Origin: Candidatus Latescibacterota bacterium
Lineage (GTDB): Bacteria; Latescibacterota; UBA2968; UBA8231
Direction of reading: 5' to 3'
NCBI GenBank assembly: GCA_965203175.1
Contig: OZ241867.1
Location: 1-64,000, forward strand
DNA: 64,000 nt
Part shown: positions 1 through 64,000 of the stretch, piece by piece
How the letters are laid out: the number at the start of each line of letters is the position of its first letter
Numbering within the stretch: the first letter of the stretch is position 1
Notes under the pieces: generated by a model
Told to the model about the DNA's origin: nothing
Database searches by the model: none
What the model saw: only the letters and a program-made list of their open reading frames with translations
Program-made: the position numbers and the translations under genes

Positions 1-481
1 GGTTGCAGTAAAGTATCCCTACAGCGAGGACATGGCCCGCCGCTGGATCGCCAAACACCAACCCAGTTACGACGCCGGAGGAGCGCTGAACTTCGCCGTA
101 GAAGAGCGAGAAAGTCAGGTGTTGGTCGGCTTCATCGGAATTGGCGGCAATGATCGCCGAGCCGGCATGGGCTACTGGTACGGCCGACCGTACTGGGGCA
201 AGGGCTACGCCACCGAGGCTGGCCGCACCACCGTGGCCTTCGGCTTTGAGGAACTCGGCCTCGAGCGGATGGAGGCGTCGCACCTGAAGGACAACCTAAC
301 TTCCGGCCGAGCGCTGCAAAAAATGGGCATGTCCCATCAGGGCCGCCAAGCCCACTACGTCCCCAAATGGGATGCCCATTGCGACAAGGAAGAGTACGCC
401 ATCGACCGGGAAGATTATTTGCGGCTGCGCGGGGAGAAGCCGGAGATCTATCGCTACGAACGCTTGGTTCCGTCCGCGTGA
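1..481 (+). CDS. GNAT (RimJ/RimL-like) N-acetyltransferase, 5'-truncated by window edge
   Basis: Motifs GYWYGRPYWGKGYATEA and NLTSGRALQKMGM; frame is open back to position 2 (VAVKYPYSEDM), so the start lies upstream. Confidence 0.85.
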   Translation, partial: VAVKYPYSEDMARRWIAKHQPSYDAGGALNFAVEERESQVLVGFIGIGGNDRRAGMGYWYGRPYWGKGYATEAGRTTVAFGFEELGLERMEASHLKDNLTSGRALQKMGMSHQGRQAHYVPKWDAHCDKEEYAIDREDYLRLRGEKPEIYRYERLVPSA

Positions 482-541
482 CTGTGTACGGAGATATTCA
501 TTCGACTTCTTCGCCAAACACCACCGCTAAAGGCTGTAACC

Positions 542-1285
542 ATGGCAACTGATCTAGAATATCTACAAAAGTTGGACAATCCCGAGAATCGCACCCGCTC
601 GCTCATCGATCTCATCGAAGTGCAAACCGTCGATTTGGAATTGGCCGCCTTCTTAGCCTCCCACGTCTGGCGCGGGGCTTCCTACATCACAGGTTCAGGA
701 CCCGGAGGCATCGGCAAGACCACCACCATGCACGCCCTGCTCAGTTTTGTCGGAGCCGACCTCCCCTTTGTCACCGCACTGCCGGGAGAAGTATCCTCCA
801 TTGGCGCAACCAAGTCCTGCGTCATCTCCAACGAATTGAGCAACCATCCGCCCCCGACCTATCTGTGGGGAGACGACCTACGCGCTTTCTTTGCTCTAGG
901 CGACGCCGGACACACGCTAGTCAGCAATGTCCACGCCGATAGCCTCGATGAGATCCACCACCAAATCGTCGAAACAAACCAAGTACCCGAAGCGCAGTTC
1001 CGCGCCATTAGCCTACTCGTTTTCATTTGCCTCGAAGGCGGCAATCCCCCTGAGCGGCGCATCAAGGACACAACCACGCGCCGCATCATCAACAAGATCT
1101 ACTACAGCGACGGGAATGAAGATCATCGCCTCATTTACGAACCACAAAAGGGCCTGTTAGATCACGCGCCGCGCGACGAGAACCACGAGCAAAACTGTCG
1201 CGCTTTCTTAGCGGAAATGATCGCGAGCAACGAGCGCCGTCTCGCCGAGGTGCGCCGCCGCTTTTTACGGTGGCATGAGGCGTAA
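542..1285 (+). CDS. Stand-alone P-loop NTPase resembling the VirB11/CpaF secretion ATPase C-terminal domain
   Basis: Walker A GPGGIGKTT, atypical Walker B (VISNE), His-box-like VHADSLDE; no pilus or secretion genes nearby. Confidence 0.6.
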   Translation: MATDLEYLQKLDNPENRTRSLIDLIEVQTVDLELAAFLASHVWRGASYITGSGPGGIGKTTTMHALLSFVGADLPFVTALPGEVSSIGATKSCVISNELSNHPPPTYLWGDDLRAFFALGDAGHTLVSNVHADSLDEIHHQIVETNQVPEAQFRAISLLVFICLEGGNPPERRIKDTTTRRIINKIYYSDGNEDHRLIYEPQKGLLDHAPRDENHEQNCRAFLAEMIASNERRLAEVRRRFLRWHEA

Positions 1286-1334
1286 TGGACATTTCCACTG
1301 TCATAGTGAATCACATATCCATCAGGAGATAAGC

Positions 1335-1466
1335 ATGGAACGGAAAACCGCTGCTGAATACGATCCGCAACTGCTCAAGCTGTACGATCGCTACGTCCAC
1401 GGCGACATTAACCGCCGCCAATTTCTCGATGATGCGGCCCGTTTCGCCACGTTAAAAGCTGAATGA
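1335..1466 (+). pseudogene. N-terminal fragment of a YghX/dienelactone hydrolase family gene
   Basis: Good RBS (AGGAG); MERKTAAEYDPQLLKLYDRYVHGDINRRQFLDDAARFA matches the typical N-terminus of this family, then stops after 43 aa. Confidence 0.65.
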
Positions 1467-1573
1467 ATTAACACTTACACAAGAGATGTTCTATCGCCGC
1501 CCCGCGCAAAATCGACCTGACGCTAGTCCGCCCCATCTACGGGCTGACCATTCCAGTATTTCTAGGCTCCCAA

Positions 1574-2848
1574 TTGGAAAACGTCATCAGCTTGGCCGAC
1601 ATCTATATGGTGGGCCATCTGGGCGTCGATTCCATGTCCGCCGTCGGCATCGCCACTACGCTGACCATGGTCATCCGAATCACCATGGTTTCGGTGACTT
1701 CCGGTGCCTTTACCCTCGTCGCCCAAGCCGTCGGTGCCCGCAATCCCGACCACGCCAGTTCCACCGCCAAACAGGCCCTCACTCTAGTCGCGCTAATCAG
1801 CGTGGGGTTTGGCCTCGTCGGCATGGCTATCTCTGCCCCAGCGCTCCATTTCTTCAGCCCCAGCGACTCCGTCGCCCGTCTCGGCGTACCTTACTTACTG
1901 GTATTCTTCGCGGGTCTCGTTTTCCTCGGCCTCAACTACGCGATCCACAACTGCCTGTACGGTGCCGGCGATACGCGCACGCCGCTGTATTTGAGCCTGC
2001 TGACCAGCGCCGTCAAATTGCTATTCAGCTATGCGCTGATCTTCGGAGCTTGGGGCCTGCCCGCGCTGGGCATAGTCGGTGCCGTCGCCGGTACTATCAT
2101 CGGCCAAGTAATCGGTTTAGTCGTCGGGTTGTGGGTCCTGTACAGTGGCCGTTTCGCATTGACCTTCCTACCCGAGACTGCTTACCGCCCCAATCGCGAC
2201 TTGGCTCGCCGCATTCTCAAGATCGGCGTCCCTGCTGGCCTCCAAGGTCTCTTCCGCAACGGCTCCAACTTGGTGTTTCTAAAACTTCTCGCCCTAACCC
2301 AAAACCCCGTTGCCGCAGTAGCCGCTTTTACCGTCGGCCACCAGCTCGAACGCATTCTGCGGCGCGGTTCGCTGAGCTTCGGCACGGCGGCCCAGACCCT
2401 AGTAGGCCAACACATCGGCGCTGGCGATCTGCCACAGGCCGACCGCTATGGTTGGACCTCAATGTTAGTGGGGACGTTCTCCATGCTGCTATTGGGTCTG
2501 CCCATTGTGCTATTTGCCGTCCCCTATATAGGACTGTTCACCCAAGAAACCGAGGTGTTGCGCATCGGCGTTGCCTACCTGTGGGCCCTCTGCTTAGCCG
2601 AGCCCTTTATGGCTCTGGCCATCGTCAGCGGCGGCGGCCTGCGCGGTGCCGGCGATACTCGTCCAGCACTAAACTATACGCTTATAGCCCAGTGGTTAGT
2701 GCGCCTACCCGTCAGCTATGTACTGGCATTTACTTTCGGCTTAGACACCAATGGTCTATGGATCGGCTTGGTCGTCTTCAGCGTCGTCCAAGGCATACTG
2801 ACGGTGCGGCGTTTTGCTGGCGGGGCCTGGAAATCCATGAGGGTTTGA
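1574..2848 (+). CDS. MATE family efflux transporter (true start probably ATG 1486 with a 1-nt frameshift)
   Basis: Multiple TM helices, ADIYMVGHLG and two GAGDTR motifs; first helix continues in frame upstream of 1574 without an in-frame ATG. Confidence 0.9.
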   Translation: MENVISLADIYMVGHLGVDSMSAVGIATTLTMVIRITMVSVTSGAFTLVAQAVGARNPDHASSTAKQALTLVALISVGFGLVGMAISAPALHFFSPSDSVARLGVPYLLVFFAGLVFLGLNYAIHNCLYGAGDTRTPLYLSLLTSAVKLLFSYALIFGAWGLPALGIVGAVAGTIIGQVIGLVVGLWVLYSGRFALTFLPETAYRPNRDLARRILKIGVPAGLQGLFRNGSNLVFLKLLALTQNPVAAVAAFTVGHQLERILRRGSLSFGTAAQTLVGQHIGAGDLPQADRYGWTSMLVGTFSMLLLGLPIVLFAVPYIGLFTQETEVLRIGVAYLWALCLAEPFMALAIVSGGGLRGAGDTRPALNYTLIAQWLVRLPVSYVLAFTFGLDTNGLWIGLVVFSVVQGILTVRRFAGGAWKSMRV

Positions 2849-2852
2849 AACC

Positions 2853-3311
2853 ATGACGTCCGAGAGAAAAAGAGACAGTGGAACCATTTTGCGGCGGGGA
2901 CTCTTGCTGATTTTTGTCTTGGGAACCGTAGGACTAGGCACCGAGTTGCTGCTCCTTGGTCATTTTGAAGAATGGCGTCAACAGGTGCCCCTGGCGTTGT
3001 TGGCGCTCGGGTTGGTCTTGTTGGCGATTCGGCTATTTTACCGGAACGCGATCATCCTGCGCCTGTTCCGCTTGACCATGCTGGCTTTTGTCTTAGGCGG
3101 CATGGTCGGCCTCTGGTTTCATCTTAGTTCTAATATGGAATTTGAATTGGAGATGTACCCGACGATGAGCGGGTTGGAACTGCTGTCTAAGGCGTTGGGC
3201 GGCGCCATGCCGGCGTTAGCGCCTGGAGCACTGGTCCAACTAGGACTGATCGGATTTCTTTATACTTACCAACACCCGGCGCTGAGCCGAGAGCAAACAA
3301 AGGAGAACTAA
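2853..3311 (+). CDS. Hypothetical 4-TM membrane protein
   Basis: Four hydrophobic segments; tightly packed between MATE and HhH genes. Confidence 0.75.
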   Translation: MTSERKRDSGTILRRGLLLIFVLGTVGLGTELLLLGHFEEWRQQVPLALLALGLVLLAIRLFYRNAIILRLFRLTMLAFVLGGMVGLWFHLSSNMEFELEMYPTMSGLELLSKALGGAMPALAPGALVQLGLIGFLYTYQHPALSREQTKEN

Positions 3312-3314
3312 GTA

Positions 3315-3947
3315 ATGCAGCGAGTAGTTTTAGCCGTGGTATTAGCTGTCTTCCTCTATGGTAGCAGAGCCCAAGGGCAGGTAGGAAAAAACGAAACGGT
3401 CCTCAACCCCAACCGAGCCAGCGTCGAACAACTGTTGGCCCTAGCGCAACTCGATTCGGCGTTAGTCGAGGGGATTGTGGAGCGGCGGCCTTTTATCGGC
3501 ATGGAAGCGTTCGACACCTATTTGGATTCGACCCTAGCAGACTCAGTCCAAGCCGAACTGTATGTCAAGCTCTTCCTGCCGATCAACCTCAATACCGCCA
3601 GCGACGCCGAGATGAAGCTAGTGCCGGGAGTCGGCAAGCGCATGGCGCACGAGTTCGAGGAATACCGGCCCTACAAGAGCATGGCACAATGGAGACGAGA
3701 AATCGGAAAATACGTCGATGACGACGAACTAGCGCGACTGGAGCAGTACGTCTTCGTGCCGCTCGAACTCAACACTGCCAGCGAAGCGGATTTCCTCACG
3801 ATCCCCGGAGTCGGCAAGCGCATGGCGCACGAGTTTGAAGAATACCGACCCTACAAAAGCATGGCACAGTGGAGACGAGAAATCGGAAAATACGTCGATG
3901 ACGACGAACTGGCGCGACTGGAAAGGTATGTGTTTCTTGAAGAATAA
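3315..3947 (+). CDS. Secreted helix-hairpin-helix (ComEA-like) repeat protein
   Basis: Signal peptide; LNTAS...PGVG HhH motifs in three units; RBS AAGGAG. Confidence 0.8.
   Translation: MQRVVLAVVLAVFLYGSRAQGQVGKNETVLNPNRASVEQLLALAQLDSALVEGIVERRPFIGMEAFDTYLDSTLADSVQAELYVKLFLPINLNTASDAEMKLVPGVGKRMAHEFEEYRPYKSMAQWRREIGKYVDDDELARLEQYVFVPLELNTASEADFLTIPGVGKRMAHEFEEYRPYKSMAQWRREIGKYVDDDELARLERYVFLEE
3579..3938 (+). repeat. Intragenic 180-bp tandem duplication (two 60-aa HhH units)
   Basis: PGVGKRMAHEFEEYRPYKSMAQWRREIGKYVDDDELARLE occurs twice, 180 bp apart, nearly identical in DNA. Confidence 0.9.
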
Positions 3948-3970
3948 ACCCTAGGTATTAACTTCTATCC

Positions 3971-4549
3971 ATGGCCAAAACCGATCGCAAAAAGCTCATC
4001 CTCGAAGAGGCAGCTCGCCTCTTCTCGACCAAGCGCTTCGACGAAGTGCTCATGGACGATATTGCCCACCAAGCCGGTGTCGGCAAGGGGACGATCTACA
4101 CGTATTTTGCCGACAAGGAAGAGTTGTACTTTGCGGTGGTTTTTGAAGGTATCCGGCGGCTCAACGAACAGCTCCAGCGCAAAGCCAATCGCCAGCAGGA
4201 TCCCGAAAAGGAACTCCGCCGGATGGTCCACGCCATCGTCTCCTTCTTCAGCCAGAACCGCTTCTTCTTTCGCTTGATGTCGCAGGAGGACGGCAAGAGC
4301 GAAGGCGGCAAGGGCGAAAACCGCAAGCGCTGGCGCGAAGAACGGCGCATCCAACTCGCAGCAATCGAGACCGTCCTACAAAACGGTGCTGAACAGGGCG
4401 TCTTCTCCGTCGAGCACCCGAAGGTCGAAACCGCGATCCTCCGCGACATGGTGCGCTCGGTGATGATCCACGCAAAGGGCCTGAGCGTCGAAGCAATGGT
4501 CGATACCATCATGCGCATCTTCCTCCAAGGCGTGCGCAAGACGCCCTGA
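3971..4549 (+). CDS. TetR/AcrR family transcriptional regulator
   Basis: HTH signature IAHQAGVGKGTIYTYFADKEELY. Confidence 0.93.
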   Translation: MAKTDRKKLILEEAARLFSTKRFDEVLMDDIAHQAGVGKGTIYTYFADKEELYFAVVFEGIRRLNEQLQRKANRQQDPEKELRRMVHAIVSFFSQNRFFFRLMSQEDGKSEGGKGENRKRWREERRIQLAAIETVLQNGAEQGVFSVEHPKVETAILRDMVRSVMIHAKGLSVEAMVDTIMRIFLQGVRKTP

Positions 4550-4577
4550 GCGACGCTCGCGTTATCTCACAATCCCC

Positions 4578-6185
4578 TCAAAACTGACGCTCGCCATCAA
4601 TAGCAGCATCCCAGCGCTGCGAGTACAGGTAATCCATCGCGGCCTGCGTCGCTGTGGGCGAGCCAATCTGTTGCAAGGCACTCAACGCGAACGCGCCCAC
4701 GTGACCGCAGGAATCGTCGAGTGCCCTGAAGAGCTGGGGCTCTAACGGAGCGGCGGCTTGGCCGAGCTGGGCGCACGCTATCGCCGCGTTAGTCCGCACC
4801 TGATCGCGCGGCACCCAGCGGCGGCCAGCTTCCTCCTGCCAGTTTGGATGATCGGCCGAGAGCATCCGCCCCAAGACTTCCACTGGTACGCCTTGCGCAA
4901 TATTGCCCAGCGCGACGAGAGCCGTGCGCACCAAGCGATGCGAGCCATCTTCGAGACTCCGCGTCAACGCCGGGACTGCTGCCGCCGCGTGCGAATCCAT
5001 CTCGCCGAGAGCAAAGGCGGCGTTGACTTGGGTCCACTCGCTTTCGTCCTCCAACAACTCACAGAGCACTTCGACTGCAGGTTCACCAACCGCCGCCAGT
5101 GCCTGCGCTGCATCTTCCATGTTAGTCGCCCCTTCATTCCAAGCGGGCGGGACCTCGTGCTGGTCAGCCTCACGACCTGCTGCGCACAACGCTTTGGCCA
5201 ACGGCGCGACTGCGGGCTCGCCGATCGCGCCCAGCGCGTAGGTCGCTGCCGCGCGCATGGCTTGGTGATCGGTGCCCAAACACTCGACGAGCACTGGCAC
5301 GGCTGCAGCCGCATCAACGCCGAATCCGGCCAATTGCTGTGCTGCCGCCAGCCGTTGCTCCAAGTCCACCTCTGGATCGAGCTGAGCGATGAGTGCCGCC
5401 ACGTCTCCAGTGGCCTGTGGCCAGCTAGCGTAGCGATCCCGCTTGCCGCAGAGCCAGTCCCAAGTGTGCGCCCAAGCCAGTTCCAGATTGTAGGGAGAAT
5501 CAATGTGTTGGGGCTTTTGCCAGTGCATGCTTTTGTAGTTCCAAGTCGGTGCCGTCGGCTCGGAGGCTCGCATGTAGATGAACTTGATCATGTGCCGATG
5601 CCTCGGCAGCAGGCTGACACCGGCCGCGTGACCCACGTCGAAATGCGTCAACGACACCGTGCCGGCCCGGCCGGCCAATGGCAAGGCGCGCGCCCGATCC
5701 TCGTCGGTCAATCCGCGATTGAACTGCGTCCCCGGAATCACGTGCGTCGGTCCTAACTCGACCGGTGAATCCTGCGGGTAGTACATGATCCGCGCATAAC
5801 GCAGATAGTGCTGGCGCGGATGGCCCATCGGCGTGTACCCGTCCTGATGGCAGTTGCGGCGCAGCCTTTCCTCGGCCTCAGCAGCAGGCACGGTTTCTTC
5901 CACCGGTTTGAGGGGATGGCAGTAGCGGTGCGGATGCTCCAAGTAGTTCGGGCCTAAGATGCTGATGAGCGCGCCGCGCACCTCGGGCGAGTTGAGCACG
6001 TGGCGCATGGCGGGCACGCGCGGCAAGATGTTGTTGCCCGGGTTTAGCTCGGAGTCGATGATTTGGTTGAGCCGCTCATAGCACGCCTCGTGCGTCCCCT
6101 CGGGCACAGTCGGCTCAAAGACCAGATAGCCATTGACGATAAACTCGCGCATCTGCTCGTCAGTGAGCAGGATCGGGTCGGTCAT
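4578..6185 (-). CDS. Phytanoyl-CoA dioxygenase (PhyH)-family domain fused to HEAT/PBS-lyase repeats
   Basis: LLTDEQMREFIVNGYL, HQD, GPTHVIPGT; C-terminal AATYALGAIG/NAAFALGEM repeats. Confidence 0.85.
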   Translation of the reverse strand: MTDPILLTDEQMREFIVNGYLVFEPTVPEGTHEACYERLNQIIDSELNPGNNILPRVPAMRHVLNSPEVRGALISILGPNYLEHPHRYCHPLKPVEETVPAAEAEERLRRNCHQDGYTPMGHPRQHYLRYARIMYYPQDSPVELGPTHVIPGTQFNRGLTDEDRARALPLAGRAGTVSLTHFDVGHAAGVSLLPRHRHMIKFIYMRASEPTAPTWNYKSMHWQKPQHIDSPYNLELAWAHTWDWLCGKRDRYASWPQATGDVAALIAQLDPEVDLEQRLAAAQQLAGFGVDAAAAVPVLVECLGTDHQAMRAAATYALGAIGEPAVAPLAKALCAAGREADQHEVPPAWNEGATNMEDAAQALAAVGEPAVEVLCELLEDESEWTQVNAAFALGEMDSHAAAAVPALTRSLEDGSHRLVRTALVALGNIAQGVPVEVLGRMLSADHPNWQEEAGRRWVPRDQVRTNAAIACAQLGQAAAPLEPQLFRALDDSCGHVGAFALSALQQIGSPTATQAAMDYLYSQRWDAAIDGERQF

Positions 6186-6216
6186 GATACAAGCTCCTTC
6201 ACTGTTGAAATGTCAT

Positions 6217-8112
6217 TCAAATCCGCACCTTCAGGGCTTCGGCCTTTAATTGTTCGCAGCGGCGCGGCGCGTACGGTGGCTGTTGGGTCTCGCGCAAATC
6301 AAAGCCAAAAGCGCGCTTGCTCAAAACGATGACCGGCGGCGCTTGAATCCGCTTAAAGTAGTTGATCCGCACCTGGCGCTCCACCCATTCGAGATCTTCG
6401 ATCCAACTACGCGCATCCGGGAAGTACGCGCGGAAGCGCGCCGCATCGTCCCACTCCAACTTCTCTAACAACACGCCCTCTATAAACCACTGCAACAAAT
6501 CGCTACTGTGCCGCCGGTATTCGATGAACTGCCGCAGCACCGCGTCGTGGTATCCATACTTGATCGGATCGCCCAAGCCCTGCGTCACATCTTGGGCCTC
6601 AGACAACTCGGCGCTGGGCACCACCGAACCGTCGAGCAAATTCTCCGGCACCACGGCGCGGCCATAAACATCCTCGTTGAGAAAGCGCGCCAGCGCGAAG
6701 ACCTGCACCTTGTACAGATCGGCAATCGGAGCCACCGCGCCGCTGACATCCCCGTAGAGCGTGGCATAGCCCAAGGCGACTTCGGTCTTGTTGCCGTTGG
6801 ACGTGAACACGAGTCCGTATTTGGCCGCTAAGCCGGAGAGCACATCGGCAAAGCGAATGCGCGCCTGCACGTTCTCATCCACCAACCGCGTGTACTCGCC
6901 CCGACCCACGGAAAATTCCGCGCCCTGCACGAGAGCGGCGACGGCCTCGTACAGCGATTCAATCGGGCAACAGAGGTAATCGACACCCAGCGCAGCGCAC
7001 AGCGAGCGGGCGTTATCTTGGGTAACCGCGGCATTAAAGCGCGTCGGCATGTTGACCGCAAACACGCGCTCTGGACCAAAGGCGCGCTCCAGCAGACAGC
7101 AAACTACGCTGGAGTCCACACCGCCGCTCGTCGCAATGAGGAACTTGCTCTCCGCACCGCGCACGTCGTCCAAGTGCCGCAGCCCGGTGAGGATGCCCGC
7201 GTACTGGGCTTCGATTTCGCTTTGGGGCGGCGCGACCTCGCCGCGGCCCGTGAACACGAGTTGTTCCCGCCACGGACGCGCGCGGCACGCAATGTCCCCA
7301 CTGGCCGCGTACGCCGTGCTGTCGCCGTCAAATACAATGATGTTCTTGCCGTTGTTTTGCGCTCCAACTTGGTTGACGTAGAAAAACGGCAGGGGTGAAC
7401 GCTCTAGTATCTGGCGCACCACGCGGTTGCGCTTGTCGCTTTTTTGCCAAGTAAAAGGCGAGGACGAGAGGTTAAATACGGCCTCAGCCCCGCGGCGGCG
7501 ATACAGCGCGAGCGTGTCGAGGGGCTTGCCGCTGTGGCAGTAGTCCTCGCACCACATGTCCTCGCACAGTTGCACGCCAAAGCTAAAAGACCGCCCGTCC
7601 TTGAGCTGCACCTTGTACGGATGCAGCCAGTCCTCCAGCGACCGGCCCTCGGCCTCGGCCAAGTGGCGCAGCGAGAAAAAGTGCCGGTCGTCGTCAAAAA
7701 ATCGGTAGTTGGGATGCAAGGTCTTGGGGTGGACGCCGCAGGGCAAGCCGGTAGGCACGGCTTCGCGCACCACATATTCGCCGTCGGCGCACACATAGAC
7801 GGCATTGTATTTGCGCCGCCGTCCATCCTGACCCTTGTGGACGGGGTCCACCGCCACGTTGCCAAAGATTACAGTTAATTCGGTACTAGCCCGACAAATC
7901 TCGTCGCTATACGCAGCAAAATCCTCCACGTAAGCGTCCATCTCCCACAAGTCGCCGAGGATATAGCCGCTGATGCACAGCTCGGAAAACACCACGACCT
8001 CAGCGCCAGCCTCCCGCGCTTGCGCGATAAAGGCCAGCATCCGCTCCGCATTCAGGTCGGGTCGCCCGGGCTTGACCTCCATCTGCACCAAGGCGATTGC
8101 GGGCAGACCCAT
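6217..8112 (-). CDS. nadE: Glutamine-dependent NAD+ synthetase
   Basis: Nitrilase domain (FSEL, LCEDMW) plus SGGVDSS, ENVQARIR, GNKTEVALGYATLYGD; ATG 8112 overlaps the upstream stop. Confidence 0.93.
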   Translation of the reverse strand: MGLPAIALVQMEVKPGRPDLNAERMLAFIAQAREAGAEVVVFSELCISGYILGDLWEMDAYVEDFAAYSDEICRASTELTVIFGNVAVDPVHKGQDGRRRKYNAVYVCADGEYVVREAVPTGLPCGVHPKTLHPNYRFFDDDRHFFSLRHLAEAEGRSLEDWLHPYKVQLKDGRSFSFGVQLCEDMWCEDYCHSGKPLDTLALYRRRGAEAVFNLSSSPFTWQKSDKRNRVVRQILERSPLPFFYVNQVGAQNNGKNIIVFDGDSTAYAASGDIACRARPWREQLVFTGRGEVAPPQSEIEAQYAGILTGLRHLDDVRGAESKFLIATSGGVDSSVVCCLLERAFGPERVFAVNMPTRFNAAVTQDNARSLCAALGVDYLCCPIESLYEAVAALVQGAEFSVGRGEYTRLVDENVQARIRFADVLSGLAAKYGLVFTSNGNKTEVALGYATLYGDVSGAVAPIADLYKVQVFALARFLNEDVYGRAVVPENLLDGSVVPSAELSEAQDVTQGLGDPIKYGYHDAVLRQFIEYRRHSSDLLQWFIEGVLLEKLEWDDAARFRAYFPDARSWIEDLEWVERQVRINYFKRIQAPPVIVLSKRAFGFDLRETQQPPYAPRRCEQLKAEALKVRI

Positions 8113-9239
8113 CAGGCCATCACGGGAACCCGCGCCTGGTGGATGCACTCGGCCAACAGCGGCACGCCCTCGCGAACCGCCTCCAGCGAGGCAAAGCCAA
8201 AGGCGAGGCGTATGGCCGGCACGTCTTCGCGCCGGATGTGGAAGCCCTGCCCCCGCGCCACCACAATGCCGCGCTCGGCACACAGGGCCATGAGGCGATC
8301 GCGATCCACATCTTCGGGGAACTCGATCCAAATGAACATGCCGCCCACCGGCCGCGACCACGTGCACAGATCGCCCGCGTTCTCTTCGAGGCCGGCGAAG
8401 ACTGCGTCGCGCTTTTCCTTGAGAATGGCGTTGGTCTCGGCCAAGTGCTGCCACAGCCGGTCGCGGAACAGGGCCGCGCAGCTAGCAGCCGCCAGCAAGC
8501 TATTGCCCCCGTCGTAGCGGCGGTCGAGAATCCGCCCCAGCATGGACGGCCGAGCCAGCAAATAACCCAACCGGACGCCGGGCCCCAAAATCTTGGACAG
8601 CGAGCCGATGTACAGGACATTGGGGCTGTCGTCGAGCGCGTAGAGCGCCGGCTCTTCCGGCCCCTCAAAATGCACGTCGCCATAGCAGTTGTCTTCCACC
8701 ACAATGGTCTCGTAGTAGCGCGCTACTTCGAGCAGTTCGAGGCGGCGCTGCCTCGGCATGACCGAGCCGGTGGGATTCTGGTAGGTCGCCAAGGTATAAA
8801 TAAAGCGCGGCGGGGTACCCCTGCGGCGCAAATCTGCCAAAACGTCGGCCAGCACATCGACGCGCATGCCCTGCTCGTCGAGCGGCACCCCGACCAGCTC
8901 GGCTCCCAACCGCTTGTACGCGCCAATCGTCCCGGAATACGTCAGTTCCTCGGTGACGATCACGTCCCCCGGCCCCTCCATCAGCGCCTCGGCTACCAGC
9001 GTAACCGCCTGCATGGAGCCGTTCATCAGCGCGATGTGGTCGGCAGACACGTCAATGCCTTCGCGCTTGGATTCGCGCATGGCCATGACCTCGCGCAAGC
9101 CCTGATGGCCCATGTCGCCGGGATAGCTCACTAGCGTCGCACCCAACTCGCGCACGGCCTCGCTCGCGGCCTCGGCCAGCGCCTCCGTGGGGAACGAGCC
9201 GGGATCTGTGCGTCCACTGCCAAAATCGTATGTGCTCAT
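8112..9239 (-). CDS. PLP-dependent aminotransferase (class I/II, MocR/Aro8-like, no HTH)
   Basis: YQNPTG, VEDNCYGD, GSLSKILGPGVRLGY. Confidence 0.9.
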   Translation of the reverse strand: MSTYDFGSGRTDPGSFPTEALAEAASEAVRELGATLVSYPGDMGHQGLREVMAMRESKREGIDVSADHIALMNGSMQAVTLVAEALMEGPGDVIVTEELTYSGTIGAYKRLGAELVGVPLDEQGMRVDVLADVLADLRRRGTPPRFIYTLATYQNPTGSVMPRQRRLELLEVARYYETIVVEDNCYGDVHFEGPEEPALYALDDSPNVLYIGSLSKILGPGVRLGYLLARPSMLGRILDRRYDGGNSLLAAASCAALFRDRLWQHLAETNAILKEKRDAVFAGLEENAGDLCTWSRPVGGMFIWIEFPEDVDRDRLMALCAERGIVVARGQGFHIRREDVPAIRLAFGFASLEAVREGVPLLAECIHQARVPVMA

Positions 9240-9251
9240 AACATGCTCCTT

Positions 9252-10253
9252 TTAGAGTTCCAATCGCTTGAGCCGGGGATTTTCAGTAAGCCCCGGTATC
9301 CGTCCCCGCTTGGCCACGGGACAACCATCTACTTCCTTAATGTCCGCAGTAAAATCAATCGCCGCGGCGGCACTAATCGCACTACCGACCCCAAAGGCAT
9401 CCACCGGTGCCCCTGCCTCCCGGAAATAGCCGATGCGATCAGCGTCCAAACCGCCGGAGACCGCGATCTTTACATGGCTATGCCCAGCTTGGTCGAGCCG
9501 CGCGCGTACCTCCGCGACCAACTCGGCTGTGACGCGACCGCGCTCGCTGGGAGTATCCAGCCGCACGCCCCACAGCTTCTCGCCTAGGGCTTCTGCCAGC
9601 CGCAGGCTCTCTTCTGCTTCGTCCCTAAAAGTGTCAACCAACGCGATGCGATCGACCTCGGCGTCGATATGGCGGTCAAAAGCCTCGGTTGCCTTGAGCG
9701 TGTCGCCGAGGCACAGAATCAAGGCATGGGGCATAGTCCCGGTTGCCTCAATGCCAGCGAGTGCAGCCCCCTGCGGGGTGGCGCATCCAACGCACCCTCC
9801 AACGATGGCCGCGTATTCCATCCGGGCGCTAACCTCCGGGTGGATGTGCCGAGCGCCGAAGCTGATGATCGGCACCCCGTCGGCTGCGTCCACGCATTCC
9901 GCTGCGGCCGTGGCCCACCCCGTCTCGCTGCTGAGCATCCCCAGCAACGCCGTCTCGTACAGACCGAACTGCCGATAGGGCGCGCGAATCCGCAGTACAA
10001 CTTCGCGCGGCTCGATCCAATCCCCTTCATCCAAGGTCCACACCTCCGCCTCCGCACCGAGCACCTGCCGCAAGAGAGCCTGCGCCTCGCGCATACCGCA
10101 GAGCAGGGCGCGCCGCCGGGTAAACACCTCCATCGCCACGACCGGATTGAGTTGCTCGGCCTCTAGGATGTCGCAACTGCGGCGGAAGTAAATATCCGCG
10201 TTGTCGCCCGTCAGCGTCGCCGCCGAGGGCGCGTATGGGTCGCGCTCTACCAT
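9252..10253 (-). CDS. pncB: Nicotinate phosphoribosyltransferase
   Basis: ADIYF, SFGARH, GTMPHA, GVRLDTP, SGGLD, FGVG; context with pncA and nadE. Confidence 0.88.
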   Translation of the reverse strand: MVERDPYAPSAATLTGDNADIYFRRSCDILEAEQLNPVVAMEVFTRRRALLCGMREAQALLRQVLGAEAEVWTLDEGDWIEPREVVLRIRAPYRQFGLYETALLGMLSSETGWATAAAECVDAADGVPIISFGARHIHPEVSARMEYAAIVGGCVGCATPQGAALAGIEATGTMPHALILCLGDTLKATEAFDRHIDAEVDRIALVDTFRDEAEESLRLAEALGEKLWGVRLDTPSERGRVTAELVAEVRARLDQAGHSHVKIAVSGGLDADRIGYFREAGAPVDAFGVGSAISAAAAIDFTADIKEVDGCPVAKRGRIPGLTENPRLKRLEL

Positions 10254-10780
10254 CAGCGGTTGGTGACCTGTGCCCCGAGGATTTTTTCTATATGCCCCAA
10301 GGCCCATTCGTGTTGTTGGGGATCAAAGCTGGCCACGCAATCGGCCGGTACCTCGACCGGATAGTCGCGGTTGCGCAGCCCGGCCACGGTGTGCAGGACG
10401 CAAATGTCCGTGCAATCGCCCATCACCACGACCTTGTCCGGCGCTAACTCATCCAACATCGCGGCCAACTCGGTCTCGAAAAAAGCGCTGTAGCGCCGCT
10501 TTTTGACAATCTGCGCGTCTTGGGCCAACGGCGCTAGTTCGTCGACAATGTGCTCCTCTTCGCTGCCTTTGATACAGTGCGGAGGAAACATCTCAAACTC
10601 GCGGTCGTCTGCAGTATGGCTGTCCTGGGTAAAAAAGAGCGAGGCTCCAGCGGCTTTTTCGCGCTCGACCCGCGCGGCGATTCGTGGGATTATCTTTCTA
10701 GCGTTGTCCCCGCAGTAGAGCGTCCCGTCTGGACGCATAAAGCCGTTCTGCATATCCACGACAATCACGGCATTAGCCAT
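10253..10780 (-). CDS. pncA: Nicotinamidase / isochorismatase-family cysteine hydrolase
   Basis: VVDMQNGF, DSH, FPPHC, KRRYSAF, GDCTDICV. Confidence 0.85.
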   Translation of the reverse strand: MANAVIVVDMQNGFMRPDGTLYCGDNARKIIPRIAARVEREKAAGASLFFTQDSHTADDREFEMFPPHCIKGSEEEHIVDELAPLAQDAQIVKKRRYSAFFETELAAMLDELAPDKVVVMGDCTDICVLHTVAGLRNRDYPVEVPADCVASFDPQQHEWALGHIEKILGAQVTNR

Positions 10781-10844
10781 CGCCTAATCCTCCGGTTATA
10801 AGATGACAGCTCTATCCGCAAAAATACAATCCTCACAGCGCAAT

Positions 10845-11270
10845 TCAAACCGGCTCAAGTCGATCCTCCACGAGCCGCCGGTAGTAACACCCCGACCGCG
10901 CCCGGCCATCTGCGTCCACGGTGTGGCAGGCCCCTTCCCCCTTGAGCCGGACGCGATACAGCAGCGAATTTTGCTCGCAGTTGACGCGGATTTCTACCAG
11001 CTCGAGCACATTGCCCGAGGTCGCGCCTTTGATCCACAGCTCGTTGCGCGACGTGCTCCAAAACGCGGCTATGCCCTCGCGCCGCGTGTAGTTCAGCGCC
11101 TCTTCATTGGCGTACCCCACGATCAGAACCTCGCCGCTATCCACGTCCTGCGCCACCACCGGTACCAATCCCTCGCCACAGGCCGCAGCCCGCTGCAACT
11201 TGCCAAAATCCAAGGCCAACTGCTGCCCTTCTTCCACTTCCTCGTGCGTCATATTCGCTCGTTCAACCAC
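10845..11270 (-). CDS. hisI: Phosphoribosyl-AMP cyclohydrolase
   Basis: FWSTSRNELWIKGATSGN, NCEQNSL, GACHT...CYYR. Confidence 0.9.
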   Translation of the reverse strand: MVERANMTHEEVEEGQQLALDFGKLQRAAACGEGLVPVVAQDVDSGEVLIVGYANEEALNYTRREGIAAFWSTSRNELWIKGATSGNVLELVEIRVNCEQNSLLYRVRLKGEGACHTVDADGRARSGCYYRRLVEDRLEPV

Positions 11271-11360
11271 GGCGATCTCCCATTGTCAAATCACTCTTAA
11301 CTAGCCTTGCCTCCCCCTCCAAGTCAAGCCTATATTCCCCGCCCGAAAGGACAAAACCCT

Positions 11361-12635
11361 ATGCTTCTCGACACTGCCTACGAAATCGCCACCTCCAACA
11401 TCCGCTTCGGCCCGGGCACCACCAAGGAAATCGGCATGGATCTCAAGGACCGGGGCCTGCAGCGGGTCATGGTTTTGACCGACCCGAACTTGCGCGAACA
11501 AGCGCCAGTGCAGACGGCCTTGGCGGCCATTGCGGAGGCGGGCGTCGAGTACGCGCTGTTCGACCAAGTCCGCGTCGAGCCGACCGACGCCTCGTTCAAG
11601 GCGGCGATTGCATTTGCCGAACAAGGATTTGACGGGTTCGTCGCCATCGGCGGCGGGTCGGTAATGGACACGGCCAAAGCAGCCAACGTGTACACCACGT
11701 ACCCTGCCGATTTTCTCACCTACGTCAACGCGCCCATTGGCCGGGGCGAGCCAGTGCCCGGCCCGCTCAAGCCGCTGATCGCCGTTCCCACCACCGCTGG
11801 CACCGGCAGCGAGACCACAGGCGTGGCGATCTTCGATCTCGTCGAGATGAAGGCCAAAACCGGCATGGCCCACCGCTACATGCGCCCGACCTTGGGCATC
11901 GTCGATCCAGACAACACGCGCTCCATGCCGCCGCAGGTAGCCGCTTCAACCGGCCTCGACGTGCTCTCACACGCCTTGGAGTCGTACACCGCCCTGCCGT
12001 TTGACCAGCGGCCCCGACCCGATCGGCCCCAACTGCGACCGGCCTATCAAGGCTCAAATCCCATCAGCGACTTGTGGGCGTTGGAGGCTTTGCGGTTGGT
12101 GGAGCAATTTCTGCCCCGCGCCGTGGCCGACCCCAGCGACGACGAGGCCCGCAGCGCCATGTGCTTGGCCGCAGCCCTAGCCGGCATTGGCTTTGGCAAC
12201 GCGGGCGTCCACTTGCCGCACGGTATGTCCTATCCGGTGGCTGGCATGGTAGAAAGCTATGTGCCCGAGGGATACGCCATCGATTACCCACTGGTGCCGC
12301 ACGGGTTTGCCGTGATCGTCAACTCACCTGCGGTCTTCCGCTTTACTGCGCCGACTTGCCCCCAGCGGCATTTGCGGGCGGCTGAGGTCTTGGGAGCCGA
12401 TTGCACCGGGGCGAAAGCCGAGGACGCGGGCGCGATCTTAGCCGACCGCATCGTCTCACTGATGCGCCAACTCGGTGCACCCAACGGCCTCAGCGCCCTC
12501 GGCTACGGAAGCCAGCACATCCCGGCGCTGGTCGAAGGCACGCTGCCGCAACACCGAGTGACCAAGCTCTCGCCGCGAGCGGCGGATGCTGAGGAACTGG
12601 CGGGGATTTTTGCGGACGCGCTGAGTTACTGGTAG
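11361..12635 (+). CDS. Hydroxyacid-oxoacid transhydrogenase (iron-containing ADH family)
   Basis: GGGSVMDTAKA, PTTAGTGSE, RPAYQGSNPISD, HLPHGMSYPV. Confidence 0.9.
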   Translation: MLLDTAYEIATSNIRFGPGTTKEIGMDLKDRGLQRVMVLTDPNLREQAPVQTALAAIAEAGVEYALFDQVRVEPTDASFKAAIAFAEQGFDGFVAIGGGSVMDTAKAANVYTTYPADFLTYVNAPIGRGEPVPGPLKPLIAVPTTAGTGSETTGVAIFDLVEMKAKTGMAHRYMRPTLGIVDPDNTRSMPPQVAASTGLDVLSHALESYTALPFDQRPRPDRPQLRPAYQGSNPISDLWALEALRLVEQFLPRAVADPSDDEARSAMCLAAALAGIGFGNAGVHLPHGMSYPVAGMVESYVPEGYAIDYPLVPHGFAVIVNSPAVFRFTAPTCPQRHLRAAEVLGADCTGAKAEDAGAILADRIVSLMRQLGAPNGLSALGYGSQHIPALVEGTLPQHRVTKLSPRAADAEELAGIFADALSYW

Positions 12636-12785
12636 GAAGCCGCTTTTAAGCAAAGAGTAGTCCAATTCTATAGTAGAAGAAGGCGACTCTAACTTCCCAC
12701 GGCGAGACCCCGCCAACCAACCTAAAAAACTCCATCGCACAGATAGGCAAGACAGGATCGACGGTCAAATTGTGTCGCCTTGCGA

Positions 12786-12865
12786 TTTATTCAACAGATT
12801 TGTTGACAACATATTCGTTGAATGCTACTTTATTCAACAGATTTGTTGACAACTATTCTGTTGAA
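12786..12865. repeat. Two 43-bp-period direct repeats containing palindrome TCAACA-N4-TGTTGA; probable operator sites
   Basis: TTTATTCAACAGATTTGTTGACAAC identical at 12786 and 12829, each followed by GTTGAA; directly upstream of ATG 12879. Confidence 0.75.
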
Positions 12866-12878
12866 CAAGGAAAAAGCC

Positions 12879-14123
12879 ATGAGATCATCGACTGGCCGCT
12901 GGGTAAGCGGCGACGACTTTTTTAATCGCGAGCGCGAGTTGCAGATACTGGAGATGCGGGTCCGCGACCGCAACCCCGTATTGCTGACCGGACAGCGGCG
13001 CATGGGAAAGACCAGTATTGCTCAAGAACTCGGGCGACGGCTTGGGACTGAAGGTTGGGTCTTCCTATTCGCCAATGTCGAGAGAGCGACCTGCGCGGAG
13101 GACGCGATCGCATATATCGCAGAGGCCCTGTATCCTATCCGCTCGATCTCGTCGCGCTTTGCCACCGGGCTGAAGCGCTGGTTGAGCGACAACATTGAGG
13201 AAATCAGCGCATACGAATTTCGCACTAAGTTCCGCGCCGGTCTGAATGCCGGAAGCTGGCGACACCAAGGGGAGCAATTGCTCCGTGCAGGTGCCGAACA
13301 GGACAAGCCGGTGCTCCTCGTCATAGACGAACTGCCGATATTCCTCAAGCGTGTGCTTCGCGGGGAAGATGGCTTCCAACGAGTCGATGAGTTCCTTAGT
13401 TGGTTGCGCGGCGTGGTTCAGGCCCTCGGAGACGACTCCCCGGTTCTCATCGTATCCGGTAGCATCGGGCTAGCACCTCTCGTGAAGCGACTAGGCATAC
13501 CCGACCGCATCAACCATCTCGATCCTTTTCGCTTGGGGCCGTGGGATCGCGATACCAGTATCGAGTGTTTTCAACGTCTCGCGGAGAGTTGCGAATTACG
13601 GGTCGAGGACGGCGTGGCAGAAGCGGTGTACGACGCGCTCGGCGTGGGTATTCCCCACCATGTGCAGTCCTTCTTCGCACGGTTGCGGGACCACGCCATT
13701 ATGCAGGGTCGGGACCAAGTGACGGTGACGGATGTTCGGGAGGTCTATCACATGGAACTCCTCGGACCTTCGGGACAGAACGATCTAGTACACTACGAGA
13801 CGCGTCTCAAGGAGGCGTTGGAAGATGAGAGCCACACTATCGCTATGGAGATTCTCGCCGAGGCAGCCACCCAGAAGGTGTTCACACTAAGCGCACAGCG
13901 TTGCCTCGAAGGGCTATACGCCAAGGTGGTTGACGATGCACCTGGCCGTATTGCGGACACACTCGAAATTCTGATGCACGATGGCTATCTCGAAACTAGC
14001 GACGATGGCTATCTCTTCCCGTCGCACTTGCTGAAAGACTGGTGGTCGGCGCGCTTCCGCGACCACCACAAGCCCCTCGAAAGTCGCCGTTTTATAGACG
14101 AATCACAGGGAGGTGTGCAATGA
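12879..14123 (+). CDS. AAA+/STAND-like ATPase (first of a coupled pair)
   Basis: FFNREREL, Walker A GQRRMGKT, Walker B LLVIDE, GIP motif; RBS AAGGA. Confidence 0.85.
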   Translation: MRSSTGRWVSGDDFFNRERELQILEMRVRDRNPVLLTGQRRMGKTSIAQELGRRLGTEGWVFLFANVERATCAEDAIAYIAEALYPIRSISSRFATGLKRWLSDNIEEISAYEFRTKFRAGLNAGSWRHQGEQLLRAGAEQDKPVLLVIDELPIFLKRVLRGEDGFQRVDEFLSWLRGVVQALGDDSPVLIVSGSIGLAPLVKRLGIPDRINHLDPFRLGPWDRDTSIECFQRLAESCELRVEDGVAEAVYDALGVGIPHHVQSFFARLRDHAIMQGRDQVTVTDVREVYHMELLGPSGQNDLVHYETRLKEALEDESHTIAMEILAEAATQKVFTLSAQRCLEGLYAKVVDDAPGRIADTLEILMHDGYLETSDDGYLFPSHLLKDWWSARFRDHHKPLESRRFIDESQGGVQ

Positions 14124-15670
14124 GCAAGTCAGATCAACCAGTCCGCAAGTTCAATCCGGGGACATTCCAATCCGACGAGCAAGTGATAGAGCAGTTCGTG
14201 GTCAGGAAACACGAACTCGATATCGTTCTTGAGATCCTCCGTGGAAACATTGATTCACCCTCGTGCCAGCACGTTCTGGTCGTCGCGCCTCGCGGTCGGG
14301 GAAAGACCATGCTGCTAGCTCGCGTCGCAGCGGAGGTGAACACCGATGACGAATTCTCCAAGTGCCTTTTGCCGGTTCGGTTCATGGAAGAAAGTCACGA
14401 GATATTCAATCTCGCCGATTTCTGGCTCGACACCTTGTTCTACCTTGCGCGGGAGAGCACCAAGCACGATCCCGTACTCGCTGAGGAGTTGCGAAAGACG
14501 CACGCCGATCTGACCAATCGCTGGCACGAGGAGACACTCGCCGACCGCGTCCGTGCTGTTGTCCTAGAGGCGGCGGACCGGCTGGGCAAAAAACTCGTCC
14601 TCATGGTTGAGAACCTACACGCGCTCTGTGGAAACGTGGACAAATATTTCGGCTGGGAGTTGCGCGGCGCACTGCAATCGGACCCCCAGATCATGCTGCT
14701 CGCCACTGCCACGAGTCGCTTTGAGGATCTAGACGACGCGGAGCAGCCGTTCTTTGAGCTATTCCGAATCGTCGATCTGAAGCCGCTCGCCACCGAAGAA
14801 TGCCGTCGTCTGTGGCAGGTCGTCAGCGGTGACGCAATGAGCGAGCGCGAGATTAGGCCGCTCGAGATTCTGACCGGCGGCAATCCCCGTCTCCTAGTCA
14901 TTGTCGCTGGGTTCGCGCTGTATCGCTCCTTGCGTCAGTTGATGGAAGACCTAGTGGAATTGATTGATGAGCACACCGAGTACTTCCGTGGTCGCTTAGA
15001 GGTCTTGGCTAAGGGTGAACGCCGTGTGTATATCTCGGTGATCGACCTGTGGCAACCGTCGGGTACGGGCGAGATCGCGGCGCGAGCGCGCATGGATGTC
15101 CGGGCCGTATCGACCCTACTCGGGCGGCTCGTTAATCGGGGTGCTGTCATCGCGGAAGGGAGCGGCAAGAAGCGGCGATACGCCGCAGCGGAACGTCTCT
15201 ACAGCATCTATTACAAGCTGCGACGCGAGCGCGACGACCCGGCTGTTGTAGAAAACCTGATCCGTTTCATGGTGGCATTTTACGGGACGGGCGAATTGTA
15301 CCAGATGTCCGGGCGGCAGACTTCGGAGACAGCGAAGTCGCAGGTCGTTCGCGAGGGAATAGAACGTCCGGCCACCATGGACGCGTTCCGTTCTGCGTAT
15401 GCCGCGTTCCTACCTAACAACGAAATTACAATGCACGAGATACTACGGCTTGTGCCTGAATTGATTGCAACTAGTGTCTCGGCGCGTGACCTTGTCGAGA
15501 TTCTGGCGAGTGACAAGGCAAAATCCGACGCATTGGTCCCTCTCATCGTTGCCCTGCGCCAGCATATCGGCGAAGCGGTTCGTGCACCTGCGGAGGTCCT
15601 TGAAGTCGCGGCGGATATTCGCGAGCGTATCGAGGCAAGAGCGGCGAAAGATGCTCCCGTGGATTCCTGA
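14120..15670 (+). CDS. AAA+/STAND-like ATPase with winged helix (second of pair)
   Basis: Walker A APRGRGKT, altered Walker B LMVEN, GGNPR, wHTH EIAARARMDVRAVSTLLGRL; ATGA overlap and GGAGG RBS. Confidence 0.82.
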   Translation: MSKSDQPVRKFNPGTFQSDEQVIEQFVVRKHELDIVLEILRGNIDSPSCQHVLVVAPRGRGKTMLLARVAAEVNTDDEFSKCLLPVRFMEESHEIFNLADFWLDTLFYLARESTKHDPVLAEELRKTHADLTNRWHEETLADRVRAVVLEAADRLGKKLVLMVENLHALCGNVDKYFGWELRGALQSDPQIMLLATATSRFEDLDDAEQPFFELFRIVDLKPLATEECRRLWQVVSGDAMSEREIRPLEILTGGNPRLLVIVAGFALYRSLRQLMEDLVELIDEHTEYFRGRLEVLAKGERRVYISVIDLWQPSGTGEIAARARMDVRAVSTLLGRLVNRGAVIAEGSGKKRRYAAAERLYSIYYKLRRERDDPAVVENLIRFMVAFYGTGELYQMSGRQTSETAKSQVVREGIERPATMDAFRSAYAAFLPNNEITMHEILRLVPELIATSVSARDLVEILASDKAKSDALVPLIVALRQHIGEAVRAPAEVLEVAADIRERIEARAAKDAPVDS

Positions 15671-15719
15671 TAGCCTCAGCCGGACGAAACGGGTGATACG
15701 ATAATGGATCGAATGGGTA

Positions 15720-15743
15720 GTAGATATGAAACTACATATCTGC
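15720..15743. promoter_or_regulatory. Inverted repeat AGATATG-N6-CATATCT upstream of the HipA-like gene
   Basis: 7-bp perfect arms about 50 bp before ATG 15794. Confidence 0.35.
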
Positions 15744-15793
15744 TGATAAACGGATATGTAACGGTACGAAGCTAAGGACGCGAAGTTATAGCT

Positions 15794-16687
15794 ATGTCTG
15801 ACCTATACCCAGTCATTGAAGTGACGCGAGAATCGGTCAGAGAGTCCGAGGATATGGGGAGCAAAGATAAGTTCTGGTATTTCCATCCGAAGGCAGAAGA
15901 AGGAGATTGGCTCTTCAAATACCCCCGCCGTAATACAGGGGAACACTGGGCGGAAAAAATTGCCGCCGAGGTCGCGGCCTTACTGGGAATTCAACATGCG
16001 AGGGTGGAATTGGCGGTATTTGAAGAAGACAAAGGATCTGTGACGAAATCGTTCGCACAAGAGGATCAGGAATTGATCCACGGTAATCAGATGTTGGCAA
16101 GAGCCGTCCACAGTTACGACCGCAGGAGAAGATTTCATCAGTCAAGCCATACTTTGGCGAATATCTGGCAGGTAATGGACCGTATTTTTGTAGAGTCTGA
16201 AGACGCAGAACAGGCAAAGCTCTGCCTTGCAGAGTACGTGGTCCTAGACGCGTTGATTGGTAACACAGATCGCCATCACTAGAATTGGGGCATACTACGA
16301 GAGAGGAAGGACGACCACTGGGAAGGGTTCGTGGCACCATCGTTCGACCACGCCTCATCGTTGGGTCGGGAGCTTCAGGATACGCGACGCGCTAGGATAC
16401 TGGCAGAAGATCGCATAGGTGACTATGTTGAAAAAGGACGCGGCGCGATCTACTGGTTGGAGGACGATCGGCGCGGGCCTAGCCCATTAGAATTGGTACG
16501 GCGGGCTACTTGCAACTATTCAGACCTTTTCCGTCCGGCGCTGACGAAACTCGAAAAGTTGGACGAGAGATCCGTGGATAACCTCGTAAACCGTGTGCCT
16601 AGTGATTGGATGCCACCTTCAGCTAGAAAATTCGCGATTGCGCTGATGTGCCATAATCTCGAACAATTGCAGGAGCTTCTCCGATGA
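15794..16687 (+). pseudogene. HipA-like kinase interrupted by an in-frame TAG at 16280-16282
   Basis: GSKDKFW, LFKYP, EHWAEKIA, LDALIGNTDRHH*NWG...APSFDHASSLG all in one frame (297 codons). Confidence 0.88.
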
Positions 16688-17430
16688 GCACGAGAACCTT
16701 ATTTCTGGCTTGGCAGGACAAAAAGCCTAGCAAGGCATGGTTTCCGGTGGGTCGGCTGGATGCTGATGTCGAACGTTCGTTCTATCGCTTTCGCTACATC
16801 GGCGGCGCAAAGAGAGCACAAGAGGAGGTGGGATTCCTTCCGTTGATTGATTTTCCCGATTTGAACGAAGATTATCAGGCCGCGGAGTTGTTTCCGCTAT
16901 TCCAAAATCGGGTTATGAATCCGGCAAGGCCGGACTTTATTGACTATCTTCACAGGCTGGATCTAACCGAGGAAGCTGACCCCATTGAGATTTTGTCCAC
17001 CAACGGAGGCCACCGCGTAACGGACGCTTACGAGGTTTTTCCAAAGATCGAGAAAGACGACACCGGGAGCTTCTCTTGCCGATTTTTTCTACATGGCTGG
17101 CGACATATCAATGAAGCGACTAAAGATCGAATTGACCACCTTGAGCACGGTGAAGAGCTGTACGTCACACTGGAATTGACCAATCCTGCGACCGGGTTGG
17201 CAGTGCAGATGCAGACGACGGATTACTATATGATCGGATGGGCACCGCGTTACTTGGTGGCAGATTTGGTTGCGGCGATAGCCGAAGGGCCTAGTAGATT
17301 TGGGGCGAAAGTGGTACGGATTAACCCTCAGACTATCCTATTGAAGCAGCGCGTATTGATTGAGATGTACGGCTGCTGGGATAAGTACGAACCAATGAGT
17401 AGCGAGGATTTTAAGCCCTTGATCAATTGA
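16684..17430 (+). CDS. HipA N-terminal(HipS)-like plus HIRAN domain protein
   Basis: LFLAWQ, FPVGRL, LFPLFQNRV, FFLHGWRH, IGWAPRYL; ATGA overlap with the kinase. Confidence 0.75.
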   Translation: MSTRTLFLAWQDKKPSKAWFPVGRLDADVERSFYRFRYIGGAKRAQEEVGFLPLIDFPDLNEDYQAAELFPLFQNRVMNPARPDFIDYLHRLDLTEEADPIEILSTNGGHRVTDAYEVFPKIEKDDTGSFSCRFFLHGWRHINEATKDRIDHLEHGEELYVTLELTNPATGLAVQMQTTDYYMIGWAPRYLVADLVAAIAEGPSRFGAKVVRINPQTILLKQRVLIEMYGCWDKYEPMSSEDFKPLIN

Positions 17431-17646
17431 TCGTCCAGCGGAGCTTCCGGCTGATTCTATCCTTCCCGTGGACGTTCACGGAGCAGTTGCAGCTATTATC
17501 CGTAGAAAATTTCTTCTGCTCTTGGCATACCTATCGAAGCTCAATTGATCGATTTCAAGCGCGTTGAAGCCGCGAAAATTCCGTATCTGCAGGCGTTTCA
17601 ACATGGCTTTAGCTCCTCAGTCTTATCGGATTCTTCAGATTATCCA

Positions 17647-17859
17647 TCACAGAAGATTACGAAATTCTTCAACAGTTAATCCTGCGTCTCTTACAATACC
17701 TCCCATAGTAAAGGCATTAACAGGATTGTTCCTTGGGATAGTCAGAATTCGCACTCCATCTGTCATGACGATGTGCTTGCTCTGACGAGCAATGTGAAAA
17801 CCCGCTTTTTCCAAAGCTCGCACCGCATCAAGGTGGTTGACACCCGGAATCTTGGGCAT
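17647..17859 (-). CDS. hicA: HicA family toxin
   Basis: 70 aa; VRALEKAGF..RQSKH....LTIP....GIVRDAGLTVEEF. Confidence 0.88.
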   Translation of the reverse strand: MPKIPGVNHLDAVRALEKAGFHIARQSKHIVMTDGVRILTIPRNNPVNAFTMGGIVRDAGLTVEEFRNLL

Positions 17860-17861
17860 GT

Positions 17862-18083
17862 TTATACAACTAGTTCGATTTCTCGGACTTCGGCATCCTC
17901 CAAAAGTTCTTCTACGACGCTGAGATATTCTCGAATGGCGGCTTCGATATTAGCGAGGGCCTCTTCTTCCGTTCTTCCCTCAGACCAACAACCTGGAAAG
18001 CCAGGGACCGACACGCTATAGCCTTCGTCAGATCGGTGAAGGGCAGTTTTGTACCTCATAATGGTCTCTCTGCGGTTATTCAT
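17862..18083 (-). CDS. hicB: Short HicB family antitoxin (no DNA-binding domain)
   Basis: GYSVSVPGFPGCWSEGRTEEEALANIEAAI; AAGGAGG RBS before ATG 18083 (alternative start 18059). Confidence 0.88.
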   Translation of the reverse strand: MNNRRETIMRYKTALHRSDEGYSVSVPGFPGCWSEGRTEEEALANIEAAIREYLSVVEELLEDAEVREIELVV

Positions 18084-18158
18084 TTGCTCCTCCTTCTCAT
18101 GTGTTGCCGACAAGCGGCGAGCGGATGTATCAGTCGTTTACAAGGTTCTAGCCTTCAC

Positions 18159-20699
18159 TCACGGTTCACTTCCTCCCCTCTCCGCTTCTCGTCCCCACAC
18201 CCGTCCAATCGCCGCCCGAATCTTCCCCTCCATCCGCTCCACCAACTCCCGATTGGCGGCGACAAGGGACTGCTCGGCTTCGATTTCGGCGACGATGGCT
18301 TGCTGCGTTGCCAGTGCCGGAACGGGTATTTGTATCTTCTCCAAATTTCCTTTTGTGATGTGAACGAGGCCGACTCCACCATGAAGATTCTGTTCAACCT
18401 CGGCGACCGCTCTGTTCAGTGCGTAGAGTAAGTACATTCTCGTTGCCCGAATTTGATCGAATTCGACCTTGAAAATGTGCTGGTTCAGTATGGCCTTTCC
18501 ACCATTCCATATATGCGCTCCAAAAGATGTCCCCCGCGATCCAGACCATGAGAATAGAAGCTGTCCTTGGTTGATAATGTACCGATCTTTTACCTCACCA
18601 GTGTAATAGTTGAACTCACTGTCAGGCGCATTTAGGTTCTGAATTCGTACAATCGGGAGGCCACCACTATCAGCAGGTTTCCAGTCCTGTGGCTTAAACG
18701 CACGTCCATTGATAAGGTTACAAACCTCGCCAATCGCTACCATCGGCCACTCAGGATCAACCACAATCTGCGGCCGATAGTTGTCAATCACCGCCCGCGC
18801 CCCATCTATCACCCGCTGATACCCCTCAATCTCCGCCACAATATCCCGCTGCACTTCCAACGGCGGCAAGGGGATTTTTATAGCCATGACATCCGACTGA
18901 TTGATACTTGGATATGCGCCTTTCCCCATCATACCGACCATTTGTTTGACCACATAATCCGAAAATAGGGACGCTAAAATAAAAGCAGGCTCCACTTGGG
19001 TACAATCCGCCCGTAGAACAGCAAAGCCAGTGGAAGCGATCGCACGGGTTCGTACCTTTTCGAGAAAGGTGAATGCTTTCAGGTTAGGACGCACAGTTGA
19101 AAGCAAAACATCTCCGCTACGAAGGCCACGTCGCGCTCGACTTGGAGCTTGTGACGATGAGACTTCGCTGTATCCTAAGAAACGACCTGTTTCATTCTCT
19201 ACGGACGATATATCAACGTAAAAGATACTCTCATTTGGATAGGCCAAAACCGGATTGACCGTCTCCGGGTTGATAGCGCAAATATCTTTCAGTTCGACCA
19301 TCGGCCATTCGGAGTTAGTCAAGGTACTAACACGATACCTTTCCCCGCTCAGATTATACTCCCCACCCGCCGCAATCTTCTCCTTCTCAGCAATCAGCCC
19401 AAGCGCAGTTGTGTAATCCACCCCAGGTTCCGCCACACCATCGCTCGTCACCGACTCCCCCGTCCGCAGCCGCCCCAGATACTCCCCAAGCTCCTCCCTC
19501 ACCTTCAGTAAGTCATTCTCCGCAATCTCCCGCCGCTGCGCCCCCAAATCAAACCCATCATTCTCCACCTTAAAAAAGGCAACGCGATCCGTCTTTTGCG
19601 CCAGCGCCTTATCCAGCAGCAGAATGGACGTCTTAACCCCCGAATAAGGCTGAAACACACCCGCCGGCAGCGAAATGACAGCCACCAGATAATTCTCCAC
19701 CAGCATCTTGCGTAGCTGCTTATGGGCAGTCTGGTTCTGAAAGATAATGCCCTCCGGCACAATGATACCGGCGCGCCCCGTAGGCGTCAGATGCTCGGCT
19801 ATATAATCGACGAACAGCACTTCGCTGCGTTTGGATTGCACTGAAAAACGGCGATGCGGACGAATGCCGCCCTTCGGCGACATAAACGGCGGATTGGCCA
19901 AAATCACATCGGCATACTCATTCCAGCGCTCCTCGCTAGTCAGCGTATCGTACTCGGCAATATGCGGCTCGACAAAGCCGTGCAGATACAGATTCACCAG
20001 CGACAGCCGCACCATATCGGGCGAAATGTCATAGCCCTCGAAATTGTCCGCGAGTTTTCCTTTTTCATCCGGCGTCAGCGCACTGTTTCCCTCGTCGTCG
20101 GTATTGGCTTTGAGAATGTGCTTGTACGACGAAATCAAGAACCCAGCAGTGCCGCAGGCCGGATCAAGCACAGTCTCGTCTTTCTTCGGGTCAATAACAG
20201 AGACAATGAAGTCGATGATATGGCGCGGAGTGCGGAACTGCCCGGCGTCCCCCTGCGATCCGAGGACCGAGAGCAGATATTCAAACGCATCGCCAAGCCG
20301 CTCGCTGTGATCGTACGTAAACTCGTCGATAACCTTGAGAAAAGCGCGCAAAGTCTCCGGGTCGCGGTAGGGCAAATAGGCGTTGTTGAAGATGTCGCGG
20401 AACAGCGGCGGAATGCCCGGATTTTCCGGCATCCGGGTGATCGCCTCGGCGTACAGATTCAAAGTCTCGTGGCCGCCCAAGCCAGCGCGCACCAATTGAG
20501 GCCAGCCATAGCGGGCAAAGTCACCGGCAAAAAACGTGCGCTGCCCGCCCAACTCCTCGCTCTCGGCGTCAATGTCGTCCATAAACTTGTAGATGAGCGC
20601 AATAGTAATCTGCTCTACTTGGCTCTTCGGATCGGGCACTTTGCCGACGAGGATGTCGCGAGCCGTGTCAATGCGGCGTTTGGTAGCGGTGTCAAGCAT
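18159..20699 (-). CDS. Type I R-M methyltransferase fused to specificity subunit (HsdM-HsdS)
   Basis: GQFRTPR, DPACGTAGF, NPPF, then two TRDs with IPLPPLEVQRDIVAEIE / IPVPALATQQAIVAEIE in one frame. Confidence 0.92.
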   Translation of the reverse strand: MLDTATKRRIDTARDILVGKVPDPKSQVEQITIALIYKFMDDIDAESEELGGQRTFFAGDFARYGWPQLVRAGLGGHETLNLYAEAITRMPENPGIPPLFRDIFNNAYLPYRDPETLRAFLKVIDEFTYDHSERLGDAFEYLLSVLGSQGDAGQFRTPRHIIDFIVSVIDPKKDETVLDPACGTAGFLISSYKHILKANTDDEGNSALTPDEKGKLADNFEGYDISPDMVRLSLVNLYLHGFVEPHIAEYDTLTSEERWNEYADVILANPPFMSPKGGIRPHRRFSVQSKRSEVLFVDYIAEHLTPTGRAGIIVPEGIIFQNQTAHKQLRKMLVENYLVAVISLPAGVFQPYSGVKTSILLLDKALAQKTDRVAFFKVENDGFDLGAQRREIAENDLLKVREELGEYLGRLRTGESVTSDGVAEPGVDYTTALGLIAEKEKIAAGGEYNLSGERYRVSTLTNSEWPMVELKDICAINPETVNPVLAYPNESIFYVDISSVENETGRFLGYSEVSSSQAPSRARRGLRSGDVLLSTVRPNLKAFTFLEKVRTRAIASTGFAVLRADCTQVEPAFILASLFSDYVVKQMVGMMGKGAYPSINQSDVMAIKIPLPPLEVQRDIVAEIEGYQRVIDGARAVIDNYRPQIVVDPEWPMVAIGEVCNLINGRAFKPQDWKPADSGGLPIVRIQNLNAPDSEFNYYTGEVKDRYIINQGQLLFSWSGSRGTSFGAHIWNGGKAILNQHIFKVEFDQIRATRMYLLYALNRAVAEVEQNLHGGVGLVHITKGNLEKIQIPVPALATQQAIVAEIEAEQSLVAANRELVERMEGKIRAAIGRVWGREAERGGSEP

Positions 20700-20700
20700 A

Positions 20701-21591
20701 TTAGCTCCGGTAAACGAACCCCTCTCCAATCTTCCACACCCCCTTCTCCCGAAAAGCGGGAATAGTCTGGCGACGGGCGGCGTTGGTAACAGCAGGTGCC
20801 GAGAACCCATGTTGCTTGATATAATCCGACAGCCGGATAATGGCCTCCCCCTGCAAATAGCTCAGCCTCTTGTGCAGCGACTCCACGAGCGCCAACGCCA
20901 GAATATCTTCCATCGTCCTAGTCGTTTGGCGGCCCCCATAGTCCCTGAACGCCTGATAGTACCGCTCCTTCTCCGAGTTGCGAATAATAAGGCGCGGCAG
21001 TCCGAGCTGGATAAGTTGAAAATTGATCAGAACCCGCCCCAAGCGGCCATTGCCATCGCAAAAGGGATGGATGGTCTCAAAATCCAAGTGAAATCGGGCA
21101 ATTTTATCGAGGAAGTAGGAGCCGAGATCGCTGGAATACTCGACGAGGATGTCATCTATCATGCGCTCGACATGCTCAGGTGCCGGCGCAATATGAGTCC
21201 CCACCCGCACGTATTCCCCCTGCTCGCGAAAGCGTCCGGCGATGGCATCGTTAATGCCGCCGATGAGCATCTGATGCAAGAATAGTATCAGGTCTTTGCT
21301 CAGCTCGCTGTCTTTAGCTTTGGTGCGTTTGTATTCTGTGACGCGGGCTAGATTTTTCGCCTCGAAGACTTCCCGCACAGACACATTGCGGGACAACATC
21401 TGCTCCAACAGGATTCGCTCTGTCTCCTCAAGAGTGAGCGTTGAATTCTCAATAGCGTTCGAGTTATACACACTCTCGGGGACCTCCACTTCGTCGATCA
21501 TCGACAGCAGCGATTCCTTGCCTTGGCGCAAGGTATCGTACGCTCGCTTCAAATCTTGGATGCGGTTTCTTATCAGCTCTGTAGTCGCCAT
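20701..21591 (-). CDS. Fic family protein with N-terminal inhibitory helix and C-terminal HTH-like domain
   Basis: HPFCDGNGRLGR catalytic motif, SNAIEN inhibitory motif, C-terminal LSDY...AVTNAARRQTIPAFREKGVWKI (alternative start 21609). Confidence 0.9.
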   Translation of the reverse strand: MATTELIRNRIQDLKRAYDTLRQGKESLLSMIDEVEVPESVYNSNAIENSTLTLEETERILLEQMLSRNVSVREVFEAKNLARVTEYKRTKAKDSELSKDLILFLHQMLIGGINDAIAGRFREQGEYVRVGTHIAPAPEHVERMIDDILVEYSSDLGSYFLDKIARFHLDFETIHPFCDGNGRLGRVLINFQLIQLGLPRLIIRNSEKERYYQAFRDYGGRQTTRTMEDILALALVESLHKRLSYLQGEAIIRLSDYIKQHGFSAPAVTNAARRQTIPAFREKGVWKIGEGFVYRS

Positions 21592-21606
21592 ATCATTATT
21601 GTATCT

Positions 21607-21791
21607 CATTCACGGTATATTGGCAAATTCCCGTGAATGAACTGAGAAAATGGATTCCATTCACGGCTTTTTAGATAAATTTCGTGAATGAATCAGCAAA
21701 ATGGATGCTATTCACGGTATATTGGCAAATTCCCGTGAATGAACCGAAAAAATGGGTCCCATTCACTGTTTTTTCGGATAAATACGTGAAT
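21607..21791. repeat. Four 51-bp tandem units, each with an ATTCAC(GG)...(C)CGTGAAT inverted repeat
   Basis: Units start at 21607, 21658, 21709 and 21760; units 1/3 and 2/4 are most alike. Confidence 0.9.
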
Positions 21792-21802
21792 TGCGGGGCT
21801 TC

Positions 21803-24340
21803 CTAAGCGACGAACTGGTTTAGAGACACGTAATCCTTGACATACTCGGGAACGAGCCTGCGGTATGACTCCGGCACTGTGCGAAAGTCGCTGGAAGAAA
21901 AGGCCGGATTGGTCGCCAATTCGGCGAAACGCCGATTCTCAATGATGTCTCGGGTCTGCCCGCTGGTCAGGTACGCCTTGAAGTACGCCCTGATCGCCGT
22001 GATGGACTCAGCCTCGTCGGGCTTGTGATCAGCGACGAATTTGGCAAACTCCTCTTCGAGCAACTCGTCCCTCGACTTAAAACGCGGAATGAGATCAAAA
22101 ACCTTCTCCAATATCTCGCGCAAGGTTACGCGACGATCCACCGCAGCGGCTTGGCGCAGCTTGGCGAGGGAGTAGTACTCCTCGGGCTTGTCGAAAACTT
22201 CCCGATTCACATAGGCGATGGCGCGATCCCATTGGCCCGCCTCGATAGCTTGGGCAATGACGTCGTTCTCGCGCACCTCGTCGGCAAAACGGTCGAAGAA
22301 CATCCGGTCAATCCTCATCCCCTCGGAACCGATCTGCTCTTGCTCGATCGTCGAGAGGAAGTCGTCTCCCAAGTGCTCGTACGTGTCGGCATATACAACC
22401 GGCCTCGGGTCGTCCCTGTCCCTATCTCTCTTATCTCTCAGCCGAGGCAATTCCAATATCTCGTCGTAGTTGAACTCATTCTCGAAGTATTGGCAGTTGC
22501 CAAAGAAGTCGAACAGCTTGAACGTCGTCTTCTCCGTGTCAGCGACAACGTCTGCGGGGCGGTGCCCTATCATCTGACCGAGGAAATTGTGCTTTCTGGT
22601 GCCGCGCCCCTTGATCTGAACGAAATCCGTCGGCGAGAATATCGGCCTGAACAGGCCCAAGTTGAGAATGTCGGTGCAGTCGTAGCCAGTAGTCATCATG
22701 CCGACGGTCACGCATACCCGCGCCTTACTCGTCCGGTACTCGCGCATGAAGTTGCTGGACCCCGAGAGGTTATTGTTGGCAAAGTTGACCGTGAATTGCT
22801 GGGCATCCATCACATGCGACGTAACCTGAACCGCGAAGTCCGACTGGTACTTGCCCGGAAACATGCGGTCGGCAATTTCATTGAAGACCTGCGTTAGCTT
22901 GGCCGCATGTTCTTGACTCACTGCGAAGACGATGGACTTCCCAATCTCCCCGCTGATCGGGTCGCGGAGCGCATTCTCCAAAAAGGTCCGGCAGAAGACC
23001 GCGTTGGTAGCTTCCGAGAAAAACTCCCGCTCAAAATCGCGCTTTTTGAACGCCTCCTCCTGCTGCTCGCCTTCATCATCGGTAAAAGACACCACAAAGC
23101 CCTCGTCAGCGAGAAGCTGGGTAGTCACCTCCGTCCGTGCGTCAACGACCCGAGGGTTGATCAGATACCCATCGCGCACCCCGTCGAGTAACGAGTAGCG
23201 GAACGTCGGCTCGCCACTCTCGCAGCCGAAGGTGCGGTAGGTGTCGAGCAACAACCGGCGCTCCACCTCGCGCGGATCGCGCACATGCGGGCCGCTCGCC
23301 TGAGTACCTCTAAGGTAGTCGCGGGGCGTCGCGGTCAGCCCCAGCTTGTAACCGACGAAGTAATCGAACACCGCGCGGGCGTTGCCGCTGATAGACCGGT
23401 GCGCCTCATCCGAAATCACCAAATCGAAGTCCGTGGGCGAAAACAGCGACTGGTACTTGTTGTTGAACAGCAGCGACTGAACAGTCGTGACCACAATGTG
23501 CGCCCGACGCCAGTCGTCGCGTTTCTCCTTGTAGATGACCGTGTCGAAGTCGTTCGCCAAGTACGGGACAAACGACTTATTCGCCGCTTGGTCTTCCAAC
23601 TCTAGCCGATCTACCAAGAAGAGGACGCGGCGGGCGTTGCCAGTGCGGAGAAACAGCTTGATAACAGCGGCGGCCACTAGCGTCTTCCCGGTGCCAGTAG
23701 CCATCTCGAACAGGAATCGGTCGCGGCCGTCTCGGACCGTCCGCTGCAAACCGCGGATCGCTCGTAGCTGGTAATCGCGCAAAAAGCGCAGCCCGTGCGT
23801 CTGAATGTATCCGGAACGCTCGTCCTCGTTGCGCCACCCAGCCTCTGCCGCATAGTTGGGCCGCTGCGTGAGGACGATGTAGTCGTCGCCAACCCGTTCA
23901 TCAATCAGGCGCTGCGAATTAGGCTCGACCTGTTTGTACCCTTCCACCGAGTCCGGCGACGGGAACGCCGTGATAATATGCGGATTGCCGCGCTCTAGGT
24001 CCCAGAAGTAGTGCAGATTGCCGTTGGAGAGGATGACGAAGCGGCAGTTCAGCGAGCGGGCATAGCGGCGGGCCTGCTCCTTGCCGACCAGTGGGTTTTT
24101 GTCCTCGGACTTGGCTTCCAACACGATCAACGGAAAACCCCGGTCGTCGATGAGCAGAAAATCGACAAAACCTCGACCGGAACGCTCAAAATCATCGCCT
24201 AAGCTGTCGAGGTCGTCGCGTTTGAGAGCGACATGCGCCTCCAAGCGGATATTGGCCGGTCCATTGTCGTCATCGAAGAATCGCCAACCAGCGTTTTCGA
24301 GCAACTGATCGATTTTATGCCGAGCAGCAGCCTCGCTCAT
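21803..24340 (-). CDS. hsdR: Type I restriction subunit R (EcoAI/EcoEI-like)
   Basis: MSEAAARHKID, VDFLL..LEAK nuclease motif, MATGTGKT, DEAH, GLTATP, QIKGRGTR. Confidence 0.92.
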   Translation of the reverse strand: MSEAAARHKIDQLLENAGWRFFDDDNGPANIRLEAHVALKRDDLDSLGDDFERSGRGFVDFLLIDDRGFPLIVLEAKSEDKNPLVGKEQARRYARSLNCRFVILSNGNLHYFWDLERGNPHIITAFPSPDSVEGYKQVEPNSQRLIDERVGDDYIVLTQRPNYAAEAGWRNEDERSGYIQTHGLRFLRDYQLRAIRGLQRTVRDGRDRFLFEMATGTGKTLVAAAVIKLFLRTGNARRVLFLVDRLELEDQAANKSFVPYLANDFDTVIYKEKRDDWRRAHIVVTTVQSLLFNNKYQSLFSPTDFDLVISDEAHRSISGNARAVFDYFVGYKLGLTATPRDYLRGTQASGPHVRDPREVERRLLLDTYRTFGCESGEPTFRYSLLDGVRDGYLINPRVVDARTEVTTQLLADEGFVVSFTDDEGEQQEEAFKKRDFEREFFSEATNAVFCRTFLENALRDPISGEIGKSIVFAVSQEHAAKLTQVFNEIADRMFPGKYQSDFAVQVTSHVMDAQQFTVNFANNNLSGSSNFMREYRTSKARVCVTVGMMTTGYDCTDILNLGLFRPIFSPTDFVQIKGRGTRKHNFLGQMIGHRPADVVADTEKTTFKLFDFFGNCQYFENEFNYDEILELPRLRDKRDRDRDDPRPVVYADTYEHLGDDFLSTIEQEQIGSEGMRIDRMFFDRFADEVRENDVIAQAIEAGQWDRAIAYVNREVFDKPEEYYSLAKLRQAAAVDRRVTLREILEKVFDLIPRFKSRDELLEEEFAKFVADHKPDEAESITAIRAYFKAYLTSGQTRDIIENRRFAELATNPAFSSSDFRTVPESYRRLVPEYVKDYVSLNQFVA

Positions 24341-25368
24341 CACTCCTCCTCCACCAACACCGGCTCCCGCTCCAACCGAATCCCAAAGGTCTGTTCCACC
24401 GCATCCCGAATCTCACCGGCCAAAGCGAGAACTTCGCGGGTCGTCCCACCGCGATTGACCAAAGCCAGTGCGTGTCGCTCTGAAATGCCAGCGCCGCCCC
24501 TTTGCAGCCCCTTGTGAAATCCCGCCTGCTCGACCAGCCAAGCGGCCGGAACCTTAACGCCAGCCGCATCGGGAAAGCTCGGGACATCGGGATAGCGATC
24601 CTTTAATGCGGCAAAGGCTTCCGCGTCGATGACTGGATTCAAGAAAAAGGAACCGACAGAGCGGGAGTTGGGATCTTGCGGGTCGATGACCATAGACTTG
24701 CTGCGGCGGAGCACCAGCACAGTGTCGCGCACCGTAGCCAAGGTTGGTCGATCGTCATCTACGTGCCGGCGCAGCTCTGGATAGCGGATTTGCGGCTGGC
24801 CGCTAGCATCCAAGCGATACGTCACCGAGGTCACAATAAAACGGTCGCGGTCGGCTCCCTTAAAACGGCTCTGACGATAGGCAAAGCCGCATTCTGCGGG
24901 GGCAAACGTGATTTCCTCCAAAGTCTGCCGGTCGAGCGCCCGCACTTCCACAATGGTGTCTTTTACTTCTTGGCCATACGCGCCCACGTTTTGGATGGGC
25001 GTCGCACCCACCGACCCAGGGATGCCCGACAGACACTCCACACCGGCCAAGCCGCGCTCCACGCAACACTGCACAAATTCATCCCAATCCTCTCCAGCCG
25101 CTACCTCGACAGTCTCGCCATCAAACACCACACCGCTAAGTCCCACTTTGAGCACCAAGCCGCTGTACCCCGCGTCGGCAAAAAGCACGTTGCTGCCGCC
25201 GCCGAGCACTTGCACAGAAAGGCCCTCATCAGCCGCCCACGTCAAGCAGGCGCGCATCTCGTCTAAAGAGGTGCACTCGGCCAAATAGCGCGCGGGGCCA
25301 CCGAGGCCCATGGTGGTGAGCGGAGCGAGTGGGACGTTCTCGCGGAGGATGCAGAACGGCTTTGCCAT
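24340..25368 (-). CDS. murB: UDP-N-acetylenolpyruvoylglucosamine reductase
   Basis: LGGGSNVL, GIPGSVGATPIQNVGAYG, SVGSFFLNP, HALALVN, LEREP. Confidence 0.96.
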   Translation of the reverse strand: MAKPFCILRENVPLAPLTTMGLGGPARYLAECTSLDEMRACLTWAADEGLSVQVLGGGSNVLFADAGYSGLVLKVGLSGVVFDGETVEVAAGEDWDEFVQCCVERGLAGVECLSGIPGSVGATPIQNVGAYGQEVKDTIVEVRALDRQTLEEITFAPAECGFAYRQSRFKGADRDRFIVTSVTYRLDASGQPQIRYPELRRHVDDDRPTLATVRDTVLVLRRSKSMVIDPQDPNSRSVGSFFLNPVIDAEAFAALKDRYPDVPSFPDAAGVKVPAAWLVEQAGFHKGLQRGGAGISERHALALVNRGGTTREVLALAGEIRDAVEQTFGIRLEREPVLVEEE

Positions 25369-25457
25369 GAAGTGACGCCTCGTTTTGCGTGTACTGAGCA
25401 TTTGCGTTGTACTGAATATAGACAGAATATAGGGCGTATAATGCACACCGCCGGAGC

Positions 25458-25934
25458 ATGCGTATGAAAAAGACCCTGTATCTCGCCAGCCCGTATGGAT
25501 TCTCGGCCCAATGGAAGGAGCGGCTCCTGCCCCAGTTCATCTCTGCTTTAGAGGCATTGGGGGCTGAGGTATGGGAGCCTTTTGCCCGCAACAACCAAGT
25601 CGATTTTTCCGCGCCGGGCTGGGCCTACCAAGTCGGCCAAGCTGACTTGCGCGACGTGGTCGAGGCCGACGCGATCTTCGCCATTGTCAACGGCACGCCC
25701 CCAGACGAGGGGGTGATGGTCGAGCTGGGAGCGGCCATTGCCCTCGGCAAGCCGACCTTTCTCTTCCGCGACGACTTTCGCCGCTGCACAGATTCAGAGA
25801 ACTACCCCCTGAACCTAATGCTGTTCACCGGCCTGCCAGAAGACGGCTGGGAAGCCTACTACTACACATCGCTCGCAGAAATTAGCGCGCCCGACAAGGC
25901 TCTAGCGCGCTGGCTGCGAGACGAACGGAACTGA
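25458..25934 (+). CDS. Nucleoside 2-deoxyribosyltransferase family protein
   Basis: YLASPYGFS, PPDEGVMVELG, NLML. Confidence 0.85.
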   Translation: MRMKKTLYLASPYGFSAQWKERLLPQFISALEALGAEVWEPFARNNQVDFSAPGWAYQVGQADLRDVVEADAIFAIVNGTPPDEGVMVELGAAIALGKPTFLFRDDFRRCTDSENYPLNLMLFTGLPEDGWEAYYYTSLAEISAPDKALARWLRDERN

Positions 25935-25937
25935 CCT

Positions 25938-27239
25938 ATGCGCACGACCATTCCCCCCCATCTGCTCCAAGACCCAGAAGTCGAAGCGTCCGAAAAAGTC
26001 TTGCGCGCCTGCGTCCACTGCGGCTTTTGCAATGCCACCTGCCCCACCTACCTGCTCACCGGCAACGAACTCGAAGGGCCGCGCGGCCGCATTTACCTCA
26101 TCAAAAACGTTCTCGAAGAGGACATCCCCCCGAGCCGACAGACGGTAGAGCACATCGACAACTGCCTCGGCTGCCTCGCGTGCGAGACCACCTGCCCGAG
26201 CGGCGTGGATTATTCGCTCCTCTTGGAGACGGCCCGACCGCGACTAGATCAGCTCGTCAAGCGGCCATTGATGGACCGCCTGCTGCGCGCCATGCTGACG
26301 CGGATGCTACCCTACCCCGGCCGCACGCGCTTGGCGCTCAGAATGTCCTGGGCGGGTCGCATGTTCTCCTTCCTGATGCCCCGCGTCATGCGGCCCCTGT
26401 TGGCTCTGGCACCCAAGCGATTGCCGCGACCGGCTGCTGTAGCCCGGCCCGGAGTCGTGCCCGCCGAAGGCACGCGTCGGCTGCGCGTGGCCCTGCTCAC
26501 CGGGTGCGTCCAACAGGTGTTGGGGCCGCAGATCAACGACGCGACCGTGCGGCTGCTGACGCGGTTGGGGGCCGAGGTGGTCATTCCGCCGGATATGGGC
26601 TGTTGCGGCGCGCTGACTTTTCACATGGGCGAGCGCAAGCGCAGCCTCAAGCTAATGCAGCACACCATTGAGGTTTGGCATCGCGAGCTGGAAGCGGGCT
26701 TGGACATGATCGTGCTCAACACGTCGGGGTGCGGCACGGCCATCAAAGAATACGACCACATCTTCCGCCACGACCCACAGTGGGCCGACAAGGCCAAGGC
26801 AGTAGTGGAGCGGGTGCGGGATGTGTCCGAGGTGGTGGCGCAATTGGGGTTGGGCGAGGCCAACCACGCGCCAGATCTGAAGGTGGCGTATCACGACGCC
26901 TGTTCGCTCCAACACGGCCAGCACGTCATCGAACCACCGAGACAACTGCTAAAGGCTGCGGGCTTTGAGGTCGTCGAGGTGCCCGAGGGCCATATCTGCT
27001 GCGGCAGCGCGGGCACGTACAACATGCTGCGCCCCGACTTGGCGCAACAGCTACAAGCGCGCAAAGTAGAACACATTGCCAGCGTTGCGCCGCAGATCGT
27101 GGCGGCGGGCAACATCGGCTGTATGGAACAAATCGCTGCCTGCGCCGAGGTCCCAGTCGTCCACACCGTCGAACTGTTGGATTGGGCGACGGGCGGGCCA
27201 GCGCCGACGGGGGTGCCGTCAGAAGCTGCCGAGCGCTAG
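25938..27239 (+). CDS. glcF: Glycolate oxidase iron-sulfur subunit
   Basis: CVHCGFCNATCP, CLGCLACETTCP, two CCG domains, CCGSAGTYN, VELLDWATGG. Confidence 0.9.
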   Translation: MRTTIPPHLLQDPEVEASEKVLRACVHCGFCNATCPTYLLTGNELEGPRGRIYLIKNVLEEDIPPSRQTVEHIDNCLGCLACETTCPSGVDYSLLLETARPRLDQLVKRPLMDRLLRAMLTRMLPYPGRTRLALRMSWAGRMFSFLMPRVMRPLLALAPKRLPRPAAVARPGVVPAEGTRRLRVALLTGCVQQVLGPQINDATVRLLTRLGAEVVIPPDMGCCGALTFHMGERKRSLKLMQHTIEVWHRELEAGLDMIVLNTSGCGTAIKEYDHIFRHDPQWADKAKAVVERVRDVSEVVAQLGLGEANHAPDLKVAYHDACSLQHGQHVIEPPRQLLKAAGFEVVEVPEGHICCGSAGTYNMLRPDLAQQLQARKVEHIASVAPQIVAAGNIGCMEQIAACAEVPVVHTVELLDWATGGPAPTGVPSEAAER

Positions 27240-27300
27240 ACGACGCTGGGTCGTTTCAATCCATTCTCTGAACTTATCCCCCGTACTGAATACGACTCCA

Positions 27301-27355
27301 TTGACAAGAAGAGGCGTGTACTTTAATATGGTCATATAAAATGACTATATAGTCA
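27301..27355 (+). promoter_or_regulatory. Sigma70 promoter with overlapping palindromic operators of the Phd-VapC module
   Basis: TTGACA (27301), 17-bp spacer, TAATAT (27324); GTCAT-N5-ATGAC (27331-27345) and TGACTATATAGTCA (27342-27355). Confidence 0.7.
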
Positions 27356-27367
27356 GGAGTTGAGACC

Positions 27368-27607
27368 ATGCAGATGTCCATCAGTGAATTCAAAGCCAAA
27401 TGCACCCAAGTCGTGCGCGAAGTCGGCACCAAATACCAAACCGTGGAGTTGACCAACCGCGGCAAGGTCGTCGCGCAAGTCGTCCCCCCTGAGCCAGAGA
27501 CTAAGCCCGACCCCCAATCCTTCTTCGGCTCGCTCCGCGGTACTGTCGCGTACCAGCCCGGTTGGGATGAGCCGCTCGGCGAGGATGATTGGGAAGCCTG
27601 CCAGTGA
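27368..27607 (+). CDS. Phd/YefM family antitoxin
   Basis: MSISEFKAKC....ELTNRGKVVAQVVP; RBS AGGAG. Confidence 0.9.
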   Translation: MQMSISEFKAKCTQVVREVGTKYQTVELTNRGKVVAQVVPPEPETKPDPQSFFGSLRGTVAYQPGWDEPLGEDDWEACQ

Positions 27608-28002
27608 AGTACTTGCTCGACACCCATGCGTGGCTCTGGGCCTTGGAGGCACCGGAAAAACTGCCCGATCCTATAAGGAAGATGCTGCTGGAGCCGGATC
27701 ACCTACCCTTTGGACTAGCGGCGATCAGCCCTTGGGAAGTGGCAAAAAAAGAGGCCAAGGGGCTTTTGCATTTATCTATGCCTGTGCGCCAGTGGGTAGC
27801 GCACGCCACTCAAGCCCCGTTTATAGAGCTTCTCCCCCTTTCGGTGGATATAGCCCTCGAATCGGCGCATTTGCCTAGTCCCTTCCATAAAGATCCGGCC
27901 GATCAAATGATCGTCGCCACAGCGCGGATGCACAGTCTAGTGCTGATCAGTGCCGATCAACGGCTGCTCGCCTATCCACACGTGAAAACAAAGTGGGAAT
28001 AG
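27604..28002 (+). CDS. vapC: VapC PIN-domain toxin
   Basis: YLLDTHAWLW, ISPWE, HKDPADQMIVATA, LISAD; GTGA overlap. Confidence 0.92.
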   Translation: MKYLLDTHAWLWALEAPEKLPDPIRKMLLEPDHLPFGLAAISPWEVAKKEAKGLLHLSMPVRQWVAHATQAPFIELLPLSVDIALESAHLPSPFHKDPADQMIVATARMHSLVLISADQRLLAYPHVKTKWE

Positions 28003-28007
28003 CAAAT

Positions 28008-28099
28008 CAATCTATTCGACAAACTTTTGCTTGAGTGCTCCCCAACTCACGGCGGATATCGCGTGGCCGGACTGGATATTTCGGTGAGGCGGATGATTT
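28008..28099 (-). repeat. Diverged copy of the 3' end of gene 30789-31679 (matches 30785-30877)
   Basis: About 80-85% identical by manual alignment, with a 1-nt deletion; encodes IIRLTEISSPAT/AISAVSWGALKQKFVE*. Confidence 0.85.
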
Positions 28100-29250
28100 A
28101 GTAATCCATGTCCGACTACGCCTAGAAATTTTCTCAAGGATTTGCTCTATATAGATAAACTACCGGTAGAGATTCATTGATCCGAAAGGTAAAGAAAGAG
28201 GATACTGTGATGTCTTGGGATGATAGAATAAGATTATGTTTTTCTAATTTATGGAATAGACTGAGTCAAGTGAAAGGTGAGAAGTATTTAGATTTCGACA
28301 AGGAATACGCTGATGATTTGTTAGAAAAATTTATTTGTGATATTTCTGAACATGGAGAAGATAGAGTCGGGGGAAAATATCATGAATTTTCTTCTCGATT
28401 TTGGGAGATGTATTTAGTGACTTCATTTTTAGAAGATGAATTTTGTTTACTAAAGAAGAAAATTGAAGGGCCTGATATTAAAATCAAGTTGGGCGATCGA
28501 ATTATTTGGGTAGAGGCCGTAGTTCCAGGTCCAGGAGGAGAGATGAATAATGATAGAGTTCCCGATTTAGAATATGGAGTAGCAAGTGATGTCCCTGACG
28601 AGCAAATAAAGTTGCGACTTACTAATGCTTTTAGTGAAAAATTTTATAAATACAAAAACTATCGGGAGAAAGATTTGGTAAAAGAAGAGGACGATTATGT
28701 AATTGCTATCAATGGTTCTTTAATAGGACGAAGTGAACGTGATGTTCCCAGAATCGTTCGAACCTTATTTCCCATTGGAAACCTAGTCCTTCATGTACGT
28801 GCGTCTAATAATTTCAATCAGAAACCAGAGATTGTAGGGCACTCTCACGAATATAAAAGAGAGATCATAAAATGTGAAGGATCAAGAGTGCCGACAGATC
28901 CTTTCTTGAACGACGAGTATGCTGGAGTATCTGCTGTGCTATATTCTGATTGCAGGCTCCTTACTTTTGACTATACCGAGAATTTAAATTATAGGAGATT
29001 AAGTAGATCGTTTACACTAGTTCATAATCCTATAAGGCATCTGGTACATACTTGGCGTGCTAGCGGACTTTTACGGTGTGGAACAGGATACTATGTGACC
29101 TCAGACATTGAGGGTAAAAATAAAAAAGACAGTTGGGTAATTAAAAATTATACTGATCTCTCTAAGATAGAGGAAGCCGCATCTTCGGTTGGCGAAATAG
29201 CAAGGGCTGTTTCTTATGTGAAATCGACCGAAGATTTTGTACTAAATAAT

Positions 29251-30410
29251 GGCGTTGTTGCATGAAAGCTGTGTTCGGGTCTTGAAATGAGTCAGGCTCT
29301 TCGGTTAGATTGGTTCGTGGTTTCCAGCAAGAAACACGTTCCTTTCTTCCCAAAGAGCCTGTGATGAGCAAAGTATCTGGCAGTTCGCCCTCGGTCAAGT
29401 CGCAACCGGTGTATCGGGTTAAGAATTGGTCGTCGTATAATCGGGCGTTGGTGGCTCGTGGTAGCCTGACGGTGTGGCTGGACGATGGTCTGTGGAAGCA
29501 ATGGTATGCTCAGGGGCCATCGCAACGGGGTGCTCAGTTTGTCTATTCGGATCCAGCGATTGAATGGATGTTGACGATGCGGGTGTTGCTTGGGTTGCCG
29601 TTGCGCCAGACGCAGGGGTTTATCCAATCGCTGTTGGACTTGATGGGGTTGGCCTTGGCCGTGCCGGACTACTCGACCTTGTCGCGTCGCCAAGGGGCCT
29701 TGGCGGTGGAGTTGCCGAAAAAGCAGCCCGATAGCCCGGCTAGCCCGATGCACTTGGTAGTGGATTCGACGGGTTTGAAAGTCTATGGCGAGGGCGAGAG
29801 GAAAGTCCGTCAACACGGCTGGACCAAACGGCGCACGTGGCGCAAACTGCATGTGGGGGTCAACGAGGCCACCGGCGAGGTGGTCGCGCAGACGTTGACG
29901 TCCCATCGGATCGATGATGCCTCGCAGGTGGCCCCTCTGTTGACCCAAGTCGACGAGGCGGTGGAGGCGGTAGGCGGCGATGGGGCCTATGACAAACAGA
30001 AGGTGTTCGACGCCTTGGCCACGCGGAGTGATCCCTCGATTCGGCCGATCATCGCACTGCGCAAAGACGCTACAATCCATCAGCATGGTAATTGTAAGGT
30101 CCCCCCGTTGGCGCGCGATGAAATCCTGCGGGCCATACGACGAAAGGGACGCAAGGAGTGGAAACAGGCCAGTGGCTATCATCGACGCTCGTTGGCCGAA
30201 ACGCAAATCTATCGCTATAAGCACCTCATCGGCGACAAGCTGAAGGCGCGTAGCTGGATCAACCAACAGGTCGAAAGTCGCCTCGGCTGTGCCCTCCTCA
30301 ATCGAATGATCCATGTGGGCAAACCCCAGTCGTATCGAGTAGAAAAAATCAACTGAACAAAAAACAACATTCGACAATGATGCCCCAGATATGATTCATG
30401 CAACAACGCC
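29251..30410 (+). mobile_element. IS5-family insertion sequence (IS903 group), 1160 bp
   Basis: Perfect 16-bp TIR GGCGTTGTTGCATGAA / TTCATGCAACAACGCC; 9-bp target duplication CTAAATAAT at 29242-29250 and 30411-30419. Confidence 0.96.
29364..30356 (+). CDS. IS5-family DDE transposase
   Basis: NWSSYNRALVARGSLTVW, PDYSTLSRR, VDSTGLK, GDGAYD, GYHRRSLAET. Confidence 0.95.
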   Translation: MSKVSGSSPSVKSQPVYRVKNWSSYNRALVARGSLTVWLDDGLWKQWYAQGPSQRGAQFVYSDPAIEWMLTMRVLLGLPLRQTQGFIQSLLDLMGLALAVPDYSTLSRRQGALAVELPKKQPDSPASPMHLVVDSTGLKVYGEGERKVRQHGWTKRRTWRKLHVGVNEATGEVVAQTLTSHRIDDASQVAPLLTQVDEAVEAVGGDGAYDKQKVFDALATRSDPSIRPIIALRKDATIHQHGNCKVPPLARDEILRAIRRKGRKEWKQASGYHRRSLAETQIYRYKHLIGDKLKARSWINQQVESRLGCALLNRMIHVGKPQSYRVEKIN

Positions 30411-30788
30411 CTAAATAATAAAAAGACGCGGAATGCCCTAGTGCATGTAAAAAAATGTGAAGCAGAGGCGAGAGAGGCATTTCAGGCAATCAACTTGATT
30501 GTCCCTGAGAGTGTCTTAATTACAATAAAAGAAAAAGAGGCGAAAGCGGTGGAAATTGCGAAGAAAGTTGAGGCGGCATGTATTGATGCTGAGTCTGGTT
30601 ATATCTCGTTTGATGGCCACTATCCTCAACCTCTTGCCTCGCTAGAGCCCTCCACAGGCACACAAGCGGGCTTTCACTCTTGGATTGCCGACTCCCCCTT
30701 TGGAGGAGAGTGACTGGACGGAGCCACTAGCGGCTCCGTCCGGTGTAGGTGTCGCAGGACTGATCAGGAGGCGCTCTGCATATCCAAT

Positions 30789-31679
30789 TTATTCGGCAAA
30801 TCTTCGCTTGAGTGCCCCCCAACTCTCGGCGGCTATCGCGGTGGCCGGGATGGATATTTCAGTGAGACGGGCGATTTGGGTGTTCGTACTCGGCGGGAGG
30901 ACGCCACTGGCGAAAGTCTGCTTCGTCTCTACCACCATAGCGACAGCCCCAATCCCACGGGCATACCAAGCATAGGCGTCTATCTCGGCTGTCACTTCAC
31001 CCAGAGACTCGAGCTGAGCGTTGCCCGCGAAAGTAAAGACGCCGGTGCCGGTCTGGTGGATGCGTAGACAATCGAAAGTACCCGCCGGTAGCCGAATCTC
31101 ACCCCACGCATCAACCGCGTACTGATAGTCGTACAGGCCGGAACTTGTGATCCCCGGAGCTATGGTCTGATCCAAAGAGAAGTTTTCAACGGCCCAGCTT
31201 TTGCCAAATTCCAGCGGCCAAGGCGTTCCGATATCGATAAGCGGAAAGGAGACTTGGCCGGCCGGTCCTTCGGCACCGACGAGGACATCGCCTTCGGGAC
31301 TGCGCTGGAAATAGTGGTACGTCTCAATCTCGTCCGTTCCACCCGTGGCGTTGGGCGCAATAGCAATGTTATAGACGGCGTAATCGGCGTCGGAGAAGCT
31401 AGCGGCGTCGGGAGCCTGCTCCAGCGGGATGACCGAACTGCGGATAAAGGCAAGTATGCTGTTGGGGATGGCTCCGGTGAGGTCTGAGGACTGATCGGCA
31501 CCGGCAGAGCCGATGTCGAAGCCAGTGTCCTCTAGGCTGCTAAGGACTGTGGCGACTTCTTGCTCCCAAGTCATGCCCAATGATAGGCGTAAATCGTCGG
31601 GAGAAAGGGTAATCTGGGCTTTAGCAGAAAGAGGGAGGAAGACAAAGACGATTGATGCTAATGCACGGACGATGAACAT
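30789..31679 (-). CDS. Secreted hypothetical protein with C-terminal TAIAAESWGALK motif
   Basis: Signal peptide (LSAKA-Q); PAGTFDCLR and WYARGIG beta-rich motifs. Confidence 0.8.
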   Translation of the reverse strand: MFIVRALASIVFVFLPLSAKAQITLSPDDLRLSLGMTWEQEVATVLSSLEDTGFDIGSAGADQSSDLTGAIPNSILAFIRSSVIPLEQAPDAASFSDADYAVYNIAIAPNATGGTDEIETYHYFQRSPEGDVLVGAEGPAGQVSFPLIDIGTPWPLEFGKSWAVENFSLDQTIAPGITSSGLYDYQYAVDAWGEIRLPAGTFDCLRIHQTGTGVFTFAGNAQLESLGEVTAEIDAYAWYARGIGAVAMVVETKQTFASGVLPPSTNTQIARLTEISIPATAIAAESWGALKRRFAE

Positions 31680-31736
31680 GGTGGTATCCCTTATGGCGAT
31701 GAGAGTATAGAGTCGAGCTTAAAACTGCAAGAAGGC

Positions 31737-32609
31737 TCACTCACGGGGGCGATCCCGCCACTCTTCCCAGCTCGTCACCCGCTCTGGGTCGATGCTGCGG
31801 ACGACAAAGCCGGGATAGATCCGGTCGAATTCATCGCCGCTGCTGTGCCAGGCATAGGACTGGCCAGTGGGCATATAGCGGACGTCGATGCTCCAGCGCA
31901 CCTCGGAGGCAGTGGTATTGTGCCCAGAGGCGTGCAGGGTGCGGTTGTCAAAGGCGATGGCGTCACCGACCTGGACAGGCTCGGGACGGGCTTGGCCGTA
32001 CCAGGTGACGTCGGCTATGGGCTCGCGCTGGCCGTCGCCGGTGTCGCGCCATGGAATGGCGCCGTGGCAATGGCTGCCGGGGACAAAGGAGAGGCATCCA
32101 TTTTCCTCGTCGGCGTCGACGAGGGGGATCCAGACCGAGAGGATGCGCAACTCGGGGAGGACTTCGCCGCCGTAGTAGAAACTGTCCTGGTGCCAGGCAA
32201 AGGTGGTGCTCGGGTCGTTGGGGATTTTAGGGCGGACCCAGTAGTCGCCGTTGGCGGTCAACTCAGGGCCGAGGAGGTCCGCGGCCAGATCGGTCAGCGG
32301 AGGATAGGTCAATAATCGGTACACAGCGCGGTCGAGCAGGCCCCTCTGGCCCCAATTGCGCGCCAAGGGCGGGTTTTCCGGGTCTCGGTTGTAGTCGCGG
32401 GCGGCCAAGGCCCAGCGCTCGGCAAAAGGAGCCTCCGCGTAGAGGGAGCGAATCTGGCTCCTCTGGTGCATGGCGCGGATTTGCCCATCGACATAGCGGG
32501 TGATGAGCTGGCGCACGGGCTCGAGGACGGCCTCGTCGCACAACTGGCGCAGGACCAAGTAGCCGTCGGCGGCAAAGGTGTCGCGTTGCGTCCGAGTGAG
32601 CATGGGCAT
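31737..32609 (-). CDS. Phytanoyl-CoA dioxygenase family protein
   Basis: WHQDSFY, VWIPLVD, NGCLSFVPGSH, LHASGHN, RWSIDVRY. Confidence 0.92.
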   Translation of the reverse strand: MPMLTRTQRDTFAADGYLVLRQLCDEAVLEPVRQLITRYVDGQIRAMHQRSQIRSLYAEAPFAERWALAARDYNRDPENPPLARNWGQRGLLDRAVYRLLTYPPLTDLAADLLGPELTANGDYWVRPKIPNDPSTTFAWHQDSFYYGGEVLPELRILSVWIPLVDADEENGCLSFVPGSHCHGAIPWRDTGDGQREPIADVTWYGQARPEPVQVGDAIAFDNRTLHASGHNTTASEVRWSIDVRYMPTGQSYAWHSSGDEFDRIYPGFVVRSIDPERVTSWEEWRDRPRE

Positions 32610-32715
32610 TTAGTATAGGTCCAATTGGGCACGGCCTTCAACATTGGACACCCGATAGAACTTTCATTTTGTCTCAAACTGCCCGATTTTGGGAGCGCTT
32701 ACAAAGGACCACGCC

Positions 32716-34260
32716 ATGCAATTGAGAGAATCAATGGAATTGGGGGGCCAGCACCTACTGGGCTGGCTCGACCCAGAGCGCGACTACCTGCCCACGGGCA
32801 GTTGGGCCATCACCCACGATCTGGGTCGCTGGTGGGACGCCATGTTGCGCCTTGAACACGCCACAGGCTTTGCCATCCCCGCGTACGTGGAAGGGGCCAA
32901 CCTGCGCAATCTCCACTGGCTCACCGACAATGCCGACGGGCTCCTCTGGGTGCCGCCGGGCCTGGATTGGCACCCCATCAAATTCGAACTCCACAGCCTG
33001 CGCGAGGGCATCCTGACCTTTGCCGCCCTAGCCCAGTACCGCAACAACGCCTGGGCCCACCAGGCTGGTCGCAAGTACCTCGAATCGATCCGCCGCAGCC
33101 TCAAGCCGGACTTCACCTGGGACTTCGACCAGTTCGACTACGCCCGCTACTTCACTGGCGGCGAAAACGAGGACCCGGGACACAAACCCTCCAACGAGGG
33201 CCGCTTTGCCCTGACCGTCCAACACGGCCGCTGCATCGAGGCCCTGGTGTGGTACTACGAGGCCACAGGCGACGCCCTCGCCATGGAACTGGCCGAGGAC
33301 CTAGCCCGCTTTCACCTCGCGTACGCCATTGCCCCCGACGGCACCATCCCCGACGAACTGGCGCACCGAGCTATCGGCGACCGCCAATCCCACCTGTACA
33401 CCCTGTGCGGCCTGCTGCTCTTTGGCTGCAAGACCCACCAGTCCGAATACGTCGACGCGGTAGTGCGTACGTATCAAGCCGGCGTCCCCACGCTGGTCAA
33501 TGAATGCGGCTGGGTCGCCCACGATATGGGCCAGGCGCGCTTCCTCGACCAATCGGGTAATCTCCTGGCCAACACCGAATCCACGGGCGCGGCCGCCCGG
33601 CTCGCCCTGTGGATGGCGCGTTATACCGCACATACCGAGTGCTACGACGACGTCGAGCGGCTGGTGCGCGCCCGGCTTTTCCCGGGCCAGATCACCCAGG
33701 CCGATATCCACGCCAACCCAGACCTAAAAATTCCCCCTAGGGCGCTCGGCGGCTGGGGGGGCAACGACTACCCCCACGCCGGCAAGGGCTACAATCCCAG
33801 CGGCACGGCCGAAATTGTCCACACCATGAGCGCGATCTACCAGCACATCAGCGCCCTCGAGGAGGCTGGTCTTGTCGTGTACATGCACTTTGACTACGCC
33901 GACGACGCGGTCGAGATCAAAGCGGACAGAAGCGCCGAGGCCGCCCTCGCGGTGCGGCCCCGCATCCACGACAATGTCTTGATCCGCGTGCCCGGGTGGG
34001 CGCCCCCGGAATCGGTCCGCATCGAAGTCAACGACCGCCCAGTGGCCCTGCGCATGGTGGGGTCATTCGCCTATCTCGGACGCGAGCAAGTAGGCGTCAA
34101 CAGCCAGATCGTCCTGCGCCACGCCCTGCCAACCCGCCGCACGCAAGAGACCATGGCGGCCGGAGACACCTACCACTTTGCCTGGCGCGGCGACCAGATC
34201 ACCGGTGTACACCCGAACGAGTGGCCCCTGCCGTTCTATCCGACGCTCGAGTCTCCCTAG
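32716..34260 (+). CDS. Hypothetical protein, possibly (alpha/alpha)6 glycoside hydrolase-like (GH127-like C-terminus)
   Basis: Long ORF with AAAGGA RBS; helical N-part, C-terminal LIRVPGWA beta-sandwich motif. Confidence 0.55.
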   Translation: MQLRESMELGGQHLLGWLDPERDYLPTGSWAITHDLGRWWDAMLRLEHATGFAIPAYVEGANLRNLHWLTDNADGLLWVPPGLDWHPIKFELHSLREGILTFAALAQYRNNAWAHQAGRKYLESIRRSLKPDFTWDFDQFDYARYFTGGENEDPGHKPSNEGRFALTVQHGRCIEALVWYYEATGDALAMELAEDLARFHLAYAIAPDGTIPDELAHRAIGDRQSHLYTLCGLLLFGCKTHQSEYVDAVVRTYQAGVPTLVNECGWVAHDMGQARFLDQSGNLLANTESTGAAARLALWMARYTAHTECYDDVERLVRARLFPGQITQADIHANPDLKIPPRALGGWGGNDYPHAGKGYNPSGTAEIVHTMSAIYQHISALEEAGLVVYMHFDYADDAVEIKADRSAEAALAVRPRIHDNVLIRVPGWAPPESVRIEVNDRPVALRMVGSFAYLGREQVGVNSQIVLRHALPTRRTQETMAAGDTYHFAWRGDQITGVHPNEWPLPFYPTLESP

Positions 34261-34278
34261 CGGCAGTTAGACGGCCTC

Positions 34279-35118
34279 TCAGGCCCGCTGCCAGCGGCTG
34301 GGGTTCACGCCCGGTGCCTCACTCGACATATTATCGGGCTTGTTGGGCACGTCAAAGTCCCAGTGCCGCGTATTGGGATCGGCGAAAAAAGGACGCACCG
34401 ACTCGGGCAGCTCGGCCAAGTCCTCCTCATCCCAGTTCTCGACCTCGTCAATAGGGCCGGCCCAGGCCGGGCGGTACGCAATCGCCAGCACCGAGCGCGT
34501 ATGCTCGCCCTTGTTGGGCCAGGTCCCGTGGAAAGCGCGGTGGTTGAGAAAAACCGCCGAGCCAGCCTTGCAGGGCACCACCACTTCCTCGGGATGGCGC
34601 TCGTAGCGCATGTACGGATTGGCATCGGCGTGCATGCACAAATGAGAGCGCGGAATGACGCGGAAAGGCGACACCTCGGGTGTCAGGTCATCGAGGTAGT
34701 AGAGCACGCGAATGGTGAAGGGACAACTGCCGTTGTACCCGAAAATCTGCGAGCCGTAGGGCTGCCCGTCCGTGTGCAGGCTGATACCGGGCGTGCCGGG
34801 CTCGGAGCGGTCGTATCCGTAGCTGAGAAAGACGATCTCGTCACCGAAGACTTGGCGCAAAAAATCAACGGTCGGCGGATGGGCGATGAGATCGGTCACA
34901 GCCCCCCCTTCAAACTGGATCTGGGACTTGCCGCGCTGGTGCGGACTGTAGTCGCGCGGCGTAGTCTCCCAAGTTTCAGCTTGGGCCTTGAGACGGGCGA
35001 TGTGCTCGGGGCTGAGCAGGTCGGGAATGACCAGATACCCTTCGAGCTCAACGTGGCGGATGCGCTCGCCCAGCGTGAGGGCGGACCAGTCGCGGTCGTC
35101 GATGGTGGTCTTTTGCAT
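34279..35118 (-). CDS. Phytanoyl-CoA dioxygenase family protein
   Basis: EGYLVIPDLL, LHTD, YLDDL, VIPRSH, FHG. Confidence 0.88.
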   Translation of the reverse strand: MQKTTIDDRDWSALTLGERIRHVELEGYLVIPDLLSPEHIARLKAQAETWETTPRDYSPHQRGKSQIQFEGGAVTDLIAHPPTVDFLRQVFGDEIVFLSYGYDRSEPGTPGISLHTDGQPYGSQIFGYNGSCPFTIRVLYYLDDLTPEVSPFRVIPRSHLCMHADANPYMRYERHPEEVVVPCKAGSAVFLNHRAFHGTWPNKGEHTRSVLAIAYRPAWAGPIDEVENWDEEDLAELPESVRPFFADPNTRHWDFDVPNKPDNMSSEAPGVNPSRWQRA

Positions 35119-35190
35119 AGCAGACTCTCCTCGGTTGAGATTATACCTCTTCTACACGGCGGCACTGCTGCCGCCGGTGATGAACTTTTG

Positions 35191-36264
35191 TCAATTGTCG
35201 ATCTGCACCTTTTCGCCAGTTTCCGCGCTCGCGTAAATCGCGTCCAGCAACTTCATGAAGGTCAGTGCCTCGGCGGGAGAGACATCGGGCGGCTGGGCAC
35301 CGCGAATCGCGCCGGCAAAATCGCGGATCTCCGCGTTGAAGTCGCCGTCGCCGTGTTCCACAAACCCACCAGTGGAATCGTCACCTTCAGCGTAGATGGC
35401 ACCCAGCAACCGGCGCGTCCCCGCACGTCTCTTGCCCTCGGGCAGCGAAGTGGATTCCACCTCAATCGTGCCATTCGTACCCAGGACGCGCAAGCGCAAA
35501 TCCCACGCCCGATCCGCCCAAGTGGAAATGACCGAGGAAGTATCCATCTGAATTGTCATACCGCCGGCGCAGCCCACCAGAAAACTCATGTAATCCTCGG
35601 AGTGGCGCTCTACTTCTAGGGTCGTTGGAAACGCGCTGTGGCTGACGGCAAAGGCCCATTCGGGTTGCGGACAACCCAGTAAAAACCAGGCCTGATCGAG
35701 GTAGTGCGAACCGTGTTGGCCCAATGCACCGCCCTTAAGACCCCACCGATATATCCAGCTCCTGCCCGGCGACGGCTCGTAATGGGCTCCCCGCTCGCGA
35801 TAGTGATAGTGGACGCGCGCGTGGTACGCGCGCCCAATCCTTCCAGCGGCGATCATTTGCCGGCTCTCTTTGTTCTCCGCTTGGTGCCGCATGAAGTAGG
35901 AGTACACGAGCGTTTTCCCCGTGCTTGCTGCAACGGCGTTGATCTCCTCGACGTCTGCGGCATTGCGACCGTGCGGCTTCTGCACCAACACGTGCTTTCC
36001 CGCCTCCAGCGCCTCAATGACCATTGGCTTCCGCACATCGGGTGCGGTGGCGACTCCAACGGCTTCGACCTCGTCATCGGCGAGCAGCTCTCGATAGTCT
36101 CCGTAGACTCTGGAGACATCGTTCGCCTCGGCGACCTGTCGCGCCAAATCTCGATCCAGATCGGCGACCGCCCAGGCAATGGTATCTTCGCCGATGTGGG
36201 CACCTGCTACCCAAGTCCTGCCAACTCGGCAGCCGATTACGCCCATTTTAATTTTATCTGTCAT
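35191..36264 (-). CDS. Gfo/Idh/MocA family oxidoreductase
   Basis: MGVIGC, AGKHVLVQKP, GGALGQHGSHYLD; RBS AAGGAGG. Confidence 0.9.
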   Translation of the reverse strand: MTDKIKMGVIGCRVGRTWVAGAHIGEDTIAWAVADLDRDLARQVAEANDVSRVYGDYRELLADDEVEAVGVATAPDVRKPMVIEALEAGKHVLVQKPHGRNAADVEEINAVAASTGKTLVYSYFMRHQAENKESRQMIAAGRIGRAYHARVHYHYRERGAHYEPSPGRSWIYRWGLKGGALGQHGSHYLDQAWFLLGCPQPEWAFAVSHSAFPTTLEVERHSEDYMSFLVGCAGGMTIQMDTSSVISTWADRAWDLRLRVLGTNGTIEVESTSLPEGKRRAGTRRLLGAIYAEGDDSTGGFVEHGDGDFNAEIRDFAGAIRGAQPPDVSPAEALTFMKLLDAIYASAETGEKVQIDN

Positions 36265-36266
36265 AA

Positions 36267-37304
36267 TCACCTCCTTTGCAACCGCTCGAGCTTTGCCTGC
36301 AACTCGGGCTTTTCCAGTACTTCCCTGTTGACCACGTGCTCGGGAATTTCGCCGCGCTCAATTCGCGCCACCTGCCGGAGTCTGCCCCTCCAAGTCTGCA
36401 TGTAGTACTCGTCGGTGTGGCACAGGGAGTGCGGCGCGACCACGACGTTGTCCATCTTGAGGAGGGGATTGTCTGCATCGACGGGCTCCTGCTCAAATAC
36501 ATCCAGCCCAGCGCCGCGAATGCGCCCGCTCTGCAGGACCCGTATCAGAGCTTGCTCATCGACGACGGGGCCGCGCGAAGTATTGATCAGGTACGCCGTC
36601 GGCTTCATCAAGTTCAATTCCCGCTCGCCGATCAGGTGGCGCGTCTGCTCGCTGAGCGGGACGCTGATGCTGACGAAGTCCGATTCGGCCAGCAGGGTAT
36701 CCATATCGACCAGTTCCACGTCCACATCGGCCACATCCTTCTCGCTCAGCCTGGGATCGCAGCCCAAATGCCGCATGCCAAAGGGCTTGGCCATCAGGAA
36801 CATCTCATGCCCAATATTGCCCACGCCAATGGAACCGAGCGTCTTGCCGGTCAGCCCTTCGCCTCGGTAGAGGTGCTGGTCGGCCCAGCGCCCCTCGCGG
36901 GTGATCCGATCCTTGTTGATCAGGCGCGTGGCCAAGGCCAGAATAAAGGTGATGATGGTGCAGGCCATGGGCCGGCGCACGGCGTCGGGGGCCAAACAGA
37001 GCATTGTATTGGCCCGAGTCAGGGCCTCGACATCGACGTGGTCGTACCCAACGCCGGTGAGGAGCACGGCCACAAGCTGGTCGTTGCCAACTAGGGAACG
37101 CTCGCTCCAGCGGGACCCGCCTGAGATAACCGAGTCGCAGCCGCGCACTTGCTCAGGGGCTATTTCCGCGCTCCGCTCAGCCAATATCCGGTACTGAATC
37201 CTAGGCATATCATCGAATAGTTCCAGCCCAGGACCGGGCAAGTCGAAATTCCCCTCCGCGTCGAAGAAATCCCGGGCGATCCCAACCGTAATTTTAGTGG
37301 TCAT
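36267..37304 (-). CDS. D-isomer-specific 2-hydroxyacid dehydrogenase
   Basis: GVGYDHVD, GVGNIG, LINTSRGPVVDE, GLDVFEQEP. Confidence 0.92.
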   Translation of the reverse strand: MTTKITVGIARDFFDAEGNFDLPGPGLELFDDMPRIQYRILAERSAEIAPEQVRGCDSVISGGSRWSERSLVGNDQLVAVLLTGVGYDHVDVEALTRANTMLCLAPDAVRRPMACTIITFILALATRLINKDRITREGRWADQHLYRGEGLTGKTLGSIGVGNIGHEMFLMAKPFGMRHLGCDPRLSEKDVADVDVELVDMDTLLAESDFVSISVPLSEQTRHLIGERELNLMKPTAYLINTSRGPVVDEQALIRVLQSGRIRGAGLDVFEQEPVDADNPLLKMDNVVVAPHSLCHTDEYYMQTWRGRLRQVARIERGEIPEHVVNREVLEKPELQAKLERLQRR

Positions 37305-38103
37305 CTGCGTCCTCTCGGTACATGGAAAAAGCCTGCACCGCGCCGTCGCGGAGCAAGTCGTATTCGCTGTGGCGGAAACGACCCACCAACTGGATGCCGG
37401 CCCGGCGCTGGCGCAGGTACTCCTGGCGGTCTCGCGGATAAATCGCCGGCTCGGTAGCGATCCCCTTGGCCAGGGCGATCTCGATGACGCGCTCCATGGC
37501 CTGCACCACTTCCGGGTGTTCCCAATCGCCGTGAAAGCCCATAGTCGCCGCTAGGTCGCCGGGGCCAAACACCACCGCGTCCACCCATTCGTTGGCGAGC
37601 ATGGCCTCGGCGTTCTCCACGCCGCGCCAAGACTCGATTTTGAGAATGAGCATCGTAGCCTCGTTGGCCTCGCGGCAACAGCGGGCCGCCTCGCCAGCGG
37701 CGTACTCCACATTGGCACCCATAGCCAGCCCCCGCTCCCCATCCGGCGCGTATTTCATCCAGCGCACCAGCGCCGCGACTTGCTCGGGCTCTTCAGCGTG
37801 GGAGAGGCAGATCCCCAGAGCGCCTGCATCGAGCAGCCGCGATACAAAGGGACGCTCGGGCACCAAGACCGTCACCGCCGGAGAAAGGCCGTTGTCCCGA
37901 GCCATGACCAAGAAGTTGGTCAGAGTTTCGTCGTTGTGGATCACGTGCTCGTTTTCGACCAACAGCATATTGTACCCCGTCTGCGCCGCGATCTTAATCA
38001 CCGAAGGACGCAGCGACTCGAAGACATTGAAGCCAAACAGCGGCCCACCACTCCGGAGAATTTCCTTGGCCGGGTTGCGGATGAGGGAACTTGCTTCCGC
38101 CAT
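37294..38103 (-). CDS. HpcH/HpaI aldolase family protein
   Basis: VENEH, LLDAGA, YAPDGERG, KIES, FGPGDL. Confidence 0.88.
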   Translation of the reverse strand: MAEASSLIRNPAKEILRSGGPLFGFNVFESLRPSVIKIAAQTGYNMLLVENEHVIHNDETLTNFLVMARDNGLSPAVTVLVPERPFVSRLLDAGALGICLSHAEEPEQVAALVRWMKYAPDGERGLAMGANVEYAAGEAARCCREANEATMLILKIESWRGVENAEAMLANEWVDAVVFGPGDLAATMGFHGDWEHPEVVQAMERVIEIALAKGIATEPAIYPRDRQEYLRQRRAGIQLVGRFRHSEYDLLRDGAVQAFSMYREDADDH

Positions 38104-38104
38104 A

Positions 38105-40273
38105 TCAATCCATTTCTGCAAAGCGGTGCAACACGTTCTCAGTAATGCGAGAGACATTGTTGTCGCCGTGGTTGTACGAAAGGCAACTGCACCAGCTAAT
38201 AGAGCCCACCGAGAATACCGCGCCGCCCTTGGGGCCTTCAAAGTACACCATGTCGGATCGCACCAAAGGGTTCTGGCTGCCGCCGGTATTGGGGGCCGAG
38301 ACCAACTGGTCTTCAATGGCCACTTGGTACAGATCGGTGAAGCCCTCGGCCGAAGCGAGCAATAGGGCGTGGTCGGGCGTGCCCAAGTCGCGGTCCATCC
38401 GGTCGATCTCAAAGCCGCCAGCGCCGTGTTCCAGGACCAGGGCGGGAAAGTCGCCGATCAATTCCTCGGGATCTAGGCCCTCAAAGATAAAGGCCGCCCT
38501 CGGGTCCAAACTGTCCGGCTGCCGTTTATAGGGGCGGTTGCGACCGCCGCCCTGAGAGGTAAAACCAACGCCGACCATTTTTTGCGGTGCCCGGTTGCGA
38601 AAGCGCCAGAGGCCACCCATCTCGCCCGTGGTGCTGTGAAAGCACTCGCCAGGGGCGGCCTCCCAAGCGCGTGAGCCTCGCCAGCGCCTGACTTCGACGA
38701 TGTGCGGACGCTGGGGGTCGAAGGAGGCGATCCAGTAGAAGCCATTGCCGCCTAGGTACATCAGGCGGCCGCCCTCCGCCTGGTACGCTTCCAGCCCTTT
38801 GAGCATAGACGCCGTCCAGTACTCTGGATGCGTGCCGGTGAGGATCACCTGGTACGGCTCCAACAACTCGCTGCCTTCGCAGTGCAACTCGTCGTCGGTG
38901 ATCACATCGTAGGCAAAGCCCTTGGTGTCCAGCCAGTCGAGCAGATGGAGATCGGCGTTGAGCAGGCGGGGCCAGTGCGCGGCCAAGGAACGGGAGGGCA
39001 TGCGGTACAGGGGACGAAAATTGACGATCGGCCGCCGCCGCGACGAATAACAAACACCCGTGCCGTCGCTGTGAAGGTCGTAACAGCTCAAGAGCCGCTG
39101 GTCCTGCATATACTGGTCTTGCGGAGCGGCGTCGCTGCTTTCGCGCAGATCCAGCATGGCGCGGATCGGATCGTTAAAGCGCTGGTTGGCATAGACCAGG
39201 TACGTGAGCGTGGGCACCAGAAAGGCGATGCGGGCCTGGGCTTTTTCGGGGACGACGATAAAGGGCAGATAATCCTCGGCGTCGGCACCGGTCAAGTGAG
39301 CCGCGTACACGCCGCTCGGCCAGTCTGGGGGCACGGTCCACTCGAAGGCGGCATCCCATTGGGCGTCTTCGAGATCGTCGTCGTGGAAGTGAATCGCCCC
39401 GTACTGGCTGGGGGCGACTTTGAAATCCGCCTCGTCGCCGGTCCAGTTGTGCCCGGTCACGGCCCGGGTCGGCAGGTTGACCGTACGGCCGTGGAGTTGG
39501 TTGGCCTCGGTGTCGCGCACTATTTCCGCGCCGATATCGAGAGAAAAGTCCCAGTCGGCGATCGGGGTGTCGGCCTCGGCCTCCGCCACGGAGAGAGCGC
39601 GGCTATAGAGTCGCGGATTGTCGATCTTGCCATTGAAGTGGTGAGTAGCCACTGGCCCCGAGGCAGCGGCCATTAGCAAATCCTCCTCATTCTCTCCCAC
39701 AGCTAGGGGGCTGATGGTTTTGCAGACCTGTGCTCGGGCACGGGGCACCGGCCAGTTGGACTGCAACTCTTGGTAGAGGCAGACTGCGCCCGTGGCCGCG
39801 TCGTAGCTGGCGGCGATACAGTGCCATTGCGCTGTGTGTAGGGCCACGCCGGTGCTCATTTTTTCCAGCCGCGTTCCATCGCCGACCCACAGGGCCAGTG
39901 ACCCGTCCTCGGCGATAAAGAGGCCATAGCCCGATTGGCCGGACAACTTGGTCAACAGCCCTTGCAGACCCTTTTGCGGCGTGGTGGGATAAATCCACGC
40001 CCGCAGGGTAAACCCATTGGGACAATTCAACAAAGGGTGATGCGGCACGGCCGCGTACGAGCCGCTGTGGATGGCCTGGTACTGGCCCGGGTACTCGCCG
40101 CTGATCGAGGATGCGAGCGCTTCGATTTTGCAGCCGGGACCTTGGGGATTGGCGTCCGTATGCCGCAGGCGCACGAGTTCGGCGCGGTACGCGGGCGCTT
40201 CGCTGCTGACCATAAAGCGTATGGTCTGCCCGGGCCGCACGCTGAAACGATCGCTGTACCCGACGATTTTCAT
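38105..40273 (-). CDS. N,N-dimethylformamidase beta-subunit family protein with LamG-like insert
   Basis: GYSDRFSVRPGQ, YGAIHFHDDDL, TYLVYAN, HPEYW, YLGGNGFYW, VFSVGSISW. Confidence 0.88.
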   Translation of the reverse strand: MKIVGYSDRFSVRPGQTIRFMVSSEAPAYRAELVRLRHTDANPQGPGCKIEALASSISGEYPGQYQAIHSGSYAAVPHHPLLNCPNGFTLRAWIYPTTPQKGLQGLLTKLSGQSGYGLFIAEDGSLALWVGDGTRLEKMSTGVALHTAQWHCIAASYDAATGAVCLYQELQSNWPVPRARAQVCKTISPLAVGENEEDLLMAAASGPVATHHFNGKIDNPRLYSRALSVAEAEADTPIADWDFSLDIGAEIVRDTEANQLHGRTVNLPTRAVTGHNWTGDEADFKVAPSQYGAIHFHDDDLEDAQWDAAFEWTVPPDWPSGVYAAHLTGADAEDYLPFIVVPEKAQARIAFLVPTLTYLVYANQRFNDPIRAMLDLRESSDAAPQDQYMQDQRLLSCYDLHSDGTGVCYSSRRRPIVNFRPLYRMPSRSLAAHWPRLLNADLHLLDWLDTKGFAYDVITDDELHCEGSELLEPYQVILTGTHPEYWTASMLKGLEAYQAEGGRLMYLGGNGFYWIASFDPQRPHIVEVRRWRGSRAWEAAPGECFHSTTGEMGGLWRFRNRAPQKMVGVGFTSQGGGRNRPYKRQPDSLDPRAAFIFEGLDPEELIGDFPALVLEHGAGGFEIDRMDRDLGTPDHALLLASAEGFTDLYQVAIEDQLVSAPNTGGSQNPLVRSDMVYFEGPKGGAVFSVGSISWCSCLSYNHGDNNVSRITENVLHRFAEMD

Positions 40274-40406
40274 TGATTTCTCCGCGCCACTAGGGCCGTG
40301 CAATGCCCCTGCAATCGCTTCTAGCCTACTCCTCGGCCGGCTCCGAGACGACGCGGCATTTTTCGTCTACTACCACGATCCAGACACAAGAAGTTGGGAC
40401 CAACCC

Positions 40407-41417
40407 CTATTGTACAGAGGCCAAGTTATTCAAGCAGAGTGGAGTTTCGACGTTCGAACGAATGAAGGCGATATGATCATCCCGTCCTGGCTTGAGATCA
40501 CGCGCATTGTCTAGGGGGACCACAATCGTCCCCCCACAACAGCGATGGTCTGCGTGACCCAATGCAAAGGCGCTACTCAAATGCGACATAGATCCTGATG
40601 GCACAGTATTAGAGCAGTGCTCTGACAGTTGCGTACATACAATTCTGGTGTCGGGCATGATCTCTCGTAAGACGCTAACGATCTCAGGATTCGGAGCACC
40701 GTAACTCCCGCGACCAAAGGAAAAGACCACAGTTATAGGCTCTACGGCTTCGAGTAACCTCTCGGTGAAGGAACGAATGTCCGCTGCACCCGGACGACCT
40801 CCATGATGTGGGTAGACCAAGATGGGTGCCTTCAGGTCCATATTTCGCATCAGCAGATCGTCCAGTCCGATTCCGTCGATGTCTGCAGGCAGAATGGCCA
40901 CATGCTTACCGGACACGCTTATCCGTATCACCGCACTGATAGAGTTGCTTGTGATCCTCCTCCCTGATCCGTTTTTACTACCTACGCCTTTCAGGACCAA
41001 AGCAGGGCTTGGAGCCATTACTTGGATCTCTATATCGCCAAGATCCTCGCTCTTCCCCGGGAACAAGCCAATATCAAGCTCCAGAGTGTCAGCCATATAC
41101 TTGCTAGCCAGTTCGTAGGTCAAGTCACGCCAGCTCTCTGTTTCCTTCGAAGCGTCACTGTTGAGCACAACTCTGTCGATAGTCACTGTACCCGACGCCA
41201 GCAACCCAACAAGGGCACCGATGTGGTCTTCGTCAGCATGAGATAGATAAACTGTCCGAATCCTCCTAATGCATTGCTGGTCCAAGAACTCCAGGAGCGC
41301 ACTGCGACGTCCAACATCGACGACAATCACTTCGGCATCTCCCACGACTACAGCGCAACTCCCCTGACCGACGTCGAGAATGTACAGATGACGACGTAGC
41401 TTGCTCACAGTATTCAC
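40407..41417 (-). CDS. MBL-fold metallo-hydrolase (ComEC/Rec2 nuclease-like)
   Basis: LDVGQG, SHADEDHIG, NSIS, PAD, PHHGG. Confidence 0.85.
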   Translation of the reverse strand: MNTVSKLRRHLYILDVGQGSCAVVVGDAEVIVVDVGRRSALLEFLDQQCIRRIRTVYLSHADEDHIGALVGLLASGTVTIDRVVLNSDASKETESWRDLTYELASKYMADTLELDIGLFPGKSEDLGDIEIQVMAPSPALVLKGVGSKNGSGRRITSNSISAVIRISVSGKHVAILPADIDGIGLDDLLMRNMDLKAPILVYPHHGGRPGAADIRSFTERLLEAVEPITVVFSFGRGSYGAPNPEIVSVLREIMPDTRIVCTQLSEHCSNTVPSGSMSHLSSAFALGHADHRCCGGTIVVPLDNARDLKPGRDDHIAFIRSNVETPLCLNNLASVQ

Positions 41418-42076
41418 TTAGATTCCCAAGAATCGAAGAACAGGGCTTCGTGACTCTCCGCACCAGTGTTAACTTGGGCATGAAACCTTCTACCCGGCTC
41501 GACACGATGACGAATTTTATCCGGAAGGTTGTCCTTATAGAGCCTTATCTTCTGCTGGGAGTCCCACGCCGGCACAATGGCGTAGAAATATCCTCCCTCA
41601 TCATCAACCTCAGCAACTCGGACGAGCGTACGCCATGGTCTTCTCGCGGGATGGAATGTCCCACCAATCTCACGGAGACTCTTCCTCCAAGCCTCCATGA
41701 GTTCTTCTGGATCTGGACTATTGGTCTTGAGTAGGGCTGGTATGTACCGGAGACATTCGCGACGGATTGTCACATCGACATCAGTAAATGTCGTACAAAG
41801 CATTCCAGGTATACCAGCTTTAGAACACTCTGCCACGAGAAGATCCCCATCGCATGCGGCATAGTTGTGCTTCTTAAGATGATAGTCACAGACTACTGCA
41901 TCCGCAGACTGCTTCGCCTTGGTTACGAACGACTCTGCGGTTTCGACGGGTCCCTCCACCATGACTGGCTCCAACCCCAACTCCTCAACGGGATACCCAT
42001 ATCCATTACGCGCTTCTGGATCGTCGTCCACAATCAGAACTCGACTAATCTCTCTGTCGTGAATCGTCACGGGCAC
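41414..42076 (-). CDS. Response-regulator receiver domain plus unknown beta-rich C-terminal domain
   Basis: VLIVDDD, VVCDYHL (phospho-Asp), CTTF, LLK; no HTH. Confidence 0.78.
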   Translation of the reverse strand: MPVTIHDREISRVLIVDDDPEARNGYGYPVEELGLEPVMVEGPVETAESFVTKAKQSADAVVCDYHLKKHNYAACDGDLLVAECSKAGIPGMLCTTFTDVDVTIRRECLRYIPALLKTNSPDPEELMEAWRKSLREIGGTFHPARRPWRTLVRVAEVDDEGGYFYAIVPAWDSQQKIRLYKDNLPDKIRHRVEPGRRFHAQVNTGAESHEALFFDSWESK

Positions 42077-42078
42077 GG

Positions 42079-44145
42079 TTATTTCCCAAGGATAGGAAGC
42101 TCTACAATGATTACCGCCCCGCCGAGCTCTCCCCTCTCTGTGGCGTCCACTTCCCCACCTAAATCCTTGACTGCATCTCGGACGATCGTAAGCCCAAGGC
42201 CGGTCCCGTTCTTGCGAGTGGTGCGTCCTGGAAGCCAGATATCAGTCTTCCGTATACCCTGGATGCCCGGTCCATTATCGTGGACTGTTAGGGTCCAACG
42301 ATCCTGTGAAATCGACGTCGAAATACTGATAACCCTGTCACGTGTGCCTCCACTTTCAAAAGCCGCTAAGCTGTTGTTCAGGAGATTTGTGACGATAGAC
42401 TCGATAGCGGCATCACTCCCCCTCAAGTAGGGATTCCCTGCATAGAAATCCGTCTGCACTGTAACATCCCTGCCTTTAAGAAACGGATCATAGGTATCCA
42501 ATACCTCCTGCAATAGCTCGTGGAGATCGACACGAGAAACCCTCCGCTTTTCATGGTCAACTAGTTTAAGAGTTGCTGTCCCCAATACAGCCAGGCTCCG
42601 CACCGCTCGCCTAATACCATCAACGGGCTTCTGAAGGAATTTGCTATAGTCGTCTTTGAGCAGCTTCCGGGCCCGCCGAGCAATGGCTTCGACTGACTGC
42701 GAAACCACCTTGACTGGGTTCCCACTTGATTCGTGGGCAAACGTGACGGCTGTAATCCCAGCGGTGCTAAGGGTTCTGTATAGTTGTATCTCTTTTTGAA
42801 GAAGATCAACTTCGCGGTCCCGTGCAGATTCGTAAGTGGCGAATGCCTGCCGAATGGCTTTGTGTGACTTGGACGGCGCTTTGGCGATCGCAGCCTCTAC
42901 GCCTCGTCTTGCCGTGTCTACTCGCCTCGGAGCTGACGTCCGCTTCCGGGAGCGCCGCTTCTCCGCCTCCTCCATCCTCCGATTGGCCATCCATTCCATA
43001 GCGTCTTGGGCGAACAGACGGAGCTCGATGAAGGATTCATCCTCGATAAACCCTGATCGGTCTGTCTTCTGGACGAGTCTTCCACGCCTGTCGGTGACAT
43101 CTATACGTCCTATTGAGGTGTTAGTCCCGGGTCTCTCCTCTGGACTTCGTACACGTCGGAGGTTCATCTCCAACCAATCATCGCCGGGATTGCCGTATGG
43201 GCTTACTCGCAGGCCATTATAATAGAAGTGGACTCCACCGAATTCGCGCAGCCATTCCTGTACTTCTCTAACACTCGACCTTCTGGTGGAAAAGGTCTCC
43301 TTATTGAGTATAAAAACCCACAAATCGAAGGTTGCAGGCGGACTTTTGTAGGCCTTCCCGTCTCTATGTACTGAGACATCTTCGTGACTCGCGACGTGAA
43401 GCCCTTGTCCCTTCCAGTCCACAATGTGCGCACTCGCTTGTCCATTTTTGTCGATTTCCGCCCGCAGATGATACTCCGCGTCTTGGAAATACCGACTACG
43501 CACGAGAGCTTCTATATCTTCGTACTCTGGAGCCACTAACTCCGGACGGAATCCTTCTGGATCAGCCCCGAACGGATCGGCGAGCAGAATTAGTTCTCGG
43601 GCCAACCTTTTCACGTCCGTCCGACTAAAGCCAGTTCTTAATTCTTCAATCCGGATTTCGGTTCCGGATTGGGTCCCCTTTTTCCTCCTTGCAGTCTCCA
43701 CGCTCAGTTCTACATCATCGACGAGATCGGCCGTATCGAACTCTTCCCAATCTATGAGCAGATTATGCTCAGTAGTCTTCTCTTTCCGTGGTAAGGTCGT
43801 CATGAGCGCTCGCTTGCCCATTCGCAGGGCGGCGAGTCTCCCAAGACCCTTACTGCCTGCTGGTATCCTTCCAAGACGTGTCTTTCGCTGCTGTGTCTTT
43901 GTTGATTTACCTAGCACCAGCCACCCGTTGGTAATATCATCAGTCGTCATTCCATTGCCATTATCCTTGACGATAACCACTCCCCCTGCTGCGTCGGTGC
44001 TTTGCAGTTCAACCGTGCATTTAGTGGCATCTGCATCGTACGCGTTCTTGACAAGCTCAAGCACCCCCTTGTCCAAGCTGGGATTTAACTCCTCGCCCAA
44101 GCGCTTGAGTATCTCAGTTGAGAATCGAATCCGTGCTGTACTCAT
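42079..44145 (-). CDS. MORC/GHKL ATPase fused to histidine kinase
   Basis: N-terminal ELVKNAYDA, DNGNGM, GSKGLGR; C-terminal FAHE, NLLNNS, DNGPGI, GTGLGL; no TM segments. Confidence 0.88.
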   Translation of the reverse strand: MSTARIRFSTEILKRLGEELNPSLDKGVLELVKNAYDADATKCTVELQSTDAAGGVVIVKDNGNGMTTDDITNGWLVLGKSTKTQQRKTRLGRIPAGSKGLGRLAALRMGKRALMTTLPRKEKTTEHNLLIDWEEFDTADLVDDVELSVETARRKKGTQSGTEIRIEELRTGFSRTDVKRLARELILLADPFGADPEGFRPELVAPEYEDIEALVRSRYFQDAEYHLRAEIDKNGQASAHIVDWKGQGLHVASHEDVSVHRDGKAYKSPPATFDLWVFILNKETFSTRRSSVREVQEWLREFGGVHFYYNGLRVSPYGNPGDDWLEMNLRRVRSPEERPGTNTSIGRIDVTDRRGRLVQKTDRSGFIEDESFIELRLFAQDAMEWMANRRMEEAEKRRSRKRTSAPRRVDTARRGVEAAIAKAPSKSHKAIRQAFATYESARDREVDLLQKEIQLYRTLSTAGITAVTFAHESSGNPVKVVSQSVEAIARRARKLLKDDYSKFLQKPVDGIRRAVRSLAVLGTATLKLVDHEKRRVSRVDLHELLQEVLDTYDPFLKGRDVTVQTDFYAGNPYLRGSDAAIESIVTNLLNNSLAAFESGGTRDRVISISTSISQDRWTLTVHDNGPGIQGIRKTDIWLPGRTTRKNGTGLGLTIVRDAVKDLGGEVDATERGELGGAVIIVELPILGK

Positions 44146-45434
44146 GGCTTATACCACCATGGCATCTCAGCTAAAACTGAGGTCGTTAAGTGCCTACAGC
44201 GAAGTCGTCTGTTAAGCCAATTGTCCGTTTTGCTAGACTGAAGGCGTGTTATCAAAGCTCGACAGGTGTCCTCAGTTCCATCTTTCGGTAGCAACACCAT
44301 CAGATGGTTTTCTACGGCTACGGCACCTTTACCAAGTACCAGTGTGGCTATCGCACGCTTTCCGCCGTCCGGTCTTGATGTTCTCCTGATAGCTACGAAT
44401 GGCGGTTCAAAGAGACGCCCGGTAAATTTTCGCTTCTCCACGATCCGCTTTTGTTCCCCCCACGCGGGTAAAGAACGTGCGTGGATGTATCGGACTTCTG
44501 GACCTACTTCCTCGTGGCGATGTGGCACCACAGGTCCCACATGAACTGCAAATCGTCTGCCAACACCTCCGGGTTTTGTATCACTGATTGAGCCCCCTGC
44601 CTTGCCTCCCTTCTGCTCCCCAGTCTTCAGGAGGTCGAGGAGGTACACATCAACGTCAGCCCATCGGTCAAACAGACCGAGCGAGCGTTCTCCACGAATC
44701 GAACCCAAAGTGCTGATCATGTTGCGCCAGCGTCCGTAACGACTCCCTGATCGAAGTACATCCGGCAGGATTGCGACAATCCTAGTGCCCTCTTGAGAAT
44801 CTTGTATTACCCTCTCTACGAACATTGCCGCAGCACTGATCCGACCCCGCGCCCATTCGCATTCATCAGGAGCACGAGTGTAGCCGAACGGCGGATTCAT
44901 GATTACAACATCGGTACGATACGAAGGTTGCGAATAAGATAGGAAGTCGGCCTCAACTATCTTCGGAAACGTGCGATCAAGCACTATACTCTCGTCACTG
45001 AGACTGACTCTACAACGCTTTGAAGCCAGCAATGCGAGTCTGGCCTTCGCCAAACGGACGAAATCCGAGGAGATGTCGCAGCCGGCTAGGCATCGTCCCC
45101 AATGGTCGAGGGTTCCCCTAAACGTGTTGGCAATTGGTAGTTTCTTCGCCACAGCAAGTAGGAGGTCGCCTGCACCGCACGTTGGGTCGAGATAGACCTG
45201 TTCGTAGTCCGCACCAACGTCAAGTACCTTTGCTAGCCGCGTGGCCATCTTGGTACTGGTAAAATAGGCACCCTGCTCCCTCAACCGTGGATGCTCCTCT
45301 TCTCGGCGGAGCATTTCTCCAGGCTCACCGTCTAGACACATTGTCAGCTTCCGCTGCCACTCGACAGGACTAAGAGTCTTTCGTCCCTGAGCTAGCTGCT
45401 CAAGCTCGTCAACGTATCGGCGAAATTGTTCCAA
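44142..45434 (-). CDS. N6-adenine DNA methyltransferase (gamma-type motif order)
   Basis: GAYFT, LDPTCGAGDLL, VIMNPPF; TTG start. Confidence 0.85.
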   Translation of the reverse strand: MEQFRRYVDELEQLAQGRKTLSPVEWQRKLTMCLDGEPGEMLRREEEHPRLREQGAYFTSTKMATRLAKVLDVGADYEQVYLDPTCGAGDLLLAVAKKLPIANTFRGTLDHWGRCLAGCDISSDFVRLAKARLALLASKRCRVSLSDESIVLDRTFPKIVEADFLSYSQPSYRTDVVIMNPPFGYTRAPDECEWARGRISAAAMFVERVIQDSQEGTRIVAILPDVLRSGSRYGRWRNMISTLGSIRGERSLGLFDRWADVDVYLLDLLKTGEQKGGKAGGSISDTKPGGVGRRFAVHVGPVVPHRHEEVGPEVRYIHARSLPAWGEQKRIVEKRKFTGRLFEPPFVAIRRTSRPDGGKRAIATLVLGKGAVAVENHLMVLLPKDGTEDTCRALITRLQSSKTDNWLNRRLRCRHLTTSVLAEMPWWYKP

Positions 45435-45750
45435 TGTATTAGTCCGGAGCTACCACACTCAGGTTTAGATACTCAAAGGATACGACTAAAAGGGCACCTA
45501 CTTGAAATCGACAAGTTTCGACCTACATGTTCTCGTAATTCTTTGTTCAACAGTATGTTAGAGTTGGAAATGGTTGCAATCGTGAACCCACTGATTTCAT
45601 CTTTGTTTACGAAGGTACCTTCGCACTCCACAAGCCGCAAGGCATTTCGCCTGCCGTTCGATTTCTTGGAACAATTCCCTCCTATACGGCTCGCGCCAAG
45701 ACTCAGTAAGACCGTCGGATTTTGCGTCTCCCGACCAGCACAAAACGCAA

Positions 45751-46431
45751 TTACGCCAGTTGCTCGTCAGAAGCAATCCGACCGTCGTGGATGCGGATCA
45801 GCCGCTCGGCCTGTAGGGCAATAACGGGGTCGTGGGTCACCAACAGCACGGTATTGCCCTCTTCGTGCAGGGCGTCAAAAAGAAGCATGATCTCCTCGCC
45901 GGTGCTAGAGTCGAGATTGCCGGTCGGCTCGTCGGCCAACAGCAGCGACGGCCCGTTGGCCAAGGCGCGGGCAATGGCCACCCGCTGACATTGCCCGCCG
46001 GACAGCTCGGCCGGACGGTGCGTCATGCGGTGGGCCAAACCAACCCGCTCCAGCGCCTGAATCGCCCGGGCGCGGCGCACCTTGCGGCGCTGGCCATTGT
46101 AAATCAGCGGCAGCTCGACGTTTTGCAAAGCCGACGCGCGCGGCAGCAAGTTGAAGGTCTGGAAAATGAAGCCAACGCGGCTGTTGCGCACTTCGGCCAA
46201 CTCGTTGGCATTCATGCCCGACACATCCGTACCGGCCAAGCGGTACGTCCCATCCGTGGGCGAGTCCAAGCAGCCTAAGATATTCATCAGCGTGGATTTG
46301 CCCGAGCCAGAAGGCCCCATTAGCGAGACGTATTCGTTGTCCTTAATCGCCAAATCCACCGACCGCAGGGCGTGCACCTCTTCGGTGCCGCGCACGTAAA
46401 CCTTGCTAATGCCATTCAGTTCGATCAGCAC
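45751..46431 (-). CDS. ABC transporter ATP-binding protein (MacB/LolD type)
   Basis: [29 protein letters not shown]. Confidence 0.95.
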
Positions 46432-46435
46432 GAGA

Positions 46436-47659
46436 TCACTCCGAGCGCAACGCATCCACCGGATCGAGCCGCGAGGCGCGGGCCGCCGGATAGATGCCAA
46501 AGAAAAGACCAATCGCAATAGACAAGGCCAGCACGAACAGCGTGGCCTCCGGCGAGACAATGCTGGGAAAGTTCAACTCGCTGTAATGGGAAATGACGCG
46601 CGCAATACCCTCGCCCAACCCATAGCCCGCAGCCACCCCGAGCGCGCCCCCCGTCAAGCTCAGGGCCATCGCCTCGATCACGAATTGCCACAGCAGCGTC
46701 ACGGGCTTGGCACCGAGGGCCTTGCGAATGCCAATCTCGCGGGTGCGCTCGGCCACCGACACCAGCAGGATGTTCATAATGCCAATGCCGCCAACCAACA
46801 GCGAAATCCCCGCAATCCCCCCCACGACCAGCTTCAAGAGCAAGATGATCTGCTCTACCTGCTCTAGGATGCTGCGGCCGCTGATGATCTGATAGTTAGC
46901 CTCCGGGCCGTGGCGCTTTTTGAGTGCCTTTTCAATGGCCTCGGTAATGTGGGGCACGTCTTCTTGCTCTTTGGCGTGGGCTACCATGGCTTGGATGTAC
47001 TTGTTGCCAGCGAGGCGTCGCTGGGCCGTCGTCACCGGCACCAGCACTTGATCGCCCCAGTTCTCGCCAAAGGTCTGGCGATCCTCCATGAGGCCGACGA
47101 CCGTAAAGCGCTGGCCGTTGAGCTTGAGCTCTCGGCCCAAGAAGGGAGCCAAGCCAAACACCTCCTCGCGCACCTCTTGCCCAATCACGCAGACCCGGCG
47201 CAGCTTGTCCAAGTCGGCGTTGATCAGGAAGCGGCCCTCGGCGACCTCCCAGTCGTACACCTCGGCGAACTCGGGCAAGGTCCCGGCCGCAATACCCTGG
47301 TAGCTGGCCTTGCGATAGCGCAGATTGGCCCCATGCGACATAGAGGGCAGAACCGCCGCCAAGCGATCAGAGGATTGCTTGACTACGGACAGGTCGTCCA
47401 TGGTCAAGGGCTTGAAGTGGGGGTCGGGCACCCAGCGACCGTCCTTGAGCTGCCTGTATTGCGGCGAGACCATTACAAACTGCGCCCCACCTAACTTGCC
47501 GAACTCGTCGATGACAAACTGCCGCATCCCCTCGCCAATGGACACGATACCGACGACCGCGCCGACCCCGATCATCATGCCCAACAAGGTCAGCGCCGTG
47601 CGCAGCTTGTTGACCCATATTTGCCCGAGGGCAATGCGGATGGATTCGAGGAAGATCAC
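46436..47659 (-). CDS. MacB/FtsX-type ABC permease
   Basis: [50 protein letters not shown]. Confidence 0.93.
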
Positions 47660-48885
47660 GTGCGACGCAGCGCTTCTACCGGATCGAGCCGGGCAGCGCG
47701 AAAGGCGGGATAGACGCCGAAGAAAATGCCGACCGCCGATGAAAAGCCGACGGCCCAGAGCACGGACTCAGCCGAGACAATGCTGGTAAAGGGCGCGCCG
47801 GGCGCGAGCTGCTGAATGACAAAGGCCGCCCCCAAACCCAAACCCAAGCCAGTGAGGATGCCTAACAGGCCGCCGACCATGCTCAAGACCACGGACTCGG
47901 CGAGGAACTGGCCGAGGATGTGGCGCGGCTTGGCACCGAGGGCCTTGCGGATGCCAATCTCGCGGGTGCGCTCGGCCACCGACACCAGCAGGATGTTCAT
48001 AATGCCAATGCCCCCCACCAAAAGCGAAATCCCCGCAATCCCACCGCCCACCTGTTGCAGGACGCGGAAGAACTCATTGGCATCGTCTATATCTCCTTGG
48101 CTAGTCTCGATCCTGAACTCGTCGCCGTGCTCGTGATGCCGCCGGAGGACGCGGCGCACCGCAGCAACGACCCGCTCGACGGCATCCAAATCCTCGACAA
48201 AGAGCGTGAGTTCCGAAAAGTGATCCTCTCCTCGCAGCCGCTTTTGAGCCGTGGTGTACGGAACCAACACGATATCGCCCTCACTGCGGCCAAAGCGGAC
48301 GCGCTCGTCGAGCACGCCAACGACCACGTAGCGGTCGCCGTTGAGCAGGATCTCCTTGCCCAGCGGGTTGGCCCCCTGAAAGAGGCTCCCATATACATCG
48401 TTGCCGAGCAAGCAGACCTTGCGGGCGAGGCGCAAGTCGTCCTCGTTCAGCGGTCGGCCGCCGAGAACGGGCCAGTTGAAGCCCTCGTTGAATGCAGCGG
48501 ATGTACCTCTATAGCTCGCATCCACGGTGGTTTTGCCGCGCTGTAGCGCGGCGCTACCGCGAATCTGGGGCACGAGCGCGTGCAGCCCGTCGATTTCCCG
48601 CTGCATGGCCGCCATGTCGGCCTCGGTCAGGTACTCCTCCCAAGGGCGGCGCACCCAGCGGCCATCCTTGCGCACCCACTGGCGCGGCGGCTCCACCTCG
48701 ATCATGCCCGCCCCGCCGCTGAAGACAAACTGCGAGATCACTTCGCGGCGCAATCCCTCCCCAAGCGACACCACTGCAATAATGGCCGCTACGCCAATGA
48801 CAATGCCCAACAGCGTCAGCAGCGAGCGCAGTTTGTGTGCCCGGAGCTGACCCAATCCGGCGAAGAGGGGTTCGAGCAAGGTCAT
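47656..48885 (-). CDS. MacB/FtsX-type ABC permease
   Basis: [36 protein letters not shown]. Confidence 0.93.
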   Translation of the reverse strand: MTLLEPLFAGLGQLRAHKLRSLLTLLGIVIGVAAIIAVVSLGEGLRREVISQFVFSGGAGMIEVEPPRQWVRKDGRWVRRPWEEYLTEADMAAMQREIDGLHALVPQIRGSAALQRGKTTVDASYRGTSAAFNEGFNWPVLGGRPLNEDDLRLARKVCLLGNDVYGSLFQGANPLGKEILLNGDRYVVVGVLDERVRFGRSEGDIVLVPYTTAQKRLRGEDHFSELTLFVEDLDAVERVVAAVRRVLRRHHEHGDEFRIETSQGDIDDANEFFRVLQQVGGGIAGISLLVGGIGIMNILLVSVAERTREIGIRKALGAKPRHILGQFLAESVVLSMVGGLLGILTGLGLGLGAAFVIQQLAPGAPFTSIVSAESVLWAVGFSSAVGIFFGVYPAFRAARLDPVEALRRT

Positions 48886-50201
48886 TAGTCCTCTTCGTCT
48901 TCCTCCTCGTCCTTCTCCTCGTCCTTTTGCTCCAGTTTGCTGCGAATGAGGCTTGGGTCTTCGGCGACGCGGTCGCCGCTGGCGAGGCCGGAGAGGATTT
49001 CGAGACGGGTTGAGGTCTCAATGCCGATGGCCAATTCCACCTCTGCGAAAGCACTCAGCGGCATTTGCAGCACGCTGTCTAGGCGCGTGCTGTCCGAGCG
49101 CGTACTGTCCGAGTGCGTGCTGTCTGAAGCGGCGGCTAGCGAATCCGGCGACTGGGCGATATACGCGACAAAGCGACCGCGCGTACCCGCGCCGCGCTCG
49201 TCTTCTTCGTCCTCGTCGTCAAAGACCTCCAGCGCCCGCTCGACCGGCAGGTACACCGCGCTGTCGCGGCGCGCAAAGAGAATGTCGATATCGCAGGACA
49301 TGCCCTGGCGCAGACGCGGCGCGTTGTCGGTAATCTCGATCTCCGTGTCAAAGGTGACGATGGTGCTGCCCTGCTTCTGCTGGCCCACGGGCGCAATCCA
49401 GCGCACCCGGCCGCGATACGTGGTGTCGGGATACGCATCCACGATAATGTCCACGTCTTGGTCGATCTCCACCCGGCCAATGTCGATTTCCGCGATGTCG
49501 CCGCGCACGATCATCTGGCTGGGATCGCCGATCTCAAAGAGCATCGTCCCGCCGGAATACGACGAGAGCCCAGAGGACACCACCTCGCCGATTTCCACGT
49601 TGCGGCGGATGACAATGCCGTCAATCGGGGCGAGGACGCGCATCTCGTCGAGCGAGACTTGATCTTCTGAGAGTTGGGTGCGCTGTAGGTTGGCCTTGGC
49701 TTCGAGCATGTCGAGTTCGAGCTGGGCCAAGCGCAGAACAGTGCGCGCGCGCGTCAGGCGCACCTCGGCTTCCTCAAACTGCTTGGCCGGTATCATCTTG
49801 CTGTCGAAGAGGGCCTTCTGACGCTCGAAGTTCCGCTCCTGTTCCGCCAAATCGATCTTGCCCTGCTCCACGCTCGAGCGCTTCTGATACAATTGCAGCG
49901 ATTGATTGGGATCTGGCTCGATGACGGCCATCAGCTCACCGGTCTCCACCCACGCGCCGGCCTCAATGGGCAAGTCGCGGATTTCGCCGGCAATCGTCGA
50001 TTTGACCTCCACGGTCCGCACCAACTCGATGCGGCCTGTTTCGGCCAGCTTATCGACGACCGCGCCTCGCTCGACGAGCGCCGTGGGATATGTTTCTTCG
50101 GCCTTTTCCCGCCGCAAGTTGAAATAGACCGCGGCTCCGACCGAGCCGACCAAGAGCAAGAAGACGAGGAACTTTAGAAGACGGCGCTTCTTGGTTGCCA
50201 C
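48885..50201 (-). CDS. Efflux periplasmic adaptor (MacA/HlyD-like)
   Basis: N-terminal TM, lipoyl-like halves, coiled coil, APIDGIV; GAGG RBS before GTG 50201. Confidence 0.9.
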   Translation of the reverse strand: MATKKRRLLKFLVFLLLVGSVGAAVYFNLRREKAEETYPTALVERGAVVDKLAETGRIELVRTVEVKSTIAGEIRDLPIEAGAWVETGELMAVIEPDPNQSLQLYQKRSSVEQGKIDLAEQERNFERQKALFDSKMIPAKQFEEAEVRLTRARTVLRLAQLELDMLEAKANLQRTQLSEDQVSLDEMRVLAPIDGIVIRRNVEIGEVVSSGLSSYSGGTMLFEIGDPSQMIVRGDIAEIDIGRVEIDQDVDIIVDAYPDTTYRGRVRWIAPVGQQKQGSTIVTFDTEIEITDNAPRLRQGMSCDIDILFARRDSAVYLPVERALEVFDDEDEEDERGAGTRGRFVAYIAQSPDSLAAASDSTHSDSTRSDSTRLDSVLQMPLSAFAEVELAIGIETSTRLEILSGLASGDRVAEDPSLIRSKLEQKDEEKDEEEDEED

Positions 50202-50202
50202 C

Positions 50203-50886
50203 TCAACCTCCGGGGTTGAGGGTGCTGAAGAACGCACCGATGGCGAGGAAGATCAGCGTGATAGCCGCAACGCCCGCATAGGCACGGCTGCGCTCTATCT
50301 GACCGAGGATAGACAACCCGAGGCCGGCGATGACGACCATCCAGACGACAAAGGGATCGATGGAACTCAATAAAGCTCCCCCGAAACTTTTTTGGGCTTC
50401 CTCGGAAAGGAACATCCCCAGCCCTATTTGCACATTCATCGTCTCATTGGCTAAGACCAGCGGAGTCTTGACAACATGCTGGAGAATGGCAATCAGCGAG
50501 GTGTACGCGACGATGGCCAAGCACTGGCTATAGCCGAGCAGGCCGCCGAGTAATTTGCCTACTAAGAGGTATATCGCAGCACCAACAAAGAGCATGACAA
50601 ACGTCATAACCGGTGCGGCAATCAGCGTACTGATCAGGATGGCGTCTTTAGCGCCTTCCATTTCACCGCTTTGTTCTTGCTGCGGCATCTGTTCCATCGC
50701 CTCAGCCACGTAGATCGGCGAGGTTACATACGTGGAGAAGAAGACTACCATTGCCACTACAATGGTCGGCACCAGCCAGTCGGCGACACTGCGCTGCTTG
50801 CTTACGGCCTCAAAGGTCTCGGATGGAGCGTAGAAGACGCGCAACATGCGGCCTGCAACGCTCATTTCTGCTTGGGGAGCTTCCAT
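50203..50886 (-). CDS. Yip1-domain membrane protein
   Basis: VFYAPSETF, five TM segments, IDPF; usual partner of MacAB-like operons. Confidence 0.8.
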   Translation of the reverse strand: MEAPQAEMSVAGRMLRVFYAPSETFEAVSKQRSVADWLVPTIVVAMVVFFSTYVTSPIYVAEAMEQMPQQEQSGEMEGAKDAILISTLIAAPVMTFVMLFVGAAIYLLVGKLLGGLLGYSQCLAIVAYTSLIAILQHVVKTPLVLANETMNVQIGLGMFLSEEAQKSFGGALLSSIDPFVVWMVVIAGLGLSILGQIERSRAYAGVAAITLIFLAIGAFFSTLNPGG

Positions 50887-51010
50887 GGCGGTTCCTTTGT
50901 GGGGGTGAAGGTTTTTCGCCGCTAGCGGCGAAGGCTCCGTTCATAGAAGCAAACTAACGATTGCCCATCACAGTTCCAAGCCGAGTCTCAGAGGACCGTC
51001 AACGAATCCG

Positions 51011-52000
51011 CTACAGCCACTGCAATAAAAACCGAGCCTGTGTCTCCTCTAGACTTAGCAGACCCTGGACGTACTCGCGGATTCGCTTCAGCATGGCTGC
51101 CGGGTCGTTGTACGCTCCCTTGAAGAACAAGTCGCAGGTCACTTCCCAACGCCGGCCTATATCCCCAAAGGCATCGGCCGCAGCCGACAGGGCACCCAAG
51201 CCGGTTGCCGCCGCCAGCCGCCGCAAATTGTCGTCCAGCCGCTGGCGCTGCGGGCCGAGTAGGGCCAGCTGACAGAACACCTCCCGCATCCAAACGCTCA
51301 TACTCTCTTCGTCCTGTTCAATCTGACGCTCCATCTCCTCGACAAAGCGCTGCGCGGCCGGCAAGCCCGTCTCTACTCGGCCGACCTTGTTGCCCGCGAG
51401 CATCTCCCGCACATCCTCCAAGAGGACCTGCTCCATTTTCTCAACTGGATAGGGGTCGAGACCCTCTGGCACTGCGTAGTCGTACACCACCAGTTCGGGC
51501 AACATCTCGGGCAGACGAGAAAGCGGTACCTGCCCCACAAAGCCCTGCGGATTAACCAAAATCGTCAACTTATCCGTCGCTTGATCGTATCCATAGATGA
51601 GCATGGCCTCGCTGGCACCGGGTGTGCGATTGTATTGAAAGGCCGCATCGCTCACATCGCGGGCATCCACCCAAGCGAGCAGCACTCGGTCTGCGGCAAT
51701 CGACTCCTCAATCGCCTGCCACAAATCGGCAAAATTGTCGCGGCGCACCTCGCGGCGCTCAATTCCATAGAGATAGTACAAGTTGCGGTGGATCAACTCA
51801 TTGGCCGGTAGGCCAACTGGCATTCTCTCCTCGGCGTCAAAAAAGAACGACCAGCCCATCAAAGCCCCGTAGTACGCTCGCTCGTCGGCCAGTTGGGGAC
51901 TGTAGTATTGAAGCGCGGCCATAATAGTCTCCCCAGAGGCAAATAACGTGGGATGCCCTTCGACTCGGTATAGATCGACAGGGCGGCGTACCTTTTTCAC
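51011..52000 (-). CDS. BtrH-N/DUF4872-like papain-fold protein, apparently lacking catalytic Cys/His
   Basis: IEESIAADRVLLAWVD, MLIYGYD, TGLPA motifs; GAGG RBS before GTG. Confidence 0.55.
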   Translation of the reverse strand: MKKVRRPVDLYRVEGHPTLFASGETIMAALQYYSPQLADERAYYGALMGWSFFFDAEERMPVGLPANELIHRNLYYLYGIERREVRRDNFADLWQAIEESIAADRVLLAWVDARDVSDAAFQYNRTPGASEAMLIYGYDQATDKLTILVNPQGFVGQVPLSRLPEMLPELVVYDYAVPEGLDPYPVEKMEQVLLEDVREMLAGNKVGRVETGLPAAQRFVEEMERQIEQDEESMSVWMREVFCQLALLGPQRQRLDDNLRRLAAATGLGALSAAADAFGDIGRRWEVTCDLFFKGAYNDPAAMLKRIREYVQGLLSLEETQARFLLQWL

Positions 52001-52106
52001 GGTATCCTCAATTGGTTAGAAGGTGAGTTGCCGAAGTCAGAGCAAGGCGCACGTACAGAGTGGTCTAAAAAGGACTTCTGCTCTAAACAGCGGATGGGAT
52101 GATAAT

Positions 52107-52398
52107 GAGCAAGTCGCCTTGGGCCGAGGCGGGCTTGCACCGCGCCTCCAAGCGTGAACATGCCCCATCTCCTTCGGAGAAGGGGAACAGGCGGCCCCCT
52201 CGGGGGCCGGGCCATGTTCAACATTCCCTGCAGAGTGCAGCGATGTTTCTACCTATTCGCCAAGGCAGAAGGGAGCGACCCTTCGCCGGGTATCGGCTAT
52301 TGTATTCAGCAGATGACCCGACTAAGCGGGATCTGCAAGGAATGCTGAACACTCTGAAGATAGGGGGAGATAGCCGCTGGCGACAAGGCAAACTTGCT
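52107..52398 (+). ncRNA. Unidentified highly structured RNA candidate (~290 nt)
   Basis: Complementary ends and many internal helices; most G-U pairs favour the + strand; no convincing ORF. Confidence 0.5.
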
Positions 52399-52411
52399 TT
52401 GCGATGGGCAC

Positions 52412-52441
52412 AAAAAAAACCAGCCCCGCAAAGGGGCTGGT
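52412..52441 (-). terminator. Intrinsic terminator of the ABC-ABC-DUF1854 operon
   Basis: On minus strand CCAGCCCC-TTTGC-GGGGCTGG followed by T8, about 27 nt after the stop. Confidence 0.85.
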
Positions 52442-52467
52442 CAGCATACTACAACGGCGAGCGCTAG

Positions 52468-52998
52468 TCAGACGACCTGCTCGACTGCTGCTAAACTCTT
52501 CTTGTCCAGTTCGTCGAGGCGCGGAATTTCAAAGCGGTTGCCATCGACATCGGTGATCAGCAGCCGGTGGTCGCCGAGCCATTGGGCGTTTTCCGAGACG
52601 TTCTGGACGACGAACTCGCGCGAACCGCGGTCGGTCTGCACATCCCAATAAGAGGTGCCGTATTCGTTGCGCACCGCATTGACCCGCTGAATCGCCGCCG
52701 TCAAATAGCGGCGGTCCAGCTCCTCCTCGATCAAGGCGCGCGCCTCTAAGTCGAGCTGTTTGAGATCGTCGATCATGCAGATCTCCTCGTCTTTGGCGTC
52801 GAGGAGACAGATATAGCGGGTCGGGTGGGACAGTGGCGCGGCGCGGACGACCTTCACCTTCAGGTACGAGCGGTCGCCGTCGATGGTCAAGCGCAATATC
52901 CAAGCCGGCTCGCGGAAGAGGCGCAGCTTGTCGATTTCGACGTGCTCGGGGTGAGTCACGGAAATCGGGGTAATCGCTAGTTTTTTGTCATCTGTCAT
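52468..52998 (-). CDS. DUF1854 domain protein
   Basis: VRAAPLSHP, EEELDRRY, WDVQTDRG, ITDVDGNRFEI. Confidence 0.85.
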   Translation of the reverse strand: MTDDKKLAITPISVTHPEHVEIDKLRLFREPAWILRLTIDGDRSYLKVKVVRAAPLSHPTRYICLLDAKDEEICMIDDLKQLDLEARALIEEELDRRYLTAAIQRVNAVRNEYGTSYWDVQTDRGSREFVVQNVSENAQWLGDHRLLITDVDGNRFEIPRLDELDKKSLAAVEQVV

Positions 52999-53012
52999 TG
53001 CGTCTTTCCTCA

Positions 53013-55223
53013 CTAGCCGCTAGTGGCCATCACCGCCGATGTCTCGCGTTGGGTCTTTACCAGATTGTAGAAAATGCCCTCGCGCGCCATCAGTTCCTCG
53101 TGCGTGCCAATTTCGGCTATTTTGCCCGCGTCGAGCACCACGAGACGATCGGCGCTGCGCAGCGTCGAGAGCCGGTGGGCAATGGCGAAGGTCGTGCGGC
53201 CTTTGACCAGCCGCTGAATCGCCTCTTGGATCTTTTTTTCGGTCGGCGTGTCGAGCGACGAAGTCGCCTCGTCTAAGATCAGGATCCTCGGGTCGTGGAG
53301 AATGGCTCGCGCAATGGAAATGCGCTGCTTCTCGCCGCCGGCGAGCTTGTCGCCCTGCTCCCCGACGACCATGTCGTACCCGTCGGGGTGTTTGATGATG
53401 AACTCGTGGGCGTTGGCCGCGCGGGCCGCGCGCAGAATCTCGTCAAACGTGGCACCCGGTTTGCCGTACGCAATGTTTTCGGCAATCGTGCCGTTGAACA
53501 AAAACGACTGCTGGGCCACCATGCCGATCTGCGAGCGCAGGTCGCGCAGGCGAATGTTGCGGATATCGACTCCGTCGATAGCGAGGCGGCCGTGCGAGAC
53601 ATCGTAAAAGCGCGTGATTAGGTTGATCAGCGTGCTCTTGCCCGCCCCGGACTTGCCGACTAGACCGATCATCTCGCCTGGCTGCACCACCAAGTCGAGG
53701 TCGCGCAGAACGATCTTGCCCGGGTCGTAGCCAAAGGCCGCGCCCTCAAAAATGATCTCACCCTTAAGCGCGGGCGCGCGCTGGGCGCTGGGATGGTCAA
53801 ACGGCTCGGAGGGCGCATCGACGATTTCAAAGATGCGCTCGGCACCGGCGAAGGCCCGCACCATGAAGCTGTAGAAATCGCCAAACCACTTGAGCGGGTG
53901 GTAGAGCATCCACAGATAGGCGATAAAGGCCATCAACTCGCCCAGCGACAGGTCGCCGCCAACGATCTGCTGACCGCCGAAATACCACACGAAGAACCCG
54001 CCAAAACTCATGAAGAAGTTGGTCACCATGAAGAAGACCAACCAAGAGCGCTCCGCGCTGACGCTAATTTGGCGCAGGGCGTGGTTGCGCTGATCAAAGC
54101 GCTCGGACTCGCGGTGCTCTTGCGCGAAAGCCTTGACCACGCGGATGCCGGAGATCGATTCGTTGAGATGCGTAGTAAGCCGCGACCAGCGCGCCGACCA
54201 ACGATCCCAGAAGCGCTGCAGGCGATTCCAGATGAGGCTCGAGCCAATGACAATCGGCGGCACTGGGGCCAGCACGTACAGGGTCAACTCCCAGTTCATG
54301 TAGAACAGCAGCCCCAAGATACCGACGATCATCGCGGCATTGGAGACGATATAGGGCATGTCAAAGAGCAGATAGTCTTCGACCATCTCCGAGTCGTTGT
54401 TCATGCGCGAGATCAAGGCACCGACCTTGCGCTTGTCGTAGAAGCGCAGGGGCAGGTACTGGAGTGCTTTGAACAAATCCGTGCGCAAGTGCTCGATGGC
54501 GCGGAAGCCGACCCGGACATTGAGCCAGCGGCGCACCACGCCAACGCACCACTCGACAACGCCAATCACAAAAAGTCCGCCGACCAACCAGTAGAGTAGG
54601 TTGGCTTCCGTGCCGGGAACGAGCACGTCGTCGATGAGATGCTTAACGATATAGGGCGGAGCCAACTCCAAAAGCGAGGATAACACGGTCAGGCCCAACA
54701 ACAAGGCTAGCTGAAACCGATAGGGCAGCATGTAGCCAATGAGGCGCTTAAAGGTATCGAATTTGGCGATGCAGACCGGGCATATCCCGCCTATTTCGGG
54801 CAGGCGGCGCCCGCATTGCTCACAGTGCGTGCGATCCAACTCGTGGGGCAGATTGAGATCCTGGCCCTCTTTGAGCTGTTCGATGCCCTCGGCCACCTCG
54901 GCGAATTTGGGCGCTAGTGAATTGGAGTAGTACAGATGCGTCGGTGCGCCTTCTTCGCGCTCCAATTCCAAGCGCCCACCGCCGACTAGCGCCTCGATGC
55001 GCGCGGATTTGACCGCTTGCAGCGAAAACTCCACGTCGCCGCTCGCGCCGTTGGGATCGAGGACCATCAGGCGCTTCGACGTTACGATCAACCAGCGCTG
55101 CTCAAAGCGATCCTCACCAGCCATATCCGTGGCAACCTGGATCAAGACTGGCTCCTCGCGACTCTTGCGCGAGTGGACTTTGGCCTCGACGGCGTGCGGC
55201 AGATTTTCCAAAAAGGTGGACAT
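53013..55223 (-). CDS. ABC exporter (TMD+NBD) with N-terminal extension and CxxC..CxxC motif
   Basis: CEQCGRRLPEIGGICPVC; GKSGAGKST; degenerate signature LAGGE; ILDEATSS. Confidence 0.92.
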   Translation of the reverse strand: MSTFLENLPHAVEAKVHSRKSREEPVLIQVATDMAGEDRFEQRWLIVTSKRLMVLDPNGASGDVEFSLQAVKSARIEALVGGGRLELEREEGAPTHLYYSNSLAPKFAEVAEGIEQLKEGQDLNLPHELDRTHCEQCGRRLPEIGGICPVCIAKFDTFKRLIGYMLPYRFQLALLLGLTVLSSLLELAPPYIVKHLIDDVLVPGTEANLLYWLVGGLFVIGVVEWCVGVVRRWLNVRVGFRAIEHLRTDLFKALQYLPLRFYDKRKVGALISRMNNDSEMVEDYLLFDMPYIVSNAAMIVGILGLLFYMNWELTLYVLAPVPPIVIGSSLIWNRLQRFWDRWSARWSRLTTHLNESISGIRVVKAFAQEHRESERFDQRNHALRQISVSAERSWLVFFMVTNFFMSFGGFFVWYFGGQQIVGGDLSLGELMAFIAYLWMLYHPLKWFGDFYSFMVRAFAGAERIFEIVDAPSEPFDHPSAQRAPALKGEIIFEGAAFGYDPGKIVLRDLDLVVQPGEMIGLVGKSGAGKSTLINLITRFYDVSHGRLAIDGVDIRNIRLRDLRSQIGMVAQQSFLFNGTIAENIAYGKPGATFDEILRAARAANAHEFIIKHPDGYDMVVGEQGDKLAGGEKQRISIARAILHDPRILILDEATSSLDTPTEKKIQEAIQRLVKGRTTFAIAHRLSTLRSADRLVVLDAGKIAEIGTHEELMAREGIFYNLVKTQRETSAVMATSG

Positions 55224-55230
55224 GGATGGT

Positions 55231-57459
55231 CTATTCCTTAATGGCGATGATCTCCGCCACCTCTCTTTGCAAATTGACCAACTCGTAAAAGGTCCCCTGC
55301 TTCGCCATTAGCTCCGCGTGCGTCCCCGACTCGACGATGCGACCGTCGTCTAGCACCATCAGCCGGTCGGCGTTGCGCAGAGTCGAAAGGCGGTGGGCAA
55401 TGGCCACGGTGGTGCGCCCCTCGACGAGCCGCTGAATCGCCTCCTGAATCTGCAACTCGGTCTCCACATCGACCGAGGCAGTGGCTTCGTCGAGGATCAA
55501 CACGCGGGGGTTGTGGAGGATAGCGCGGGCAATGGAGACGCGCTGGCGCTCCCCGCCCGAAAGCCCGGCCCCCTTCTCCCCGACTTGGGTCTCATAGCCA
55601 TCGGGCTTGGCCATGATGAAGTTGTGGGCGTTGGCTGCGCGAGCGGCCGCCATGATGTCCGCAAAGGAGGAGCCGGGCCGGCCGTAGCCGATGTTCTCGG
55701 CAATGGTGCCAGAAAAAAGCACCGGCTCCTGTAGCACGATGCCGATCTGCGAGCGCAAGTCGCGCAGGGCGATGTGGCGGATGTCGATCCCGTCGATCGC
55801 AATGGACCCGTAATCGACGTCGTAGAAGCGGGCGATGAGATTGACAGTCGTCGTCTTGCCGACTCCGGACTTGCCCACGAGGCCGATCATCTCGCCCGGC
55901 TGGATGTCCAAGTCAAAATCCTTCAGCACGGGCTTGCTCTTGTCGTAACCAAAGGTGACGCCCTCGAAGCGAATGCCCCCTTTCATCCGCGGCACCCGCT
56001 TTGCGGTCGGGTCCTCGTACGCCTCGGGCTTGGTGTCGATGACCTCGAAGATGCGCTCGGCCCCGGCAAAAGCCCGCGACATCCAAGAATTGACTTGGCC
56101 GAACCACTCCAAGGGGCCGTAAAACAGCCACATATACGAGTAAAAGGCCAACAGCGTGCCCAAGGTCATCTTGCCGCCGAGGACCTGTAGCCCGCCGAGC
56201 AGCCAGACGACCAAGACGCCCAAACCCGTCAAAAACGTGATGGTAGCGAAGAACACGCCGCGATTTACCGCGGTCTTTTCGGCGACTTCGCGCAGCCGGC
56301 CGTTGGGCTTGGCAAAGGCCGCTATTTCCCGGCCCTCTTGGGCAAACGCCTTGACCACGCGGATGCCGGAAAGCGTCTCCACCGTGCGCTCGGTCAGACC
56401 AGACCAGACTTGGCCCCACTTGACGAAAAACCCGCGCAGCCGTCGCCAAAAAATCACTCCCCACAGCATGATCAGCGGCACGGGTATCAACACGTACAGG
56501 CTCAACGACCAACTCATCCAAAACAGAAACCCGAGGATGCCGAAGACCATCAGGCCATTGATGACGATATAGGGCAGGCCATCGACGAGGAAGTCCTGCA
56601 ACATGCCGGCGTCGCGGGTGGCCCGCGAGATGAGGGAGCCGACCTTGCGCTTGTCGTAAAACTGCAAGGACAGCATTTCTAAGCGGCGATAGAGGTTTGA
56701 GCGAATGTCCGCGGTGAGTTGCGCGCCGAGCCAAGTCGCAATCCAGCCGTGGGCCCATTCGGCGACCCACGCCGAGAAGCGGACGCCGACCAAGGCCACG
56801 ACGAACAGACCCAAGAGATGGATGCGCTCGTCAAATCCCGTGGCTTGGCCCTCCACCGGGACCAACACCTCATCGACGATGCGCTTAGTAATCAGCGGTG
56901 GGGCCAGCTCCGCAGCCGTGGTGGCGATGGAGGCAAAGGCCAAGACGCCCGCCTTGAGCTTGTACGGGCCGAGATAGCTGGCGATGCGCTTGAGGGTCGC
57001 CAGTTTTTTGATACACGCCGGACAGATGCCGTTTTTCTCCGGCAAGAGCCGGTCGCAGCGCTCGCAGCGAGTCCGGTCCAAGAGTCCATTGATGGCAAAG
57101 GGCTGACCTTGACGCAACTGCTCCAAGCCCCGCGCCACCTCGGACATTTTTTCGGCCTGCGAGCTGGTGTAGCTCAGCGACAAGGCCGACGCATCCACGC
57201 GCTCAATCTCCAACTGGCCACCGCCGACGAGCGCGGCGGTGCGCACCTCGGCCAGCGCGGCGAGTGGAATATCGACGACCTCGCCCTGAGTGGGTACGAC
57301 GAGAACCCGGCGCGGAGTGGCCACCAGCCACTGGCGACCAAAGCGCCCGTCCGCGGCCAAATCCGTAGAAGCGCGGATTAGCACCTCTTCCTCAGCGGGC
57401 AGGGCGGCGGCAATCCGCGCAGTCGCGGTTGCGTCGGCTGATTCTAGCAGTTTTTGCAC
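55231..57459 (-). CDS. ABC exporter (TMD+NBD) with N-terminal extension and CxxC..CxxC motif
   Basis: CERCDRLLPEKNGICPAC; GKSGVGKTT; LSGGE; ILDEATAS. Confidence 0.92.
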   Translation of the reverse strand: MQKLLESADATATARIAAALPAEEEVLIRASTDLAADGRFGRQWLVATPRRVLVVPTQGEVVDIPLAALAEVRTAALVGGGQLEIERVDASALSLSYTSSQAEKMSEVARGLEQLRQGQPFAINGLLDRTRCERCDRLLPEKNGICPACIKKLATLKRIASYLGPYKLKAGVLAFASIATTAAELAPPLITKRIVDEVLVPVEGQATGFDERIHLLGLFVVALVGVRFSAWVAEWAHGWIATWLGAQLTADIRSNLYRRLEMLSLQFYDKRKVGSLISRATRDAGMLQDFLVDGLPYIVINGLMVFGILGFLFWMSWSLSLYVLIPVPLIMLWGVIFWRRLRGFFVKWGQVWSGLTERTVETLSGIRVVKAFAQEGREIAAFAKPNGRLREVAEKTAVNRGVFFATITFLTGLGVLVVWLLGGLQVLGGKMTLGTLLAFYSYMWLFYGPLEWFGQVNSWMSRAFAGAERIFEVIDTKPEAYEDPTAKRVPRMKGGIRFEGVTFGYDKSKPVLKDFDLDIQPGEMIGLVGKSGVGKTTTVNLIARFYDVDYGSIAIDGIDIRHIALRDLRSQIGIVLQEPVLFSGTIAENIGYGRPGSSFADIMAAARAANAHNFIMAKPDGYETQVGEKGAGLSGGERQRVSIARAILHNPRVLILDEATASVDVETELQIQEAIQRLVEGRTTVAIAHRLSTLRNADRLMVLDDGRIVESGTHAELMAKQGTFYELVNLQREVAEIIAIKE

Positions 57460-57618
57460 TCTTGTGCCTTAGCAAGAAAACTGCGGGAGTAACCCCGCAA
57501 AACAGGTTGACTCAACCTTGAAAAAGCTACTCTTGGCGCTTGGACAATAGCAAGGGGAAACTCCCGGTTGTGGACAATCGCTTTGCCAATCCGCTCTTAT
57601 CCTTACATTATAGGGTCT

Positions 57619-58416
57619 ATGACCGCTATGACCGCAGACCAAAAGACACTGGTGTCCTCGCCTTGCAAAAAGCGCGATCAGCAGCTAGCGCACTACCTCC
57701 GCGACCTAGCCCTGGAGCAGATGCCCGCCGAGGATCTTTTGCGCTGGGCCAGCGAGACCTTTCCCGGCCGGGCCGTACTCAACACCAGCTTCCAGTACAC
57801 CGGCGTGGCGATGATCCACATGGCGACGTCCATGGGGCTGAATTTGCGCTTTGCCACCATCGACACCCTCCGGCTCCATCCCGAGACGTACGCCTTTATG
57901 GAGAAAGTCAAAGCGCGCTACGGCTGCCGCTTCGAGGTTGTCCAGCCCAAGCGCGGCGATGTCGAGCGGATGGTCGCGCGCCACGGCGAGTATTTGTTTT
58001 TCGATTCCAAGGAAAAACAGGAGCACTGCTGCCAAGTGCGGAAGGAATGGCCCAACAACGCGCTGTTGCAGACCGCCGACTGCTGGATTTCGGGACAGCG
58101 CTGGGACCAGTCCGAGCATCGCCAGCAGACGGCCAAGAAGATGGCCTTGATTGACGAGTACAGCACCCGGCGCAAAATACTCAAGCTCAACCCATTGGTC
58201 GATTGGAGCGAAGAGGCGCTGATGGAGTTTACGCGGGCAAACGACTTGCCAGTGCATCCGCTCTACGGCCAAGGCTACCCGAGCTTTGGCTGCATCATTT
58301 GCTCCACCCCGATCCGGCCCGACGAACCCAAGCGCAACGGTCGCTGGCGTTGGTTCAACGAACAAGCCGACGTCGCGGATGACCACAAAGAGTGCGGGCT
58401 GCACTACAACATCTGA
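57619..58416 (+). CDS. cysH: Assimilatory adenylylsulfate (APS) reductase, CysH family, Fe-S type
   Basis: IDTLRLHPETY, CCQVRK, KLNPL, GYPSFGCIICS, GRW, KECGLH. Confidence 0.9.
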   Translation: MTAMTADQKTLVSSPCKKRDQQLAHYLRDLALEQMPAEDLLRWASETFPGRAVLNTSFQYTGVAMIHMATSMGLNLRFATIDTLRLHPETYAFMEKVKARYGCRFEVVQPKRGDVERMVARHGEYLFFDSKEKQEHCCQVRKEWPNNALLQTADCWISGQRWDQSEHRQQTAKKMALIDEYSTRRKILKLNPLVDWSEEALMEFTRANDLPVHPLYGQGYPSFGCIICSTPIRPDEPKRNGRWRWFNEQADVADDHKECGLHYNI

Positions 58417-58429
58417 GAAAAATCGAGCA

Positions 58430-58780
58430 ATGGCCCCCGCCTTGGAATGGCGCTACCACCGCCCCGGCTGAACGAGCTGCAAGCGCGCACAAGAGTTTCT
58501 TGTGCAAAACAACATTGCCGACGGCATGGTGCAAAGTGCAACTAAAGAACCGGTCGCGGGCACGGCAGCCCTCGCCCTGCTCGAGGACGCGACCGAGTTG
58601 TTCGTCGCCCAAGGGCAGCAGGTACTCCGCTTCGACCTGACGTCGCAGCGGCCCGCGGACGGGGAATTGCTTCAGCTTCTGTTGGGGCGTTCTGGCAAGC
58701 TCCGGGCGCCCGCATTCCGCTGCGGCACGCGCCTAATCGTCGGCTACAACCAAGCACTGCTGCCGCTGGCGTTGGATTAG
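58430..58780 (+). CDS. Probable selenoprotein, ArsC/thioredoxin-fold with UxxC motif (116 aa)
   Basis: MAPALEWRYHRPG-TGA(58469)-TSCKRAQEFL continues in frame to LGRSGKLRAP...LIVGYN; SECIS-like hairpin follows. Confidence 0.85.
58487..58505 (+). promoter_or_regulatory. Candidate bacterial SECIS element
   Basis: GCACAAGA-GTT-TCTTGTGC perfect 8-bp stem, loop begins with G, 23 nt after the UGA. Confidence 0.7.
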
Positions 58781-58852
58781 GTGAGTCGCCGCCGAGTCTA
58801 AAAAAGATTTCGTAGATGACCTTCAGCGCATAATGACCATCTACAATTGCGC

Positions 58853-60328
58853 CTATTCCCCCCGAATTGAATTGTGCGGATAGACCCGCTCCCACCCCGC
58901 CGCACCGAACACCTTATTGGCCCACAGAGGGCCACTTTCAGAAGCGTCCACCAAATTGTAGTCGTGCGAGGATTGCACGGAGCGCATGACCTCGCGCCAG
59001 AGTACAGCGTCTAAATGGCGGTATGTAGCCGCGTGCGACGCGGATTCGGCGAGATTGTGCTCTTCTTGGGAATCTTCCTGCAAATCGAAAAGCCCGGTCG
59101 CGCCATTGCCGTACTTCACTAGCTTGTGCCGCCCGTCGTAAGCCATCCAGCCGGATTGCAGGCCGCCGACTAGCATGTCGCGCGGAGAATCTCCGGCCAA
59201 GCCCAAGCCGGGTAGCGGTCTAGCGTCCATGTACTCCGGCACGCCGTGGCCAGACGCGGCTAGCAGGGTAGCAGTGACGTCCGTGAGGCAAACCAAATCG
59301 TCGCGCACCGCACCGGCAGCACCGCCCGGCTGACGCACCATCATGGGCACGTGGCAGCTACCTTCATAGAAGTTGCCCTTGGCGTTTACACCGTGATCCC
59401 CGACCAAGTCGCCGTGGTCTGAAGAGAAGATGACGAGGGTGTTGTCGAGACGGCCGCTTTCCTCCAAGGCCGCGAGGATTTGGCCGACCTCGTGGTCTAT
59501 CTGCAAGATGAGGGCCGAATAGTGGGCGCGCACCGTGCGCTTCTGTTCCTCGGTGTAGGGACCTTCGGTCTCTGGAGTCCATATCGGCGCACCCGGCCGA
59601 GGCCGAGGGTGGATGCCCTCGCGGACATCGCGGTGGATCGGGTCGCCGGGGGCGGGATCGGGAATTTTATCGACATCTACTTTAGCCAGAAATTCCGGCG
59701 TGGGGTCGTAGGGGTCGTGCGGGCCGGGGAAACCCACCATGCAGGCGAAGGGCCGCTCGTCGTCGTACTCGCGGATGAAGCGCGCCGCCTCCTCGCCGAC
59801 GAAGTAATCCCAGTAGCAATCCCAAGGCAAAAGCGACACGCAAGCGCCGCGCTGCTCGTCGTATCCTTCGTGCTCCTTGCCCATGTACTTGCGGTGACCG
59901 CGCTGTTGCAAATAGTGCCAGTAGTCGTCTTGGATGTTGACCCACACCTTGTCCTCGCAGGCGATGCGATGTTGGAAGCCAAAAGAGGCTTCCCACGGGT
60001 AGAAGTGCATCTTGCCAATGGCCGAGGTGAGGTAGCCGTGATCGGTCAACATCTCCGCCCAAGTGCGGATGCCACACGCAGCGTGGTCCGGTCGCAGATG
60101 GTTGCCGTTGGTCAGCACATGGTTGCGCCAGGCGTTGAGGCCAGTCAGCAGCGAACAACGCGCCGGTACGCAGACCGGATGCAAGCTGTAGGCTTGATCG
60201 TAGCGGATGCCCTCGGCGGCAATCCGGTCGATGTTGGGGGTGGAAATGTGGGGGGCACCATAACAACTGAGAAAGTCGTGGCGCATCTGGTCGGGCATGA
60301 TGAACAACAAATTGGGTCGGTCGCTCAT
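58853..60328 (-). CDS. Sulfatase (Cys-type)
   Basis: PNLLFIMPDQ, CVPARCSLLTG, GKMH, PHDP, SDHG. Confidence 0.93.
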   Translation of the reverse strand: MSDRPNLLFIMPDQMRHDFLSCYGAPHISTPNIDRIAAEGIRYDQAYSLHPVCVPARCSLLTGLNAWRNHVLTNGNHLRPDHAACGIRTWAEMLTDHGYLTSAIGKMHFYPWEASFGFQHRIACEDKVWVNIQDDYWHYLQQRGHRKYMGKEHEGYDEQRGACVSLLPWDCYWDYFVGEEAARFIREYDDERPFACMVGFPGPHDPYDPTPEFLAKVDVDKIPDPAPGDPIHRDVREGIHPRPRPGAPIWTPETEGPYTEEQKRTVRAHYSALILQIDHEVGQILAALEESGRLDNTLVIFSSDHGDLVGDHGVNAKGNFYEGSCHVPMMVRQPGGAAGAVRDDLVCLTDVTATLLAASGHGVPEYMDARPLPGLGLAGDSPRDMLVGGLQSGWMAYDGRHKLVKYGNGATGLFDLQEDSQEEHNLAESASHAATYRHLDAVLWREVMRSVQSSHDYNLVDASESGPLWANKVFGAAGWERVYPHNSIRGE

Positions 60329-60415
60329 AATTTTGTTCCATTCTCGTCTCTTGGTGGGCAGGTGAGGGGCTTGCCGAAGGCTTTCGACAAACGAAAGTAA
60401 AAAAGATCGGGCGGT

Positions 60416-61810
60416 TCATACAACGCTGAGGGCGCGGACCAACCGCTTGAACAGGTCGCCGCGCTCGGCGTAACTGGCAAACTGATCGAAGCTAGCGCAG
60501 GCCGGCGAAAGCAGCACCACGTCGCCAGATTGCGCTAGGTGGCGAGCGGTGTCCAAGGCTTTGGGTAGGTCGTGGCAATAGTGGACGATTGCGCTAGCGC
60601 CTACCTGTCGTAAAGCAGCGGCGATGCGCGGGGCTTCTTGACCGATGAGCAACGCAGCGCGGACATTGGCCTCGGCAATAGCAGTGCCCAAGGCGCTGAA
60701 GTCGGCCCCTTTTGAAGCGCCACCCGCAATCAGCAATAGGGGTGCATCAAAGGCTTGAATAGCAGCACAGGCAGCATCGACCGTCGTGGCCAGTGAATCG
60801 TTGCAATAGGTAACGCCGTCGCGCTCGGCAACGTATTCGAGACGGTGGGGAAGGCCTTCAAAGGTACGGAGGGCCTCGGCGAAATGGATCGCTGGCGCAC
60901 CAAAAGCCAACGCACCGGCTACGGCAGCAGCGACATTGCTCCAGTTGTGTTGGCCCCGGAGGGGAATGTCGGCCACCGGACAAACGGCGATTGGCTGCGC
61001 CCCAGGACAACAGGCCCACAACTGGCCGTCGGCAATCCACGCGCCCGGAATGCTCGGAGTGGTTGTGCTAAAGGACCAAAGGGCAGCTGGACTCTCGTCA
61101 GCAAAGGTTCGAGCCGTAGTACAGTCCCGATTGACAATGAGGATATCGCCAGGCGTTTGGTAGCGGCACACGGGCTTTTTGGCATCGACGTATTCGGCGC
61201 GGTTGGCGTGGTAGTCGAGGTGGTCCTCGGTGACTGAAAGAACCACGGCGATGTGAGGGCTTTGGTCGAGGTCTTGCAATTGGAAGCTAGACAGCTCTAG
61301 TACAACCCGGTCGGTCGCCTGCAACTCGTCAATGAATTCGAGCGGCGGCCGGCCGATGTTGCCGCCGCTGAACACCCGTGCCGACGGATCGGTTTCCAGC
61401 AAGGCGTGCAGCAGCGCGGTCGTAGTGCCCTTGCCCTTGGTGCCAGTAATGCCGAGCACCGGCGCGGGACATAGCTGTAAAAAGAGGCGCGTCTGGCTCG
61501 ATACTTCGACGCCGCAACACTGCGCCGCACACAGGCGCGGGTCCAGCGTCGGCAGACCTGGCGTGCGAAACAGTAAGTCGAAGTCGGTCAGGTCGTCGAG
61601 ATAGCCTTCGCCGATGCGCCATTGTTGCACGCCCTCCACTGGCGTGGCCGGGTCGCGGACGTCGCACACGGCAAAGGGAATCTGGCGCGCGTGGAGAAAG
61701 TGGGCCAGCGCGCGGTTTTCCACGCCGAGGCCGAGCAGGGCAATGCGCCGCTGGTGCAGATGTTGGGTCGCGCTTGACTCTTTGGGGCTGGAGGATTTCT
61801 TTAGCGCCAT
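60416..61810 (-). CDS. murD: UDP-N-acetylmuramoyl-L-alanine--D-glutamate ligase
   Basis: GITGTKGKGTT, ELSSFQL, DHLDYH, HRLE, LLSPACASFDQF..YAERG. Confidence 0.95.
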   Translation of the reverse strand: MALKKSSSPKESSATQHLHQRRIALLGLGVENRALAHFLHARQIPFAVCDVRDPATPVEGVQQWRIGEGYLDDLTDFDLLFRTPGLPTLDPRLCAAQCCGVEVSSQTRLFLQLCPAPVLGITGTKGKGTTTALLHALLETDPSARVFSGGNIGRPPLEFIDELQATDRVVLELSSFQLQDLDQSPHIAVVLSVTEDHLDYHANRAEYVDAKKPVCRYQTPGDILIVNRDCTTARTFADESPAALWSFSTTTPSIPGAWIADGQLWACCPGAQPIAVCPVADIPLRGQHNWSNVAAAVAGALAFGAPAIHFAEALRTFEGLPHRLEYVAERDGVTYCNDSLATTVDAACAAIQAFDAPLLLIAGGASKGADFSALGTAIAEANVRAALLIGQEAPRIAAALRQVGASAIVHYCHDLPKALDTARHLAQSGDVVLLSPACASFDQFASYAERGDLFKRLVRALSVV

Positions 61811-61858
61811 TGAAATCGCAATACGCGCTTTAATTAAATTAGATAGTGAGAAGGTGCT

Positions 61859-62236
61859 GTGGCTGTAACAATTATGCGTACGGTGCGGCCTAGTCCGCAA
61901 TGGCAAGACAGCTTGATCCGGCTAGAGAGCGGCCAGCGGGTCGTCATCGATGCCGAGGAAACTTGGTCGCCGGACATGCAAAACCAAATCGCTTGGTGCG
62001 GCGCCGATGGCGTGTACAATCTGCCTGCAGGCTCGGGCTACCTACTGCCGGGGGCCAATGTCGGCGCACTCGTGGCCCGCATTGGCGACGACGGGCCGAT
62101 CTTTGCCGTGGGCAGCCGCTGCGACTTTATCGCCGATGGCGCCGGCCTCCTAAATTTGGCCATGAACGAAAACCCGAGCTTCAACAACCAAGCCGGCAAA
62201 ATCGTCGCCCAAATCATCGTCTTTAGCCGACCATGA
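61859..62236 (+). CDS. Small beta-sandwich protein resembling PA-IL/LecA-like carbohydrate-binding domains
   Basis: WQDSLIRL..GQ.V.I.A...W, GALVARIG, LNLAMNE; no signal peptide. Confidence 0.6.
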   Translation: MAVTIMRTVRPSPQWQDSLIRLESGQRVVIDAEETWSPDMQNQIAWCGADGVYNLPAGSGYLLPGANVGALVARIGDDGPIFAVGSRCDFIADGAGLLNLAMNENPSFNNQAGKIVAQIIVFSRP

Positions 62237-63270
62237 GCCTCGCCGGCAGCGCGGCGACCGCAGCCTATGTGCGCGCGGGTCATCCACCTGTCCGCGCGAT
62301 CGCTCCGCTCGCCGAAGGGGTCTGGCGCATCGAGGACGCAGACGGCCGCAAGGTCGTGGTCAAACATCAGCTCTTCGGCCGGCTGACGCAGGGCACGGCT
62401 TACGACCTGTTGGAGGTCGAGCGCGACGTGCTCGGCTTCTTGCACAGAGCGGGTTGTCCGGTGCCCGCCGTCCTCGGCGTGGACTCAGACGACCAATGCA
62501 TCTTCTTGCAATGGGTCGGCGATCACACCCTCGACGACGCCATTCAGGACGGGGACCGGGCGGCGACTATACAGGCCATACGCGGCCTGTGCGCCATTGA
62601 GAACACGTGCGCCCAACGCGCCGACCAGCTAGAGCCGAGAGTAGTGCCGAGTGCCAACCGCGCAGCCCTCGCCGCCGCTTGGGACGAGGCGGGAACGCGA
62701 GCGCATACTGGCATCGAACAGCTATGCAGCCGTCTCCAGCAGCCCTTGGAGGCTGGGATGCAACCACTGCTCGAAACCATGCACGATTGGCTAGCGGCGC
62801 GACCAGCCGCGCTGGGCAGCGTAGATTACAACGCGCGCAACGCAATTGTCGAGCCGGGGGGTACGCGCGTTTACTTCCTCGAATTTGCCAAAATTGGTTG
62901 GGACTGGACGGAACGGCGCTTGACGCAGTATACTTCAAGTATGGGCAGCGGCCGACAAGACGGGCGCATGCGCTCGCTACTGGACGCGTCCGCAGCGCGT
63001 TTGTACGCCGAGGAATCCGGGCGCAGCGACGGTGCGCGGGCGCTCGATTATCACCGTATCTTTTTTCTTTTAAACAGCGCGGCCCTGTTGTGCGCGGCCC
63101 TCGACGGCGAGCCGCACGCGCTGGCCCTGCGCCAACACTGGAAAAGGCCCCATGCGCGGCTGCGACAATGCGCGGCCATGCTGGCCCAAAGCCTGAGCAC
63201 AGACCCAAGCGCGGCCGAGTTCAGAAGCCGGTTGCAGTTTTGTTTGTCACCACGCGGAGGTACTCTATGA
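62233..63270 (+). CDS. APH/choline-kinase-like phosphotransferase
   Basis: KVVVK, E..VL..L....PVPAVL, DYNARN catalytic loop, FLEF in place of DF; ATGA overlaps on both sides. Confidence 0.7.
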   Translation: MSLAGSAATAAYVRAGHPPVRAIAPLAEGVWRIEDADGRKVVVKHQLFGRLTQGTAYDLLEVERDVLGFLHRAGCPVPAVLGVDSDDQCIFLQWVGDHTLDDAIQDGDRAATIQAIRGLCAIENTCAQRADQLEPRVVPSANRAALAAAWDEAGTRAHTGIEQLCSRLQQPLEAGMQPLLETMHDWLAARPAALGSVDYNARNAIVEPGGTRVYFLEFAKIGWDWTERRLTQYTSSMGSGRQDGRMRSLLDASAARLYAEESGRSDGARALDYHRIFFLLNSAALLCAALDGEPHALALRQHWKRPHARLRQCAAMLAQSLSTDPSAAEFRSRLQFCLSPRGGTL

Positions 63271-63533
63271 GCGAGTGGAACACTCTCGACTTCAAGCCCC
63301 GAGCCCGGGGCATGATCATCGGCGATATTCCCTGGCTGGCGCGCATAGCCGACAAGGCGCGGGCGCACCAGCAGCAACGCATCGGCGACTACGTATTCCC
63401 CTGACCGGCTGACCAGCGCTTCCTGGAGGAAGTGGAGCTAACAGCCGCAGCATTCGAGGAGATGGTAGCCTCGTCCGCAGACGACGATGCACTAATCGAA
63501 AAGATGAAAGCGCATCTAACTAGAAAGCGCTAG
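63267..63533 (+). CDS. Probable selenoprotein, DUF5069-like (88 aa, Sec46)
   Basis: GGAGG RBS; WLARIADKARA...IGDYVFP-TGA(63402)-PADQRFL... open to TAG 63533, 1 nt before next ATG; SECIS-like hairpin. Confidence 0.82.
63407..63446 (+). promoter_or_regulatory. Candidate bacterial SECIS element
   Basis: GGCTG/CAGCC, AGC/GCT and GCTTCC/GGAAGT stems with UGGA apical loop 19 nt after the UGA. Confidence 0.72.
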
Positions 63534-63534
63534 T

Positions 63535-64000
63535 ATGAGCACCTCAGCGCAAACAACGCGCACGCCAAGGCGGAGAGTGCGGGAGATGGAGGTGGAGATC
63601 GTCCACGTGCGCCGCGACACCCCAGACACCACTACGCTCTTTATGTCGGCTGGCGACGAGCCGATCGAATACGAGGCCGGCCACTTCTGCACCATTGATC
63701 CGCATCAGTTCGGCGAGTTGGAGCACTTCACCGCCTATTTAGAAGATCAAAAGGGGCAGCGGGAAAAGCCGCGGGCCTATTCTATGGCCTCGGCACCGCA
63801 CGAAGAGCACCTCGCCATCACCATCAAAGAAGAGCGCTATGAGAGCGGTGAGACGCCGTACCCACCGCTGCTATCGCCGCTGTTGACGTACTACATCCAC
63901 GAGGGCCGGCGGCTGGTCATCAGCGGTTTTACCGGGGCATATACCTTTCCCGCCGATGTCTGCGAGCGCGCCGAGCACATTGTCCACGTATGCGCTGGAA
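63535..64000 (+). CDS. FNR-type FAD/NAD(P) oxidoreductase, 3'-truncated by window edge
   Basis: My translation: TPDTTTL, YEAGHF, RAYSMASAP (RxYS FAD motif), GFTGAY, HVCAG; absent from the ORF track because it runs off the window. Confidence 0.85.
   Translation, partial: MSTSAQTTRTPRRRVREMEVEIVHVRRDTPDTTTLFMSAGDEPIEYEAGHFCTIDPHQFGELEHFTAYLEDQKGQREKPRAYSMASAPHEEHLAITIKEERYESGETPYPPLLSPLLTYYIHEGRRLVISGFTGAYTFPADVCERAEHIVHVCAG

Follow-up and report, generated by a model that had tools for sequence, protein, structure and literature searches.

A mobile methyltransferase, MORC-kinase, receiver and MBL cassette, related to Ambrosia, that may work as a kinase-gated toxin-antitoxin switch

Closest described systems and the inserted cassette

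Ambrosia (AbrR-AbrA-AbrB-AbrC-AbrD), described in 2025, is a validated anti-phage system of P. aeruginosa in which defence needs all of the parts, the receiver Asp included, and in which methylation by the cognate methyltransferase (MTase) did not protect phage, though the MTase was required (bioRxiv 10.1101/2025.09.30.679545). Cassettes of an MTase, a MORC-kinase and a receiver, HEF_HK/Response_reg_2, have been known since 2021 (Bellieny-Rabelo et al. 2021, PMC8011034). A His-Asp relay is required for defence by Detocs (DtcABC) (bioRxiv 10.1101/2023.01.24.525353), and HamM, Avs1a and CanC, ComEC-like metallo-beta-lactamase-fold (MBL) proteins, serve Hachiman, AVAST and Canu as latent DNases (PMC12799240).

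The window analysed here, a stretch of 64,000 nucleotides from a Candidatus Latescibacterota genome, carries four genes which, in the ORF list, run on the minus strand in the order MTase, kinase, receiver and MBL; the first two and the last two overlap by 4 nt each, and 2 nt separate kinase and receiver. The features, with the evidence for each, are:

40317..45726, no strand assigned: the whole inserted segment of 5.4 kb, cassette plus leader (junction contig and directly joined flanks)
44142..45434, minus strand: gamma-class N6-adenine DNA methyltransferase, 430 aa, TTG start (Pfam, invariant columns, structure matches)
42079..44145, minus strand: soluble fusion of a paraMORC-type ATPase and a histidine kinase, 688 aa (HATPase_c_3 and HATPase_c, invariant motifs)
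42961..44130, minus strand: N-terminal MORC-like GHKL ATPase with the region after it, roughly residues 6-395 of the kinase (PDB matches to MORC3, MORC2 and MutL)
41414..42076, minus strand: receiver-OB protein, 220 aa (model pLDDT 94.6; family search)
41666..42076, minus strand: receiver domain, residues 1-137, with phospho-acceptor D64 (fold matches, conserved columns)
41423..41653, minus strand: output domain with an OB fold, residues 142-218, predicted to bind the MBL and a candidate antitoxin (fold and interface models)
40407..41417, minus strand: ComEC-like MBL-fold hydrolase, 336 aa, predicted nuclease effector (PDB matches, conserved ligands)
40428..40655, minus strand: Cys/His-rich C-terminal extension of the MBL, with C261, C268, H279, C293, C294, H315 and C328 (94-100% conserved)

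The first-pass annotation of this DNA had read positions 40407..45434 as four co-oriented genes, overlapping or 2 nt apart and of lower GC content than their flanks, and the ORFs, their overlaps and the gene order in homologous loci (see below) bear this out, as does the composition: cassette GC is 0.526 vs 0.590 for the genome, within the lowest 3.3% of 1315 5-kb windows, and GC3 of the cassette genes is 0.51-0.55 vs 0.77-0.81 in two flanking genes. It had also placed the cassette between two metabolic operons, which is correct downstream (dimethylformamidase-like, aldolase and dehydrogenase genes) but not upstream, where a MacAB-type ABC exporter operon lies. The cassette flanks in the window are housekeeping genes. 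A contig from run X2 joins position 40316 directly to 45727, that is, without the cassette, and in one genome (G009, locus L123) the slot is empty, with both flanks joined directly; in other relatives the same slot holds PIN-RHH or AAA_21 genes, and the cassette itself occurs in two of the 31 genomes of the genus. The four genes were horizontally acquired and sit at a variable position, unoccupied in relatives; none of the ORFs listed for the inserted 5.4-kb segment is an integrase or transposase gene. In relatives, three RNA libraries (two studies) gave contigs that cover portions of the genes for MTase, kinase and MBL; these need not be transcripts, and we do not use them as a sign of expression.

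Judged by its domains and gene order, the cassette is a widespread relative of Ambrosia. It is not categorically new: cassettes that combine MTase, MORC-kinase, receiver and an effector are on record (HEF_HK/Response_reg_2), Ambrosia among them. At the domain level only, both follow the order N6-adenine MTase, histidine kinase/HSP90-like ATPase, receiver and nuclease. By its published description, the Ambrosia cluster opens with a HipB-like XRE gene (abrR), which the cassette lacks; the two also differ in receiver output (a wHTH as against an OB-fold), in effector (an HNH endonuclease as against a ComEC-like MBL) and in control, which is transcriptional in Ambrosia and predicted, from modelling, to work by direct binding in the cassette. 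From the MTase to the ABC ATPase gene, the strand that carries the cassette has no ORF of at least 80 aa, and no shared upstream ORF was seen among the homologous loci listed, in which ORFs of at least 105 aa were scanned against the library. None of the MORC-kinase loci retrieved has all five Ambrosia parts.

With the HEF_HK/Response_reg_2 elements the cassette shares a soluble kinase (HATPase_c_3, His-box and HATPase_c) beside a DNA MTase and a receiver of atypical kind (PMC8011034); there the receiver query has 600 aa, as against 220 aa with an OB in the cassette, the MTases are mostly C5 rather than N6, and the sections consulted mention no counterpart of the fixed MBL effector. At E <= 0.1 there was no HEF_HK (PF19191) or Response_reg_2 (PF19192) match in the cassette; the same library gave a weak HEF_HK match for the distant kinase of locus L134. 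In Detocs, as proposed for the cassette, a His-Asp relay turns on a toxic effector post-translationally and effectors are interchangeable, but that system is built from a TPR kinase, a stand-alone buffer receiver and a receiver-fused effector, whereas the cassette has a MORC ATPase with an MTase as putative sensor, a single receiver and a separate effector, and shows no TPR match. The first-pass annotation knew of no named system with this four-part composition. This stands insofar as our literature search found no paper naming the MTase, MORC-kinase, receiver and MBL form; the combination of the first three was, however, already known (PMC8011034), and Ambrosia has been validated. PADLOC and NCBIfam searches with the four proteins gave generic matches only, none at the NCBIfam curated cut-off.

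Conserved features of the MTase, the MORC-kinase and the MBL

All four proteins look soluble, since no 19-residue stretch in any of them exceeds a mean hydropathy of 1.55. The MTase matches Pfam N6_Mtase (E 2.6e-6), contains the motifs DPxCGxGDLL and NPPF, and has M.BseCI and type I M subunits as its nearest solved structures; its C-terminal region is also conserved, with invariant H377, C391, C413 and H415 (35 rows). A soluble kinase with a GHKL ATPase and intact H, N and G boxes, as first described, agrees with the Pfam domains (HATPase_c_3 plus HATPase_c), with the absence of a transmembrane segment, and with the residues invariant over 39 rows (E30, N34, D61, H471, E472, N587, N591, D623 and the G2 box). 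In its N-terminal region there is an invariant KTDR motif, the lysine of which is presumably the transducer lysine, by analogy with MutL and GyrB. Residues 9-185 match the NCBIfam BbrUII/HgiDII restriction-enzyme model with an E-value of 8.6e-21, far under the cut-off of that model. Distant MORC-kinases (21-29% identity; from plasmids and a 300-genome draw) adjoin other receivers and C5, N4/N6 or Eco57I-like MTases; GenBank phages gave one partial kinase match.

The MBL matches Pfam Lactamase_B and, as best PDB matches, 9ic4 and 30bt, with the ComEC beta-lactamase-like domain. Its H60, D62, D64, H65, D179 and H204 are conserved in 98-100% of 51 rows, and these metal ligands correspond to residues tested in ComEC (PMC12455585); S728 and the GHP His of ComEC are replaced. 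One conserved insertion of about 10 residues, relative to ComEC, lies near residues 141-150, and the Cys/His-rich extension, probably a metal site, falls outside the ComEC alignment, which stops near residue 253. The effector is a ComEC-like Lactamase_B protein in 76 of the 77 testable loci. The first-pass annotation had seen no PD-(D/E)xK or HNH gene and had taken the ComEC-like MBL as candidate effector, and the domain and PDB matches sustain both points: the four genes give no PD-(D/E)xK or HNH match of the kind expected in classical type II restriction, PADLOC returned no REase match for the MBL, and the pairing of a fixed cognate MTase with a sequence-specific endonuclease of known restriction fold is not found here. 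Like the gated MBL pro-nucleases of other defence systems, the cassette MBL has intact metal ligands and belongs to a kind of effector that moves between systems; in those, however, a trypsin- or caspase-like protease cuts blocking loops, whereas the gate of the cassette is predicted to be a bound OB, and no protease-family match was found among its four genes.

The receiver-OB protein and its predicted contact with the MBL

The receiver gave only a weak Pfam Response_reg match, but it belongs to a family of 735 clusters at 50% identity (E <= 1e-10), and its receiver domain has fold matches with Z up to 12.4 (rmsd 2.8, 117 aligned). D18 is kept in 145/145, D64 in 144/145 and T/S95 in 145/145, while position 117 varies; the canonical beta-5 lysine is not conserved in the family, so that phosphotransfer is only predicted, which we count against the switch reading proposed below. 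Across the cassette, the catalytic residues are all kept, and the family shows little or no variation in NPPF, FAHE (H471), the N and G boxes, D17/D18/D64/T95 or HADEDH. A receiver with its phospho-Asp and no HTH had been correctly noted in the first pass, which overlooked the output domain, an OB-fold at residues 142-218.

Whole-receiver fold searches return receiver domains, and the OB fold becomes visible only when the domain is modelled alone (five-stranded beta domain, pLDDT 91.4). Foldseek then places cold-shock domains on top among the matches listed, none at E <= 0.001, and VIA gives Z scores of 6.4, 6.3 and 6.1 to EF-P, IF5A and a cold-shock domain; we base the fold call on nearly all of the matches listed being OB folds, as a Z of 6.4 may mean a mere common arrangement. 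The OB profile found two engineered proteins in the PDB (E 4e-4) and otherwise nothing informative, and an ESM Atlas search with the region gave no usable match. The cassette shares with ComEC an OB fold paired with the same kind of MBL and the tested metal ligands (PMC12455585), but has no membrane channel, and it encodes OB and MBL separately. At the sequence level the OB resembled no ComEC chain (none at E <= 10 with the OB alignment against the PDB); ComEC's own OB, absent among the fold matches listed, may nevertheless be similar.

The cold-shock and S1 domains nearest to the OB, together with the existence of RNA-binding receivers (EutV is among the receiver fold matches) and the induction of Ambrosia on infection, with its wHTH receiver, would suit a receiver-OB that governs cassette expression through binding to single-stranded DNA or RNA, the MBL acting alone once made. 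We consider this very improbable: the cassette has neither a wHTH nor an XRE gene, its four genes are translationally coupled, the OB keeps company with the MBL even on an unrelated MTase that has no receiver (see below), and the conserved OB face contacts the MBL in the following model.

Modelled as a complex, receiver and MBL reached an ipSAE of 0.87, the best of three controls scoring 0.00; the mark used is reached by 116 of 157 solved pairs vs 2 of 215 mismatched pairs, counts that are roughly valid here, where our own alignments were used. The runs share at least 96% of contacts, with a partner pLDDT of 90, and the receiver contacts listed all fall within residues 142-206, in the OB, the MBL side including D64. 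Interface residues of the OB are more conserved than its other residues (0.59 vs 0.43, p = 0.006), whereas the MBL side shows no excess conservation over the remainder of that protein (0.59 vs 0.60). As OB and MBL share a single chain in ComEC structures, memorisation by the predictor could account for part of the score, although the OB alignment matched no ComEC chain (see above). The OB domain is thus predicted to bind the MBL directly, and this predicted binding by a receiver that ends in an OB-fold is among the new findings. It supports the earlier proposal of a phosphorelay that gates the MBL, in this case directly, and the receiver probably keeps the MBL off until a phosphate signal arrives. 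The model gives binding and not its sign, inhibition or activation, which we likewise count against the switch reading.

An OB that activates is the converse case. The phosphorylated receiver would dock on the MBL and deliver DNA, or link the MBL to MTase-MORC at an unmethylated site, as activator or tether of a phospho-gated restriction-like enzyme, with the MTase marking self. This resembles the model of the first-pass annotation. The OB of ComEC supplies DNA binding and raises MBL nuclease activity (PMC12455585), which favours it; the best fold matches of our OB are single-stranded nucleic-acid binders, the MORC part is similar to the N-terminus of BbrUII/HgiDII restriction enzymes, and the complex model is equally compatible. 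We nevertheless hold an activating OB to be unlikely. In the model the MBL occupies the conserved OB face, the MTase of Ambrosia gave phage no protection, four loci have no cognate MTase, and the gene variants described next also bear on the question.

Distribution, swapped partners and the proposed switch

In one locus, L151, an 890-aa MTase carries the same OB at its C-terminus (E 3e-14), with an MBL orthologue directly downstream (E 9e-101) and neither kinase nor receiver. This chassis, MTase plus TaqI_C-like part plus OB, resembles, beside an MBL, a recognition subunit with a docked nuclease, as an activating OB would have it. It occurs in 9 of 91 genomes of the family of the L151 genome, the OB tail being present in eight and the MBL gene next to it in seven, four of them intact. 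In a FastTree tree of the MBLs (43 rows, midpoint root, about half of alignment A3 left out), the four fusion-linked MBLs form one clade (support 100) among four-gene members, and no order of events is shown. Three plasmid homologues of the chassis (34-36% identity) lack the OB and have other tails instead: L170 is followed by a RES toxin, and its tail matches the middle and C domains of Xre/MbcA/ParS (E 8e-4 and 1e-4, sub-threshold by Pfam cut-offs), while in L168 and L169, whose tails gave no family match, a PIN protein follows. An antitoxin-like tail ahead of a RES toxin, on the same chassis, speaks against an activating OB. No relative of the fusion was found in the viral contigs searched.

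Linkage was counted in 85 receiver-anchored loci, in the testable subset for each gene. The MBL lies downstream in 76/77, the kinase upstream in 67/68 and the MTase is present in 46/47, and all four genes keep the same order in 45 of 46, as the first-pass annotation had suggested should be looked for; the four genes travel as one unit. The cassette is found in at least eight phyla, on plasmids and in prophages, also at prophage accessory positions, in keeping with a mobile, tightly linked unit of defence-like distribution, and decayed copies are common. Over 112 loci, the OB directly precedes every intact MBL that has upstream room (85/85, a count biased by most loci having been found via the receiver, the MBL-anchored part being small: eight viral loci, two near-identical, four genomes and two plasmids), whereas six of the 83 OBs with downstream room have no intact MBL. 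Orphan OBs are thus seen and an intact MBL without OB never is, which again counts against an activating OB.

The cognate MTase is absent beside the kinase-receiver-MBL core in four loci; in L094, L152 and L162 MTases of other families are nearby, and L097 has no MTase and an IS-broken MBL. The first-pass proposal that methylation marks self fares poorly against these loci and the unprotected phage of Ambrosia; sensing of MTase inhibition, its own alternative, fits better. Defence-island enrichment, which it had proposed to check, is weak: among 138 flanking ORFs 10 are defence-type, against none among 68 controls (p = 0.03), and 8 of 40 loci carry such genes, against none of 14 control loci (p = 0.10), all hand-classified.

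This weakness, the decayed copies, the plasmid and prophage locations and the PIN-RHH pairs found in the same slot in four of nine examined relatives would all be expected of a selfish addiction or stress module with no phage phenotype, in which the element persists because its receiver-OB antitoxin is unstable and its nuclease stable, with the MTase-kinase relay adjusting it to the state of the DNA. We find this improbable, as a 5-kb unit with two ATPase sites seems costly for addiction alone, the nearest tested architecture, Ambrosia, is anti-phage, and the neighbours in homologous loci include type I HsdR, a GmrSD-like protein, PD-T7-1, TIR and SIR2 proteins.

The reading we favour, at a probability of roughly 45%, is that the cassette is a mobile anti-phage unit working as a kinase-gated toxin-antitoxin switch, in which an antitoxin-bound nuclease is freed by a His-Asp relay. 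It draws on the linkage, the OB-MBL model, the L151 fusion, the swapped tails on its chassis, the asymmetry between OB and MBL, the genomic context and the precedents of ComEC-like MBLs and relays; moreover, as in type II toxin-antitoxin systems, the candidate antitoxin gene lies directly upstream of the putative toxin gene and is coupled to it (4-nt overlap). The OB is an obligate upstream partner of the MBL and is predicted to bind it. The MBL would be a latent, sequence-unspecific DNase, inactive while the OB covers the helix after the HxDxDH motif. By analogy with Ambrosia and Detocs, MTase and MORC ATPase would sense DNA that is foreign or carries the wrong methylation, or else a phage protein blocking the MTase; the kinase would autophosphorylate H471 and pass the phosphate to D64; and the phosphorylated receiver would loosen its hold, so that the MBL degrades DNA and phage is stopped with or without cell death.

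More tentatively, OB and MBL may form a portable antitoxin-toxin pair, mounted on an MTase or on an MTase with a MORC-kinase relay, in which the antitoxin has come under His-Asp control and the MTase is a guarded sensor rather than a self-marker, the wider MTase-antitoxin fusions (MBL, RES, PIN) guarding against phage anti-restriction. The swapped tails on one chassis suggest such fusions as a second family, and a limited literature search found no paper on it. Prokaryotic MORC ATPases (2008) and their kinase fusions (2021) have been tied to restriction-modification without a known input or output. As a test case, the cassette offers four proteins that all look soluble, a predicted interface between receiver and nuclease, and a naturally occurring, relay-free variant of two genes. 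A receiver acting as phosphorylation-controlled antitoxin, or activator, of a nuclease would differ from the protease gating known for such MBLs, and if the portable-antitoxin reading is true, prokaryotic MORC-kinases would gain a defined output.

Gene layout and insertion site

The cassette is a genuine feature, and its four ORFs lie where the first-pass annotation had placed them, on the minus strand; the outer two junctions are 4-nt overlaps and the middle one is a 2-nt gap:

44142-45434, minus strand, methyltransferase (MTase)
42079-44145, minus strand, MORC-ATPase/histidine kinase
41414-42076, minus strand, receiver
40407-41417, minus strand, ComEC-like MBL

The cassette is present as a single copy in its genome, and its GC content is below that of its surroundings, as previously noted (0.526 versus 0.590 for the genome; GC3 of 0.51-0.55 versus 0.77-0.81 in two flanking genes). 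It had been described as lying between two metabolic operons; this holds downstream, for a run of dimethylformamidase-like, aldolase and dehydrogenase genes, but upstream lies a MacAB-type exporter.

The cassette was inserted into a slot whose content varies. Two of the 31 genomes of the genus have a full-length receiver, and the closest named copy, in a Latescibacterota MAG (L001), shares the flanks at about 92% identity. The downstream flank recurs in ten genomes of the same genus, at 88% identity or more. Of the nine whose slot contents were scored, one (G009) has an empty slot, four have a PIN and RHH pair there (by Pfam for G003, by sequence likeness for the other three), three an AAA_21/DUF3696 gene or the partner of that gene, and one a chondroitinase-B-like gene. 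A contig from run X2 joins 40316 to 45727, bounding the insert at 5.4 kb, within which no integrase or transposase gene was found. The slot between the exporter and the dimethylformamidase-like gene (window:40304-45740; comparison loci L114-L123 and L129) is a hotspot in the genus, with empty, PIN-RHH pair, AAA_21/DUF3696 pair, lyase and four-gene cassette states.

Elsewhere in the window lie:

14042-15667, AAA_16 (STAND-like) ATPase
15794-17427, PDC-M03A/B candidate system (PADLOC)
18162-24343, minus strand, Type I R-M genes, an HsdM-HsdS fusion (883 aa) and HsdR (846 aa)
28177-29262, weak PADLOC matches to PD-T7-5 and PD-T7-1

The A component of PDC-M03 spans two ORFs (15794-16282 and 16331-16687); the labels for this candidate system are HipA-like kinase and HIRAN. 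ORFs with an N-terminus like that of the AAA_16 ATPase flank the cassette in two homologous loci (L002 and L003).

Linkage and spread

The four genes co-occur elsewhere. The receiver-anchored set comprised 85 loci (5 genome and 80 of 129 metagenome matches), with nine generic receiver matches left out and near-duplicate loci included. Where there was room, the MBL gene lay downstream of the receiver in 76/77 loci and the kinase and MTase genes upstream in 67/68 and 46/47, respectively; the four-gene order was complete in 45 of 46 testable loci. The receiver family forms 735 clusters at 50% identity (E ≤ 1e-10), and genome draws and named records place the cassette in at least eight phyla, some of whose names we assumed from taxon names. 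Per genome it is rare (centre genomes not counted): 0/400 in the phylum of L005, 5/300 in that of L012 (Anaerolineae), and 1/250 in those of both L009 (Kofleriaceae) and L002. The receiver is also found on four plasmids; of three inspected, two carry the complete cassette and one lacks the MTase and has an IS in the MBL gene. In all eight MBL-anchored viral loci a receiver-OB gene is upstream of the MBL gene, and these loci adjoin a portal-terminase block, integrase, CI repressor, D12 MTase or Rep gene. In P2-like phages, the site next to the portal gene is a hotspot for defence genes. Enrichment of defence genes around the cassette is modest: defence-specific PADLOC matches, classified by hand with generic AAA, sigma-54, ABC, kinase, HTH and MTase matches excluded on both sides, accounted for 10/138 flanking ORFs versus 0/68 around ordinary receivers (p = 0.03), or, by locus, 8/40 versus 0/14 (p = 0.10).

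The OB-MBL module

The MTase belongs to the gamma class, and its motifs I and IV do not vary. Its C-terminal region (window:44145-44320), unusually conserved for a target-recognition domain, has invariant H377, C391, C413 and H415, which may together bind a metal. Two nucleotide sites are present in the kinase protein: one in an N-terminal ATPase whose closest relatives are MORC2/3 and MutL, the other in a C-terminal kinase in which H471 and the N and G boxes are invariant, in agreement with the intact boxes first reported. In the receiver, D17, D18, D64 and T/S95 are kept, whereas the usual lysine is not; there is no variation at G77, E136 and R145, and 131/145 have R106. The first-pass annotation recognized the phospho-Asp (D64) but missed the output domain, an OB fold formed by the last 77 residues. 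The MBL is ComEC-like, as proposed: the counterparts of H598, D600, D602, H603, D700 and H725, residues tested in M. glycerini ComEC (PMC12455585), are 98-100% conserved. Its Cys/His-rich tail is family-specific. The window copy has Gln at position 18 (window:41364-41366), where 98% of the family alignment has His, and could therefore be impaired.

OB and MBL form a linked module. Among 112 mostly receiver-anchored loci, an OB is encoded directly upstream of 85/85 intact MBLs and an intact MBL downstream of 77/83 OBs; in a paired draw of 301 genomes an OB lies beside all four full MBLs, and a fifth, partial MBL has none. Some OB or receiver-OB genes are orphans that lack an adjoining MBL gene (L154:7320-7952 (G052:C5), L149:8087-8965 and L090:189-863). 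A model of the MBL-receiver complex predicts binding, with a score of 0.87 (best of three controls, 0.00), a mark reached by 116/157 solved and 2/215 mismatched pairs; these counts are a rough guide, since the model here used alignments of our own. Contacts agree between runs at 96% or more (partner pLDDT 90); the listed receiver contacts all fall within residues 142-206 and cover the MBL helix after HxDxDH, D64 included. The score may partly reflect memory of known structures, since ComEC structures contain both OB and MBL. Conservation is higher at the contact positions of the OB than over its remainder (p = 0.006); for the MBL it is not.

The module also exists in a two-gene form: in genome G736, an unrelated 890-aa N6 MTase (here, the chassis) with the same C-terminal OB overlaps an MBL orthologue, and no kinase or receiver was found at the locus.

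L151:6159-9870 (G736:C1), also L172-L180 (proteins P0270-P0279), two-gene form, MTase-OB and MBL
L168:4992-7994, L169:4968-7963 and L170:4953-8371, swapped-tail chassis of rhizobial plasmids, before PIN or RES genes

The OB tail is common to ten protein clusters. Nine of 91 genomes of the family of G736 have the chassis; eight copies bear the OB tail, with one copy cut short. The MBL gene is next in seven genomes (four intact, one cut by the contig end, two broken), and in one genome none was found within about 1.1 kb. On three rhizobial plasmids the chassis lacks the OB: one has an Xre/MbcA/ParS-like antitoxin tail (below Pfam cut-offs) followed by a RES gene, and two have a short tail without a family match followed by a PIN gene. 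Thus, the OB sits where an antitoxin is found in other cases. The swapped-tail chassis are a candidate family of MTase-antitoxin fusions. The L169 chassis sits between helicase and Shedu-domain genes, and that of L170 comes after an annotated restriction endonuclease.

Proposed mechanism and related systems

As the most likely reading, at a probability of about 45%, we propose that the OB domain would keep a latent MBL DNase off, that the MTase-MORC pair would detect infection, and that phosphate transfer from H471 to D64 would free the enzyme. The module and its linkage are computed results and binding comes from a model; trigger, relay and the sign of the OB effect are what we infer here. 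ComEC offers a precedent for the OB as an activator or tether of the MBL, a possible but less favoured reading beside the antitoxin-like position of the tail. An addiction module without phage defence we consider unlikely; expression control appears more improbable still, the OB being modelled on the MBL.

The MTase is the loosest part of the cassette. Kinase-receiver-MBL cores without the usual MTase occur in L094 (Eco57I-like MTase on the opposite strand), L152 (N4/N6 MTase-Mrr downstream) and L162 (C5 MTase downstream; split reading frames for the kinase and the receiver), and these other-family MTases may be bystanders; the L097 core has no MTase at all and a broken MBL. In Ambrosia, a validated anti-phage system, phage is reportedly not protected by cognate methylation (10.1101/2025.09.30.679545). 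Together, and partly by analogy, these four cores and the Ambrosia result argue against a simple self-mark role of the kind suggested in the first-pass annotation.

The architecture has precedent. By analogy, the cassette would work most like Ambrosia, which shares its gene order and has XRE, wHTH and HNH features that the cassette lacks (10.1101/2025.09.30.679545), and Detocs, whose effector is described as relay-gated (10.1101/2023.01.24.525353) but whose kinase has TPR repeats and whose effector is fused to a receiver, unlike here. Gated MBL latent DNases share the effector class; the cassette has no protease (PMC12799240). The cassette proteins match neither domain of the HEF_HK/Response_reg_2 elements (PMC8011034). 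The claim that no named system has this composition stands in that our literature search, thin for subscription journals, returned no paper on the four-part MBL form or on MTase-antitoxin fusions, but not as regards gene order; the four-part form may be among the more than 500 Ambrosia candidates (10.1101/2025.09.30.679545).

Two distantly related MORC-kinase cassettes have a different atypical receiver and a putative effector that contains the motif H-P-x-x-H-x-Q and matches no Pfam family: L134:4316-9948, which also includes an HTH gene and an MTase of Eco57I-like type, and L132:5596-12179, near a Piwi-domain gene. In further variants the MORC-kinase and receiver are accompanied by a C5 or N4/N6 MTase (L133:5986-10451, L135:4635-9298, L136:4811-10360, L185 and L186); one type is on about 40 Campylobacter conjugative plasmids, and the receivers of these variants have a common C-terminal domain different from the OB.

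Given the predicted complex of receiver and nuclease and the evidence for an antitoxin slot, the mechanism of the cassette and the role of MORC-kinases become directly testable.

What the first reader, a model, noticed from the sequence alone, without database searches (positions are those of the whole stretch)
63267..63533. DUF5069-like protein with selenocysteine at its conserved Cys: possible new selenoprotein family
Seen: MSEWNTLDFKPRARGMIIGDIPWLARIADKARAHQQQRIGDYVFP-UGA-PADQRFLEEVELTAAAFEEMVASSADDDALIEKMKAHLTRKR. As I recall it, the DUF5069 pattern is PR...L.R..DKARA...G.Y...CP.D..FL, which puts the UGA exactly on the Cys. A three-tier hairpin with a UGGA loop 19 nt downstream fits the bacterial SECIS model. 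Inference: Sec marks this residue as the catalytic redox or metal site of a non-thioredoxin domain of unknown function. I do not know this family as an established selenoprotein, but cannot check the literature.
Basis: partly seen in the sequence, partly recalled or inferred. Interest (0 to 1): 0.85.

Follow-up and report, generated by a model that had tools for sequence, protein, structure and literature searches.

The report
Unlisted selenoprotein family: short DUF5069
A small gene of unknown function carries a stop codon that is almost certainly read as selenocysteine, and the same arrangement is kept in most genomes of two little-known bacterial phyla, so it looks like a selenium-containing protein family missing from current catalogues.

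Summary
Window 63267-63533 (+) encodes an 88-residue protein with one in-frame TGA (63402-63404). It matches Pfam DUF5069, and the TGA aligns with the Cys of PDB 3OMD.

Selenocysteine decoding is strongly supported:
- 58 of 59 full-length database homologues have Cys at that column.
- The TGA form occurs in 104 of 119 matching genomes of the window's phylum. Its DNA signature occurs in 133 of 151 sampled Poribacteria genomes.
- The genome has selA, selB, tRNA-Sec and a Sec-containing selD.
- A 6-7 bp hairpin with a UGGA loop, 19 nt after the UGA, meets all four published bacterial SECIS criteria. It shows compensatory changes (G-C 44 / C-G 37) and frozen synonymous sites, and it decays in Cys forms.
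- Three genomes that hold the gene but show no selA all carry Cys.

Neither DUF5069 nor PF16798 appears in any searchable paper or in a 2026 table of 119 prokaryotic selenoprotein families. No NCBIfam model matches.

Function is still inferred. The fold is a four-helix fold, not thioredoxin-like, with Sec at the start of helix 2. In this bacterial family the gene is tightly linked to an APH-like kinase and an FNR-like reductase.

Verdict: a real, apparently undescribed selenoprotein family of ordinary mechanism.

The parts
62233..63270 (+). Upstream gene for a 345-residue APH/choline-kinase-like small-molecule phosphotransferase. Its TGA stop overlaps the ATG of the selenoprotein gene.
   Evidence: ORF. 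No Pfam hit and only weak APH/Bud32 NCBIfam hits. Invariant K44, D198, N203 with near-invariant E63 and D224 across 50 homologues. AF2 model pLDDT 94.9. Foldseek gives 308 PDB matches at E<=0.001, topped by corramycin and aminoglycoside phosphotransferases. It lies directly upstream of the DUF5069 gene in most loci examined from family f1, in both Sec and Cys forms.
63256..63260 (+). Shine-Dalgarno GGAGG, 6 nt before the ATG.
   Evidence: Read directly from the sequence.
63267..63533 (+). Gene for an 88-residue short-form DUF5069 selenoprotein (stop TAG 63531-63533).
63402..63404 (+). UGA codon 46, read as selenocysteine.
   Evidence: Aligned with the invariant Cys of homologues. Kept as TGA in 241 of the 256 regex-matched genes among 261 loci scanned; these loci are redundant between collections. 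In 104 of 119 matching genomes of the phylum the match holds one TGA.
63417..63434 (+). Bacterial SECIS core: 7-bp upper stem (63417-63423 with 63428-63434) and apical loop UGGA (63424-63427).
63406..63447 (+). Outer (lower) stem 63406-63411 with 63442-63447, enclosing the SECIS core. It is only partly conserved.
   Evidence: Predicted in the window. Paired in 65.6% of cells across 81 sequences, against 92.8% for the upper stem.
63535..64000 (+). Downstream gene for a 295-residue FNR-like flavoprotein reductase. It starts 1 nt after the selenoprotein stop and runs past the window end to about G000 position 64422.
   Evidence: Pfam NAD_binding_1, E=2.7e-14. Source names include oxidoreductase and ferredoxin-NADP reductase. 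It overlaps or abuts the DUF5069 gene in several genera of family f1, in both Sec and Cys forms.

Best explanation
The gene encodes an 88-residue cytoplasmic selenoprotein of the short, Cys-type branch of DUF5069.

Decoding. UGA 63402-63404 is decoded as selenocysteine by the genome's SelA/SelB/tRNA-Sec/SelD system. A canonical in-frame bacterial SECIS hairpin directs this. Its core is 63417-63434, with a UGGA loop 19 nt after the UGA, the class of element that SelB is known to bind.

Placement. Sec46 replaces the invariant Cys of the family. In the predicted model it sits immediately before the N-terminus of helix 2 of a four-helix fold shared with PDB 3OMD.

Function (inferred, not shown). 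Sec46 is the reactive nucleophile or redox centre of a single-Cys/Sec active site, surrounded in sequence by invariant Arg, Lys and Asp residues. In this bacterial family the protein may work with the translationally coupled FNR-like NAD(P)H flavoreductase and the APH-like kinase encoded on either side.
For: Sec machinery in the same genome:
- tRNA-Sec scores 70 bits, and ARAGORN calls it tRNA-SeC with anticodon tca.
- selD scores 376 bits and has its own in-frame TGA.
- selA scores 566 bits and selB 329 bits.
- TGA is otherwise the commonest stop: 20 of 37 long ORFs in the window.

Cys/Sec pairing:
- 58 of 59 full-length database homologues have Cys at the column.
- The Cys of 3OMD aligns with it.

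Spread of the TGA form:
- 119 of 168 genomes of the phylum match at E<=1e-10. Of these, 104 have one TGA inside the match and 15 have none.
- All 24 Poribacteria loci found by protein search carry TGA.
- The DNA signature occurs once in 133 of 151 sampled Poribacteria genomes, and 0 times for the reversed control pattern.

SECIS element:
- 81 of 81 distinct Sec-form sequences from protein-based searches form the hairpin with an invariant UGGA loop.
- Pair 18-31 is G-C in 44 and C-G in 37, with none unpaired. Pair 17-32 is AU 30, GU 26, UA 18, GC 6, other 1.
- 92.8% of cells are paired against 77.6% in shuffles (0 of 500 reach the observed value). Slid controls reach 68% at most.
- All four criteria of the published bSECIS model are met (criteria quoted; values).

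RNA-level constraint:
- Within the genus, only 1 of 7 third codon positions varies inside the hairpin. That compares with 19 of 22 elsewhere downstream and 37 of 45 upstream.
- The 12-mer TTCCTGGAGGAA is found in 123 of 127 Sec loci but only 1 of 15 Cys loci.
- Two Cys forms nested inside a Sec genus differ from their Sec neighbours by a single base each in or next to the stem.

Link to the machinery:
- 102 of 104 TGA-form genomes have selA. The two without are 80-81% complete.
- The three genomes that hold the gene, show no selA and are 86-93% complete all carry Cys.

Translation continues past the TGA. The frame stays open and the protein is conserved after it, with 17 of 36 residues identical between the window and a Poribacteria copy.

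Fold. The AF2 model has pLDDT 85.6 with helix 2 spanning residues 47-55. The only clear structural match is 3OMD, with VIA Z 11.4 and Foldseek TMq 0.76.
Against: - No direct evidence of selenium incorporation exists.
- The hairpin folded alone is only marginally better than shuffles: z=-1.89, and 12 of 200 fold as well. An earlier 69-nt fold gave z=-0.70.
- The two fully compensatory pairs separate largely by clade, so the number of independent events is small, and relatedness inflates the shuffle statistics.
- The seventh (outermost) pair is unpaired in 40 of 81 sequences, and the lower stem is paired in only 65.6% of cells.
- Rfam has no matching family.
- The proposed partnership is weakly supported. 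The kinase and FNR neighbours are limited to one bacterial family and are absent from the other three families and from Poribacteria.
- The Cys is not universal in DUF5069. Repeat-type paralogues lack it.
Confidence: 0.88

Rival explanations
1. The TGA is a true stop. The locus is a truncated gene or pseudogene, or two small ORFs (45 residues, plus a 33-residue ORF starting at GTG 63432).
For: Under table 11 the frame does end at 63404, and a 33-residue ORF begins at 63432. Gene callers produced truncated products such as P0062 (49 residues).
Against: The same TGA, the same frame and a conserved downstream peptide occur in 241 of the 256 regex-matched genes among 261 loci scanned, with no extra stop. 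They are present in 104 of 119 matching genomes of the phylum and in the signature scan of 133 of 151 Poribacteria genomes. The residues between the TGA and the GTG (PADQRFLEE) are conserved as protein. Homologues are single 88-92-residue proteins with Cys at that column.
Confidence: 0.02
2. The UGA is read through, but not as selenocysteine. A near-cognate tRNA would insert Trp, Cys or Arg, and the hairpin would act only as a read-through stimulator.
For: No experiment distinguishes Sec from another residue. One database product carries W at the column (P0059).
Against: The column is Cys in all other homologues, which is the known signature of Sec/Cys exchange. The hairpin fits the SelB-type bSECIS model in loop content and spacing. 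102 of 104 TGA-form genomes have selA, and genomes that hold the gene but show no selA carry Cys. TGA is the main stop codon in the window.
Confidence: 0.05
3. It is a genuine selenoprotein, but the family has already been described under another name, for example one of the older metagenomic 'hypothetical protein' families, or in a database or supplement that I could not read.
For: Older papers named several families only as hypothetical proteins (listing, review Table 1). Supplements were closed. The family table of BSepDB is a supplement.
Against: Full-text searches for 'DUF5069' and 'PF16798' return 0 papers. The 2026 review table of 119 families and subfamilies, each with a domain accession, lists neither. 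The renamed metagenomic families there carry NCBIfam accessions, and the protein hits no NCBIfam model at E<=0.01. Searches combining selenoprotein or selenocysteine with Poribacteria, Latescibacter or sponge found nothing relevant.
Confidence: 0.15

Closest known systems
PDB 3OMD, an uncharacterised protein from Leptospirillum rubarum (DUF5069, PF16798)
   Same: Sequence match at E=2e-7 over residues 11-77, with its Cys aligned to the window's Sec. Same fold: VIA Z 11.4, rmsd 2.4 over 83 residues; Foldseek TMq 0.76.
   Different: 3OMD is 145 residues, has Cys and includes the C-terminal third of the domain. The window protein stops at profile position 80 of 133 and has Sec. Neither has a known function.
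Computationally predicted bacterial selenoprotein families with Cys homologues and an in-frame bSECIS, such as the DUF-type families in Table 1 of the 2026 review PMC13188914 (DUF3179, DUF1573, DUF523, DUF1858)
   Same: Same kind of evidence and the same decoding mechanism: a Cys/Sec pair, TGA-containing orthologues in Sec-utilising bacteria, and a bSECIS hairpin within 16-37 nt.
   Different: The domain (PF16798) is not in that table. It has a single Sec in a P-U-[PGA]-x-D context rather than UxxC or CxxU. It is near-universal in two candidate phyla.
Thioredoxin-fold redox selenoproteins (Trx, Grx, Prx, GPx, SelW-like)
   Same: The Sec lies immediately before the N-terminus of a helix. From recalled knowledge, the active Cys/Sec of thioredoxin-fold enzymes sits in a similar position. 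The proposed role is likewise redox or nucleophilic.
   Different: There is no CxxC-type motif, and the model is an all-helical fold with only a short beta-hairpin. No thioredoxin-fold chain appeared in either structure search, which is inconclusive as a negative.
Repeat-type DUF5069 proteins, such as the 454-residue triple-domain ORF at G000 566032-567393
   Same: Same Pfam domain, E down to 2.9e-28. The R..DK.RA...G.Y core is shared.
   Different: These are full-length domains in tandem, with YG[DE][DN]S..D in place of the P-C/U-P-x-D segment. They have no Cys or Sec there and no TGA.

Membership tests
Pfam DUF5069 (PF16798) | HMM score above the curated gathering threshold | tested here: met
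   51.5 bits against a cut-off of 27, E=1.5e-13. 50.4 bits in the six-frame genome scan.
Pfam DUF5069 (PF16798) | Covers the whole 133-position domain | tested here: not met
   Only profile positions 4-80 are matched. The protein ends at residue 88. Homologues of the same length form their own short clade.
Pfam DUF5069 (PF16798) | Shares the fold of the family's solved member, 3OMD | tested here: met
   VIA Z 11.4 (the next row is 3.8) and Foldseek TMq 0.76, rmsd 1.8. The model has pLDDT 85.6.
Bacterial selenoprotein (SelB/SECIS-dependent) | In-frame UGA aligned with a conserved Cys in homologues | tested here: met
   58 of 59 homologues have Cys. The 3OMD Cys aligns with it. 15 Cys-form genomic orthologues were found.
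Bacterial selenoprotein (SelB/SECIS-dependent) | bSECIS model: loop of 3-9 nt, upper stem of 4-16 bp, G in the first two loop positions, 16-37 nt from UGA to loop, MFE <= -7.5 kcal/mol | tested here: met
   The criteria are quoted from PMC13188914, Fig. 2 legend. The window has loop UGGA, a 7-bp stem and 19-nt spacing, with -9.4 kcal/mol for the 30-nt core and -19.1 for 48 nt. In some other lineages the core alone gives only -6.3 to -6.6 kcal/mol.
Bacterial selenoprotein (SelB/SECIS-dependent) | selA, selB, selC and selD present in the genome | tested here: met
   Across the phylum, 102 of 104 TGA-form genomes have selA.
Bacterial selenoprotein (SelB/SECIS-dependent) | UGA-containing orthologues in other Sec-utilising organisms, with a conserved hairpin | tested here: met
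Bacterial selenoprotein (SelB/SECIS-dependent) | Selenium shown in the protein (75Se labelling or mass spectrometry) | not testable with these tools
   Contigs from metatranscriptome libraries span the TGA, but that shows neither translation nor selenium.
Any of the 119 catalogued prokaryotic selenoprotein families or subfamilies | Matches the family's domain model or accession | tested here: not met
   PF16798 is not among the accessions in Table 1. No NCBIfam model hits at E<=0.01. Supplements and BSepDB itself were not readable.
Thioredoxin-fold redox selenoproteins | CxxU, UxxC or UxxS/T motif on a thioredoxin fold | tested here: inconclusive
   The motif is absent; the local sequence is FP-U-PAD. 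The helical model found no thioredoxin-fold match, but absence from a fold search is not decisive.

The most novel reading that the evidence does not exclude
Short DUF5069 proteins are a new class of single-Sec enzyme on a non-thioredoxin fold. The gene is close to a core gene of Poribacteria and of one Latescibacterota class. Under this reading the selenolate acts on an anionic or phosphorylated small molecule, and in some lineages it is recycled by a dedicated FNR-like NAD(P)H reductase with help from an APH-like kinase. That would give a function to a structurally solved but orphan domain family.
Probability: 0.18. Interest if true: 0.75.

Novelty: new member of a known kind. Interest (0 to 1): 0.6.

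Why it matters
**Catalogue and annotation.** If confirmed, this adds a family to the prokaryotic selenoproteome that current catalogues and annotation models appear to miss. As a result the gene is mis-called in public data: truncated at the TGA, frame-shifted, or given Trp.

**A handle on an orphan domain.** The Sec pinpoints the functional residue of a domain of unknown function that already has a crystal structure (3OMD). That makes a long-orphan family directly testable.

**Selenium dependence of uncultured phyla.** The gene is present in most genomes of two largely uncultured phyla. Holders of the window stretch are labelled sponge or marine metagenomes, and some relatives' record titles point to a freshwater lake and the deep ocean. 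This suggests a selenium requirement built into their core physiology.

Tried and rejected
- **Complex prediction.** I folded a natural Cys-form DUF5069 with its adjacent FNR-like protein. The score was 0.00, which the tool reports as no verdict, so it counts neither for nor against binding.
- **Search for longer or fused DUF5069 forms.** Using a natural Cys homologue, none scored. This is weak evidence only.
- **ESM Atlas.** It returned only other short DUF5069 clusters, with no functional lead.
- **Rfam scan of 63200-63600.** No relevant family.
- **Wide structure search.** Nothing stood above noise apart from 3OMD; the next Z was 3.8, from TetR-like helices.
- **Paper search for '3OMD'.** It returned only unrelated uses of the abbreviation.
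- **Pfam search over the Poribacteria phylum.** Repeat-type paralogues filled the listing, so the Sec-form rows were not shown. I replaced it with the DNA-signature count.
- **A lost resolving Cys.** I considered that Sec forms had lost a second Cys near residue 69. I dropped the idea because several Sec forms keep a Cys there, for example the SECKLD, ASCTTD and SCADDD contexts.
- **Shared SECIS with selD.** The selD hairpin of the same genome has a different sequence, which is usual for bacterial SECIS elements.
- **Gene neighbourhood outside family f1.** There was no common partner. Neighbours were a CfrBI-type restriction-modification pair, PheA/QueG, and a Gfo/Idh/MocA oxidoreductase.
- **Expression.** Contigs from four metatranscriptome libraries (two studies) cover close relatives of the gene and bridge the TGA (X16 record 9 and X15 record 1). 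DNA carry-over cannot be excluded, so this is only compatible with transcription.
Full report
**1. The observation**

The only in-frame stop is TGA at 63402-63404 (codon 46), and the gene ends at TAG 63531-63533.

A GGAGG lies 6 nt before the ATG. The ATG overlaps the TGA stop of the upstream ORF as ATGA.

With C for U the protein matches Pfam DUF5069 (PF16798): E=1.5e-13, 51.5 bits against a cut-off of 27, profile positions 4-80 of 133. No NCBIfam model matches.

The genome does not read TGA as sense in general. Of 37 long ORFs in the window, 20 end in TGA.

**2. The organism and its selenocysteine machinery**

The window lies in a single-contig 6.58-Mb genome. Its closest relatives are public MAGs mostly titled Candidatus Latescibacterota. 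The best holders of the stretch among sequencing runs are labelled sponge or marine metagenomes.

The genome carries the full machinery:
- tRNA-Sec: 70 bits, and ARAGORN calls it tRNA-SeC with anticodon tca.
- selD: 376 bits, with its own in-frame TGA in the GG-U-ASK loop.
- selA: 566 bits.
- selB: 329 bits.

**3. The UGA sits on a Cys column**

A search of 5.8 billion proteins returned 59 full-length homologues of 81-121 residues. Of these, 58 have Cys at the column and one (P0059) has W. Two further hits are products cut or frame-shifted at the TGA.

The one solved relative is PDB 3OMD, an uncharacterised protein from Leptospirillum rubarum. It aligns its Cys (YNCPLDQ) with the window's FPUPADQ.

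The Cys is a subfamily feature, not a property of all DUF5069 domains. Tandem-repeat paralogues, including a 454-residue triple-domain ORF in this genome, have YG[DE][DN]S..D there instead.

**4. The UGA is widespread**

Within the window's phylum:
- A six-frame search of all 168 species genomes held found a match at E<=1e-10 in 119.
- 104 of these have exactly one TGA inside the match, and 15 have none.
- All matches fall in one class (families f1-f4), and none fall in the ten other families.
- In the window's genus, 28 of 30 other species match. The two without are 87% and 58% complete.

Beyond the phylum:
- A protein-based scan of 185,579 species genomes added 24 loci titled Candidatus Poribacteria, all with TGA.
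- Of those 119, 116 encode the protein and 3 are chance matches.
- The same signature occurs exactly once in 133 of 151 sampled genomes of the Poribacteria phylum. The reversed control pattern occurs 0 times.

Over all 261 loci fetched (redundant between collections), a motif scan found 241 TGA, 10 TGC and 5 TGT at the column. The frame was open to a common C-terminus.

**5. The hairpin behaves as a SECIS**

I took only loci found by protein similarity, so they were not selected for the hairpin. This gave 81 distinct 48-nt stretches starting at the TGA, which align without gaps.

Conservation and covariation:
- All 81 form the stem at columns 17-22 with 27-32 around an invariant UGGA loop.
- Pair 18-31 is G-C in 44 and C-G in 37, with none unpaired.
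- Pair 17-32 is A-U 30, G-U 26, U-A 18, G-C 6, other 1.
- The three rarer changes in the core are G-U wobbles.
- The outermost pair, 16-33, is paired in only 41 of 81.
- Overall 92.8% of cells pair, against 77.6% in shuffles (0 of 500 reach the observed value) and at most 68% when partners are slid.
- The clades are related, so the shuffles overstate significance. The fully compensatory pair may reflect very few events.

Independent support comes from synonymous sites:
- Within the genus (29 loci), only 1 of 7 third codon positions varies inside the hairpin codons.
- Elsewhere, 19 of 22 vary downstream and 37 of 45 vary upstream.
- TTCCTGGAGGAA is kept in 123 of 127 Sec loci but only 1 of 15 Cys loci.
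- Most Cys forms have lost the hairpin. Two Cys forms nested in a Sec genus each differ by one base in or next to the stem. One Cys form keeps the stem but has a UACA loop.

The element meets all four criteria of the published bacterial SECIS model, which I read in the Fig. 2 legend of PMC13188914:
- Loop of 3-9 nt: here 4 nt.
- Stem of 4-16 bp: here 6-7 bp.
- G within the first two loop positions: here UGGA.
- 16-37 nt between UGA and loop: here 19 nt.
- MFE <= -7.5 kcal/mol: here -9.4 for the core and -19.1 for 48 nt.

Two points weaken the structural picture:
- Folded alone, the element is not significantly more stable than shuffles.

**6. Link to the machinery across genomes**

selA is found in 131 of 168 genomes of the phylum. 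Crossing this:
- 102 of 104 TGA-form genomes have selA. The two without are 80-81% complete and highly fragmented.
- Of the 15 Cys-form genomes, 12 have selA and 3 do not. Those three include both species of one genus and one of another, and are 86-93% complete.
- So every reasonably complete genome that keeps the gene but shows no selA has Cys.

A quick maximum-likelihood tree of 105 sequences needs about 6 Sec/Cys changes, of which at least 2 are forced by well-supported branches. This fits the repeated Sec/Cys exchange typical of real selenoproteins. The tree has few columns and no reliable root.

**7. Structure and context**

An AlphaFold2 model built from 44 sequences has pLDDT 85.6 and pTM 0.75. 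It shows a short beta-hairpin and four helices (24-35, 47-55, 60-68, 73-87), so Sec46 lies immediately before the N-terminus of helix 2.

Only 3OMD matches clearly, with Foldseek TMq 0.76 and VIA Z 11.4 against 3.8 for the next chain. The fold is therefore family-specific and not thioredoxin-like.

Residues invariant across 44 sequences, numbered as in the window protein, include K10, P11, R12, R14, W23, R26, D29, K30, R32, Y42, P45, C/U46 and D49. This charged set is compatible with binding an anionic ligand. That reading is inference only, because I could not inspect coordinates.

Neighbouring genes:
- Upstream: a 345-residue protein with no Pfam hit. It keeps kinase-type invariant residues. 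Its confident model (pLDDT 94.9) matches corramycin, aminoglycoside and macrolide phosphotransferases, with 308 PDB matches at E<=0.001. Only 167 cluster representatives exist among 1.84 billion proteins.
- Downstream: an FNR-like reductase that starts 1 nt after the stop (NAD_binding_1; source names). A family-2-like glycosyltransferase ORF follows.

The kinase lies directly upstream in most genera of family f1, and the reductase overlaps or abuts the gene in several of them. This holds for Sec and Cys forms alike. Neither neighbour is present in families f2-f4 or in Poribacteria, where the surroundings differ. The proposed partnership is therefore a lineage-level lead, not a property of the whole family.

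**8. Literature**

- Full-text searches for 'DUF5069' and 'PF16798' found no paper.
- I read Table 1 of the 2026 review PMC13188914 in full. It lists 119 families and subfamilies with domain accessions, and neither DUF5069 nor PF16798 is among them.
- I read passages of the deep-Sep paper PMC12013277. Its nine new families do not include it.
- I read passages of the BSepDB paper PMC13326102. It compiles previously reported families, and its text contains no 'DUF' term.
- Searches pairing selenoprotein or selenocysteine with Poribacteria, Latescibacter or sponge symbionts gave nothing relevant; I saw listings only.
- Supplementary tables and the databases themselves could not be consulted, so prior description under another name cannot be excluded.

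**9. Verdict**

The gene is almost certainly a genuine selenoprotein decoded by the ordinary bacterial mechanism. It represents a family that the accessible literature and annotation models do not list.

Its distinguishing features:
- It is close to a core gene of Poribacteria and of one Latescibacterota class.
- It has a non-thioredoxin fold with a solved Cys homologue.
- Its SECIS is unusually invariant.

What the Sec does chemically is unknown. A single-Sec nucleophile or redox centre is the most likely reading. A link to the adjacent FNR-like reductase is possible in this lineage but unsupported beyond gene order.

Noticed in passing
G000:C1:391045-391968 (outside the window; locus L014): The genome's selD is itself a selenoprotein gene. 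It has an in-frame TGA at genome position 391075 in the GG-U-ASK loop, followed by GC-rich hairpins whose sequence differs from the DUF5069 element.
   Followed up: partly
G000:C1:566032-567393 (outside the window; locus L001): A 454-residue ORF made of three tandem full-length DUF5069 domains that lack the Cys (YG[DE][DN]S..D instead). Similar two- to three-domain proteins occur in nearly all sampled Poribacteria genomes; 146 of 151 have a DUF5069 match.
   Followed up: partly
window 62233-63270 (+): The upstream gene belongs to a very small, Pfam-less family of APH/choline-kinase-fold phosphotransferases, with 167 cluster representatives among 1.84 billion. It is conserved next to the DUF5069 gene across one bacterial family. 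Its substrate is unknown.
   Followed up: yes
Proteins P0059, P0061 and P0062: Public gene calls for the Sec form are wrong in three ways: W at the TGA (P0059, a cluster of 54 members), truncation at the TGA (P0062), and a frame-shifted continuation (P0061).
   Followed up: partly
Tree (loci L106-L129 against L028-L077 and L249-L288): The Poribacteria sequences form one tight clade. It groups with Latescibacterota family f1 rather than outside all Latescibacterota, across a split with 99% support. This hints at transfer between two phyla that are both labelled as sponge-associated. The tree is unrooted with few columns, so this is not tested.
   Followed up: no
L071:3348-5749 (-), same-class genus g8: In several g8 genomes a CfrBI-type restriction endonuclease and a DNA methylase lie directly upstream of the selenoprotein gene. 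A Cys-form relative (L062) lacks this pair. This looks like an inserted restriction-modification cassette.
   Followed up: no
Record titles (for example L079, L097, L182, L201): Contigs carrying near-identical copies of this locus are titled Latescibacterota, Gemmatimonadetes, Alphaproteobacteria or Planctomycetota in the public records. The NCBI labels for this lineage are therefore inconsistent.
   Followed up: partly
window 58853-60328 (-) and 60416-61906 (-): A 491-residue ORF whose sequence looks like a sulfatase, and a 496-residue ORF that looks like MurD, lie just upstream of the operon. I judged both from the translations alone and did not search either.
   Followed up: no
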